Assembly: GCA_964483025.1 (NCBI GenBank) | Contig: CAYZZT010000002.1 | Span: 1-39,659 of the forward strand | DNA length: 39,659 nucleotides | Reading direction: 5' to 3' | Origin: an uncultured Candidatus Saccharibacteria bacterium | Lineage (GTDB): Bacteria; Patescibacteriota; Minisyncoccia; Phycocordibacterales; CAIZIN01 | Part shown: piece by piece, positions 1-39,659 of the stretch | How positions within the stretch are numbered: position 1 is the first letter of the stretch | Layout of the letters: every line of letters begins with the position of its first letter | Translations under genes and position numbers: made by a program | The notes under the pieces: generated by a model | Database searches by the model: none | Told to the model about the DNA's origin: nothing | Seen by the model: the letters and a program-made list of their open reading frames with translations, nothing else

Positions 1-33
1 AGCTAGTCCCTCGTGTATAAATTATTAATTATT

Positions 34-357
34 ATGAAAAGTATTAAACAAATTCTCATAGATGGTCCTGAAACTCCATATACAGGGAGCGAACTAACGA
101 GATCTATCGTAGAGAAAGAAGTTGAGGCACGTTGGGGAAAAGCAGAGGTTAAGAATCTGGATCTGAAACACAATGTGAGAACTTTTAGTTCGTGGCTGGC
201 TTGCGGATTCCGGGTTCGTCCAAAGGAGAAGGCTATAAAAAGTGTTACGTATATCGAGAGGAAAGGTCCTGAGGGTGAAATAGTTAAAAAGTATTCTCGT
301 CCTGTGTTCCTGTTCACATATCGCCAGGTAGACAAAATTGGTCCAGAAAATATATGA
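34..357 (+). CDS. small hypothetical protein, phage/plasmid-like
   Basis: ORF 13..357 opens with GTG; the first ATG is at 34. Its stop overlaps the next start (ATGA at 354-357). RTFSSWLACGFRVRPKEKAI weakly recalls the core of ArdC-N/DUF1738 ssDNA-binding domains (from memory only). Confidence 0.45.
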   Translation: MKSIKQILIDGPETPYTGSELTRSIVEKEVEARWGKAEVKNLDLKHNVRTFSSWLACGFRVRPKEKAIKSVTYIERKGPEGEIVKKYSRPVFLFTYRQVDKIGPENI

Positions 358-542
358 AAGCAATCTTAACTGTTGGTTATCAAAATAGACAAGGTAAATT
401 CAATGATCTTCCTATAAGGCCTAAAATTACTATCTCTAATGACACAATCAAAAGAGTAAGTGGTTTTAGCATAGGAGACAAAGTATCAGTCGAGTATTTA
501 CCAAATCAAATTATTATTCACAAACAAGACTCAAATATATGA
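354..542 (+). CDS. SymE/AbrB-fold (SpoVT-AbrB-like) small protein, possible toxin
   Basis: 62 aa. PKITISNDTIKRVSGFSIGDKVSVEYLPNQIIIHK follows the SymE pattern (l.lsG.WL..aGF.iGd.v.v....g.liI.k). ATGA overlaps on both sides indicate a three-gene operon. Confidence 0.5.
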   Translation: MKAILTVGYQNRQGKFNDLPIRPKITISNDTIKRVSGFSIGDKVSVEYLPNQIIIHKQDSNI

Positions 543-1117
543 AAACTGAAGATAGACAACCAATTCTTTCGCCTCTGCAAATTATGAATGAGCGAGCGTT
601 AGATACACAAAATGTCAAACACCCAGTTCAGGAAGAAATTCAAAAGTGTATTGGAACGTATGGATTCACAGCTACGATTTCTCAAGATAATCAAACTCTG
701 GAGAAATTTAAACATATACCAGGCATTATCAGCTTCATATGTGTACTAAAGCGGGGTTCTGAAGTAATCGGTGAAGGAAGAGGCATTGGAGCATTGAGTA
801 AGATAAACAAGTATTTAGAGAGAACTGTTCGCTACACAGCTAACGCTTCCTTTCTAGATGCCGTTACTCGGTCTCTAAAAATGATTGATGTAGTGAATCC
901 TGTCACAAATCAAAATGTAAATACTTTTGCAGAGAAAGTTAACAAATTTGAGCTATCCGAAAATGTTATACCAATCACTGAAAGCCAGAAGAAATATTTA
1001 TCTGGTCTTATTCAATCTAAGATTAAGGATAAAGAAGAAGTGTATAGATGGAGAAACAGGATGGACAAATTAACAAAAGACGAAGCATCAAAAGCTATAC
1101 AGTCTTTTGTTAAATAA
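539..1117 (+). CDS. hypothetical protein with C-terminal ~45-aa module shared with the next two genes
   Basis: 192-aa ORF, translationally coupled to the upstream gene. The C-terminus ITESQKKYLSGLIQSKIKDKEEVYRWRNRMDKLTKDEASKAIQSF aligns with both downstream small proteins. Confidence 0.6.
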   Translation: MKTEDRQPILSPLQIMNERALDTQNVKHPVQEEIQKCIGTYGFTATISQDNQTLEKFKHIPGIISFICVLKRGSEVIGEGRGIGALSKINKYLERTVRYTANASFLDAVTRSLKMIDVVNPVTNQNVNTFAEKVNKFELSENVIPITESQKKYLSGLIQSKIKDKEEVYRWRNRMDKLTKDEASKAIQSFVK

Positions 1118-1139
1118 GTTATTAATCAAACATAAATAT

Positions 1140-1385
1140 ATGATTACAAAAACTAGGACATGTGGATCCTTTGGTCCAAAGAGAAGTTATTTCTTTCCTA
1201 TTGATAACAGAGATGAAGATAGGCCTATGACAAAGCAAATGAAACGTACCCTAACAGACCTTATTTACCAAACAATGAATGAAGCTGGGAGAGAAAGATT
1301 ATTGTCTCAACTATCAGATATGACTCAAGCTGAGGCACAGGAAATGATTTTTGATATAAGGACCGCAAATTGGGGTAATTATTAA
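1140..1385 (+). CDS. small hypothetical protein, paralog of 1403..1633
   Basis: First ATG of ORF 1107..1385. It starts ATGATTACAAAAA (MITK), identical to the next gene. Shared module: MTKQMKRTLTDLIYQTMNEAGRERLLSQLSDMTQAEAQEMIFDI. Confidence 0.55.
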   Translation: MITKTRTCGSFGPKRSYFFPIDNRDEDRPMTKQMKRTLTDLIYQTMNEAGRERLLSQLSDMTQAEAQEMIFDIRTANWGNY

Positions 1386-1402
1386 CATCTAAATAAGTAA
1401 CA

Positions 1403-1633
1403 ATGATTACAAAAATAAAAAGAGGCTATAATGGTTTACACAGAGGTTGGCCTATCGAATATATCGGACACGAAGATTTGATTACACAGCAACAGCTACA
1501 GGCACTCACAGAACTCATATACCGAAATATACAAGATGAAGATGCTCAAGAAAAGTGGTTTAGCCAAATTAATGACATAAGTTCTCAAGAGGCAATCGAG
1601 CTAATTTTCGAACTTGAAACCGGTTGGAGGTAA
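1403..1633 (+). CDS. small hypothetical protein, paralog of 1140..1385
   Basis: 76 aa, starts MITK. Shared module: ITQQQLQALTELIYRNIQDEDAQEKWFSQINDISSQEAIELIFEL. Followed directly by a terminator. Confidence 0.6.
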   Translation: MITKIKRGYNGLHRGWPIEYIGHEDLITQQQLQALTELIYRNIQDEDAQEKWFSQINDISSQEAIELIFELETGWR

Positions 1634-1635
1634 GT

Positions 1636-1674
1636 AAAAAGCGAGTCTCTATATTCTGGAGACTCGCTTTTTTT
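1636..1674. terminator. bidirectional intrinsic terminator between convergent genes
   Basis: AAAAA, then GCGAGTCTC (1641-1649), a 9-nt loop, GAGACTCGC (1659-1667), then TTTTTTT. It sits between the + gene ending at 1633 and the - gene ending at 1673. Confidence 0.8.
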
Positions 1675-2506
1675 ATTTAAAATAACCAGATAGATCAAAG
1701 ACACTATTTGTAATCTCACTTATTCTACCCATAAGTAAACTGACACTGGTTTCTGCAATTTCTTTTGATATTTTATCACCCAATTGATTCAGTTCTGCTA
1801 GTCTCGACTGTGATTTATGGACATCCTCTATATATGCTTGGAATAATTCATTTGGAGAATGTGATTTTTCTGTTCCTTTAAAACCAATAAATTTGAGTTT
1901 ACTTGTCGATATAAAATTATTAATTTTAGCATTATACAAAATCTTTATTCTTCGTATTTCATCCGTATCATCATTAGCGAGAGATATTAGTAAATTTTTA
2001 TCTAGAGGTAAATAATATGTATTATCAGTATTTGTACTTATTTTTTGACAATCCTTAATTTCTTCATATAGAGTGACTTTTATATTAATAAGATTTTCCC
2101 TATTTTGATCAAGAATTTGCTTTGTTGAATTACCTTCAATTGTTTTTGCTGACTCACAAAACACTTTAAAATTTTCAATCGTTGGATTCTTTAAAAAATT
2201 AGCAATTAACAGTCCTTTTGGATTATTTGGATTTACTGAATTAACTGAAGGACGACTTTCTGCTGATACCTTCTCTTTATAGGAATTGTCGATTTTCTTC
2301 TCATTTTCAACATAACCATTCTTTATATCTTCAATATTTTTTGTTGATACCGATGATGTAGAGTTTTCGATTTTAGGAATATCAATCTGTTGGGTTTTGT
2401 TAAAGAAATTGAAAATTGTCCAAGAAAGAGGATTCCACCAAGAAGCAAGTACTATCGAGGGTGTAATAAATATTAACAAAGAGAGAATAACGAGATTTTT
2501 TTTCAT
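1673..2506 (-). CDS. secreted or membrane-anchored hypothetical protein
   Basis: 277 aa. N-terminal signal/anchor MKKNLVILSLLIFITPSIVLASWW. No recognisable catalytic motif. Confidence 0.6.
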   Translation of the reverse strand: MKKNLVILSLLIFITPSIVLASWWNPLSWTIFNFFNKTQQIDIPKIENSTSSVSTKNIEDIKNGYVENEKKIDNSYKEKVSAESRPSVNSVNPNNPKGLLIANFLKNPTIENFKVFCESAKTIEGNSTKQILDQNRENLINIKVTLYEEIKDCQKISTNTDNTYYLPLDKNLLISLANDDTDEIRRIKILYNAKINNFISTSKLKFIGFKGTEKSHSPNELFQAYIEDVHKSQSRLAELNQLGDKISKEIAETSVSLLMGRISEITNSVFDLSGYFK

Positions 2507-2620
2507 ATAGTCTATTATACCAACATATTTATTAATCTTCCATATAATACGATAAATACTAACTGGGGCAGTTTAGATTGCCGATTTAATACTTTTTTAT
2601 AGACAATTTTAATTTAATTT

Positions 2621-5419
2621 TTACCACTCGAACATATCCACGATATTTTCAATCGCACCTTTAACACGATCAATAATACCTTGTCTTTCTTTAATCATAG
2701 GTGCCTCAGGCAACATATCAACAATCTCCTGTCCGTTAGGTAATTTCTGAGTATACAGATATTCTCCAATCAAATGTTCGATCTTCTCTATATCAATATT
2801 TTCATCCTCAGCAATTTTCTTTAAACTATTAGAACGTTCACTTGACCAAAAGTCACTGAAGGCTTTTTCTACATCTCCGTGCTTTTCAATTTTAGGAAGA
2901 TTTTCCTCAATAAATTTCTTAATCAAATCTCGCTTCTTACGTAACTGTACATCCCTATCAAACAATCGAAGGATCTCCTCAGTCTTCTTCTTACGCACAA
3001 CATCTGAACTAATATTTTTAAGTCCTGCAATCAAATGCAGAATATAGTCAAAGTTAATAATATCCCTAACAGTTAACTCTATTTCAAAATCAATTTGGTC
3101 CAAAATAGATTCTACTCCACTATCATTATTCTTTCGGTCCTCATATACATCCAAGTATTTACTTTGATAATCGTAAAATTCTTGTTCTGTAATTCCAAGA
3201 TCTTTAAAATTAAATTCTGCAAATGTTTCAAGTGATGATTTAATGCGAAGAAGGTCCCTAAAGGCGTTAACAAATTTTGCCTTCTCTTCCTCTCCTTGCA
3301 AGTCATCAACATCAAATGCGGTAGGCACTTTTTCTCGTAGCTCAGCCAACTTATCTTCAAACTCTTTCTTTTGAACCTCGTAAGGCTTCTTGAATACTAT
3401 TTCCTTAGCATTCTCATCTCCAAACAAAGCCAACGCTTTATCGGTAGCTTCTTTTAGGTTTCTGAATGAAACAATGTTGCCGTGAGGTTTATCTGAATTT
3501 AATAATCGGTTCGTTCTTGAATATGCTTGAATAAGTCCGTGGTATCTCAAGTTCTTATCTACATACAAAGTATTAAGTCGAGGGCTATCAAATCCGGTTA
3601 GGAACATGTTCACAACTAATACAAGATCTACTTCCTTATCCTTTATTCTCTTCTGCAAATCTCTATAGTAATCATAGAATCTATCCGTTGAGAAGTTTGT
3701 TGAATATCTTTGGTTATAGTCCTTTATACAATCTTCCAAGAAATCTCTTGAGTGTTGATTGATAGCTTCCCCCTCTTCAGCAAACACATCGACATCAAGC
3801 ATATCTGAGCTTTCATCCTCATTCGCTTTATACGTAAATATTGTAGCAATAGAAAAATCTTCATCCTTCTTTTCATTCAATAACTTATAATACTTCTTCA
3901 AAACATCAACAGATGATACAGCAAATACCGCATTGAATTTACCCTGCTTTGTCTTTCTCTTCCAATCAGCCAAAACATAGTCAGCGATTTTGTTTAATCT
4001 ATCAGGACTTTCAAGAACCTCCTTAGTATCAATTCCCTCAACCATTGCATCGGCAAATATATCCTTATCAATTACATCTTGGTCCTTCTGTTTATATTTT
4101 CCTACATACTCAACTGCAAAGCCAAGAACATTATTATCATCAATAGCATGAGTAATAATATATTTATGTAAACACTCCTCAAATACATCTACAGTAGTCA
4201 CACCCCTTACATTGTTCTCTGCAAATATTGGTGTGCCGGTAAATCCAAATAGTTGAGCATTATTAAAGAAACTTTTTATACGAGCGTGAGTTTGTCCAAA
4301 TTGACTTCTGTGGCATTCATCAAAAATAATCACAACTTTTTCATTTTCCAAATAATCAAAATGTCTTAAATGCGCTTCTCTACCAATTGCAATATCAAGT
4401 TTTTGAATTGTAGTAACGATGAGTTTTCTATTCCTATCTCCAAGTTGTGCCACTAAACTGTGTGTATTATTTGTACCATCCACAGCCCCCTCAGAAAAAG
4501 AGTTAAATTCTTTAGTTGTTTGAATATCTAAATCTTTTCGGTCCACAACAAAGAGAACCTTCTTAACTTCTGGCATTCTAGAAAGTATCTGACTGGCTTT
4601 ATATGAAGTAAGGGTTTTTCCTGAGCCTGTTGTGTGCCAAATATACCCGTTCTTATCAGACTCCCTTACACGATCCTCTATAGCCCTTACAGCGTAAAAT
4701 TGATATGGACGAAGAGCCATTGGGATCTTTGTCGCTTCAGCTAACACAATATACTCAGCAATCATTTCTGATATAGTACATTTTTCCAGAAATACATTTG
4801 TGAATTCGTCTAGTTTGGTAATTTTATTATTATCTACATCGGTCCAGTAGAATGTCTGCTCAAATGTCTGCTTAGGATTATTTGAGAAGTATTTTGTATT
4901 TACTCCGTTTGAGATGACAAAGATTTGTATATATTCAAATAGTGTTCCTGTAAATGAATGTTTATGGTAGCGCTGTATTTGATTGAAAGCTTCCTTAAGT
5001 TCCATCCCTCGACGCTTAAGCTCAATTTGAACCAACGGCAAACCGTTTACAAGTAGAGTTACATCATATCTATTTTCATATCTTCCAACTTGTGTTATTT
5101 GTTGAGCAACCTGATACTCATTCTTACACCACTGATCCATGTTGAAGAATCGCACATAGAAAGTAGTTTCATCATCGCAAGTTAGTGCAAAACGATCTCT
5201 TAATGTCTTAGCCTTATGATAACGGTCCCCTTTCTCAATGTGATTCAATATACGAGTAAATTCCTCATCAGAGAATGTTGTCTGATTGAATTTCTCAAGT
5301 TGCTCCCGTAGGTTAACCATCATGGCTTTAGTGTCTTCGAGGATGATAGGTGAAAAACCTAGCTGTCTAAGCTGTTCAATTAATTCTTTTTCTAGTTGTT
5401 GTTCGGATTGGTGGGTCAT
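2621..5419 (-). CDS. hsdR: Type I restriction enzyme R subunit
   Basis: 932 aa. PD-(D/E)xK-type motif VTLLVNGLPLVQIELKRRG, SF2 motif I HTTGSGKTLTS, motif II FDECHRSQ. Last gene of the hsdM-hsdS-...-hsdR operon; its start lies 4 nt after the upstream stop. Confidence 0.93.
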   Translation of the reverse strand: MTHQSEQQLEKELIEQLRQLGFSPIILEDTKAMMVNLREQLEKFNQTTFSDEEFTRILNHIEKGDRYHKAKTLRDRFALTCDDETTFYVRFFNMDQWCKNEYQVAQQITQVGRYENRYDVTLLVNGLPLVQIELKRRGMELKEAFNQIQRYHKHSFTGTLFEYIQIFVISNGVNTKYFSNNPKQTFEQTFYWTDVDNNKITKLDEFTNVFLEKCTISEMIAEYIVLAEATKIPMALRPYQFYAVRAIEDRVRESDKNGYIWHTTGSGKTLTSYKASQILSRMPEVKKVLFVVDRKDLDIQTTKEFNSFSEGAVDGTNNTHSLVAQLGDRNRKLIVTTIQKLDIAIGREAHLRHFDYLENEKVVIIFDECHRSQFGQTHARIKSFFNNAQLFGFTGTPIFAENNVRGVTTVDVFEECLHKYIITHAIDDNNVLGFAVEYVGKYKQKDQDVIDKDIFADAMVEGIDTKEVLESPDRLNKIADYVLADWKRKTKQGKFNAVFAVSSVDVLKKYYKLLNEKKDEDFSIATIFTYKANEDESSDMLDVDVFAEEGEAINQHSRDFLEDCIKDYNQRYSTNFSTDRFYDYYRDLQKRIKDKEVDLVLVVNMFLTGFDSPRLNTLYVDKNLRYHGLIQAYSRTNRLLNSDKPHGNIVSFRNLKEATDKALALFGDENAKEIVFKKPYEVQKKEFEDKLAELREKVPTAFDVDDLQGEEEKAKFVNAFRDLLRIKSSLETFAEFNFKDLGITEQEFYDYQSKYLDVYEDRKNNDSGVESILDQIDFEIELTVRDIINFDYILHLIAGLKNISSDVVRKKKTEEILRLFDRDVQLRKKRDLIKKFIEENLPKIEKHGDVEKAFSDFWSSERSNSLKKIAEDENIDIEKIEHLIGEYLYTQKLPNGQEIVDMLPEAPMIKERQGIIDRVKGAIENIVDMFEW

Positions 5420-5423
5420 ATGA

Positions 5424-6170
5424 TTATATTATAGCTTTTTTTGGTTTTTTGTAAGTGGAACAGAAAATCTCAAGTATTATTTCACCAGCACGGCTCAGCT
5501 GTACACTCACCCCTCCACCATCAACCTCAGTTTTATATTTACGATCTGGATTATCTCTTAATACTTTGTAATCATCTTGGTCCCTCACTTGCACGTCCAG
5601 TTGATCGTAGTATAACTCAAACAAACCAGAACTAATTAAATCTCCAACATTATTCAAATCAAAATAGTGACTTTCTCTATCTTTTATAAACCAATTAAAA
5701 TCAGTTTTATTCATATCTTTTAGGGTCGATGATACTTTTAAAAACTCTTCGTATGTAATATTTCCATTTAAATAATATCTAAAGGCTATACTAATCAATT
5801 CGGAAATTTCATAATCTTCGCATGAATCAATGATATATAATAATTTTTCTCCTACTTTTATGCGGTATTTTTTTGAGTCGTCTATTGCATCTATCATCCT
5901 TTTTCTTTGCTCTGCTTTAATATCCCTTAGAGGGCCGAGAAAGGAAAGTATTTTTTTAAGAAATAATCTATCTTTAATATTTGCCCCAAATTTAAGAAAA
6001 CTTGAAATTGTTCCCACAACAGGTAAAACTTTTAATAGTCCATCGTTTAACACAGCATCAATTCCAATTTCAGAGATGTTAATGGCGACACTTTGTAAGT
6101 TTGAATCTTTTAAGGTTGTTTCAAAGGAAGATTCTATTGTATCTTTTTGCATAATATTATTTGATAACAT
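5424..6170 (-). CDS. 248-aa protein of unknown function, coupled to the OLD-family gene inside the R-M operon
   Basis: ATG at 6170 overlaps the OLD stop (6157) by 14 nt; an alternative ATG at 6152 lies 4 nt after it. Probably mostly helical, with no motif I can name. A resemblance to Abi-alpha/DUF4393-size proteins is only a guess. Confidence 0.65.
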   Translation of the reverse strand: MLSNNIMQKDTIESSFETTLKDSNLQSVAINISEIGIDAVLNDGLLKVLPVVGTISSFLKFGANIKDRLFLKKILSFLGPLRDIKAEQRKRMIDAIDDSKKYRIKVGEKLLYIIDSCEDYEISELISIAFRYYLNGNITYEEFLKVSSTLKDMNKTDFNWFIKDRESHYFDLNNVGDLISSGLFELYYDQLDVQVRDQDDYKVLRDNPDRKYKTEVDGGGVSVQLSRAGEIILEIFCSTYKKPKKAII

Positions 6171-7920
6171 CTTGTATTATTTGTTTTATTTCCCCATCTA
6201 TTTCAGAAGCTAGCATTTTTGTCCAATATATATCAATTAGTTTGGTTTTTGAAATATGTTTTGCAACAGGAACGATCGTTTTAACATCATCAAAATCTGT
6301 ATAACTACACCCCGTCAATTCTTGCTTTATATAGTTCTCAATTTCTCTTTTTTTAGTACAGAAGGCCTTCTCAATACTATCGTGACCCGCTAATGAATCT
6401 ACAAATACCTCATTTTCCGTTTTGGGCAAAGAATCTCCAGATCGATCAGAATCAATGAAGATAAAAGTTTTTAATCCTAGATTTTCTATTCTTTTTGTAT
6501 CTACCCAATCTTTAACACCTGGACAACCCCCAACTGGTAGTATTTCTATTTTTGCATCTGCTAAATTTTTATCAATTTCTCCTGCATCCTTCATAACCTG
6601 AGCAGCATGTTCTAAAAACAAACAATCGGACTTCCCTTCTACTAGAATAATTTTTTCAGCAGATCCAAACTCCTGTTTACTCAATATACCCAAGGCTTTA
6701 GCTGAAAGTATGAGAGCTCTATTACCTGATTCAACCTCCTTTGTTCCATTTGAATCATTCTGAATAAACCGAATCCCGTTAGCATAGTTTACTTCTATAC
6801 CTCTTAAAAGTTCTGGTGAGTGAGTTGTAATAACAACCTGTCTATTTGTATCTTTAGCCAACTCACTTAATGCAGTTATTACTAGTTTTTGATTATCTGG
6901 ATGTTGAGATGTTTCCGGCTCCTCAATCACATATATTATCCCTTTTCCATTTTCAGCTCCTATTTTTTCAGCTTGAGCTCTAAAAAAATTTAACAAAACA
7001 AGCCTTCGAGTTCCACTGCCTCTCTTGTTTAAGGCAACACCTCTATCATCCTCAATTTTATATTCAAATTTCCAAGTGGGTTTTGTCTTAAGCACAGGAT
7101 TTAATTCATGAGCTAATTTTGGGTCCATTTCATTAAGTTTTTGAAGAGCTGAATATGCAACCTCTTCAACCTTTTGTTGAATTTTATCTTTAATTGCATC
7201 TATTTCTGATTTATATAACTCTTGAGCCTCAGCAACAGCTAATTGCATTGGGTCTTTTGCCTCAGAATCTGAGTCTATCATTTCTCTATCAGCCCTAAAC
7301 ACAAAGAGCAAGGGAATAAAATCCTCAATCTTGGAATAAATTCTCTTTGCTTTCGCCTCAAAATCTTCAATTTTTAAATCAATGTTAGACAAACCTAAAT
7401 CTTTTACGCTTTGCCAAATAGCTTTTCTCCAGAGATGATTCATTCTAGCATCACTAACTGATAAATTTTTGGACTCAGCTAATTCCTTAAGTTGAACCTG
7501 TGTGTAGGAATGAAGAACTGGTACAGCGCTTAGAGATGGATAATTCGCAACTATATAGACCTCAGGAGACGGAGGTATTGTTTTTTCAGTACATTTATAT
7601 ATTTTTTTTATTTCCAAATTGCCATCAGAATTTAATAAATATTCCTCTTGTAAATTCGTTTCAGCTGATGCATCGATCTCAATTGAAATGGGTAATTCTG
7701 AAAAAATACAACTTATTTCAATTGATTTATCACTTCCGGTTATACACAAATCCCCAAGATCTGGTTTCTTGTTACCAAAAAAAACATCCAACGCATCTGA
7801 TATTGTAGATTTTCCAATGTCATTCTTTCCTATAAATGATGTAAATTGTTTATCGAAATCAATATTACAAGTTTCTTCGTATGATCTAAAATTCCTTATT
7901 TTTAATCCAATTAATTTCAT
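6157..7920 (-). CDS. OLD-family nuclease (ABC-type ATPase fused to a Toprim domain)
   Basis: Likely start is M15 of the listed ORF (ATG at 7920, 5 nt after the hsdS stop). Walker A GKNDIGKST, Walker B-like IIYVIEEPETSQHP, H-loop VITTHSPELL. C-terminal Toprim: ILVEGKSDCLFLE ... FIFIDSDRSGD. Confidence 0.85.
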   Translation of the reverse strand: MKLIGLKIRNFRSYEETCNIDFDKQFTSFIGKNDIGKSTISDALDVFFGNKKPDLGDLCITGSDKSIEISCIFSELPISIEIDASAETNLQEEYLLNSDGNLEIKKIYKCTEKTIPPSPEVYIVANYPSLSAVPVLHSYTQVQLKELAESKNLSVSDARMNHLWRKAIWQSVKDLGLSNIDLKIEDFEAKAKRIYSKIEDFIPLLFVFRADREMIDSDSEAKDPMQLAVAEAQELYKSEIDAIKDKIQQKVEEVAYSALQKLNEMDPKLAHELNPVLKTKPTWKFEYKIEDDRGVALNKRGSGTRRLVLLNFFRAQAEKIGAENGKGIIYVIEEPETSQHPDNQKLVITALSELAKDTNRQVVITTHSPELLRGIEVNYANGIRFIQNDSNGTKEVESGNRALILSAKALGILSKQEFGSAEKIILVEGKSDCLFLEHAAQVMKDAGEIDKNLADAKIEILPVGGCPGVKDWVDTKRIENLGLKTFIFIDSDRSGDSLPKTENEVFVDSLAGHDSIEKAFCTKKREIENYIKQELTGCSYTDFDDVKTIVPVAKHISKTKLIDIYWTKMLASEIDGEIKQIIQDVIK

Positions 7921-7925
7921 ATATA

Positions 7926-9197
7926 TTAAACAAACAACCCTTGCATTAACCCCTTCTTCCACAACTCAGCTTGGGTAATCTGTTGTTGTTTCGATTCTAT
8001 TACTTTATCAATAGAAGTCAAAAAATCTGCTATTTTTTGTTGTTCGTCAATTATAGGTATGTTTATTAATACAGATCTTAGTGTAGCTTTATTTATAGCT
8101 TTTAAACCACTACCACCAACAACAGATGCAATCTTGTTTATAAATTCCTCCGTTAACATCCATTGATAAGTAAATTCTTGATTCATAAATTCCTTAAATT
8201 TTATTACATAAGTATTTGGGGCTAAAGTCATATACCCATCATATTTTGGTACTCTATAAACTTTTCCTGTATTCCCAACATTTGCCAAAATTAATTCCCC
8301 TCCATACAAAGAAGTTTTTTTGAGAAAATCGTACCCCCTCTTATCTGTAAATCTTTGTGGTTCAAACTCCTTTTTTTCGAGATCTGTTGTCCTAACAAGG
8401 ACCGCGTAATTTTTTGTAGAGTAATACTGAACATTATCTTTCAAGGAAGCAAAGCTCCCGTTCGCTGTATAATCCGACAGAAAATCTATTGTTTCTCCAA
8501 GCTTCTTCTCCTCCCACTTCGGAAACTCCTTTCCCTTATCATCTTTAAATCGCACCTCCTGAGAAAACAACTTCTGCATCATTCCTTTTTTATAAGATTC
8601 GAATGATTCTTTTTGCGATTGTAGGTTTTCAATCAAGTTGCTTGTTAACCCTAGAAAATCTGAGATCTTCTGTTGTTCTAAAATATTAGGAATTGAAATT
8701 TTTGCGGTCTTCACTGTTTCAGATTTAAGATTTTTTACCGCAGAACCAGCGGCCAAACTTAAAAAAGTTTTTCTAATTTTTTCGCTAGTTAAAACTTCAT
8801 ACAAAAAATCATTAGATAAATTATTTTTATCTCTATTTTTCAATGCCAACCAACCGTCATGAATACAACCATCAATTTTTAATATATATGGCCTACCGAA
8901 ACTCATAGAGTTCGATAAGACAAAGTCACCAACATTAACAATTCTTGATTTTTTTGCACCTTCTTTTGTTATTTTCTCTTCTGTCTTTTCTATATATTTT
9001 GAACCCTCAACAGTATCCCCTATTTTTATCCAAGGAATACCTTCTTTTGATTTTGTTATAAAACTACTTATAGGCCTAGGTGAGGCACCACGATCAATTA
9101 ATAAAATTTCCCCCAGTTTTTTCTCTTGCCAAACATCTGAAAAACCAGGGAAGCGCAACTTAGGTATATTTTTTGACTGTGTAAATATTGTAGACAT
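7926..9197 (-). CDS. hsdS: Type I R-M specificity subunit with two target-recognition domains
   Basis: 423 aa. Duplicated conserved spacers (EKKLGEILL / EKKLGETID and ILEQQKISDFL / IDEQQKIADFL). Lies 2 nt downstream of hsdM. Confidence 0.9.
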   Translation of the reverse strand: MSTIFTQSKNIPKLRFPGFSDVWQEKKLGEILLIDRGASPRPISSFITKSKEGIPWIKIGDTVEGSKYIEKTEEKITKEGAKKSRIVNVGDFVLSNSMSFGRPYILKIDGCIHDGWLALKNRDKNNLSNDFLYEVLTSEKIRKTFLSLAAGSAVKNLKSETVKTAKISIPNILEQQKISDFLGLTSNLIENLQSQKESFESYKKGMMQKLFSQEVRFKDDKGKEFPKWEEKKLGETIDFLSDYTANGSFASLKDNVQYYSTKNYAVLVRTTDLEKKEFEPQRFTDKRGYDFLKKTSLYGGELILANVGNTGKVYRVPKYDGYMTLAPNTYVIKFKEFMNQEFTYQWMLTEEFINKIASVVGGSGLKAINKATLRSVLINIPIIDEQQKIADFLTSIDKVIESKQQQITQAELWKKGLMQGLFV

Positions 9198-9199
9198 AA

Positions 9200-10807
9200 T
9201 TAAAAAGGCTTATTTATTCCCAACTCAGAACAAAACTCACCAATGTCGCTTTGCAGTTTAATCTCCTCCATATGTAATTCCTTCAGTTTTTCTGCAATCT
9301 CTTTAATATCTACAATGTCTTCCTCCTCAAAAGTATCGACATAACGAGGAATATTTAAGTTATAATCATTCTCCTTAATCTCTTTTATACTTGCTTTGTG
9401 TGAGTATTTCTCGATTTCATTTCGATTCTTGTATGTATCAAATATTTTATAAAGATTATCATCTGTCAGATAGTTTTGATTTCCTCTCTTCTCAAATCCT
9501 CTAGAACCGTCGATAAACAAAATATCTTCATCCTCTCGACGACATTTTTTAAACACCAGAACCGTAGCAGGAATAGAAGTTCCGTAAAAGAGATTTGAAG
9601 GTAGTCCAATAACAGCATCAAGATAGTTTTGTTTCTCAATTATATATTTTCTAATCACCCCTTCGGCTCCAGATCTGAACAAAGCACCGTGAGGCAATAC
9701 AATGGCCATGGTTCCATTATCAGCAAGATGGTGCAGCATGTGTGTTACAAAGGCATAATCCGCCGCACCCTTAGGCGCAAGTCTCCCGTATTGAGAAAAT
9801 CTATCATCATGGGCCAATGCAGGATCAGTGTCTCCTTTCCATTGAGCAGAAAATGGAGGGTTGGCAACAATCGCTTCTGCCTTAAGATCTGGATGCATAT
9901 CTTCCTTAAGTGTATCTCCTTGATAAATTTTAAACTTGTCGAAATGAACTCCGTGCAAGATCATGTTCATTCTAGCGAGGTTATACGTTGTTGGGTTTAA
10001 CTCTTGCCCATAATAATTTACAACATCGGTAAATTCACCAAGACGAAGCAGGAGTGAGCCAGAACCACAAGTTGCGTCATAAGCAGATTTAATTCTTTTT
10101 TTATCTGCTGAAACAATTTGAGCAAGTAATCTTGATACCTGGGCTGGAGTATAATACTCGCCTCCCTTTTTACCCGCACCTGCAGCAAACTCTCCGATAA
10201 GATATTCATAAGCATCTCCAAGTAAATCACTCTTTGAATCTTCAAGCTTAAAATCAATACCATTAAGTAGTCCCAGTACTTCGACAACAACTTCGTTCTT
10301 CTCATTTTCTCTCGAACCAAGCTTTGTAGACGTAAGATCCATATCATCAAATAGGCCCTTGAAATCATCTTCACTAGCAGTGCCAGCAGATGTCTTTTCT
10401 ATATCATTAAGAATATTCTTTAGATCCTCCAATATAAACGCTTTTTGATCTTTTATTTCCCCTTTACCTTTTTTAACCAGATATGAAAATAGTTCCGTGG
10501 GTCTTAAGAAAAATCCTAGCTCATCAACACAAGCTTTTTTAATGTGGTCCAAATACTCTTTACCATCTTTTGTGTTTTCCTTTATTTCAGCAAAAGTAAT
10601 ACCGTCACTCTTAAGAAGTTTCTCATTAACAAACATTTCAAGTTTTTCAGATAGATATTTATAGAAAATAAAGCCAAGAATATAGTTCTTATACTCATCA
10701 GCATTCATTTTCCCCCTCAACACATTAGCAACACCCCAAAGCTGTCGCTCTAATATTTTCTTTTGTTCATCTGTCATATTATATATATCATTTAATTTAA
10801 GCCCCAT
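9200..10807 (-). CDS. hsdM: Type I R-M N6-adenine DNA methyltransferase subunit
   Basis: 535 aa. AdoMet motif DATCGSGSLL, catalytic IVANPPFSAQW, and an HsdM N-terminal helical region. Confidence 0.93.
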   Translation of the reverse strand: MGLKLNDIYNMTDEQKKILERQLWGVANVLRGKMNADEYKNYILGFIFYKYLSEKLEMFVNEKLLKSDGITFAEIKENTKDGKEYLDHIKKACVDELGFFLRPTELFSYLVKKGKGEIKDQKAFILEDLKNILNDIEKTSAGTASEDDFKGLFDDMDLTSTKLGSRENEKNEVVVEVLGLLNGIDFKLEDSKSDLLGDAYEYLIGEFAAGAGKKGGEYYTPAQVSRLLAQIVSADKKRIKSAYDATCGSGSLLLRLGEFTDVVNYYGQELNPTTYNLARMNMILHGVHFDKFKIYQGDTLKEDMHPDLKAEAIVANPPFSAQWKGDTDPALAHDDRFSQYGRLAPKGAADYAFVTHMLHHLADNGTMAIVLPHGALFRSGAEGVIRKYIIEKQNYLDAVIGLPSNLFYGTSIPATVLVFKKCRREDEDILFIDGSRGFEKRGNQNYLTDDNLYKIFDTYKNRNEIEKYSHKASIKEIKENDYNLNIPRYVDTFEEEDIVDIKEIAEKLKELHMEEIKLQSDIGEFCSELGINKPF

Positions 10808-10901
10808 TATCTCATATATTTAGTGCTTTTTCCACAAGTGTAAAATACGTCTTTATTAACGTAATTTGCACAGATAAATTTATCCTCGCCTTAGAATGCA
10901 A

Positions 10902-11726
10902 TCACTTCTTCCTCCACCCTGTAACTTTCAATATCAAAAACAATAATACTATTCCACCTAACGTGTACTTCCATCCCCTAACCAAAAAAGCTAATAAATC
11001 CATACAAATGTTAAAAACTGAGTCCATTTGTTTATTACCACCATCTTCAACACCTGACTTATAAACAGGTCCAGTTGAAGTACCTAAAACATTACCCTTA
11101 CTTACTTTCCCTGTACTAGTAGATACAGCAATATCACCACCAGAACTTGCTTTACCATTCGTGTCTATTGTATTCGTGTTAGAAGCTATCGGCTTCTTAA
11201 AGCTTTCTATCTTATTCGCCAAAGAAGAAGCAATTTGATCCGCTTTATCAACAATAGTAGTAGCTGTGTTTAAAGCGACAGCCTGTACAGCCTCCGGTGT
11301 AACATTCCTTGTAATGCTTATGCTTGATTTATCACTATCATATGAAACAAGCGTTTTATCAGAAGGTAGATTTGTAGAAGTGACTTTAACTTTAATATCG
11401 TGACTTCCAGGATCCGCAACCTAATTAGTGGATATATCCCTCAAGCTATCAGCCTTAGAAAGAAATGAAATATTTGAAATCTCTTTATCGTCAACATAAA
11501 AAGTTGAGGTTCCAACAAAATCAACACCAGAATTATTCTGTATTCCCGCATATATCTTTATACTATCACCGTCATTTACAGAAAGTGTTGAATACCAAAC
11601 TGTTGGTAAAATTCTTGCATTAATCTTAATTGGAGTAGAGGATGCATTCTGTGCAAAAACACCTGAAGGCATAACAAAAAAACCGAATGCTAAAACAAAA
11701 AACAATATTGCAGAATTTTTTCTCAT
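10902..11726 (-). pseudogene. signal-peptide / CARDB-like / C-terminal TM-anchor surface protein split by one in-frame TAG (11421-11423)
   Basis: ORFs 11421..11726 (signal peptide MRKNSAILFFVLAFGFFVMPSGVFA) and 10902..11222 (C-terminal anchor GGIVLLFLILKV) are in the same frame. I translated 11420..11223 and found no other stop, so this is one 274-codon frame with a single TAG. Confidence 0.55.
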
Positions 11727-11727
11727 T

Positions 11728-12756
11728 TTATTTTATCTGATCAATCTGCTCACCGTGGAAACTTGCAAAAGAAGTAGTCACAGCTGTCTTACTCTTTGCA
11801 ACATAATTATTTACAGTATATACACCAAATATGAAAACGAGTACAACTAGTCCATTTGTAATTAAAACTGGATGCTTTTTATCTGCTCGGATAACTAACT
11901 TAAGAAATAGTGCTAGTCCGACAAGTGCCACAAGAATAACAAAGACAATATTAACTATATGCCTTGGTGAAGTAGCAAACTTCTGGAAAATGTTTGTTTT
12001 TGAATAAGTCTGCACAGGTGCATCAATCTTTGCTACAGATGAAACAATGGGCGTTACTGTTGCTGTAGATGTTGAAAAAGTCTTCACTATAGCCTTTGTT
12101 GAAGCTCCCATAACCTTTGTTGTTGAAGCTTCTGGTGCTGGTATTACTTTAGTTATTACAGGAGTCTCCTCAACAACATTCTTGCCAGCAGGCTTTCCAA
12201 AGACTTGAGCGACAAAAATAGTAGACTTACCCTCATACGTTCCATTAGCAATTCCCGTGCCCATTTCTGTATATGTATTCTTTACGATGTTTGCTCTGTG
12301 AGCAGGTGAATTCATCCATGCAACAGAAACATCCTGAGAATCAGTAAAATCCACAGCAAGGTTTTCTCCGGCATATTCATAATTATATCCAGCAAGATTA
12401 AACCAGTACCAAGGTTGTTTACCTTCTGGGCTTACGTGAGCAAAGTATCCTTTTTCTGCCATATCCTTCGCTTTCATTTCGGCAACTTTATTCAAAACAG
12501 GACTTACAGTTAAAACAGCAAGATGCTGTGATTGTCTATTCTGGTTTGTAAGATCATCTAAAACAGCTGGAAGAACAGAAGCAAGGTAACTATTATTAGA
12601 AAGATTTAAAGCTGGGAGGAAAGGTAGTCCTAACACCCCAAGCTCCATAAGAAAAACAATTACAATAAGCGTGCGTATATTTTTGATACGCAAAAAGTGA
12701 GGCTGGTGGTCGTTGCCTTCGTGAGGTATAAAATGTTTTTTGAGCCACTTAAACAT
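11728..12756 (-). CDS. CAP/SCP (YkwD-like) domain membrane protein
   Basis: 342 aa. N-terminal TM segment. CAP-domain motifs YFAHVSPEG ... GENLA ... WMNSPAHRANI. A second TM segment near the C-terminus. Stop lies 1 nt from the next gene. Confidence 0.8.
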   Translation of the reverse strand: MFKWLKKHFIPHEGNDHQPHFLRIKNIRTLIVIVFLMELGVLGLPFLPALNLSNNSYLASVLPAVLDDLTNQNRQSQHLAVLTVSPVLNKVAEMKAKDMAEKGYFAHVSPEGKQPWYWFNLAGYNYEYAGENLAVDFTDSQDVSVAWMNSPAHRANIVKNTYTEMGTGIANGTYEGKSTIFVAQVFGKPAGKNVVEETPVITKVIPAPEASTTKVMGASTKAIVKTFSTSTATVTPIVSSVAKIDAPVQTYSKTNIFQKFATSPRHIVNIVFVILVALVGLALFLKLVIRADKKHPVLITNGLVVLVFIFGVYTVNNYVAKSKTAVTTSFASFHGEQIDQIK

Positions 12757-12781
12757 AATTTTATATTTAACTTATTGTAAC

Positions 12782-12819
12782 AAATATTCCGCCTAAGAGT
12801 AAGCTTAGACGGAATATTT
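12782..12819. terminator. hairpin terminator downstream of 12839..13126
   Basis: AAATATTCCGCCTAAG / CTTAGACGGAATATTT: a 16-bp stem with one G.U-type mismatch and a 6-nt loop. Confidence 0.6.
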
Positions 12820-12838
12820 TAGAAACTAGATTGTGAGA

Positions 12839-13126
12839 TTATTTAAGAGTTCCGTCTGCAATCATTGCTTGCATTGTCTTTATGATTTCTGCAAGTGTTG
12901 CCTGAAGTCCTTTGATGATAGTAGCTTTTTCAGAAGCTGAAAGGTTATTCCAGTTTGTTGTCTCCGCACCCAAGACCTTACCAGCTGGAGCTGTAAATGT
13001 TACAGCTTGTCTTCGTGATCCTCCTGAAGATGATCCTCCTCCATAACCAACAAGCGCTGAAGCTGACTGTACGCCAACGAAAGCAAACATAAACGCAACC
13101 AAACTAATGCTTAATATTTTTTTCAT
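12839..13126 (-). CDS. small secreted protein
   Basis: 95 aa. Signal peptide MKKILSISLVAFMFAFVGVQSASA, a Gly/Ser-rich linker, own promoter and terminator. Confidence 0.6.
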   Translation of the reverse strand: MKKILSISLVAFMFAFVGVQSASALVGYGGGSSSGGSRRQAVTFTAPAGKVLGAETTNWNNLSASEKATIIKGLQATLAEIIKTMQAMIADGTLK

Positions 13127-13161
13127 TTATTGTAATTATTAACTTTATAAAACTTAAATCA

Positions 13162-13190
13162 AGTGTACCACAAGAGACTATTCTTGTCAA
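13162..13190 (-). promoter_or_regulatory. sigma70-like promoter for the 95-aa gene
   Basis: On the minus strand: TTGACA (13190-13185), 17 nt, TACACT (13167-13162), about 35 nt upstream of the ATG. Confidence 0.45.
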
Positions 13191-13203
13191 TGCGTATATT
13201 ATA

Positions 13204-14847
13204 TCAAAACGTACTATATAGGTCAATAGTCCATCTGTTAATAACCTTTTGTGTATATTTAGAGCCAAGAAACGGGTATTCTAGATCATCCTCACTCTCC
13301 ACATCATTAGTATAAATGATGTATTTTATCCCCTTTTGCCTCAAAAACTCAATGGTGGAATCGGGGTTTGCATCATTATCAATTACAAGCTTTTCAATCT
13401 CTGCATACTCTTCCCCATTCCCTCCTTGGCTTTCAATACTCCCAAGTTCCATATTTTTCCCGTGCACAATATCACAATCAAAATAACTTCTAGAAACATT
13501 CGCAGTTAAAATATCATCATTCCATTTCAAAGAATAATATTGATGCCAAGGGAGAAATAGAGCTTTACAATTTTGATCCTGTTTCAAAATATTATTTACC
13601 TCTGCCCACTCTTTTGGATATTGTACAGTCTGTAATTGCCCCGCAAATCCAAATAACATCATTGGAGTGATAAATAACGGAATTGAAATTAGAATATAAA
13701 AAACAATTCTTCTATATTCGAGCTTTTTTATGTGACCCAAAATTGTTTGAGTACCGAGCCCTGCAAATAATGCATATCCAAGAGCAAGCACGCCAGACCA
13801 CTTTTCTGAATCACGAAAGCCTTTCCAAAAAGAAATATTTTCAAACATCCACATGTTTAAATTCTTAAAAATACTGTCAGCAACCCCACAAGAAAAAACA
13901 AGAGAAAGAAACATTACAAAAACTGCTACACCTGTACCGAACCTTAATCTTTTATCTTTAAATCCTAAATATATTCCGGAAATTACAAGAGTAAAAAGAA
14001 GTGTAAAGAAAATCCCGAATGACAAACCAAATTCTTTTGGCAACAAAAATCTTTCGACCCAAGGCTCATGTTCACCCCAGAAGCCGTGTAGTGTTAGTAC
14101 ATTTCCAACAGTACCCAAGCTTATGTCTGAAGCTGTTTTGAATACCTCCCAATGTTCAGAGCTAAAAGTGGTTATAGGAGTATTTTTGCTCAACATAGCT
14201 GGAACAATCCAGTAGCTACTTATTACGAGCACACCGAGTGCCAATAAGAGGCTTTTCTTTAAAAAATCAAAACTAAATTTCTGTTTTATAAAATTAACAA
14301 TCAAAAAAATTGCTATTAAAATAAGTGAAATCATTAAATAATGAGTGGATATAGCGCCCATTAAGATTATGACCCAAAGAAACTTCAGACCATTTTTGTA
14401 AGTCCATTCTCTACAAAATTCTATAAGGTATGTTGTCAGTGGAACCAAAAGTGCATAGCCGAAAATTACTGCCCACTGCCCTGCTAAAAATCTTTCATAT
14501 ACAAAAGGATTAATAGCGAAAAATAACGATGAAACATATTCAGCTCCATGGGTATTTTCTATTTTAAATATCTTCTTAAAGAAATGTAACGGAAGGTAAA
14601 AAAGTAAAAAGAATATTGTAATTAGAAGGATTTTTTGAGCAATCCAGCCGTTAAAAACAAAAGTTAAGAATGAAAGCACATATTTAGTCGGCAAGGTATT
14701 AATAAGAGCCCCTTCTGCTGGTACCAGGTTTATATGCGGACCAAATATCATATCTAAAGTTAGAACATAACCACTAGCAAGAAGTTGCCATAATACAATT
14801 ACAGCTCCGAGTAAAGCAAAAATTATGTATAGGTTATTTTTCTTCAT
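13204..14847 (-). CDS. large polytopic membrane protein, putative GT-C-type glycosyl/polymer transferase
   Basis: About 12 hydrophobic segments followed by a soluble C-terminal domain. ATG at 14847 is preferred over TTG at 14880. Sits in the glycan cluster. Confidence 0.65.
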   Translation of the reverse strand: MKKNNLYIIFALLGAVIVLWQLLASGYVLTLDMIFGPHINLVPAEGALINTLPTKYVLSFLTFVFNGWIAQKILLITIFFLLFYLPLHFFKKIFKIENTHGAEYVSSLFFAINPFVYERFLAGQWAVIFGYALLVPLTTYLIEFCREWTYKNGLKFLWVIILMGAISTHYLMISLILIAIFLIVNFIKQKFSFDFLKKSLLLALGVLVISSYWIVPAMLSKNTPITTFSSEHWEVFKTASDISLGTVGNVLTLHGFWGEHEPWVERFLLPKEFGLSFGIFFTLLFTLVISGIYLGFKDKRLRFGTGVAVFVMFLSLVFSCGVADSIFKNLNMWMFENISFWKGFRDSEKWSGVLALGYALFAGLGTQTILGHIKKLEYRRIVFYILISIPLFITPMMLFGFAGQLQTVQYPKEWAEVNNILKQDQNCKALFLPWHQYYSLKWNDDILTANVSRSYFDCDIVHGKNMELGSIESQGGNGEEYAEIEKLVIDNDANPDSTIEFLRQKGIKYIIYTNDVESEDDLEYPFLGSKYTQKVINRWTIDLYSTF

Positions 14848-15205
14848 CTTTATATAATTCTGGATGACGCTTAAATTCAATAATTTGAAGCACTACAGTC
14901 ATAACAAGAAAAAAGTAGGCGTATACTGCCATTTGCTCAGCAAGAGCATCTTGCTTGAATTGCAAAAGAAAAGGACATGTAGCAAGAGAGATCAAAGCAA
15001 GCACACCAATTACCCTATTATCCAATTCATATAGAGCAAAAGCCAAAAACAAGAACCAAAGCAGTCCGGCACTTATACCCAAATATATACCAATTGAAAT
15101 TGAAGCTACAATCAAAAAAACTCCACTTTTCTTTTTTGTGAGAATATCTTTTTTTATCAACTTAAAGAGATTAAGCCAGAATTGTTTTTTAATTTTTTTT
15201 TTCAT
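14834..15205 (-). CDS. small integral membrane protein
   Basis: 123 aa with 3-4 TM segments. Overlaps both neighbours (17 nt and 14 nt), consistent with operon coupling. Confidence 0.5.
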   Translation of the reverse strand: MKKKIKKQFWLNLFKLIKKDILTKKKSGVFLIVASISIGIYLGISAGLLWFLFLAFALYELDNRVIGVLALISLATCPFLLQFKQDALAEQMAVYAYFFLVMTVVLQIIEFKRHPELYKDEEK

Positions 15206-17945
15206 TTTTGTTTTTTCTTCGTCTTTTAATTGATTTTACACCTTCATAGCCTAAATACCCAACACACCCAGCGAGCGTTGTACCAGAAATAAGTAAACCG
15301 AGATAAAACCATCTTTGTGGAAAGAATTCGATAGTCATCTCAATATCATATGAACCATCTAGATTTTTGATACAAAGATTATTATTTTTGCAATAGTGAT
15401 CTGTATCCACATACCAAGCATTGAGGAAGTCATTGAGCTTATAATGATATTCATCGGGAATTCTGTCTGGCTTCACAAAAGGAATCCAAGAATCAAAAAA
15501 TCCATTTATCTTACTGTTGTTGAACTGCAATTGCCATTTATCGTGGTAACTCTCGCTCATCGCAATATAGAAAGGAGTTGTGGCACCTTTTATATGAACA
15601 AGTTTTTTTGTGGGGTTAATTAAATCAAACGTTATAGATTTTGGCTCAAAGAGTTTAATTTCAGGTTCACTCACTAAATAATATGCATCACTTAAATCTG
15701 GGACTTCAATTAATTTAAAATTATCATATCTATTTATTATATTTGTTTTTCCATCTGTTGAGTCAGCATAAACATATATCGCTATTTTAGTAGCATCTTT
15801 TGGAACTTTAATAGTTTTTGTGAAAGTGTGCCATTCACTGTTCTTAATATCCAAATCCTCCGAAATCGAGGTTTTATTTTTATCATTGAAACCTAGATAA
15901 TATGATGAATGTTCTGCATTTGGACTTTGATAGTCAAAACTGAATTGATATGAGCCACCACCTCTAATGGTTAGTATCTTTGAAGTACAAGCGATATGCC
16001 TTTCTGCTTCAAGTTTAAGAGATTGTTCTCCGTCAGATTTAATATTTTTATCAAGACTACTTTTAATAATTGGATTTTTATCAAAATTATGACAATCAGA
16101 TACAACGTTGTTCCATAAACCATTTTCAAAAGAGGGATTATTTATAAGATTATCTAAATTCATCTCCTGTGTTTTATACTCTATATAATTATTATTTTTA
16201 TAATCCAAAGTAACCATATCCGAGGTTAAAACATCGCCATTCAAATATAAATTACTTAAATGCGTTTTCTCATTAGCATAAAGTTTAGTTCCCTCACTTA
16301 TACTACCAATAGATTCCTTAAATAAAATATTATTTTCAAATAATAGTTTAACTTTTGCAGATTCTTGTAAAAGTTTGTCTGATGTAAAGTTCGCTGGGTA
16401 AGTTAACACATTTTTAATAAAGTTTACTTTATTCTCTATATTTTTAGTTGAACTAATCTCATACAAATTATTAATCGCATATATTTGAGGATTTAAATTC
16501 TTATTATTAAGTAATAATAATTTATTATTAATAACTAATCTTGGCTCAAAGTTATCCAAATTTAGATCACCACAAGTAACTATAAAATCAAAGTTATTTC
16601 CAACGACTTCATTAAAATTTGATTTACTGACTGTCTTTACCTGAACATTATTCGATAATAAAACTTGATTTAACTCAGGAGTAAAATACTTATTACATAC
16701 AACATCTTCAATTATCAGAAGGTTCTTATTATCAAAATCAACACCATTAAATAGGCCGGATGAAATCTTTGGAATTAATAACTTATTATATAGTTCATTA
16801 ATTATATATATGTTTGATCCAAAAATAAAAACAAAAACAGGAACGTAAATCAGAAATTTATAACCACTTCTGGTGTATTGTTTTAATTGAATCGCAAGAA
16901 ATGTAAATAAGAAGAAAGGAATATAAAGTTGCCACTTTAAAGGAGATCTGAAAGCCCATCCACCCGGCAATGAATTAATAAATGAAAAAAAAGTGTCTGT
17001 ACCAAACATTACTCCAGTCGAAAATAATTCAGTAATTAGAAATAATACTAAGAATAATAAAGAAAGTTTATTTTCTCTCTTTGTTAAATATTTTCTTTTT
17101 ATAAATAATAAACAGAGACCTAAAATATATATACACCATACTGAAATTATATATATCATTTTAAATGAATCGTCATAGAATTCAAAATCTTTAAATACAG
17201 GCTTTGCCATAGATAAAGCCCCTAGCATACCTCCAGTATTTGCAAGATTCAAAATACTTCCAGATTTCTGTGGATCATTAATTAGACCGTTTAAGATAGA
17301 CCCTTTATCTAAAGTCCCCAAACAGAACACCGCAACAAATATTGAAAAATTTAATAATACAGATAAAACTATGGCAATGAAAATATTCTTTGAAAATTTA
17401 ATCCTTTTTTTAGTTAGTTTATATGCTAAATAAATTAATGCGATTAATAAGTTAACAACAAGTGTGAATGGGTGAATTAAGGAAATATTTAAAAACAAAG
17501 CTGAAAAAAGTATATATCTACTTTTTTCAGTATCAAAAAACCTTTTAATACAAACAAGTATTAAAGGGAGCATCGCAACAGCAATACTTAAACCAATCTT
17601 AGCCATATTTCCGATAAAAATAGGATTCAGAATAAAGAGAAATGAAGCTAAGATGTTTAGAAAATTACTTTTAATGCCAATAAAATACTTAAGAAAATAA
17701 TAGAAACTAAAAAAACATATAAATACAGCTAAAAAAATATAAAAATATGAAACTACTAATGAATTAGATAAATAAAATACTACTGAATTAATCATTCTTG
17801 GAAATACCCTCAATACTCCATCTAAATTTACTGAACCAGACTGAAAAGACCATAGATAAAATGTTTTATATAAATACACAACAAGTGATGATGGAAAACT
17901 ATAGTCACCAGTAAATAAGAATAGGCTATTCATAAAATTTATCAA
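15189..17945 (-). CDS. 918-aa polytopic membrane protein with C-terminal carbohydrate-binding-like beta-sandwich (GT-C/AftD-like architecture)
   Basis: N-terminal ~400 aa contain many TM helices. The C-terminal part NPSFENGLWNN...GEQSLKLEAE...YQFSFDYQ...YDNFKLIEV resembles CBM4_9-type modules. A final TM helix follows. Confidence 0.65.
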   Translation of the reverse strand: MINFMNSLFLFTGDYSFPSSLVVYLYKTFYLWSFQSGSVNLDGVLRVFPRMINSVVFYLSNSLVVSYFYIFLAVFICFFSFYYFLKYFIGIKSNFLNILASFLFILNPIFIGNMAKIGLSIAVAMLPLILVCIKRFFDTEKSRYILFSALFLNISLIHPFTLVVNLLIALIYLAYKLTKKRIKFSKNIFIAIVLSVLLNFSIFVAVFCLGTLDKGSILNGLINDPQKSGSILNLANTGGMLGALSMAKPVFKDFEFYDDSFKMIYIISVWCIYILGLCLLFIKRKYLTKRENKLSLLFLVLFLITELFSTGVMFGTDTFFSFINSLPGGWAFRSPLKWQLYIPFFLFTFLAIQLKQYTRSGYKFLIYVPVFVFIFGSNIYIINELYNKLLIPKISSGLFNGVDFDNKNLLIIEDVVCNKYFTPELNQVLLSNNVQVKTVSKSNFNEVVGNNFDFIVTCGDLNLDNFEPRLVINNKLLLLNNKNLNPQIYAINNLYEISSTKNIENKVNFIKNVLTYPANFTSDKLLQESAKVKLLFENNILFKESIGSISEGTKLYANEKTHLSNLYLNGDVLTSDMVTLDYKNNNYIEYKTQEMNLDNLINNPSFENGLWNNVVSDCHNFDKNPIIKSSLDKNIKSDGEQSLKLEAERHIACTSKILTIRGGGSYQFSFDYQSPNAEHSSYYLGFNDKNKTSISEDLDIKNSEWHTFTKTIKVPKDATKIAIYVYADSTDGKTNIINRYDNFKLIEVPDLSDAYYLVSEPEIKLFEPKSITFDLINPTKKLVHIKGATTPFYIAMSESYHDKWQLQFNNSKINGFFDSWIPFVKPDRIPDEYHYKLNDFLNAWYVDTDHYCKNNNLCIKNLDGSYDIEMTIEFFPQRWFYLGLLISGTTLAGCVGYLGYEGVKSIKRRRKNKNEKKN

Positions 17946-18966
17946 TAAAATTTTGCATTTTTAAGTAATCAACATCATGTATATCCAAAAAATTACTCAC
18001 TCCAATTAATTTAAACAATTCTGTATTCTTGTTATCGTAACTTATTGGCAAAAAAGGAGTATTGGTAAGATGTGCAACCATTTGTCCATGTAGCTGTGGA
18101 GAAATAACTATTGAAGTCTTATTATACTTACGGAAAAGAAAAAGTAATGCCATTGGGTTAAAATCAAAGTCCATTAACACAATATTACCAAACTCACCTG
18201 CAAGTTGTTCAAACATTAACCAATCCCTCATATCTATAGTTTTAGTCTCTAGCAATAATAAGATTATATGCTTATCCGTGTTTTTCTCTATAAGTGTTCT
18301 AATTCCCTCACGGAAATTATCGTCCTCGTTTTTTGAAAACCTCCTGAGAGTGATGAATATATTTTTTTTAGTTGGATCAACAATTCTTTCAAGTGCATTT
18401 ACACCACTTTCATACAAAGTATCATCTACTTGAGCAAAATTAAATACTATATCTTTATCCAGGGATACTTTTTTAGAAAATTTAGAAAAATTCAAATATG
18501 TCTCCATGTCTCTAGCGATTATTATATTACTAGAAATTGCAACTAAAAAAGCCGCAAATTTACCAAGTTTTGTTGTCGAATTGTAGTAACCAACCCCTAA
18601 CAAATATATTTTTTTTCTAAGAACATGTCTTTGAAGGAAAATTATTATACTTAGAATCAATACATTTTTATTAAAATCTAACCCCCAAATACCACCTCCT
18701 CCAATTATCAAATTTTTTGTTTTTAACAGATTATATAAAAACTTTATATTATTTGTAATTATTTTATATCCATCAAATCTATTATGATAATTGTCATACT
18801 TTACATAATTTAGATAATAGACACCGATATCCTTAATATTATTTTTTTTAAAAACATTCAATAAAGTTTCAAGCAATAATTCATCTCCAAAATTACCACC
18901 ACCGTAATAACCTATCAATATTGAGTTATCCAATTTTGTATTTTTTATGAAATCTTGTATTGTCAT
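17926..18966 (-). CDS. polysaccharide pyruvyl transferase family protein
   Basis: N-terminal ILIGYYGGGNFGDELLLETLL is the typical CsaB/WcaK-type signature. Confidence 0.78.
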   Translation of the reverse strand: MTIQDFIKNTKLDNSILIGYYGGGNFGDELLLETLLNVFKKNNIKDIGVYYLNYVKYDNYHNRFDGYKIITNNIKFLYNLLKTKNLIIGGGGIWGLDFNKNVLILSIIIFLQRHVLRKKIYLLGVGYYNSTTKLGKFAAFLVAISSNIIIARDMETYLNFSKFSKKVSLDKDIVFNFAQVDDTLYESGVNALERIVDPTKKNIFITLRRFSKNEDDNFREGIRTLIEKNTDKHIILLLLETKTIDMRDWLMFEQLAGEFGNIVLMDFDFNPMALLFLFRKYNKTSIVISPQLHGQMVAHLTNTPFLPISYDNKNTELFKLIGVSNFLDIHDVDYLKMQNFIDKFYE

Positions 18967-18967
18967 A

Positions 18968-19726
18968 TTAGTTCGTTATCTCGTTAACAGTCTTAACATC
19001 TATTAAACCCTCATCTCTTTTTAGAGCAATGTATTTCATGATTATTTCAAAATCCTCCATTGGATAAACCAAAGCATTTTTATTTGTTCCAATTTTGTGA
19101 AAATTCAAATGTATATATTTTTTAGACGTTATTGCCTCATCAATATATTTCTCTATTTCATCTGGTTTTTTATTAGCTACTCCCAGTCGAGATATATGAT
19201 ACTTATCGACAGGAATACTATTTAATCCAACAACACCATCTGTTGATGAGTTGATGTAGGGTTTAATTAGACCCAATATTCGATCGTCTATTTTGTTTTC
19301 TGGTGGAACAAATTCACTGGCACCCCTCACCCACCCGTTTGAGATTAGTTGATCCCTCGCATTCTTAACCAACGCTACAATCTCTCTATCGCTTCGGCTT
19401 TCTAAATTCCAATGAAGACTTGTGTGATTTCCTATCATCCAACCATTATCATACATTTCCTGCAATTGTTCGCGAGATATCATCCCCTTATTTCCTATAA
19501 AATTAGTAATACAATAGTTGTTTCCTCTTATGTTTAAACCCTTCATTACAGGAAAAGCTTTTAAATAAATACTTTCATCATTGTCGTCAAATGCAATACT
19601 GATTACTGCTTTTTCTAAAACTACATCATTTTTTTGCTTTGGTTTAGTATTTAAAACAACATATATACAGAGAAAAATAACAGCAAGCATAAAAACATAT
19701 AATATAATTTTATTTTTTCTAGGCAT
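18968..19726 (-). CDS. polysaccharide deacetylase (NodB homology domain), membrane anchored
   Basis: N-terminal TM segment. ISIAFDDNDES (NodB motif 1) and IGNHTSLH (His motif). Confidence 0.8.
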   Translation of the reverse strand: MPRKNKIILYVFMLAVIFLCIYVVLNTKPKQKNDVVLEKAVISIAFDDNDESIYLKAFPVMKGLNIRGNNYCITNFIGNKGMISREQLQEMYDNGWMIGNHTSLHWNLESRSDREIVALVKNARDQLISNGWVRGASEFVPPENKIDDRILGLIKPYINSSTDGVVGLNSIPVDKYHISRLGVANKKPDEIEKYIDEAITSKKYIHLNFHKIGTNKNALVYPMEDFEIIMKYIALKRDEGLIDVKTVNEITN

Positions 19727-19728
19727 AT

Positions 19729-20823
19729 TTATATTTTATCAAAAAATGAAGTGTAACTATTTCTAAAATTTATCTCACTACTCCATCTCCACCCCTCTTT
19801 TTGTAAAGCATTATAGGATAAAGAATCTTTAAGAAGAACAACTAGTTTTTCAGCCATATTCTCCGAAGTATTCTCTTCACAGACCAACCCTGTCTGGTTG
19901 TTTCTCACAGCATCTCTTAGACCATCCACATTATACACCACAGCTGGTGTCCCTTGACTATTTGCTTCTGTCACAACCAAACCCCACCCCTCCTTAACAG
20001 ATGTCACTGTCAATATATGGCATTTTTGAAGTAACTCAATTTTTTCTTCATTAGAAACCGGACCTGTATATCTAATCGATGAAACATAAGGAGATTTTTT
20101 AATATCACCAATAAGACTTTCTCCATATTCTCCTTCTATATTCCCAGCAATAATAAGTTTTGCTTCAGGAACTTCTTTCTTTAGAATTTCAAATGCTTTT
20201 AAAATGTGATCCGTGCGTTTCATTGGGCGTACTGCTCCCAAACTTAATATTGTTGGTTTTTCAAACTTCTCTATTGTTTCAAGGTTTGCTACAGGTTCTA
20301 ATTCGATTCCCTCAGATATTATTGAGATATTTTCCTCTTTAAAACCATACTTCATTAAGTCTTTTTTTGTACTTTCTGAAACAGTAACGACCTTTCTATC
20401 CCTCAATGACCAGAGATAAATAGGCTCTATAATATACCCAATAATATTTAAAGGGAAAAACATCTGGTAAAACCATATCTCTCTACATAACTGATGGACA
20501 AATATAATATTTCTTTGTTTTGTATAAAACTTTGCAAAAAATGGAATAGTATTCACTTCATCTATTACAAGATCTGGCCATTCACTCAAATGCCTTTTAT
20601 AATATTGATAAGCTTTATAATACACACTCCATCTTCCGCCTACACGAATAATCTTAAAACCATCTTTTACTTCCTCAGAAGGACACCCCTTAAATCCACC
20701 CACAAGAAAAGTAACTTCGTGACCATCAGCCACAAGTCTTTTTGCTAATTCTTCGTTCACAACCTCAGCTCCCCCAGCAAGAGGATTTTTTCTATCTTTC
20801 CATGTGAGCCAAAGAATTTTCAT
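19729..20823 (-). CDS. glycosyltransferase family 4 (GT-B)
   Basis: MKILWLTWKDRKNPLAGGAEV N-terminus and a C-terminal EGWGLVVTEANSQGTPAV (E-x7-E region). Confidence 0.85.
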   Translation of the reverse strand: MKILWLTWKDRKNPLAGGAEVVNEELAKRLVADGHEVTFLVGGFKGCPSEEVKDGFKIIRVGGRWSVYYKAYQYYKRHLSEWPDLVIDEVNTIPFFAKFYTKQRNIIFVHQLCREIWFYQMFFPLNIIGYIIEPIYLWSLRDRKVVTVSESTKKDLMKYGFKEENISIISEGIELEPVANLETIEKFEKPTILSLGAVRPMKRTDHILKAFEILKKEVPEAKLIIAGNIEGEYGESLIGDIKKSPYVSSIRYTGPVSNEEKIELLQKCHILTVTSVKEGWGLVVTEANSQGTPAVVYNVDGLRDAVRNNQTGLVCEENTSENMAEKLVVLLKDSLSYNALQKEGWRWSSEINFRNSYTSFFDKI

Positions 20824-20824
20824 A

Positions 20825-21769
20825 TTACTTTAAATTTTTTAAACTTCTAACCACATACAAAGGCCTTCCAGAAACTTCCCCATGAATATTTCCAATATAT
20901 AGAGCAATAAGTCCAAGACATGCCAAAACTAAACCAATAAAGAAAATCATAAGTATGGCTAATTTTGCCGTTCCAGTAATTGCCCACCCTAAAATATCAT
21001 GAAAAATATAATTCTCTGTAAACACAACTGTTCCACCAATACCAAAAATGAACATAATAAATAAACCGAGGTATCCAGCAAATTTCAAAGGAAGGAGACT
21101 GTGTGAAGTCGCTGAAGAAAGGGCAAGCTTTACTAGTTTGAAGTATGAATATGAAGCCTCTCCATTTGCTCTTTCGTTTGCCTCAAATGGAACATAGCTC
21201 CTTTTGAATCCAAGCCAATCAATGAGACCTCGGGTGATTCGATCGTGTTCTGTAAATTTATTAAATTCATTTACAACTTTTCTGTCTATCAAACGAAAAT
21301 CGGTTGCTCCAGAGACTATAGGTGTTTCACTTATTTTGTTTATGATTCTATAGTATATAGCCGAGCAAATAGTTTTTAAAAATGATTGTCCCTTATTTTT
21401 TGTTCTTAAACCAATAACAACATCATTCCCCTCCTCCCACTTTTTTATCAGGTGTGGAATAAGTGATGTTGGGTGTTGAAGGTCAGCATCTATGATGATT
21501 ACAGCGTCTCCTGTGGCGAACTTTAGCCCGGCAGATGTAGCAGATTCCTTTCCAAAGTTTTTAGAAAATTCAATACTTTTAATCTTCTCGTCTGCTTTTG
21601 CCAAAACTTCGATTACTTGTTGTGAATTGTCCTTTGATCCGTCATTTACAAAAATAATCTCAAAGTCGTAAGGTAAGTTTTCAAAAACCCCAAAAATCTC
21701 CTCACTTATAAGTGGAATATTCTTTTCTTCATTATGAGCGGGAACTATGATTGAAATAGTCTTTTGCAT
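20825..21769 (-). CDS. glycosyltransferase family 2, polyprenyl-phosphate sugar transferase type (GtrB/ArnC-like)
   Basis: ISIIVPAHNEE, VNDGSKDNS, IIDADLQHP, plus two C-terminal TM helices. Confidence 0.88.
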   Translation of the reverse strand: MQKTISIIVPAHNEEKNIPLISEEIFGVFENLPYDFEIIFVNDGSKDNSQQVIEVLAKADEKIKSIEFSKNFGKESATSAGLKFATGDAVIIIDADLQHPTSLIPHLIKKWEEGNDVVIGLRTKNKGQSFLKTICSAIYYRIINKISETPIVSGATDFRLIDRKVVNEFNKFTEHDRITRGLIDWLGFKRSYVPFEANERANGEASYSYFKLVKLALSSATSHSLLPLKFAGYLGLFIMFIFGIGGTVVFTENYIFHDILGWAITGTAKLAILMIFFIGLVLACLGLIALYIGNIHGEVSGRPLYVVRSLKNLK

Positions 21770-22994
21770 ATGTAATTGTTAGTGTAATTGTAATAATTAT
21801 AAGAGATAAAACCAAACTGTTTAAAACGGAATTAATACTTGAGTGAGAACGGAGTAAAATCAACCCCATAAATAACATACCCACCAAAGAAACCGTTATC
21901 AGAAAGAATCTACGTAATGCCAGAAAATAGAATATAAATACATTTATAATCGCAGTTAAAAGCATTACAAGCCCTGCTTTTGGTAAAAAGTGTGCAAATG
22001 AGGCATATTTCTGACCAATCATAAGCGACACTATTATATCACTAAATAGGTAGAATGTAAAGAGTCCTACTATACCGACAAATAATGAAATTCCCAATGA
22101 CTTTTTTAGAGCTAGAGAATTTTCAGTAAACGACTGCTTTATTTTCACTGAAGAAAGCAATACCACAGCCCCTGGAGCAAGAGCAAAATACAGTATTTTG
22201 GCTATAGCAGATATACCACTATATAGCCCAGCATCAACTCCACTAAAATAATGCTTTACGATTAGAACATCAGAAGTGTAATATAGAGTAACGAGGCAGG
22301 TTGCGAAAAAGACTAGAACTCCGTATTTTAATTCCTTCTTAATACTCCCCTTTTCCAATATGTGTATATTCGTTTTTTCACCCAAATGAAGCGAATCTTT
22401 CGTTTGATAATAAAGATATAAAAGTAGAGCAATATTTGCCAAAACAATACCAAGAGTAGCTCCAAATACCCCCATACCGAGCAAAATAGCCCCTACAGCG
22501 AAGACTAATCGCCCCAACGAGGAAACAACACCTGAGAATGAGAGGTGTTTAAATCTGCCACTCCCTTGTAGAAAAGCGTTCCTAAAGGTTGTCATTGAAC
22601 TTATTGGCAGAATTATCGCCAAACCTATAAGTGGATATATTGTTGAAAAATTAAAGAATGACTTTAATTCTGAAATAGATAACAAAAGAAAAACAAAAGC
22701 TATGCCAATGATCCAGAAAGCAATCTTTTGTAACTCTGAAATAATCGCATCTCTTTCATGTGGATTCTCAGTATTTATTGTTACATTCACAGCAACCATA
22801 GAGAAAGCTCCAAATATAATCGCAGATTGTGCAATCAAAGCTATAAGAGCCTGGACATCACCAAAGTCCGCCGGCGAAAGTAATCTTCCCAAAACAGGAT
22901 GAAATACATAATTCAAAAAAGCAACTACCATTGAGCCACTAAAGTAGACGGCATACCGCCTAAAGAAAATATCTGATTTGAGTTTATTAATCAA
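21732..22994 (-). CDS. oligosaccharide/polysaccharide flippase (MOP/Wzx family)
   Basis: 420 aa with ~12 TM segments. TTG start at 22994; first ATG at 22931. First gene of the cluster. Confidence 0.72.
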   Translation of the reverse strand: MINKLKSDIFFRRYAVYFSGSMVVAFLNYVFHPVLGRLLSPADFGDVQALIALIAQSAIIFGAFSMVAVNVTINTENPHERDAIISELQKIAFWIIGIAFVFLLLSISELKSFFNFSTIYPLIGLAIILPISSMTTFRNAFLQGSGRFKHLSFSGVVSSLGRLVFAVGAILLGMGVFGATLGIVLANIALLLYLYYQTKDSLHLGEKTNIHILEKGSIKKELKYGVLVFFATCLVTLYYTSDVLIVKHYFSGVDAGLYSGISAIAKILYFALAPGAVVLLSSVKIKQSFTENSLALKKSLGISLFVGIVGLFTFYLFSDIIVSLMIGQKYASFAHFLPKAGLVMLLTAIINVFIFYFLALRRFFLITVSLVGMLFMGLILLRSHSSINSVLNSLVLSLIIITITLTITYAKDYFNHSSRS

Positions 22995-23109
22995 GTTGAG
23001 TAGATTATAGCAAATTTTTAAGATTATTTCCTAAATTTTTATCACTTTGCATCCCGATATTCATCATCCAAATTACTCATTCTAGTTACTGTGTATTATA
23101 ATCAACTGT

Positions 23110-23280
23110 ATGAACCTTTCTAAACAAGCCAAAAAAGACCTGCTTAAGGTCCTCCAAAAAGAGATGGGTTTAGAGGCATCTAAGGATTTATCTGATGAAG
23201 ACCTAAATAAGATAGGTTCGCTTCTACTTACAGTTCTAGCAGAAAATTTAAAGATGAGACGATCGGAATCGCAGGTTTAA
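23110..23280 (+). CDS. 56-aa small ORF (not in the supplied track)
   Basis: I translated it as MNLSKQAKKDLLKVLQKEMGLEASKDLSDEDLNKIGSLLLTVLAENLKMRRSESQV. TATAAT at 23097-23102 lies just upstream. Weak resemblance to the ORF at 28081. Confidence 0.4.
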   Translation: MNLSKQAKKDLLKVLQKEMGLEASKDLSDEDLNKIGSLLLTVLAENLKMRRSESQV

Positions 23281-23361
23281 TTTAATATAAAAGCTCAACA
23301 CACTTTTTGATGATACTATTTTTCACCTCATAGGTTCATAAAATGCTATTATGTAATACAT

Positions 23362-24051
23362 ATGTTTATCGACTTCAAACTTCAACTAAAGTGGTTCACA
23401 AAAAGATTGCTTCAATTACGACTTACTAAAGTCAAGGGCTTCGGCTTACCTATCACTTTTGAACTTTCCGAAATCAGCAACAATTCAGTTGTTGAGTTTG
23501 ATTCAAACATGCCAGTTAAAGACCACTTGGAAGACTTAACGGAAGAGATAAAGGAACATTATATCCAGAATAGTAAAACCCCTGTTAGTGGCGATAACAT
23601 TAAATTGAAATATTCAGAAGATGGTACAAAAGTTAAAATTTATGGAATAAATAGTAATTTATTAAGATCCTTTATTATAGAGAAATTAGAAGATCAAACA
23701 AGTCTTTTTAGAACGACATCTAACGGTAGTTTGTTATACGTTGAAATTCCTACAAACGTAACATTAAGCGCAACAGAGTCTGATATTTTCAGCAAATTAA
23801 GATTAAATAAAGATAATGGGATTGGTACCTTATCGTATAGTGAAATATTTGAAATTTGTGCATCACACAAAGGCCCTACTCTAGATGAATTTATGAACCA
23901 TTACAACACCGATACTAAAAGAGATACCGTGTCTAGAAGTACAATTAGTTATATGTTGGCAAAAATTAGACGATCCCCCATGTTTGAAACTATTGAAAGT
24001 GACAAAATAATTAAAAATGTAACAAAAGAGGGTTATTTGTTATTAATGTAA
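23362..24051 (+). CDS. hypothetical protein (element-borne)
   Basis: 229-aa ORF. The C-terminal part (RDTVSRSTISYMLAKIRRS...KEGYLLL) could be a winged-helix, but this is not established. Confidence 0.55.
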   Translation: MFIDFKLQLKWFTKRLLQLRLTKVKGFGLPITFELSEISNNSVVEFDSNMPVKDHLEDLTEEIKEHYIQNSKTPVSGDNIKLKYSEDGTKVKIYGINSNLLRSFIIEKLEDQTSLFRTTSNGSLLYVEIPTNVTLSATESDIFSKLRLNKDNGIGTLSYSEIFEICASHKGPTLDEFMNHYNTDTKRDTVSRSTISYMLAKIRRSPMFETIESDKIIKNVTKEGYLLLM

Positions 24052-24056
24052 TATTC

Positions 24057-24077
24057 AAAAATCCTTGTGGGATTTTT
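24057..24077 (+). terminator. weak hairpin after 23362..24051
   Basis: AAAAATCC, 5-nt loop, GGATTTTT. Confidence 0.4.
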
Positions 24078-24150
24078 ATACGCCTTAAAATAAAGGTATT
24101 TTAGATATTATTCCACAAAGCATATTTATTCCGTCTCTAAAAGAAAAACC

Positions 24151-24175
24151 AAACCGCTTAAAATAGCGGTTTTTT
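24151..24175 (+). terminator. intrinsic terminator-like hairpin
   Basis: AAACCGC, 8-nt loop, GCGGTTT followed by TTTG. Confidence 0.5.
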
Positions 24176-24267
24176 GTTGCATACTACCTCACTTGACACA
24201 CAATTTATCGCCCTCTTCCTGGACAGGAAGGTCGATACATTAAAAAAATAAACAACTTAAATTAAAT

Positions 24268-24783
24268 ATGAAAAAAGAAAAAACATACAAATGGTCTGTA
24301 GCAAATAAAATTGCAATAGACATCATAAAACAACTGAAACCTTTTTGCAAGCGTGTAGAGATCGCTGGTTCTATTCGTCGGAAGAAATCAGATGTCGGCG
24401 ATATAGAAATAGTGGCTATTCCCCTTCCGTATAGCAGTGGAATGTTCGAGGACGGTTTAGCCAAGATAGTAAATCAATGGCAAAAGGTCAAAGGTGAACT
24501 TGAGTTTGGTAAAAGCAAGTATACCCAAAGAATCCTTCCTGAAGGAATCAAATTAGATTTATTTTTCGCGGAGGAAGATAACTGGGGATATACGCTGGCT
24601 CTAAGAACTGGTTCTGCAGATTACAGTCACAAAGTACTTGCCAGCGGTTGGGTCCGTCAAGGATTCAAAAGTATTGATGGCTATCTTTGGAAAGATGGCG
24701 AGCGATACGAAGTCAAAGAAGAACGAGACTTATTCAACATCGTAGGTATTCCTTATGTCGAACCAGAAAAACGAAACTTATAA
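24268..24783 (+). CDS. minimal family-X DNA polymerase (palm + thumb only, 171 aa)
   Basis: AGSIRRKKSDVGDIEIVA fits the hG[GS]x9-13Dh[DE]h nucleotidyltransferase signature. IKLDLFF supplies the third acidic residue. RTGSADYSHKV and the C-terminal EERDLFNIVGIPYVEPEKRN match the PolX thumb. Collinear with my recollection of the 174-aa ASFV Pol X. Confidence 0.8.
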   Translation: MKKEKTYKWSVANKIAIDIIKQLKPFCKRVEIAGSIRRKKSDVGDIEIVAIPLPYSSGMFEDGLAKIVNQWQKVKGELEFGKSKYTQRILPEGIKLDLFFAEEDNWGYTLALRTGSADYSHKVLASGWVRQGFKSIDGYLWKDGERYEVKEERDLFNIVGIPYVEPEKRNL

Positions 24784-24803
24784 ACAATAACCAAAACAAC
24801 ATT

Positions 24804-25109
24804 ATGAAATCAATTGAACGGAGGTTTAGAAAGGAGGAGAAAGATAATCCAAACCTGGGAGATTACATTGTCTTCGCTAAAGCAATAGCGGGGCAAGGGT
24901 TTTCCCAGGATAGGCTAGCTAGAGCCTTTAACAAACTTGTGCCGACTGACGATTACGACACCAAAGATAAGAAAGCGTTAATGGAACACCTCAATCTACT
25001 AAATGGTTTCCCGAAGCGTCAGAAAACAGGCCTTAACCGTACGAAAAACAAGGGGTTGGAGCCCGATAGAGGTGTCCCAAAAGCAAAAGAGGATATAAGT
25101 ATCAAGTAG
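24804..25109 (+). CDS. hypothetical basic protein
   Basis: First sensible ATG (M40) of ORF 24687..25109. The longer form would overlap the PolX gene by about 100 nt. Confidence 0.5.
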   Translation: MKSIERRFRKEEKDNPNLGDYIVFAKAIAGQGFSQDRLARAFNKLVPTDDYDTKDKKALMEHLNLLNGFPKRQKTGLNRTKNKGLEPDRGVPKAKEDISIK

Positions 25110-25361
25110 GTACTTATACCCTCTGAAATCAGCTCAAAAAATGAATTATTAAGAAATTAAACAATATAAACAATATGAAAAATAGAAACAATATGAAAAA
25201 TGACGAAACGACAAGTTTTTTTGCTAGAGATGGTGGAGACATACTCGATCAGTTTGACCGCGGGGTATTCGCTTACTATTTCGCGGAATTTCAAAAAAAT
25301 AGCCGGAGATATAGGAAGCAGCTTAAAAGAAGAAAGATTAATAAAATTAAAAATAACTAAA

Positions 25362-27854
25362 ATGGAAACAGAAAATATGACAACGATGCTCGAATGGGCA
25401 CTAGATTATCAGAAGAAAGGATGGAATGTGATTCCTGTTAACAAGGACAAGATTCCATTCATTGGATGGAAAGCATATACGGACAAGAAGGTCACAAGCG
25501 AAGAAATATATGCATGGTGGACTAAATGGCCAGATGCAAATATTGCTGTTATTACTGGTAAAATCTCAGGGATAGTCGTTCTGGATCTAGACAGCAAGCA
25601 CGGGAGGACTTCAAAAGAGTTCGTAATACCAGTAACTGCATGCGCAAAATCAGGTAATTTAGGTGAACATTTCTTTTTCAAGTATCCGCAAGGTCTTGAA
25701 ATAAAGTCAGGAGCCGCGATAAGTGGTGAAGGTGTCGACTGTCGCGGAACCTCTGGATATATAATATTAGCTCCCTCAGTAAATGCTCAAGGAAGACAGT
25801 ATGAATGGACTATTCCATTTGAGTCACAGGAAGATCTTGCAGAGATGCCCACTTGGTTTAAGAATCTAGTAACAGACACAAAGAGTGAGAAGAAGTGGCT
25901 ATTAGGCAAGGATGGAGTCTCTGAGGGGTCTAGGAACGATACAGCGACCTCAATGGCTGGCAAAATACTATCTTATACAGCTCCAGAATTATGGGAGGCT
26001 CTAGGATGGGAACAACTACAGATTTGGAATCAAAAGAACAATCCCCCACTTCCAATGATGGAGTTGAGGGCTGTTTGGGATGGAATAAAAAATAAACAAA
26101 ATAATAGTATCAAAGTAGAATCCTTTATCGATAAATGTAATTATCTAATTTCTCAAATTCCTAAAGACACCAAAAAAGAATCCATCATAAGTGTATTGGG
26201 TCCAACAATGAAGGTACTTGCATTAAATGCAGAAGCTCAAGAGGCAGAGATGTATATCCGAAATAAGATAAAGTCTGAATTGGATATTAAAGGTAAAGAT
26301 ATAGAATCAATAATAAAGCACTTCAAAACAATGCGAGTTATTATTCTGAAAGAAGCCGAAGCAGAAAAGAAGATAGCGGAACAGATAAAAGAGGAGGAAC
26401 CCCTAACAGAATTCGAATTACAAGAAGTCGATAAGATACTAAAGTCTCCGACACTGCTTTACGATATTTTAAAGATGGTTAAAAAGCTTGGTGTTGTCGG
26501 AGAGGAAAAGAATGTGTTGCTTCATTATATAATCTTCACTTCACGAAAACTGAAACAGCCACTATCGGCAACTGTTAAAGGAGATAGCTCTTCGGGTAAG
26601 TCGTATACATTACTTACAACAATTAAACTATTCCCGAAATCTGCATACATAGATCTAACGGACGCAACTCCGCAAAGCTTTTTCTATTGTCCCGATGATC
26701 ACTTCAGAAATAAAATAATTGTGATATTCGAGAAACATGGAGGAGAACGTGCTGATTATGCAATCAGAACTCTTCAATCCGAGGGAAAATTAAAGATTCA
26801 AGTTACAGAGAAGAATCCCGATACTGGGCAATTCGAAGCAAGAACAATTGAAAAAGAAGGTCCAACAGGTTTCGTTACGACGACGACAGCTTCATTGATT
26901 CATGCAGAAAATGATACTCGTAACATTTCGATGTTCCCCGATCAAAGCTCCGAGCAAACAGGTCGAGTATACGAATCTGTTGACTCCCGTTATTTAGGAG
27001 TTCAGCCGATTAATGAAAATACAATAAAGCCTTGGCGTAACGCGCAATTAGGATTAGAGCAGATGCCTGTATATATTCCTTTTGCTAGGAGCTTCAGAAA
27101 ATACTTCCCTACTCACATTGTTCGTACAAGAAGAGATTATGGTCATTTTCTTGCAATTGTCGAGACGGTAGCATTCCTGCATCAAAGGCAACGTGAAGTA
27201 GTCGAGCTTCATGGACAAAAGTATATCAGAGCAACTTTGGCCGATGCGTATATGGCAAAGATTATTGTCGAGGATTCATTATCAAAATCCATATATGAGT
27301 TGCCAGAAAAAACAATTGAAGTAATTGAAATGGCAAGAGTTCTGGTTGAAGAACTGAAAGCTGATGATTTTGGAGATGGAGATAAGATCAAATTCACAAT
27401 TTCAAGTCTGGCAAAGAAGCTAGGTTGGGATAGGGATACTGTTGGAAAGTGGTTAAAGCCTGCAATCAAAAAAGGTTATGCAAGTATCGAAATAGAAAGC
27501 AAGGGTTCCAAAGGGGCTGAATATGTTATAGAAGAGAAAGACCTCCCAGGGGATAACTTCCTGCCTTCAGTCGAAGATCTCTCAGCCGACAACCCAAAAG
27601 AGAGGCTGGAAAATATCTATAATCCTATTACAGGAGAAGTACGTAGTACCGATGCGCCGATACATTCAGAGACAGTAGAAAATATGAATGTGGATACAGT
27701 AGAGGTAGTGGAACACTCAGATAATACTCCTCTTGAAACCATCGGTGCATCGGTAGAAACAGAGCCAGCAGAGGACATTCCTGAATTTGACGATTTCGCT
27801 GAATTCATTAATTCGAATCCAGAAAAATACAGCGAGGACGAATTACCGTTCTAG
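25362..27854 (+). CDS. bifunctional primase-polymerase (Prim-Pol) with PriCT-like region and C-terminal P-loop NTPase
   Basis: GWNVIPV...IAVITGKISGIVVLDLDSKHG (Prim-Pol N-domain with DxD), GSRNDTATSMAGKIL (PriCT-like), Walker A VKGDSSSGKSYTL, acidic tail. An in-frame upstream ATG at 25200 is the alternative start. Confidence 0.85.
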   Translation: METENMTTMLEWALDYQKKGWNVIPVNKDKIPFIGWKAYTDKKVTSEEIYAWWTKWPDANIAVITGKISGIVVLDLDSKHGRTSKEFVIPVTACAKSGNLGEHFFFKYPQGLEIKSGAAISGEGVDCRGTSGYIILAPSVNAQGRQYEWTIPFESQEDLAEMPTWFKNLVTDTKSEKKWLLGKDGVSEGSRNDTATSMAGKILSYTAPELWEALGWEQLQIWNQKNNPPLPMMELRAVWDGIKNKQNNSIKVESFIDKCNYLISQIPKDTKKESIISVLGPTMKVLALNAEAQEAEMYIRNKIKSELDIKGKDIESIIKHFKTMRVIILKEAEAEKKIAEQIKEEEPLTEFELQEVDKILKSPTLLYDILKMVKKLGVVGEEKNVLLHYIIFTSRKLKQPLSATVKGDSSSGKSYTLLTTIKLFPKSAYIDLTDATPQSFFYCPDDHFRNKIIVIFEKHGGERADYAIRTLQSEGKLKIQVTEKNPDTGQFEARTIEKEGPTGFVTTTTASLIHAENDTRNISMFPDQSSEQTGRVYESVDSRYLGVQPINENTIKPWRNAQLGLEQMPVYIPFARSFRKYFPTHIVRTRRDYGHFLAIVETVAFLHQRQREVVELHGQKYIRATLADAYMAKIIVEDSLSKSIYELPEKTIEVIEMARVLVEELKADDFGDGDKIKFTISSLAKKLGWDRDTVGKWLKPAIKKGYASIEIESKGSKGAEYVIEEKDLPGDNFLPSVEDLSADNPKERLENIYNPITGEVRSTDAPIHSETVENMNVDTVEVVEHSDNTPLETIGASVETEPAEDIPEFDDFAEFINSNPEKYSEDELPF

Positions 27855-27900
27855 CTAGGTAACATTAATGACTTAAACAAATGAAAAAATACAGGAGGGA

Positions 27901-27909
27901 TGCTATAAT
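27901..27909 (+). promoter_or_regulatory. extended -10 promoter element TGcTATAAT
   Basis: Exact TGnTATAAT, 46 nt after the Prim-Pol stop and upstream of the recombinase operon. Confidence 0.45.
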
Positions 27910-27914
27910 AGGTA

Positions 27915-28065
27915 GGTTGTCCCAGTTAGATTATGCGAATGTTTATACAAGACTTATAATTAGACAGAAACGGAACTCAAAAGGGGCGATCTGCCAACTG
28001 TTTTGTCTAATCCTTGTGATTTGCATTATAGCTGGGACAACCAGATCGTCCCTTTTGGGTTTTTT
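27915..28065 (+). promoter_or_regulatory. structured leader with crossing helices and a terminator-like U-tract
   Basis: GGTTGTCCCAG (27915-25) pairs with CTGGGACAACC (28032-42). AAAAGGGGCGATCTG (27979-93) pairs with CAGATCGTCCCTTTT (28042-56). This is followed by GGGTTTTTT. Confidence 0.4.
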
Positions 28066-28080
28066 GATTTAACCAAAATC

Positions 28081-28338
28081 ATGAACAAGAATACTAAGAC
28101 AGATGTAAACAGTATGATTATATCGAAAGAGAGACTCGCACAATTTACAAAACTTATCAAATACAAAACTGGAAAGAAATTATCCGAAGCCGAATCACTA
28201 GAGCAAGCACAGACACTACTGCGAACAATGATAATTCTGTATCGTCCAATAAGTCAAGAAGAATACTTTTCTGCTATTGCTAAAAAAATGTTTATTAAGT
28301 CTCAGTCGAAAAAAATTATTAGAATTAATAAAAAATAA
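28081..28338 (+). CDS. small protein upstream of the recombinase (possible directionality/regulatory factor)
   Basis: 85 aa from the ATG at 28081, which lies 15 nt after the U-tract. Its stop (28336-38) is 1 nt before the recombinase ATG. Confidence 0.5.
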   Translation: MNKNTKTDVNSMIISKERLAQFTKLIKYKTGKKLSEAESLEQAQTLLRTMIILYRPISQEEYFSAIAKKMFIKSQSKKIIRINKK

Positions 28339-28339
28339 T

Positions 28340-29935
28340 ATGAAATACAAATATGAAGTATACGTTAGAAAATCTAGCGAGAGCAAAGAGAAGCAGGCTC
28401 TCTCAATACAATCACAAAAAGACAGTATTCAGAAACAATTCCCCGACATTAATATTGTTGATTGGATAGATGAGGAGAAAAGCGCCTTCAAACCATATAA
28501 CAGACCAAAGTTTGACGATATGATGAAAAGGGTACATACAGGAAAGATTGATGGCATTATAGCCTGGCATCCAGACCGACTATCTAGAAACGAGATAGAT
28601 GCGGCTAATATAACGTATGCATTAAGAAGTGGAATACTTAAAGATCTTAAGTTTGCCAGTTACGGCTTCAGTAATTCACCAGAGGGTATACAACAACTTC
28701 AAACCTCCCTTTCCTCTTCGCAATACTATTCAGCAAAGCTTGGCGTTGATGTTAGGCGTGGATTAGGAGACAAATTGGAAATGGGAAGAATGCCAGGTCT
28801 TGCCCCGATTGGTTATCTAAATACAAAACTGGCAACACGAGGAGAAAATAAAATTGTAGAGGATCCAGAACGATTCAATATTGTTCGTAAGATGTGGGAC
28901 TTAATACTTACAGGCAATTACAGTGCTCCGCAGATTAGAATAATTGCAACAAAAGAATGGGGCTTACTAACGCAGTCAAAGAAAAAGACAGGAGGAAAAC
29001 CTATTGGTTATACAACTATCTATAATATGTTTTCAAATCTCTTCTATACAGGAAACTTTATGTATAAAGGAATAATGTATAAAGGTGATCATAGGCCAAT
29101 GATAACTATGGCTGAGTTTGACCGTGTCCAGACACTTATCAAAGCACATGGAAGTCCAAGAGCAAAGACGTTCGACTTTGCTTATGGTTACGGAACAATG
29201 AAGTGCGGAGAATGCGGGCATTCATTGGTAGCTATTGAGAAGGTAAAATATATCAAGAGTGAACAAACAACAAAGGTATATACATTGTATCTTTGTTCTA
29301 ACAAGGGGAAAGTGACAAAGTGCAGTCAAAGGGATAATGTAAATGAAAAGATAATAGAGACACAAATCAAGGATGAAATACTCAAGTATTCAATTGATCC
29401 TGAATTCCTTAATTGGTCCTTTGATGTGATGAAAGATAATAACTTCATAGAGGTTATAACTGAAAAGGATATAAAAGATACTTTAGCTAAGACTCTTGAT
29501 AACAAACAAGAAGAGCTTAAGAGGTTAATCCAAATGGCAACAAAAGGGTTTCTTTCTGACGAAGAGTTTAAAACATCAAGAACTGAACTAGACAAAACAA
29601 TAGGTGATCTAAAAGTCCAACTAAGTGAAACTGAGGGAAGCAAAGATAAAGATCTTATGGAGCTAACTGAAAAAGCTTTCGTTTATTCAACATATGCGCT
29701 TGTTGCACTTGAAAATGGTAGTAAACAAAACAAAAAAGAAATATTCAAGGGATTGGGCATGAACCGAACCATAACAGACAAAAAACTCAATATTAGAGCC
29801 AATGATTGGTATTCAGAGATAAGAAAAGGTTACTTTTCTATCAGAGAGAAAATGAACGAGCTTGAACCAGAAATACGTTGTAAACAAAAGACCATCAAGG
29901 ATTTTGACGGTCTTCGTTTACTCTTGCGCGAGTGA
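28340..29935 (+). CDS. large serine recombinase (integrase)
   Basis: YVRKSSESKEKQALSIQSQ (catalytic Ser region), HPDRLSRN, recombinase domain, Cys-rich zinc ribbon CGECGH...CSNKGKVTKC, and a coiled-coil tail. The last 9 nt overlap the 3' end of tRNA-Asp. Confidence 0.9.
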   Translation: MKYKYEVYVRKSSESKEKQALSIQSQKDSIQKQFPDINIVDWIDEEKSAFKPYNRPKFDDMMKRVHTGKIDGIIAWHPDRLSRNEIDAANITYALRSGILKDLKFASYGFSNSPEGIQQLQTSLSSSQYYSAKLGVDVRRGLGDKLEMGRMPGLAPIGYLNTKLATRGENKIVEDPERFNIVRKMWDLILTGNYSAPQIRIIATKEWGLLTQSKKKTGGKPIGYTTIYNMFSNLFYTGNFMYKGIMYKGDHRPMITMAEFDRVQTLIKAHGSPRAKTFDFAYGYGTMKCGECGHSLVAIEKVKYIKSEQTTKVYTLYLCSNKGKVTKCSQRDNVNEKIIETQIKDEILKYSIDPEFLNWSFDVMKDNNFIEVITEKDIKDTLAKTLDNKQEELKRLIQMATKGFLSDEEFKTSRTELDKTIGDLKVQLSETEGSKDKDLMELTEKAFVYSTYALVALENGSKQNKKEIFKGLGMNRTITDKKLNIRANDWYSEIRKGYFSIREKMNELEPEIRCKQKTIKDFDGLRLLLRE

Positions 29936-30237
29936 TGGGACTCGAACCCACGGCCTTCCCCGTGCATTTATCCAATATTTACATATTGGCATGGACTATA
30001 TCATCATCATAATTATTTCTAATCTTAGATGTAAGGCGCTTCGAATATTTTTTTAAATACCCTACTCCCCGAAGGGATAGTCTCTGAACCTTCCAAATAT
30101 TACATTCGGCTTGGCTGCTGATTGCCTTTTCATTCCTGAAGAAGGTTTCCAGCAATTCACCTTATTTTCGACCAGACTTTCGTACTGGAAGCTGCCAATC
30201 GACAGGGGGACGCTCTAACCAGCTGAGCTACACCCGC
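29927..30237 (-). tRNA. tRNA-Asp(GUC) interrupted by a group I intron; exons 30237..30202 and 29964..29927
   Basis: The joined exons give GCGGGTG-TA-GCTC-AGCTGGTTA-GAGC-G-TCCCC-CTGTCAC-GGGGA-AGGCC-GTGGG-TTCGAGT-CCCAT-CACTCGC-G. All stems pair, with G4.U69 and one T-stem G.U. CCA is not encoded. Confidence 0.85.
29965..30201 (-). ncRNA. 237-nt group I intron (IC3-like) in the anticodon loop
   Basis: It follows U35 and ends in G. Core elements: P-like GAATTGCTGGAAA (30158-30146), Q-like AATCAGCAGCC (30123-30113), R-like GTTCAGAGACTAT (30089-30077), S-like GATATAGTCC (30002-29993). GACTA/TAGTC forms P7. GAAA, GGAA and GTAA tetraloop hairpins are present. Confidence 0.85.
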
Positions 30238-30887
30238 AATTTAATAAACCTTTCAAATACCTGCTTTTTCCTGTCTAAAAAAATTGCGTAACTACTATTA
30301 TACATATATTTATATAAATTCAAAGCTCCAAAGACAGCATATGTAAGTCGGTAATAATTTCCACTACCTTTTCTAATCACTCCATTTTGTGGAAAATATT
30401 TTAACGTTGTATCTCTTATTGATTCTAAAAATTCTTTTGTGCAAGAGGTAAATACCACCCTAATAGTTAAATTTGGGTTTTTGTTTTCTTTATGAGCATA
30501 TCCAACCCAAACATTACCATCACCATCAAAATATCCCCTCAAAAAAGAAAACCAAAACTTTACTGGAACAGGTGGAAGTCGAAGCCTTTTGGTTTTATTT
30601 GGAAAAACATTTAATTTACCCAAATCTTCAAACATCTCTTTGCTACCAATTTGAATACAGTAGTTATTTCCTCTTCCGCCTTTTTTGTTGGATATCTTAT
30701 GCTCAGACTTCATGGCTTTTTTGATATTATCTAGCAAATCATAATCTGCACTATACATGGCAATAAAATGTGCTCCCCTTTTATTTTTTATCAAATTTCC
30801 ATCAGCGCAAATAAAGCCCAAAACATATGCCATGTTGTCAGACCATTTTTTAAAAAAATCTTTATTGTATTTTTTATAAATAGGCAT
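30228..30887 (-). CDS. double-motif LAGLIDADG homing endonuclease, free-standing
   Basis: YVLGFICADGNL and FLRGYFDGDGNV motifs. ATG at 30887 (TTG at 30905 is possible). The last codons and the TAG stop overlap tRNA-Asp nt 1-10. Confidence 0.85.
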   Translation of the reverse strand: MPIYKKYNKDFFKKWSDNMAYVLGFICADGNLIKNKRGAHFIAMYSADYDLLDNIKKAMKSEHKISNKKGGRGNNYCIQIGSKEMFEDLGKLNVFPNKTKRLRLPPVPVKFWFSFLRGYFDGDGNVWVGYAHKENKNPNLTIRVVFTSCTKEFLESIRDTTLKYFPQNGVIRKGSGNYYRLTYAVFGALNLYKYMYNSSYAIFLDRKKQVFERFIKLRV

Positions 30888-30939
30888 AATATTATTATGC
30901 GTCAAAAATAAAAAGAGAAAATAATCAACTAACTTATTA

Positions 30940-31200
30940 TTATTTTCCTCGTGCGTTTAATTCAGCCTCATCAATTTCTTTTAATAAGTCACGCCACTCA
31001 CTTTTATGATTTTGGACACACACACCACGAGATCGTCCATCACAAATAGGACAATTCCCCATTTCAATATCTAGGATCTCTTTTCTATTTAATAATTCCT
31101 GTAATTTTAATTCTGCTGGTGATGGTTCTGTTGTTTTTGGTACAGTGGTTACCGTGGTTTGTTTGCTCTCTAAAATATTTAGAAAATTTGTTTGTTTCAT
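30940..31200 (-). CDS. small hypothetical protein with CxxC...C cluster
   Basis: 86-aa ORF containing GNCPICDGRSRGVCV. AGGAGG lies on the opposite strand nearby; no RBS was assessed. Confidence 0.45.
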   Translation of the reverse strand: MKQTNFLNILESKQTTVTTVPKTTEPSPAELKLQELLNRKEILDIEMGNCPICDGRSRGVCVQNHKSEWRDLLKEIDEAELNARGK

Positions 31201-31265
31201 AGGAGGATTATAACATAGAGCGTATCTTGAGAAAAATACTAAAATATGTTACTTTTAGTTCCAAT

Positions 31266-31339
31266 GTCGGGGTAGCTCAGGTGGTTAGAGCGGGCGCTTC
31301 ATAAGCGTCAGGTCGTGGGTTCAAGCCCCACCCTCGACA
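31266..31339 (+). tRNA. tRNA with CAT anticodon, elongator-type (Met, or Ile2 if lysidinylated)
   Basis: GTCGGGG-TA-GCTC-AGGTGGTTA-GAGC-G-GGCGC-TTCATAA-GCGTC-AGGTC-GTGGG-TTCAAGC-CCCAC-CCTCGAC-A. The 1:72 pair is G-C. Confidence 0.88.
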
Positions 31340-31395
31340 CAAAATATCTTACCTCCTTGCAATCCTCACTAAATTAGCGTACTATGTGTTCCTAT

Positions 31396-31467
31396 AGCGG
31401 GGTAGAGTAACGGTAACTCGCAAGGCTCATAACCTTGAGACTATTGGTTCGATTCCAGTCCCCGCAA
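31396..31467 (+). tRNA. tRNA with CAT anticodon, initiator-like (fMet)
   Basis: AGCGGGG...CTCATAA...ATTGG-TTCGATT-CCAGT-CCCCGCA-A. It has a 1:72 A x A mismatch and a CCCCGCAA 3' end like the E. coli initiator. Only two G-C pairs close the anticodon stem. Confidence 0.8.
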
Positions 31468-31522
31468 CATGTAAAACAAAAAATCCCCTCATGGGGATTT
31501 TTTGTTTTACATGTTGCGGGGA
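31459..31522. terminator. 30-bp perfect inverted repeat / terminator that includes the last 9 nt of tRNA-fMet
   Basis: TCCCCGCAACATGTAAAACAAAAAATCCCC, loop tcat, GGGGATTTTTTGTTTTACATGTTGCGGGGA. Confidence 0.7.
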
Positions 31523-31648
31523 AGAAAGCTCTGAGGGAGCTTTCGGCTGGAATCGAACAGCGGAGCGGGACCCAGATTAGTAAATCTGGGAGCGAGCTGG
31601 TGCCCAGAAAAATTTTTGTGACGACAAAAATTTATTCGCGGGCGATGT
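31523..31648 (+). other. hairpin-rich spacer between the two copies of the tRNA 3' end
   Basis: Hairpins GAAAGCTC/GAGCTTTC (31524-44), GCTG/CAGC (31546-61), CCCAGATT-agta-AATCTGGG (31571-90), and an A/T hairpin around 31607-31633. The listed ORFs here are probably spurious. Confidence 0.4.
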
Positions 31649-31663
31649 CCAGTCCCCGCAACA
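31649..31663 (+). repeat. direct repeat of the tRNA-fMet 3' end (CCAGTCCCCGCAACA = 31455-31469)
   Basis: Exact 15-nt match, preceded by a similar CGAT. Confidence 0.75.
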
Positions 31664-31708
31664 AAATACAAAAATGGCTTTCCCTTCAGGAAAGTCATTT
31701 TTGTATTT
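31664..31708. terminator. 20-bp hairpin after the second tRNA-end copy
   Basis: AAATACAAAAATGGCTTTCC, loop cttca, GGAAAGTCATTTTTGTATTT (one G.U). Confidence 0.65.
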
Positions 31709-31712
31709 ATAA

Positions 31713-31743
31713 CTAGAGCCTAAATGCTAATTGCTAGAGCCTA
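31713..31743 (+). repeat. two copies of CTAGAGCCTA downstream of 31747..32826
   Basis: Copies at 31713-22 and 31734-43. The same decamer occurs twice at 32984-33007. Confidence 0.6.
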
Positions 31744-31746
31744 CCC

Positions 31747-32826
31747 CTACACCCAATAAAACTCCTTAAACACATCATAATAAAGTCCAATCACTCTCGC
31801 CACCTCATCATATGGAAGCTTATATTCACCTCCATCATGAGCAATACGATTACGCACTTTATGTGCCTCCCATGCCTTATCCAAAGTTGTAAAATCTCCT
31901 TCTTCTATATTTTTAAGCTTATCTCCAATACTAACTCCTGGGTATCCCATTTTATCAAGCATATCCTCCAACATAACATCGGCTTCAATAACCGCCTGAC
32001 GCCAGTCACTTGAATTATGTGATTTCAATAGAAGTTCAATATGATTCCAGCGTGTATTTTCTTTTTCTTCTGGAACATAGTCCTCAGCCCCTAAACCTAC
32101 AGGCAAATTAAGAGGTGGAGCTTCTTTTGTGTTTATCGGCATTACAGAAGAAATAGATATTTGATTCAAATCCTCCGTCTGAATCTCTTCATCATCATAA
32201 ATGGGCACATTTGATTCTTTTATGAAATAATAAATAATAATTAAAATAAGAAATGCTGAAAGTATCCATCCTATCAATTTTATATAATCCCACATTATTG
32301 GGAAAAAATTTACAACATAATATGAGAAAAATTTTGTAGTTATATCCTGTTCATCCACCCAACCACTCGGAGGATTACTATAGTCAGCCATCCACCACCT
32401 TACACCATATGCAACAATCGGTCCATCTACAATTTTTGCAACCTCACCACGCTTCTGTAAACCAATTACACTCCCTCCTGGTTCTCTGCGCACCTGAGTT
32501 AGTCCTTTATCTTTTATTTCTTTTCCTAAAAACAAATCTCCAGTTCCAAGTAGGCTTACATCTCCTTTATTATTTATTAAATTATCCCAAAAACTATAAT
32601 CACCAGAAACAGCTTGATCTGTACTTGAATTACCATTATTTGGAGATGCTATTAAATAATCTAAAACAGGAAATCTTGTAACCGCAGATATTAAAATTAC
32701 AATAGCAAGAAAAAAACCAACAAGTTCCCACATAACATCATGCCCAGTTTTTGAAGCGGGAGCTTCTGCTTTTTTATCACCTTTTTTATCAGGTTTTTTA
32801 CCAGATTTTTTTTTAACGTCAGCCAT
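31747..32826 (-). CDS. membrane protein with Lys-rich N-terminus, SH3b-like segment and conserved C-terminal helical domain
   Basis: 359 aa with two TM segments. GSVIGLQKRGEVAKIVDGPIVAYGVRWWMADY...GWVDEQDI is SH3b-like. The C-terminus is WRQAVIEADVMLEDML...AHKVRNRIAHDG. Confidence 0.65.
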   Translation of the reverse strand: MADVKKKSGKKPDKKGDKKAEAPASKTGHDVMWELVGFFLAIVILISAVTRFPVLDYLIASPNNGNSSTDQAVSGDYSFWDNLINNKGDVSLLGTGDLFLGKEIKDKGLTQVRREPGGSVIGLQKRGEVAKIVDGPIVAYGVRWWMADYSNPPSGWVDEQDITTKFFSYYVVNFFPIMWDYIKLIGWILSAFLILIIIYYFIKESNVPIYDDEEIQTEDLNQISISSVMPINTKEAPPLNLPVGLGAEDYVPEEKENTRWNHIELLLKSHNSSDWRQAVIEADVMLEDMLDKMGYPGVSIGDKLKNIEEGDFTTLDKAWEAHKVRNRIAHDGGEYKLPYDEVARVIGLYYDVFKEFYWV

Positions 32827-32905
32827 GTTTCAAAAGAAAAATTAAAAATGTAAAATGTAAAAATAAATTCTTCACTACATTTTATCACAATGTTAGCCAT
32901 TAGGC

Positions 32906-32935
32906 ACGAAATTTTTAATAACGAAATTTTTAATA
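32906..32935 (+). repeat. tandem 15-mer ACGAAATTTTTAATA x2 in the upstream region of 31747..32826
   Basis: Exact tandem duplication. Flanked by TAGGCAC motifs at 32901 and 32950. Confidence 0.7.
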
Positions 32936-32983
32936 AGCGACTAGGCTTTAGGCACTAGGCTCTTATCTTAATTATGTATTTAG

Positions 32984-33007
32984 CTAGAGCCTAGAACCTA
33001 GAGCCTA
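32984..33007 (+). repeat. two copies of CTAGAGCCTA overlapping the gatA stop
   Basis: Copies at 32984-93 and 32998-33007. Confidence 0.6.
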
Positions 33008-34417
33008 ATAGCTATCCTCGAACCTCTTCCCAATATCAAATAGGATATTTTCCCCAAAACGTGGGGCTATAATTTGTAAACCAGTAGGCAAACTTTTTTC
33101 TTCTCGAATCACACTACCTGCTGGAATAGAAATAGCTGGCACTGTTGCTAGATTTGCGCTTACTGTAAAAATATCAGCAAGATACATTTGAAGTGGATCG
33201 TTTATCCTTTCACCAAATTTAAATGCGGGTATTGGAGAAACAGGCATTACAATCGCATCAGCTTCTTTAAAAACTTTATCAAAATCTTGCTTTATAAGCT
33301 CACGGACTTTTAATGCTTTTCCATAGTATGCATCATAATAACCCGTTGAAAGTACATAAGTGCCTAGCATTATTCTTCTTCTTGCTTCTTTTCCAAAATA
33401 TTCACCACGAGTCAAAAAATAATCTTCTATTAAGTCTTTGCCCTCTTTTAGTGAACCATATTTCACCCCATCAAATCGTGCAAGATTTGAACTTACTTCA
33501 GCTGGCATAAGAATATAATACACAGCAAGGGCATATGGAAGTGTTGGAAGTGACACATCTTTAATTTCAAAACCTTGTGCCTTCAATTTTTCAATTGATT
33601 GATTAAAATTTTCTAAAACATCTAGGTCTATTCCTTCTTTTAAAAAATCTCTAGGTACTCCAATTACATATTTTTCTTTTGCAGATACCTCTCCTTCCAC
33701 TCCAGTTTCATCAAATATATCTTTTCCTTTTATCACATTAAAAACAATTTCTGCATCTTCTACGGTTTTTGTCATAGGACCAATAACATCTAAAGACGAG
33801 GCCATAGCCATTAATCCGTGACGCGACACAGAACCATATGTCGGCTTCAAGCCCACAACTCCACAAAAACTAGCAGGTTGCCTGATAGAGCCTCCTGTAT
33901 CGGACCCAAGGGCCACAAGAGCCATATCTCCTGCAACTACCACAGCAGAACCACCAGAAGAACCGCCTGGAACACGAGAAATATCGTATGGATTTTTTGA
34001 TGGGCCATATGCAGAGTTTTCTGTTGATCCACCCATGGCAAATTCGTCCATATTTGCTCGTCCTAAAAAGACAGATCCTGTTTCTTTTAATTTTGTAATT
34101 ACAGTTGCATCATATGTTGAAACATAATTTTCTAAAATTTTAGATCCTCCACTTGCAACTTTTCCTTTAAACAAAATATTATCTTTTATTGCAAAAGGAA
34201 TGCCTGTGAGCATTGTGGCTTTTCCATCTGCAAACATTCCATCCGCTTTTTTTGCTTGCTCTATCACGTCATCATAAATACCTAAATACGCATGAAGCTC
34301 TGTATTTTTATTTTCAATTTCATTTAAATACGCTTGGGCAAGATCAACACAAGAATACTCTTTCTTAACGAGAGCATCATGAGCTTTTTTTATTGTGATA
34401 TTTTTTAAATCAATCAT
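33005..34417 (-). CDS. gatA: Asp/Glu-tRNA amidotransferase subunit A
   Basis: Amidase signature GGSSGGSAVVVA and KDNI motif. ATG at 34417 is preferred, because the longer ORF's ATG (34447) lies inside a repeat unit. Confidence 0.93.
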   Translation of the reverse strand: MIDLKNITIKKAHDALVKKEYSCVDLAQAYLNEIENKNTELHAYLGIYDDVIEQAKKADGMFADGKATMLTGIPFAIKDNILFKGKVASGGSKILENYVSTYDATVITKLKETGSVFLGRANMDEFAMGGSTENSAYGPSKNPYDISRVPGGSSGGSAVVVAGDMALVALGSDTGGSIRQPASFCGVVGLKPTYGSVSRHGLMAMASSLDVIGPMTKTVEDAEIVFNVIKGKDIFDETGVEGEVSAKEKYVIGVPRDFLKEGIDLDVLENFNQSIEKLKAQGFEIKDVSLPTLPYALAVYYILMPAEVSSNLARFDGVKYGSLKEGKDLIEDYFLTRGEYFGKEARRRIMLGTYVLSTGYYDAYYGKALKVRELIKQDFDKVFKEADAIVMPVSPIPAFKFGERINDPLQMYLADIFTVSANLATVPAISIPAGSVIREEKSLPTGLQIIAPRFGENILFDIGKRFEDSY

Positions 34418-34442
34418 TTGAATTTGGCTAACACTCAAGATT

Positions 34443-34507
34443 GTCATTCCCGCGAAGGCGGGAATCCACGAATTAATTTAATGGATCCTCGCATTCGCAA
34501 GGATGAC
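34443..34507. repeat. two short palindromic units (GTCATTCCCGCGAAGGCGGGAATCC and GGATCCTCGCATTCGCAAGGATGAC)
   Basis: ATTCCCGC/GCGGGAAT stem. Same family as units at 36749, 37982, 38211, 38821, 35100 and 38079. Confidence 0.8.
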
Positions 34508-34560
34508 AGAGGGTGCTAAGTTATTTTTTACGAGTTATAAGTTATATGTTATTTGTTAGC

Positions 34561-34854
34561 TTATTCAGAAATTAAACCTAATATTTTTTTAACTTTAACA
34601 TAATTCCCCTCTTTTTTCGGTGCTGAATTTACAAGCTTTTCTCTGTTTATTCCAGTTTCATTTGGGTTTATATCTTCTCGCATAATATTTGTAGAATAAA
34701 AAGTCGCCTCAACGTCCGTATCTGAAGACACCTGCTTTACCTGATCCACATAATGCAAAACAGAATCAAGGCTAGCACCTAGCTCAACAGCCTCTCCATC
34801 ACTTAAATTTATCCTGCTCAATTGAGCCAGCTTTTTTACATCTTTGATTTCCAT
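34561..34854 (-). CDS. gatC: Asp/Glu-tRNA amidotransferase subunit C
   Basis: 97 aa. VKKLAQLSRINLSDGE...SLDSVLHYVDQV is the typical GatC N-terminus. Located upstream of gatA. Confidence 0.88.
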   Translation of the reverse strand: MEIKDVKKLAQLSRINLSDGEAVELGASLDSVLHYVDQVKQVSSDTDVEATFYSTNIMREDINPNETGINREKLVNSAPKKEGNYVKVKKILGLISE

Positions 34855-35005
34855 ATGTAGATATTAGCATTTATAAGTCAAAATTCAAAAGGCAAAAAGT
34901 GACACAAAACAAGGACCGTACCTGCGACTATGTTTTGTGTCATCCTCGAAACTCTTTCAGCAGAAAGAGTTATCGGGGATCCAAGTCTGTATTAAATTCT
35001 GAATT

Positions 35006-35121
35006 AACTTGGATCACACATAATTTCTTGCTAGAAATTTGTTCGATCCCGACTCGGCTCGTCAGCCTCCGTCTTTGAATCGTATCCCATACGATTCAAC
35101 CCCGCATTCGCGAGGATGACA
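35006..35121 (+). repeat. 116-bp repeat, copy A (exact reverse complement of 38079-38194)
   Basis: I checked it base by base: 116/116. Contains internal palindromes TTGAATCGTAT..ATACGATTCAA and AATTTCT..AGAAATT. Confidence 0.95.
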
Positions 35122-35183
35122 GCGGGGAGGGAAAGAGCTTAGCTGGAGATGGTATAAAAGTCCCGTATTTTCATTTAGAACAT

Positions 35184-38056
<2,873 letters not shown>

Positions 38057-38078
38057 TTTTATTATATAACCTTTCTTG

Positions 38079-38194
38079 TGTCATCCTCGCGAATGCGGGG
38101 TTGAATCGTATGGGATACGATTCAAAGACGGAGGCTGACGAGCCGAGTCGGGATCGAACAAATTTCTAGCAAGAAATTATGTGTGATCCAAGTT
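38079..38194 (-). repeat. 116-bp repeat, copy B (inverted relative to copy A)
   Basis: Exact reverse complement of 35006-35121. Lies in the intergenic region upstream of the 188-aa pilin gene. Confidence 0.95.
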
Positions 38195-38210
38195 CGCATT
38201 CTGAATCCTT

Positions 38211-38241
38211 CAGACTGGATTCCTGCCTTCGCAGGAATGAC
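38211..38241 (-). repeat. 31-nt palindromic unit (inverted copy)
   Basis: See 37982-38012. Confidence 0.95.
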
Positions 38242-38274
38242 ATGCATAACTTAATATTAAATCATTGTTCCAAT

Positions 38275-39210
38275 CTAATCCTTAAAATTCCTCAGAAACT
38301 CATACGCTGTAAAATCTCTATCGCTACCCCTACTGTTCCATTTTATAAAAACAGTAACTTTCATTTCTGTTGCTTTTAGCCAATCAGTTAGAATAGGATC
38401 CCCATTTGTGGGTTCAATTTTTATCATTCTCTTAAAAATAGTTTTCGTCCCCCCCGTATCGTGGGAATATAATCCATTGGCATCTCTATATAAAAAAGTG
38501 TCAGCTTCATCAATTCCAGGAGATAAAGTATATAATAAACTGGGGCTCTTTGCTATAACACATTTTGCTACAATATCATCCTCACATCCAATAAGACCAT
38601 TATTCCAAGAGTATGTACTATCTAAAAAATAAGTATTATTATCTCGAATTTTTCTAATTTGTTCAAAGGCGTCTTGTGCAAGATAAAAAGCAGTAATTTG
38701 ATCCCTTGCATAAATAGCTGCTTTCAAGCTTTCAGAAGCATAATAAAGGGGTCCGCTAACAGAAAGCATAAGAATAGATATAGCCACAAGAGTTTCAACG
38801 AGGGTGAAGGCTCTCGATCTGTCATTCCGGCGGAGGCCGGCTTCACAAGTATTTTTCTGCTGAAAAATCTTCTGAACACGACTCAGCTCGTCAGCTTCCG
38901 TCCTTGCAGTCGGGTCCCATCCCGACTTCACCAGTCTGAAAAATTCAGAACTTGGATCAATAATATTTTTCTGCTGAAAAATTTCCTGATCACGACTCGG
39001 GTCAAAAGTATTTTTCTCCTGAAAAATCTTTTCACCATGTCTCGCACCGTCGTGCTCCGACCTTGCGTTCGGGTCCCATCCCAAACTCACGTCAGCCTCC
39101 GTCCTTGCGCTCGGAAACTCTTCCGAGCTCACCCCGGAGTACCGAGGACGACGCAAAACATAGTCGCTTTGCTTGTTGTTTTGTGTCGTTTTTTTAAATA
39201 TATTTCTCAT
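38275..39210 (-). CDS. prepilin-type N-terminal cleavage/methylation domain protein with ~135-aa repeat-encoded N-terminal extension
   Basis: RAFTLVETLVAISILMLSVSG is a class III signal/pilin N-terminus. No ATG/GTG/TTG lies within about 45 codons upstream of it. The upstream part is built of repeat modules (GWDPxARxE x2, KIFQxKN x3). Confidence 0.65.
   Translation of the reverse strand: MRNIFKKTTQNNKQSDYVLRRPRYSGVSSEEFPSARTEADVSLGWDPNARSEHDGARHGEKIFQEKNTFDPSRDQEIFQQKNIIDPSSEFFRLVKSGWDPTARTEADELSRVQKIFQQKNTCEAGLRRNDRSRAFTLVETLVAISILMLSVSGPLYYASESLKAAIYARDQITAFYLAQDAFEQIRKIRDNNTYFLDSTYSWNNGLIGCEDDIVAKCVIAKSPSLLYTLSPGIDEADTFLYRDANGLYSHDTGGTKTIFKRMIKIEPTNGDPILTDWLKATEMKVTVFIKWNSRGSDRDFTAYEFLRNFKD
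38821..38933 (+). repeat. ~113-nt modular element, related copy of the ligA insert
   Basis: GTCATTCCGGCGGAGGCCGG...AAGTATTTTTCTGCTGAAAAATCTTCTG..CACGACTCAGCTCGTCAGCTTCCGTCCTTGC..GGGTCCCATCCCGA. Scrambled partial copies extend to about 39135. Confidence 0.8.
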
Positions 39211-39218
39211 AATTGTAT

Positions 39219-39659
39219 TTAAATCCCAGGTTTTCTTTGGGTAACTGTTGTTTGTATATGAAAATCCGAACTCACTCTCTCATTTAATTTCACAACTCCC
39301 TCTATAACTATTATAGCACTTGGTTGTCCAGATCCTCTTCCATCAATAAACATTAAATTTTTAATATCAACTTCTGGGGCTGTGATGGGGCCCGGATTTG
39401 ATTCTGTCCGCATTAGCCGATTGATATCATCTCCTGTTGTACCCAGGGAATAAGTCACCGTGCCACCCAATATTTGATCATCGACTGATACCTTCTCACA
39501 GATAAAACCAACACAGTCTGAGAAGGTCATGTTTGTCCCTGTTTTTAAAGACCTCGTCATTGTTTCAAGGGCAAAATTTAAATTATTCATCACAGATTTC
39601 ATTGCTTGAGCTCTTTTATTTGAATCTACAACAGAAAGAATAGCTGTCATTGAAATCAT
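39219..39659 (-). CDS. pilin-like/pseudopilin protein, 5'-truncated by the window edge
   Basis: The frame is open to the window end. Same operon as the two downstream pilin-like genes. No N-terminal motif is visible. Confidence 0.5.
   Translation of the reverse strand: MISMTAILSVVDSNKRAQAMKSVMNNLNFALETMTRSLKTGTNMTFSDCVGFICEKVSVDDQILGGTVTYSLGTTGDDINRLMRTESNPGPITAPEVDIKNLMFIDGRGSGQPSAIIVIEGVVKLNERVSSDFHIQTTVTQRKPGI

Follow-up and report, generated by a model that had tools for sequence, protein, structure and literature searches.

[quoted passage not shown]

Results

Organization of the locus

The analyzed stretch of DNA, the window, is 39,659 nucleotides long and contains a tRNA-Asp(GUC) gene on the minus strand whose exons are separated by a group I intron. 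Protein-coding genes overlap both ends of the tRNA gene, and the features are the following:

28277..29935, plus strand: gene for a large serine recombinase that borders an integrated island (Pfam Resolvase, Recombinase, Zn_ribbon; predicted start codon)
29927..29964, minus strand: tRNA-Asp 3' exon (nt 36-73), starting with CAC; discriminator G73, CCA not encoded
29965..30201, minus strand: group I intron, 237 nt, ORF-less (Rfam RF00028, covariation in 23 homologues)
30202..30237, minus strand: tRNA-Asp(GUC) 5' exon (nt 1-35), ending ...CCCCCUGU, with U35 at -1
30228..30887, minus strand: gene for a free-standing endonuclease of 219 aa with two LAGLIDADG motifs (Pfam PF14528)

The exon strings and the 237-nt insert on the minus strand matched exactly those quoted in the first-pass annotation, and ARAGORN recognized the joined 74-mer, as proposed there, as a tRNA-Asp(gtc) with a canonical cloverleaf and the anticodon loop CUGUCAC. 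The intron is inserted between U35 and C36 (nt 35/36, CUGU/CAC). The predicted spliced junction reads ...CCCCCUGU + CACGGGG..., and the 74-nt product contains ...CCCCCUGUCACGGGG....

A syntenic relative, L189, carries (locus 7150-7290) an uninterrupted tRNA-Asp gene that is identical to the spliced product at 71 of 74 positions, and this allele fixes the splice boundaries as CUGU|CAC. In the part corresponding to the 5' exon only a single stem base differs, and this change is compensated. Of the three differences in all, two constitute a compensatory swap in the anticodon stem, C30-G40 to G30-C40, made across the splice junction, and therefore point to selection on the spliced tRNA.

Identity and catalytic features of the intron

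The interpretation of the interruption as a group I intron, put forward in the first-pass annotation, was supported by the covariance match, the tRNA call, covariation and the natural uninterrupted allele. The Rfam model RF00028 (Intron_gpI) matched over its full length with 84.4 bits (E 3e-20; gathering score 50). The P, Q, R and S strings and the P7 strands GACUA/UAGUC were found where they had been placed, and the same holds for U-1, the omega-G and P1, in which CUGU pairs with GCAG and a U.G wobble is included. To the four P1 pairs recognized earlier can be added a fifth, formed by intron C1 with G6. The hairpins that had been quoted correspond to P2 (GAAA), P5a (GGAA), P9 (GUAA) and P7.1 (CCC-UUCG-GGG), and the loop of P8a is likewise GAAA. 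The intron lacks an internal ORF, as had been noted, none exceeding 64 aa. The omega-G lies at 29965 and is invariant in the intron alignment.

The P1 assigned by Rfam (30292-30262) lies in unrelated upstream sequence and leaves the 5' exon as an insert; it was rejected for the P1 derived from the anticodon loop. The combined P1 and P4 pattern had no matches in 100 shuffles of the window; since it was absent from the shuffles, and pairing fell when partners were slid, the group I signal is not due to chance. The MFE z-score of the intron alone was modest (-2.2).

Secondary structure and covariation

The structural elements, all on the minus strand, were assigned as follows:

30192..30205: P1, C32-U35 and intron C1 with the guide GGCAG (intron nt 6-10), by direct reading
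30172..30188: P2 (intron nt 14-30), a hairpin whose loop is GAAA, from the MFE fold
30088..30164: 5' strand of P3 (nt 38-44) and P4-P5-P5a-P6-P6a (nt 48-114), including the P and Q elements, from covariation
30078..30082: 5' strand of P7, GACUA, inside the R element GUUCAGAGACUA, pairing with 29994-29998
30043..30077: P7.1 (nt 125-136, UUCG loop) and P7.2 (nt 140-159), between P7 and P3'
30005..30038: 3' strand of P3 (nt 164-170, CGCCUUA) and P8/P8a (nt 171-197, GAAA loop), from the alignment and the MFE fold
29965..29998: 3' strand of P7, UAGUC (S element), P9 (nt 213-230, GUAA loop) and omega-G, from the alignment

The structure alignment included 23 introns, seven of them Asp-hosted and 16 Asn-hosted. 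RNAalifold recovered the anticodon stem, P1-P6a, P7.1, P7.2, P8 and P9 from these sequences, and P7 was added to the RNAalifold structure for the counts. Across the homologues 94.9% of the cells were paired, as against 34-43% when the partners were slid by 1-3 columns, and compensatory changes on both sides were present in 42 of the 67 pairs, as against 12-20 when slid. The observed structure score was reached by none of 500 shuffles. The changes were spread over several helices: in P4 GCU/AGC is replaced by CGG/CCG in 11 of the 23 sequences, P2 shows an A-U to G-C compensatory change in L060 and changes on both sides in 5/5 pairs, all eight pairs of P6a covary, and compensatory changes were found in 6/6 pairs of P7.2 and 2/4 pairs of P7.1.

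In P1 the wobble is formed by U35.G7 and the loop is GAUU; all five pairs are invariant in the 23 introns. Also the P7 strands GACUA/UAGUC are complementary and unvarying in all 23, the pairing thus resting on sequence only. Because of this invariance, covariation speaks neither for nor against P1 and P7. A P10 pairing of C36-G6 and A37-U5 may be formed, the candidate helix being only 2 bp long in the window copy.

These features bear on whether the gene is still in use. If splicing had been lost, this tRNA-Asp copy would be a pseudogene and another copy would serve the cell. This is highly improbable given the intact catalytic core, the retention of pairs across approximately 30% sequence divergence, the compensatory change of the anticodon stem across the splice junction and the maintenance of the arrangement in seven species-level genomes. 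Furthermore, Patescibacteria genomes usually have one gene per tRNA, and the ARAGORN scan of the 39.6-kb window detected no second tRNA-Asp. With a probability of roughly 0.9, the tRNA-Asp(GUC) gene is functional, probably single-copy, and split between U35 and C36 by the 237-nt group I intron. Its host is probably one of the Patescibacteria (Parcubacteria/Paceibacterota type), a small bacterium of low GC content.

Subgroup of the intron

Between P7 and P3' lie 35 nt that form two hairpins, P7.1 and P7.2, and that the Rfam consensus lacks. Following Michel and Westhof (1990), subgroup IA is said to have the extra P7.1/P7.2 between P7 and P3', and IC3 is reportedly compact, with P3' directly after P7 and without these hairpins. 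Judged from its architecture (P7.1 + P7.2) the window intron belongs to subgroup IA rather than IC3, which shows that IC3 does not account for every bacterial tRNA intron. The P7.1/P7.2 arrangement of subgroup IA is exemplified in PMC2248736. The non-IC3 nature of the intron had been missed in the first-pass annotation.

The classical IC3 introns of tRNA genes, namely those in Leu(UAA) from cyanobacteria and plastids, fMet, Arg(CCU) and Azoarcus Ile(CAU), are likewise small, ORF-less and located in the anticodon loop. They are self-splicing, as predicted for the window intron, and their P1 is formed from the loop and stacked on the anticodon stem, as is also proposed for the window intron, but their loop positions differ (Leu.3, fMet.2, Arg.5 and Ile2.5). 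The IA2 introns of phages (T4 td/nrdB, DNA polymerase) share P7.1/P7.2 between P7 and P3' with the window intron, whereas they reside in protein-coding genes, often with an endonuclease ORF of their own. In BLAST many phage records matched the P3-P7 core at 72-78% identity, with a query coverage of at most 43%; because the similarity covers the core only, a phage origin was rejected. The pattern matches from IMG/VR were three, of which only one was tRNA-Asp-like (L004). The window itself is chromosomal, as it includes ligA, gatCA and pilin genes.

Host tRNA and closest relatives

The first-pass annotation had equated the insertion site with that of the tRNA-Leu(UAA) intron. This does not hold, since the Leu intron interrupts CUU/AAAA (34/35), after the first anticodon base, and is designated Leu.3Ug in the accessible text of Williams 2020 (bioRxiv 10.1101/2020.01.27.920355), while the Asp intron lies at 35/36 (CUGU/CAC). 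Nor are the bacterial hosts limited to the four tRNAs listed earlier, as the same text gives 21 tRNA/site types for bacterial tRNA introns, Asp among them, and names "Wba81.Asp.4Ug" in the seed alignment. The view that an Asp host would be unusual must also be given up: the type is catalogued as Asp.4Ug, and a scan revealed at least 10 further split tRNA-Asp genes in Patescibacteria genomes. In place of the ARAGORN calls, the split genes of the relatives were delimited by three features: a U.G wobble, an omega-G and complementarity within the anticodon stem. Six other species-level genomes have the same intron in the same tRNA, making seven with the window.

The window intron shares with the Asp.4Ug class the tRNA-Asp(GUC) host, the CUGU/CAC position after the fourth loop nucleotide, U-1 and omega-G. 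Also P1 is alike, CUGUC pairing with GGCAG, followed by CUU. The combination of host and site is thus already catalogued and the window intron is a further case of it, but the class, so far present only in the preprint and its software, gains a well-supported case with an exact empty-site control.

The published representative, Wba81.Asp.4Ug, reads like the intron of Woesebacteria CP011214 (L021) over the opening bases and the P1 guide, where alone the two were compared. In contrast to the window intron, the Asp introns of this Woesebacteria type (L016, L021, L042 and L083; 185-196 nt) do not have P7.1/P7.2, P7 leading straight to P3', and their loci lack the LAGLIDADG neighbour found in the window.

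Unlike that representative, the window intron clusters with Asn-hosted introns. The introns of Patescibacteria tRNA-Asn(GUU) genes, class "Asn.4Ug", of which Pam37.Asn.4Ug is listed in the accessible text of Williams 2020 (bioRxiv 10.1101/2020.01.27.920355), have the loop position and P1 identical to those of the window intron, and the P7.1-GUA-P7.2-GAAGCGCC architecture and the core in common with it. They differ in the 3' exon, which begins UAA... instead of CAC..., and in having no LAGLIDADG gene nearby. In the 23-intron alignment the Asp-hosted introns were monophyletic, and their nearest non-Asp relative was an Asn-hosted intron approximately 30% divergent over 203 columns.

Proposed splicing pathway and origin

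Self-splicing of the tRNA-Asp intron is deduced from the known chemistry of the family. The pre-tRNA would be transcribed, probably together with the upstream LAGLIDADG mRNA, after which the anticodon stem would form and stack on P1. In P1, C32-U33-G34-U35 and intron C1 would be held on the guide GGCAG, which brings the U35.G7 wobble to the 5' splice site, and the P3-P9 core would fold around P7 together with the IA-type extra hairpins P7.1 and P7.2. An external guanosine would then attack after U35, the terminal G237 would take over the G site, and the freed 3'-OH of U35 would attack before C36, resulting in the ligated loop CUGUCAC and release of the intron.

Most members of the intron lineage appear to reside at the corresponding loop position of tRNA-Asn(GUU). 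Because tRNA-Asn, tRNA-Asp and tRNA-Tyr have C32-U35 in common, a single guide suits all of them, and the shared GGCAG guide offers a concrete route for introns between tRNA genes. The simplest origin would be a single jump between Asn and Asp, and later spread may have been aided by co-conversion with the LAGLIDADG gene.

The LAGLIDADG gene at the 5' end of the tRNA

The last three codons and the TAG stop of the LAGLIDADG gene make up tRNA nt 1-10, a 10-nt overlap. Apart from this end, with the stop at tRNA nt 8-10, the whole ORF precedes the tRNA and is encoded neither in an intron nor in an intein; approximately 26 bp separate its 3' end from the downstream site of intron insertion. The motifs are LGFICADGN and LRGYFDGDGN, and the catalytic D29 and D123 are invariant in 32 sequences. 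An AF2 model reached a pLDDT of 91.7, its best PDB match in Foldseek being 2dch (I-Tsp061I; E 5e-11), with I-AniI at rank 8. The dN/dS of the gene was 0.06-0.13.

The family comprises 1481 protein clusters at E <= 1e-5, and at least 544 relatives were confirmed among the at least 600 metagenome pattern matches listed. NCBIfam gave no match for the LAGLIDADG protein, nor for a 359-aa and an 86-aa ORF, and no description of a LAGLIDADG family abutting tRNA-Asp was found in the searchable literature. What characterizes the family is its position: with or without an intron, its members lie directly against the tRNA-Asp 5' end and usually take their last codons and stop from the tRNA. tRNA-Asp was resolved directly downstream in 73 of the 86 homologue loci, a different neighbour in none, and follows uninterrupted right after the endonuclease gene in 58 of the 86. 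As indirect signs of a gene that would drive its own copying by site-specific cleavage, its presence varies among syntenic relatives, L189 being without it, and identity to the window enzyme ranges from 52% to 80%, with GatA steady at 60-63%.

The relationship between enzyme and intron could be one of collaborative homing, in which the adjacent enzyme cuts uninterrupted tRNA-Asp at or near the intron insertion site and the ORF-less intron shields its own genome and is copied along with the endonuclease gene. This would concern the spread of the intron and not its identity. All seven genomes with the window-type intron in tRNA-Asp have the endonuclease gene directly upstream, the divergence of the two runs in parallel, and introns of at least two unrelated lineages are found at the identical site behind genes of this family. 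The conserved catalytic Asp residues, the low dN/dS and the confident predicted fold also speak for a working enzyme in such a role. The loci with uninterrupted tRNA-Asp, more than half of those compiled, argue against it, as does L109, where the enzyme is 82% identical to that of the window but the tRNA-Asp is uninterrupted (5' half of the anticodon stem-loop CUUCCCUGU, vs UCCCCCUGU in the window). Furthermore, the same intron lineage resides in tRNA-Asn with no such endonuclease gene within 3 kb. Collaborative homing is thus rather unlikely here, though it has precedents in cyanophage S-PM2 (F-CphI/psbA) and Aeromonas phage Aeh1 (mobE/nrdB; PMC3984707). In both of these pairs, as in the window, the endonuclease gene is outside the ORF-less intron and beside the interrupted gene. 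The window enzyme differs from them in being a LAGLIDADG protein of a cellular genome, and its family is tied to the 5' end of the tRNA instead of an intron and is usually intron-free.

LAGLIDADG maturases are known from fungal mitochondria, namely the bifunctional endonuclease and maturase I-AniI, and bI3. That the neighbouring protein would be a maturase needed for folding of the intron fits with the co-oriented gene, which overlaps the tRNA and is probably co-transcribed with it, and with the presence of I-AniI among the structural matches. Still, this is quite improbable: as most members of the family adjoin an intronless tRNA-Asp, maturase activity cannot maintain it, and the introns in tRNA-Asn do without such a neighbour. 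Also the intron core is complete and its periphery rich in tetraloops.

The serine-recombinase island at the 3' end of the tRNA

The end of the recombinase ORF overlaps the 3' end of the tRNA by 9 nt. The island junction was located approximately 3 nt past the tRNA, near 29923; contig L002 diverges at this junction, the gene downstream is another one in the JGI contig siNVi-82, and L035 and L189 share the recombinase arrangement of the window. No direct repeat of the tRNA 3' end marking the other island border was present in the window. Classical tRNA-type integration was rejected on this ground, and the absence of the repeat fits a serine recombinase. An exact look-up of the recombinase protein gave no match, and the predicted start codon may for this reason be wrong.

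Three elements at one tRNA gene

The neighbourhood, in which a small and essential tRNA gene has a ribozyme intron inside it, an endonuclease gene fused to its 5' edge and a recombinase island bordering it on the 3' side, is a more interesting lead than the intron. The presence and absence of the three are independent of one another in the relatives, which makes the locus a natural system for studying how selfish elements share a conserved target. It is possible, and suggested here tentatively, that three selfish elements converge on the 74-nt tRNA-Asp gene, the intron being the least novel of them, and that the enzyme family defined by its position homes to the tRNA. If so, the enzyme would be a free-standing cellular homing endonuclease using the conserved 5' part of the tRNA as its homing site, and each homing event would drag along the content of the anticodon loop 36 bp away, so that ORF-less tRNA introns would be mobile in trans. 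Homing of this kind would explain both the unrelated intron lineages and the empty sites behind the endonuclease gene.

Performance of tRNA detection and other observations

ARAGORN with default settings detected no tRNA at the split tRNA-Asp locus. When introns were allowed the gene was detected, but the intron placement (39/238) was rejected because it breaks the U-1/omega-G rule, and the genes with Asn-hosted introns were mislabelled as tRNA-Thr(tgt). As tRNA finders miss or mislabel such genes, completeness checks of Patescibacteria can wrongly report tRNA-Asp or tRNA-Asn as missing. An insertion of approximately 96 aa in ligA was considered as another intron and rejected, having no Rfam signal; it looks like a small inverted-repeat element.

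Split tRNA-Asp gene and splice boundaries

The exon sequences and the 237-nt insert claimed in the first-pass annotation were found as quoted on the minus strand, and ARAGORN identified the joined exons, a 74-mer, as tRNA-Asp(gtc) with a regular cloverleaf, the loop CUGUCAC and discriminator G. Two tRNA-Met genes were the sole ARAGORN output for the window in a normal run.

Parts of the split gene (minus strand, read from the sequence)
30237-30202: tRNA-Asp 5' exon, GCGGGTGTAGCTCAGCTGGTTAGAGCGTCCCCCTGT
30201-29965: intron, 237 nt
29964-29927: tRNA-Asp 3' exon, CACGGGGAAGGCCGTGGGTTCGAGTCCCATCACTCGCG

The syntenic relative L189 (gene order ligA-gatC-gatA-orf342-tRNA-Met-...-tRNA-Met-tRNA-Asp) has a tRNA-Asp without an intron, identical to the spliced product of the window at 71 of 74 positions. 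Two of the three differences form a C30-G40 to G30-C40 swap spanning the splice junction. This uninterrupted allele fixes the intron limits at T35/C36, the predicted intron being exactly the 237 nt between them, and the comparison, including the swap, indicates that tRNA-Asp is under selection in its predicted spliced form. Splicing of the intron is predicted from sequence.

Identity and anatomy of the intron

The insert matched Rfam Intron_gpI with 84.4 bits (gathering score 50, E 3e-20), and the P1+P4 pattern had no matches in 100 shuffles of the window. The group I intron in tRNA-Asp is real and was correctly identified. The P, Q, R and S elements and the hairpins listed earlier all agreed with the structure assignment, and the longest ORF of the intron was at most 64 aa, in line with the claimed lack of an internal ORF.

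Structural elements of the intron (window coordinate = 30202 - n for intron nt n)
P1: exon C32-U35 and C1 with G6-G10, U35.G7 wobble
P2: nt 14-30, GAAA loop
P3: nt 38-44 / 164-170
P4: nt 48-53 / 81-86
P5, P5a: nt 57-77, GGAA loop
P6, P6a: nt 87-114
P7: nt 120-124 / 204-208, GACUA/UAGUC
P7.1: nt 125-136, UUCG loop
P7.2: nt 140-159
P8, P8a: nt 171-197, GAAA loop
P9: nt 213-230, GUAA loop
omega-G: nt 237

In the Rfam alignment the P7.1/P7.2 stretch appears as an insertion relative to the model. The P1 of that alignment, placed upstream of the loop-derived P1, was rejected as misplaced.

Related introns and covariation

The pattern CTGTC-N(2-12)-GGCAGCTT-N(25-55)-AATTNNNGGAAA, run over 185,579 species-representative genomes, gave 97 matches, which were filtered by requiring tRNA exons, U-1 and omega-G. 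Besides the window locus, the filtered set held split genes for tRNA-Asp (10) and for tRNA-Asn(GUU) (at least 24), these counts being lower bounds because the pattern was exact. Patescibacteria MAGs were the source of nearly all of them; the few others came from Margulisiibacteriota/Saganbacteria, Omnitrophota and Elusimicrobia. Loci L028 and L051, which look like split tRNA-Tyr, failed the filter. The insertion followed CUGU in all the split tRNA-Asp, -Asn and -Tyr genes found. Also a predicted viral contig (L004, IMG/VR UViG_3300025858_000494) with an array of ~10 tRNA genes includes a tRNA-Asp with a group I intron at the same site (5812-6025, Rfam 64 bits).

The host had been considered unusual. 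However, a scan of 80,413 bacterial genomes (Williams, bioRxiv 2020, 10.1101/2020.01.27.920355) had raised the tRNA/site types from the four classical ones, Leu.3Ug, fMet.2Ug, Arg.5Ug and Ile2.5Ug, all IC3, to 21. Its seed alignment holds Wba81.Asp.4Ug, Pam37.Asn.4Ug and Mba143.Tyr.4Ug, and therefore the Asp host and the CUGU/CAC site were already catalogued; tRNA introns in Patescibacteria are also treated in a preprint by Nakagawa et al. (2025), as cited in PMC12641178. The window intron is a further member of a catalogued class and its host is not new. Neither is the insertion point that of tRNA-Leu(UAA), as had been stated, the latter intron lying one position earlier (CUU/AAAA).

With introns enabled, ARAGORN labelled the split tRNA-Asn(GUU) genes (L009-L098) as tRNA-Thr(tgt), because cutting after CU instead likewise yields a 7-nt loop. 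The P1 U.G wobble and the Asn-like body (UCC...GGAG) show these to be tRNA-Asn genes. Pgr210.Thr.2Ug of the Williams seed alignment, with the same cuguc...GGCAG start, may be a mislabel of the same kind.

Covariation was analyzed from seven Asp-hosted and 16 Asn-hosted introns sharing one architecture. RNAalifold recovered the anticodon stem, P1-P6a, P7.1, P7.2, P8 and P9. When this structure and P7 were counted, 94.9% of the cells were paired, vs 34-43% after shifting the partners by 1-3 columns, and 42 of the 67 pairs had both-sided changes, vs 12-20 after shifting; the observed pairing values were reached in none of 500 shuffles. P1 and P7 were invariant across the 23 introns, and covariation is therefore uninformative on them.

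Subgroup and relation to Asn-hosted introns

The window intron shares P7.1 and P7.2 with the six introns most closely related to it (L032, L033, L035, L060, L071 and L092), all six pairs of P7.2 covarying. These elements are the defining architecture of subgroup IA, and the window intron is of subgroup IA architecture, not IC3. An example of this architecture is found in PMC2248736. In contrast, in the Woesebacteria-type Asp introns (L016, L021, L042 and L083; 185-196 nt) P7 runs directly into P3'.

Most tRNA-Asn introns share both the architecture and the P1 of the window intron. In the neighbour-joining tree the Asp copies formed a single clade, the nearest non-Asp intron in the alignment being the Asn-hosted L053 with ~30% divergence. 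C32-U33-G34-U35 is common to Asn, Asp and Tyr tRNAs, and therefore one and the same guide sequence (GGCAG) suits each of them. We infer one intron transfer between tRNA-Asn and tRNA-Asp. Both the subgroup-IA-type architecture within a tRNA and the shared guide sequence merit follow-up.

LAGLIDADG gene linked to tRNA-Asp

30228-30887, minus strand: LAGLIDADG ORF (predicted homing endonuclease), 219 aa, two motifs, directly upstream of and co-oriented with tRNA-Asp

The first ten nucleotides of the tRNA form the final codons (TTG CGG GTG) and TAG stop of this ORF, and the same gene is in the same place in all six close relatives. The family comprised 1481 protein clusters at E <= 1e-5, and a metagenome scan found at least 544 confirmed relatives among the 600 pattern matches listed. 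We examined 86 homologue loci (L103-L188; 36-82% identity to the window protein), and tRNA-Asp(GUC) lay immediately 3' of the gene in all 73 resolved ones.

State of the downstream tRNA-Asp in the 86 loci
58 loci: uninterrupted
15 loci: intron of another group I lineage at the same site
13 loci: unresolved (12, truncated at contig ends in most cases; one with the ORF extending beyond its contig)

The second intron lineage has the P1 CUGUAG/CUGCAG, lacks P7.1 and P7.2, and scored 40-52 bits with Rfam. In 51 of 72 cases the LAGLIDADG ORF terminated inside the tRNA, most commonly with TAG at nt 8-10 of the tRNA. Purifying selection on the protein is strong (dN/dS 0.06-0.13), both catalytic aspartates are invariant, and the structure is confidently predicted (pLDDT 91.7) to be that of a LAGLIDADG monomer, with the archaeal intron enzyme I-Tsp061I as its nearest match.

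The gene was found neither beside Asn-hosted or Woesebacteria-type Asp introns nor in the syntenic L189. By this pattern of presence and absence it is linked to tRNA-Asp rather than to the intron, which speaks against a simple pairing where the intron site is the target of the predicted endonuclease. Also locus L109, with an enzyme 82% identical to that of the window next to an uninterrupted loop, argues against such pairing. The gene may home to the tRNA-Asp 5' flank, with the intron carried by co-conversion. The searchable literature yielded no description of a tRNA-Asp-bound LAGLIDADG family, and this family is the foremost lead.

In L033, the closest sequenced relative, a second group I intron (4993-5205, minus strand, 64 bits) adjoins another tRNA and precedes the LAGLIDADG gene by a few hundred bases; in the counterpart region of the window lie two tRNA-Met genes, both uninterrupted (31266-31468, plus strand).

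Recombinase island and other observations

28277-29935, plus strand: large serine recombinase ORF, ending 9 nt within the tRNA-Asp 3' end

L002, a contig of the same sample, is identical through tRNA-Asp and diverges 3-4 nt beyond it, and in a JGI contig whose GatA and LAGLIDADG proteins are the same as those of the window, another gene lies downstream. Thus an island has integrated at the tRNA-Asp 3' end, with the junction near 29923, and is polymorphic in the population, being absent from sister contigs of the same sample. Homologous recombinases occupy the same position in L035 (1581-3164) and L189 (7269-8879), so that such islands, with the last recombinase codons overlapping the tRNA, are present in three different genomes. 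The window island also includes a PrimPol gene (25200-27854).

After gatC-gatA, at the expected gatB position, lies a conserved 359-aa gene (31747-32826, minus strand) with 501 homologues at E <= 1e-10 and its position kept in relatives; its product had no match in Pfam or NCBIfam. LigA (ligA 35184-37490) has 768 aa vs ~670 expected, with an in-frame insertion of ~96 aa in the adenylation domain (36444-36788, minus strand). The insertion DNA gave no Rfam signal; with its GTCATTCCGGCGAAGGCCGGAATCC hairpin, AAATCCG/AAATTC tandem repeats and inverted GGGCGGGAATGAC end it resembles a small inverted-repeat element. Long LigA proteins (761 and 714 aa) also occur in some relatives. A gene for an OLD-family ATPase/TOPRIM nuclease (6157-7962) is inserted between hsdR and hsdS of a type I restriction-modification operon (hsdR, hsdS, hsdM; 2621-10807, minus strand).

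Follow-up and report, generated by a model that had tools for sequence, protein, structure and literature searches.

Well-studied free-standing endonucleases of phages belong mostly to the GIY-YIG and HNH families. Bacteria, to our knowledge, seldom carry free-standing genes for LAGLIDADG homing endonucleases, nor is F-CphI known as a member of the LAGLIDADG family. Collaborative homing has been described for F-CphI with the psbA intron of cyanophage S-PM2 and for mobE/nrd in T-even-like phage (PMC3984707), and intronless homing of free-standing endonuclease genes for the seg and mob genes of T4 (PMC3984707, Fig. 5c). The locus analysed here lies in a window of 39,659 nucleotides (the whole stretch of DNA under analysis) and resembles collaborative homing in that an endonuclease gene outside an intron adjoins the intron-bearing gene, the two are often co-inherited, and one conserved gene is the target. 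It differs from the phage systems in its location in a cellular (Patescibacteria) chromosome, its LAGLIDADG enzyme, its tRNA target and the fusion of the endonuclease ORF to the tRNA 5' end; unlike in a model of immunity by intron, the endonuclease gene often occurs without the intron (26 of 60 loci). With T4 seg and mob it shares the proposed mechanism, namely a cut near the insertion point, repair copying and co-conversion of flanking markers (here, the intron), but family, host and target are different, and the gene is inserted between two tRNA genes with its stop inside a tRNA.

As summarised in the literature (Tsurumaki et al. 2024, PMC11270868, cited in PMC11809585; PMC8172020), LAGLIDADG endonucleases also occur in rRNA-gene insertions of CPR/Patescibacteria. 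These enzymes and I-Tsp061I from an archaeal rRNA intron share the superfamily and the monomeric double-motif architecture with the window enzyme, and the CPR enzymes share its host phylum; however, they are encoded inside an rRNA intervening sequence, whereas the window enzyme is encoded next to a tRNA gene and outside any intron. Group I introns of bacterial tRNA genes are described in cyanobacterial tRNA-Leu(UAA) and tRNA-fMet, Azoarcus tRNA-Ile and Agrobacterium tRNA-Arg (PMC3984707 and, in part, general knowledge), and the intron-encoded endonuclease of Synechocystis tRNA-fMet (Bonocora and Shub 2001, as cited in PMC3984707) is a precedent for an endonuclease tied to a tRNA gene. The window intron is like these introns in being small, in its anticodon-loop position, in the U before the splice site and the terminal G, and, like most of them, in being ORF-less, but here two intron lineages use one site and the linked endonuclease gene lies outside the intron. 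tRNA-Asp(GUC) as an intron host has no occurrence in the review PMC3984707. Our literature search found no description of this endonuclease family, and no LAGLIDADG gene described as locked to a tRNA 5' flank or as having a stop codon in common with a tRNA.

The tRNA-Asp gene, its intron and the endonuclease ORF

Sequence analysis of the window revealed a tRNA-Asp(GTC) gene on the minus strand, split by a group I intron. Exon 1 (30202-30237, 36 nt) comprises tRNA nt 1-35, ends with U35 and has the 3' end ...CCCCCTGT, while exon 2 (29927-29964, 38 nt) comprises nt 36-73 with CCA not encoded. The intron between them (29965-30201, minus strand, 237 nt) is inserted between anticodon nt 35 and 36 and ends ...AAATG; its boundaries follow from the requirement that the anticodon loop CUGUCAC be rebuilt. 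ARAGORN found the gene in place once long introns were allowed, and splicing of the exons gives a tRNA-Asp(GTC) of 74-75 nt with a clean cloverleaf, whereas default tRNA finders miss the intron-split tRNA-Asp in these genomes. The intron matched Rfam RF00028 (Intron_gpI) with 84.4 bits (gathering score 50, E = 3e-20), and its P1 helix pairs exon CUGU with intron GCAG, with a U.G pair at the splice site and G as the terminal intron nucleotide. It would presumably self-splice and thereby restore tRNA-Asp. No credible ORF was found within the 237 nt, in agreement with the first-pass annotation, which had described the intron as encoding no endonuclease and whose coordinates for the tRNA, the intron and both ORF ends proved accurate to the base.

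In an independent public run, a contig of 813 nt matches positions 29682-30494 with zero mismatches, and the tRNA-Asp junctions of the window are therefore not an assembly artefact. Two 151-nt metatranscriptome contigs matched positions 29952-30101 and 30099-30249, corresponding to the unspliced tRNA-Asp precursor plus 12 nt of the endonuclease 3' end; both are of low depth, and DNA carry-over may account for them. Neither the remainder of the endonuclease gene nor the recombinase gene had coverage. Mature tRNA is seldom captured by standard RNA-seq.

The free-standing double-motif LAGLIDADG gene (30228-30887, minus strand, 219 aa) overlaps tRNA-Asp nt 1-10 with its last three sense codons and its TAG stop (30230-30228), so that the stop codon is U8-A9-G10 of the tRNA. 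The ORF precedes exon 1 and has neither the intron nor an intein around it, and is thus not in the usual location of a LAGLIDADG gene; 25 bp separate its stop codon from the intron insertion site. The region showed no conspicuous promoter-like sequence or other regulatory signal. Two tRNA-Met(CAT) genes (31266-31340 and 31396-31468, plus strand; ARAGORN, Rfam) lie nearby; in most relatives this pair is on the endonuclease strand, 40-130 nt upstream of the endonuclease gene, and it is inverted in the window (context of 67 loci).

The endonuclease ORF matched Pfam LAGLIDADG_3 (E = 3e-10) and carries the motifs VLGFICADG (D29) and LRGYFDGDG (D123), both aspartates of which showed no variation among 56 homologues taken from the loci and 42 from databases. 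The closest sequence match was I-Tsp061I (PDB 2DCH; E = 2e-4, identity ~23%). The AlphaFold2 model (pLDDT 91, pTM 0.89) has the secondary-structure order expected of two tandem alpha-beta-beta-alpha-beta-beta-alpha domains with a DNA-binding beta-saddle, and its top Foldseek matches, I-Tsp061I (best, E = 1.5e-11), I-AniI, I-DmoI and I-OnuI among them, were all LAGLIDADG enzymes or LAGLIDADG-containing inteins. The predicted structure is thus a canonical monomeric LAGLIDADG fold, and with both catalytic aspartates invariant the enzyme does not appear to be catalytically dead, an outcome that would have spoken against the homing role given to it in the first-pass annotation. The dN/dS values were 0.08-0.29 (nine pairs, some from intron-less loci). 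Strong purifying selection together with long retention at one locus would also be expected of a gene that benefits its host.

Endonuclease gene and intron in related genomes

Homology searches revealed ~1,500 close homologues of the endonuclease and, at E <= 1e-30, 74 clusters at 50% identity, and the family is found at the tRNA-Asp 5' end in well over a hundred related genomes. tRNA-Asp(GTC) lies immediately downstream of the endonuclease gene in 60 of the 63 assessable homologous loci, the usual gene order being gatA, a gene of no known function, two tRNA-Met genes, the endonuclease gene and tRNA-Asp. The endonuclease stop is usually inside tRNA-Asp: 41 of 58 intact copies terminate at tRNA nt 8-10 and 7 more at a TAG in the D-loop. 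This junction is repeated in dozens of independent assemblies and is kept across proteins of only ~45-55% identity. The gene is accordingly position-locked in the tRNA-Met/tRNA-Asp spacer throughout the family, which contradicts the alternative proposed in the first-pass annotation, an independent invader of the tRNA promoter region.

Among 94 loci with the intron type common in the relatives, 58 carry intact endonuclease copies that overlap or abut the tRNA, 9 carry further full-length copies, 22 were classed as carrying remnants and 5 have no copy. About 19 of the remnants are real after chance matches are discounted, and nearly all of these retain the C-terminal 35-150 codons beside tRNA-Asp. 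Many other Patescibacteria tRNA-Asp loci have no endonuclease gene. Pairwise identities of the endonuclease and of gatA were uncorrelated (Spearman 0.02, 496 pairs), although the dynamic range is narrow, with most pairs 50-65% identical, and the missing correlation is weak by itself. Between the window and locus L003, the endonuclease is 80% identical (amino acids) and the intron 92% (nucleotides), whereas GatA is only 58% identical (amino acids), no closer than to the GatA of genomes in which endonuclease identity is 51-55%. DNA similarity of the window to its relatives is confined to positions 29924-30887, from the endonuclease start codon to the tRNA 3' end, so that the endonuclease gene, the tRNA and the intron form a single high-similarity unit between otherwise distant genomes.

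Patchy presence, degenerate copies and discordance with gatA are what a homing cycle would be expected to leave. Position-locking, invariant catalytic aspartates, low dN/dS, the occurrence of intact, 5'-deleted and absent copies, and decoupling from gatA together indicate a free-standing, mobile homing endonuclease gene that has specialised on the spacer between tRNA-Met and tRNA-Asp. With one genome sampled per species, no closely related pair of a filled and an empty site giving exact insertion boundaries was found. No conserved sequence was found upstream of tRNA-Asp in empty sites, and a target spanning the insertion point would therefore be half unconserved; with a target wholly within tRNA-Asp, endonuclease-bearing genomes would need some other immunity.

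Analysis of the intron revealed that it is linked to the endonuclease gene but separable from it. An endonuclease gene or remnant is present at 89 of the 94 loci with the common intron type, which bears out the co-variation of gene and intron that the first-pass annotation had expected in related loci. The tRNA-Asp insertion site holds two different group I intron lineages: the common type of the relatives, which scores 52.2 bits (group I core), and the rarer window type, which was found only with one endonuclease subclade, namely at the window locus and at L003-L006, whose introns are 82-92% identical to that of the window. Endonuclease and intron are jointly highly similar between the window and L003-L005. 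A scan blind to both elements found the endonuclease gene at 4 of 5 intron-bearing and at none of ~100 intron-less tRNA-Asp genes, an association confounded by taxonomy, since many of the endonuclease-free loci are not from Paceibacteria. The two elements are adjacent and co-inherited, as a collaborative pair should be. However, 26 of the tRNA-Asp genes linked to an endonuclease gene are intron-less and 34 intron-bearing, the two states being interspersed in the endonuclease tree, and this conflicts with an intron that confers immunity and is carried by endonuclease-bearing genomes. About 22 of the 26 endonuclease ORFs at intron-less loci are intact, and intron-less and intron-bearing alleles have the same anticodon stems (e.g., CTCGC/GCGAG and CCCGC/GCGGG).

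The serine recombinase and its putative element

Large serine recombinases serve as integrases of prophages and integrative elements, as in the phiC31 and Bxb1 type, whereas integration at tRNA 3' termini is better known for tyrosine integrases. The gene convergent with tRNA-Asp encodes such a large serine recombinase (28340-29935, plus strand; open from TTG 28277, likely start ATG 28340), with the Pfam domains Resolvase (PF00239), Recombinase (PF07508) and Zn_ribbon_recom (PF13408), a serine-bearing N-terminal motif (YVRKSSES) and a match to the PHROG 95 integrase (E = 6e-64). It overlaps the tRNA-Asp 3' end by 9 nt (29927-29935), and its final codons (..L-R-E-stop) are complementary to the 3' acceptor strand of the tRNA. 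Like the phiC31 and Bxb1 type, it combines Resolvase, Recombinase and zinc ribbon domains, is located at the element edge by the attachment site, and has no long direct repeat at its junction with the tRNA; unlike them, it is associated with integration at a tRNA 3' terminus, its reading frame crosses the junction and enters the tRNA, and the cargo is a small Prim-Pol replicon, not recognisably a phage.

The putative integrated element, ~7 kb in length (23000-29926, plus strand), consists of plus-strand genes, its nominal start at 23000 being set by the switch in gene strand and GC skew there. It encodes a Prim-Pol/primase-like protein of 884 aa (25200-27854, plus strand; Pfam Prim-Pol and PriCT_1, PHROG primase families) and, just 5' of the recombinase gene, a small ORF of 111 aa (28003-28338, plus strand), which had no match in Pfam or PHROG and might, at a guess, be an accessory or directionality factor. 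A hairpin followed by a T-run (29882-29914, minus strand), directly after the tRNA and within the tail of the recombinase ORF, looks like an island-borne terminator of the tRNA transcript; it is conserved with the island-bearing locus L041, and L003, L004 and L006, which have no island, lack it. The right end of the element lies at the tRNA-Asp 3' terminus, at about 29921-29927, and similarity of the three island-free relatives to the window stops at 29924. Repeat and pattern searches found neither a second element end nor att sites, and no viral relative of the element was found. Contig depth was ~5x over 1-29.7 kb and ~13x to the right of the tRNA, with the left boundary not visible, and this step at tRNA-Asp marks the site as a strain-variable breakpoint.

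Recombinase homologues convergent with and overlapping the tRNA-Asp 3' end were found at L005, L041 and L295, so that the junction is present in four genomes, including the window, with differing cargo. The tRNA-Asp 3' end is thus a recurrent attachment site and integration site of a serine recombinase in Patescibacteria. Only the recombinase and the 111-aa ORF (48% identity over 75 aa, tblastx) are island genes common to the window and L295. The L295 locus bears the recombinase at tRNA-Asp without endonuclease gene or intron, and the island is therefore independent of both. Comparing the integrase block separately across loci, as suggested in the first-pass annotation, thus set it apart from the other two, and the tRNA-Asp gene carries, as that annotation held, three distinct mobile-type elements: an endonuclease gene, a group I intron and a recombinase island.

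Possible origins of the arrangement

The window comes from a chromosome of Patescibacteria (Paceibacteria-type), and we consider it probable that its tRNA-Asp(GUC) gene serves three independent selfish elements as a common landing site: a homing gene, a co-converted intron and an integrative element. The endonuclease gene is resident in the tRNA-Met(CAU)/tRNA-Asp spacer, with its reading frame running into the tRNA, and would most likely be transcribed within the tRNA precursor, for which there is a trace of RNA evidence. It would most likely cut endonuclease-free loci in or near the 5' half of tRNA-Asp, after which double-strand-break repair would copy the gene in, with the flanking tRNA genes acting as conserved homology arms. 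After fixation in a lineage, the gene would decay by 5' deletions and eventually be lost. Because it is so close to the endonuclease gene, the intron would be co-converted and hence travel along, with neither needing the other. The ~7 kb element, with its large serine recombinase and Prim-Pol replication protein, would have integrated exactly at the tRNA 3' terminus, leaving the tRNA intact and bringing a new terminator-like hairpin, and would use the site independently of the endonuclease gene and the intron.

Strict collaborative homing in trans, in which the endonuclease recognises the anticodon-loop region and the intron splits and protects this site in an obligate pair like F-CphI and the psbA intron, would fit the distance of 25 bp between endonuclease stop and intron site, the gene or remnant at 89 of 94 common-intron loci, the blind-scan association and the restriction of the window-type intron to one endonuclease subclade. 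It is unlikely, however, since the intron-less alleles share anticodon stems with the intron-bearing exons and would be self-targets, and yet ~22 of the 26 ORFs beside them are intact, with invariant aspartates and dN/dS of 0.08-0.29; moreover, tight physical linkage alone would give co-occurrence, and the blind scan is confounded by taxonomy. The same intron-less loci speak against the suggestion of the first-pass annotation, in the form in which it was made, that the endonuclease drags the neighbouring intron into intron-less tRNA-Asp alleles.

We regard as still less probable a domesticated, vertically inherited LAGLIDADG protein, e.g., a maturase for Paceibacteria tRNA introns or a factor for tRNA-operon expression. 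Many Paceibacteria lineages share the locus and its synteny, purifying selection is strong, further introns occur near the gene in tRNA-Met, tRNA-Leu and tRNA-Thr even where tRNA-Asp is intron-less, and I-AniI, a bifunctional endonuclease and maturase, is among the best structural matches. However, the tRNA-Asp intron persists at the 22 loci with a remnant and the 5 without any copy, and hence does not depend on the protein; both catalytic aspartates are invariant, although a maturase function needs neither; endonuclease similarity is discordant with gatA; and the gene is missing from many Patescibacteria tRNA-Asp loci. Short overlaps between convergent or tandem genes are frequent in the compact genomes of Patescibacteria, which, with the lack of an outstanding promoter-like or regulatory signal in the region, would suit a coincidental crowding of unrelated neighbours with trivial overlaps and an inert relic of an endonuclease gene. 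This is highly improbable and largely refuted: the endonuclease/tRNA junction is kept across strongly diverged proteins, purifying selection rules out a relic, and the recombinase/tRNA junction recurs with different cargo in four genomes.

As a tentative extension of the reading as a shared landing site, tRNA-operon spacers may possibly be an undescribed niche of homing genes, with dosage tied to tRNA processing by frame fusion, co-option of leaders and retargeting of the family. If so, two universally conserved flanking tRNA genes would offer both a conserved target and homology arms between distant species. By cleaving at tRNA nt +1, RNase P would remove the endonuclease stop, and full-length protein would come only from unprocessed precursor; the processed endonuclease mRNA would be a non-stop message handled by tmRNA, tying dosage to tRNA processing. 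The 3'-terminal remnants kept beside the tRNA would be stretches co-opted as a tRNA-Asp leader, and distant relatives upstream of tRNA-Cys would reflect retargeting of the family between tRNA genes.

The family contains every state of the locus, filled, decayed and empty, with and without the intron, and thus offers a natural experiment on how endonuclease genes and ORF-less introns join, how far co-conversion carries a passenger intron and how a nuclease gene is expressed from inside a tRNA precursor. Its compact (~220 aa) LAGLIDADG enzymes, whose targets are presumably related but diverged, are possible scaffolds. For genome annotation, the family means that a tRNA-Asp gene missed by default finders may be overlapped by an endonuclease ORF.

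tRNA-Asp gene and its overlapping reading frames

Read on the minus strand, the tRNA-Asp(GTC) gene (30237-29927) consists of exon 1 (30237-30202, GCGGGTGTAGCTCAGCTGGTTAGAGCGTCCCCCTGT), a 237-nt insert (30201-29965) and exon 2 (29964-29927, CACGGGGAAGGCCGTGGGTTCGAGTCCCATCACTCGCG). ARAGORN made no call of this gene at its default settings, and a canonical tRNA-Asp was called once the insert was removed or long introns were allowed. The insert is a group I intron, scoring 84.4 bits against Rfam RF00028 (gathering score 50). The upstream exon terminates at U35, pairing between CUGU of the exon and GCAG of the intron can supply P1 with its U.G pair, and the last intron nucleotide is G. The intron contains no credible ORF, in agreement with the first-pass annotation, which had described an intron encoding no endonuclease.

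A 219-aa ORF with two LAGLIDADG motifs (30887-30228, minus strand; Pfam LAGLIDADG_3) runs into the 5' end of the tRNA gene. Its last codons, ...AAA TTG CGG GTG TAG, are tRNA nt 1-10, so that U8-A9-G10 doubles as its stop codon. A large serine recombinase ORF (531 aa) with Resolvase, Recombinase and zinc-ribbon domains lies on the plus strand and ends at 29935, reaching 9 nt into the tRNA 3' acceptor strand. The minus-strand reading, ARAGORN, Rfam and Pfam confirmed every coordinate previously assigned to these features. A chimeric assembly at the tRNA was ruled out, as an independent contig crosses the junction and the same junction occurs in three other genomes (L005, L041, and L295).

Group I introns in CPR tRNA genes have received a passing mention only (PMC8172020), and LAGLIDADG genes in CPR rRNA insertions are documented in a passage of PMC11809585 citing Tsurumaki et al. 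2024. A 2014 review of bacterial group I introns (PMC3984707) describes intronless homing, collaborative homing, and free-standing endonucleases as established in phages, and leaves tRNA-Asp unmentioned. A full-text literature search found no account of a tRNA gene with a LAGLIDADG gene fused to its 5' end, of a bacterial tRNA-Asp group I intron, or of a tRNA-Asp-linked LAGLIDADG endonuclease family.

The endonuclease family at tRNA-Asp

A scan of the genome collection for endonuclease relatives yielded 67 loci, 63 of which were assessable for a downstream tRNA; in 60 of these 63 the endonuclease gene is followed directly by tRNA-Asp(GTC) in the same orientation. Among bacterial relatives, the two most distant (L057 and L065, 35-41% identity) lie ~70 nt upstream of tRNA-Cys(GCA) (sites ~3700-3770 and ~4884-4955, respectively), a placement that hints at retargeting of the family between tRNA genes. 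L063, a nanoarchaeal match, has no tRNA downstream. All related loci came from MAGs of Patescibacteria, mostly Paceibacteria/Parcubacteria-type ones. They usually carry one or two tRNA-Met(CAT) genes 40-130 nt ahead of the endonuclease gene and, beyond these, an unknown gene followed by gatA.

Two group I intron lineages occupy one site in these tRNA-Asp genes, after U35. The window-type intron scored 82-84 bits in Rfam, has a core resembling other bacterial tRNA introns, and was limited in this sample to the window and L003-L006. The commoner type was missed by Rfam at the gathering threshold over whole loci and recovered, at 52 bits, by a permissive scan of the insert alone. An exact-pattern scan gave 109 stretches with this type; where the upstream exon was readable, the gene was almost always tRNA-Asp.

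Typical members of the endonuclease family end within the tRNA, in ...AAA ATG/TTG CGG NNG TAG followed by CTCA. In a second, independent locus set, found through the common-type intron, the stop codon of the 58 intact copies fell at tRNA nt 8-10 in 41, at a TAG in the D-loop, in another frame, in 7, and 4-21 nt upstream of the tRNA in 10. The ORFs of L014, L017, L030, L032, and L033 likewise have a shifted frame with respect to the tRNA: they continue across its acceptor stem and D-stem and terminate at the D-loop TAG (GGTTAGAGC or CGGTAGAGC). A word-indexed search assigned 1,487 proteins to the family, and exhaustive searching of 50%-identity cluster representatives returned 74 at E <= 1e-30 and 3,183 at E <= 1e-10. 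These free-standing LAGLIDADG homing endonuclease genes form a widespread family, apparently undescribed hitherto, that specialises on the tRNA-Met/tRNA-Asp spacer in Paceibacteria.

By its sequence and predicted fold, the endonuclease looks like a working enzyme. The motif aspartates D29 and D123 did not vary among 56 locus-derived and 42 database sequences. The AlphaFold2 model (pLDDT 91, pTM 0.89) comprises two alpha-beta-beta-alpha-beta-beta-alpha halves, and its best PDB matches were I-Tsp061I, I-AniI, E-DreI/I-DmoI, and the I-OnuI family; I-Tsp061I was also the sole significant match by sequence. Values of dN/dS ranged from 0.08 to 0.29 across nine pairs, including pairs from loci with intron-less tRNA-Asp.

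The gene also behaves like a selfish, mobile element in sequence comparisons. A decay census covered 94 loci with the common intron type and enough flanking sequence. In 58 of them the ORF was intact and either overlapped or abutted the tRNA, and another 9 had a full-length match; 22 were classed as remnants (~19 real after removal of three chance matches to an N-terminal extension). The remaining 5 lacked the gene and consisted of just tRNA-Met, a 25-90 nt spacer, and tRNA-Asp. L190 and L256 are examples of intron-bearing loci free of the endonuclease. Nearly all real remnants keep the C-terminal 35-150 codons beside the tRNA, which may reflect deletion mechanics or an endonuclease 3' end now serving as tRNA leader. 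The decayed copies (L188, L193, L195, L197, L198, L202, L208, L209, L212, L227-L229, L249, L257, L262, L270, L276, and L277) resemble nested 5' deletions.

Pairwise identities of the endonuclease and of gatA, ~2 kb away, were uncorrelated (Spearman 0.02, 496 pairs). Between the window and L003, the endonuclease is 80% identical (aa), the intron 92% (nt), and GatA 58% (aa), whereas L007, L010, L016, and L022, with a different intron type, show 51-55% for the endonuclease and 59-63% for GatA (both aa). By gatA, L003 is thus no closer to the window than these four genomes, whose endonucleases are far more divergent. DNA similarity of the window to L003, L004, and L006 is limited to 29924-30887, with one limit at the endonuclease start codon and the other 3 nt beyond the tRNA 3' end. 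This confinement, together with the gatA discordance, fits the transfer of an endonuclease, tRNA, and intron cassette between lineages. No filled and empty locus pair close enough to define the insertion boundaries was found in this one-genome-per-species collection.

Relationship between the endonuclease gene and the intron

The first-pass annotation had proposed that the endonuclease may cut intron-less tRNA-Asp alleles and drag the intron along. In its strict form, collaborative homing of this kind would make the intron insertion site the target and the intron the source of immunity. It would account for the endonuclease gene or a remnant of it in 89 of the 94 common-type intron loci, and for the window-type intron following one endonuclease subclade. 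It would also account for the outcome of a scan with the exon-1 pattern, blind to both elements, in which the endonuclease accompanied 4 of 5 intron-bearing genes and 0 of ~100 intron-less genes, many of the latter not from Paceibacteria. However, 26 of the 60 tRNA-Asp genes linked to the endonuclease are intron-less, ~22 of them beside an intact endonuclease ORF, and strict collaborative homing would need an extra source of immunity at these loci. Their anticodon stems are the same as the exon stems of intron-bearing loci, and intron-less and intron-bearing loci are intermixed in the endonuclease tree. We therefore regard the strict form as unlikely.

The simplest reading is tight physical linkage, with the endonuclease as an autonomous partner and the intron as its linked passenger (or partner). 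Because the endonuclease stop codon lies 25 bp from the splice site, DNA repair tracts would be expected to copy the endonuclease gene and the neighbouring intron together. The earlier proposal is thus borne out in part: across syntenic loci the endonuclease and intron co-vary and are linked, but the intron-less loci, and introns that remain where the endonuclease has decayed or been lost, speak against obligate dependence.

The tRNA-Asp introns of L033 and L072 carry a window-type 5' end (CGATTGGCAGC or CGATTAGGCAGC) on a common-type core, a mix that points either to recombination of one lineage with the other or to P1 convergence.

Expression was considered from sequence and public transcript data. 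A promoter scan of 29700-31500 gave fewer sites than shuffled sequence and none ahead of either the endonuclease gene or the tRNA; a candidate promoter within the endonuclease 3' end was dropped, its AT-rich stretch being Lys codons. In most relatives the endonuclease gene lies within a run of same-strand tRNA genes, suggesting co-transcription. One metatranscriptome run contained two exact 151-nt low-depth contigs (29952-30101 and 30099-30249) of unspliced precursor extending 12 nt into the endonuclease ORF, a further hint of co-transcription; this run covered neither the recombinase nor the remainder of the endonuclease gene. RNase P cleavage at tRNA +1, if it takes place, would remove the stop codon from the endonuclease message.

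Recombinase island and genomic surroundings

In L005, L041, and L295, a recombinase homologue runs convergently into the tRNA-Asp 3' end and overlaps it. The endonucleases of L005 and L041 are 76% and 49% identical to that of the window; L295, with a 64% identical recombinase, has neither endonuclease gene nor intron. The serine-recombinase island is therefore independent of the endonuclease and intron, with the tRNA-Asp 3' end as its attachment site. Its conserved edge reads ...GCGCA followed by nnAGTrAACGAAG..., then a hairpin and T-run, then ...TTTACAACGTATTTCTGGTTCA, and island-free relatives diverge a few nucleotides from the terminal GCGCA of the tRNA. In the window and L295 the recombinase ORF ends in ...(L/M)-R-E-stop on the acceptor-strand complement (GCGCGAGTGA). 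Cargo varies between islands, save for the recombinase and a small ORF before it, and in the window includes an 884-aa Prim-Pol/primase-like protein. Searches with single-sequence patterns gave only two relatives of the recombinase in genome contigs, and viral contigs held none.

For the second island end, neither a direct-repeat remnant of the tRNA 3' end nor an inverted copy of the island-proximal arm was found in the window. No long repeat marks that end either, as expected for a serine recombinase. The putative left boundary at ~23 kb is based on a switch in strand and GC skew. A 20-mer from the empty-site flank of a related strain (metagenome run X6) is absent from the window, so the left flank is not syntenic. 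In source-like metagenomes (X1-X4), contig depth was ~5x over 1-29.7 kb and ~13x right of the tRNA (29900-32500), with the step exactly at the tRNA, and one metagenome assembly breaks at 29924; the tRNA 3' end is thus a strain-variable breakpoint. At least two strains have the right flank in common and differ left of the tRNA over far more than the 7-kb island. Depth failed as an island delimiter, since the entire 1-29.7 kb stands at ~5x.

The window sequence was found in freshwater and lake metagenomes, and its flanking genes include gatA, NAD-dependent ligA, pilins, and glycosyltransferases. In the X6 strain, a contig links 30931 to 31345 on opposite strands, so that tRNA-Met comes just before the endonuclease gene in the same orientation, matching most relatives. 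The window's 86-aa ORF (30940-31200) and inverted tRNA-Met pair therefore look like a local inversion or insertion; this arrangement at 30931-31345 is common to L002. Between tRNA-Met and a 359-aa gene lies an unannotated, highly structured stretch (31470-31746), in which GTTGCGGGGA...TCCCCGCAAC forms a long hairpin, GTTCGATTCCAGCC resembles a T-loop, and the hairpin at 31481-31500 looks like a terminator. The stretch matched no Rfam family except for spurious miRNA hits. Its contig depth was ~3x that of its flanks in two metagenomes, indicating a stretch common to several organisms.

tRNA introns seem common in the Paceibacteria clade. ARAGORN with introns allowed located extra long group I-like introns in neighbouring tRNA genes of many Paceibacteria loci, two of them confirmed by Rfam; examples lie at 3392-3604 in L003 and 3572-3788 in L060. 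They occur in tRNA-Met(CAT) (L012, L021, L039, L047, L049, L051, L060, L061, and L195), tRNA-Leu(CAA/CAG) (L032, L038, L041, L058, L190, and L285), and tRNA-Thr(GGT) (L009).
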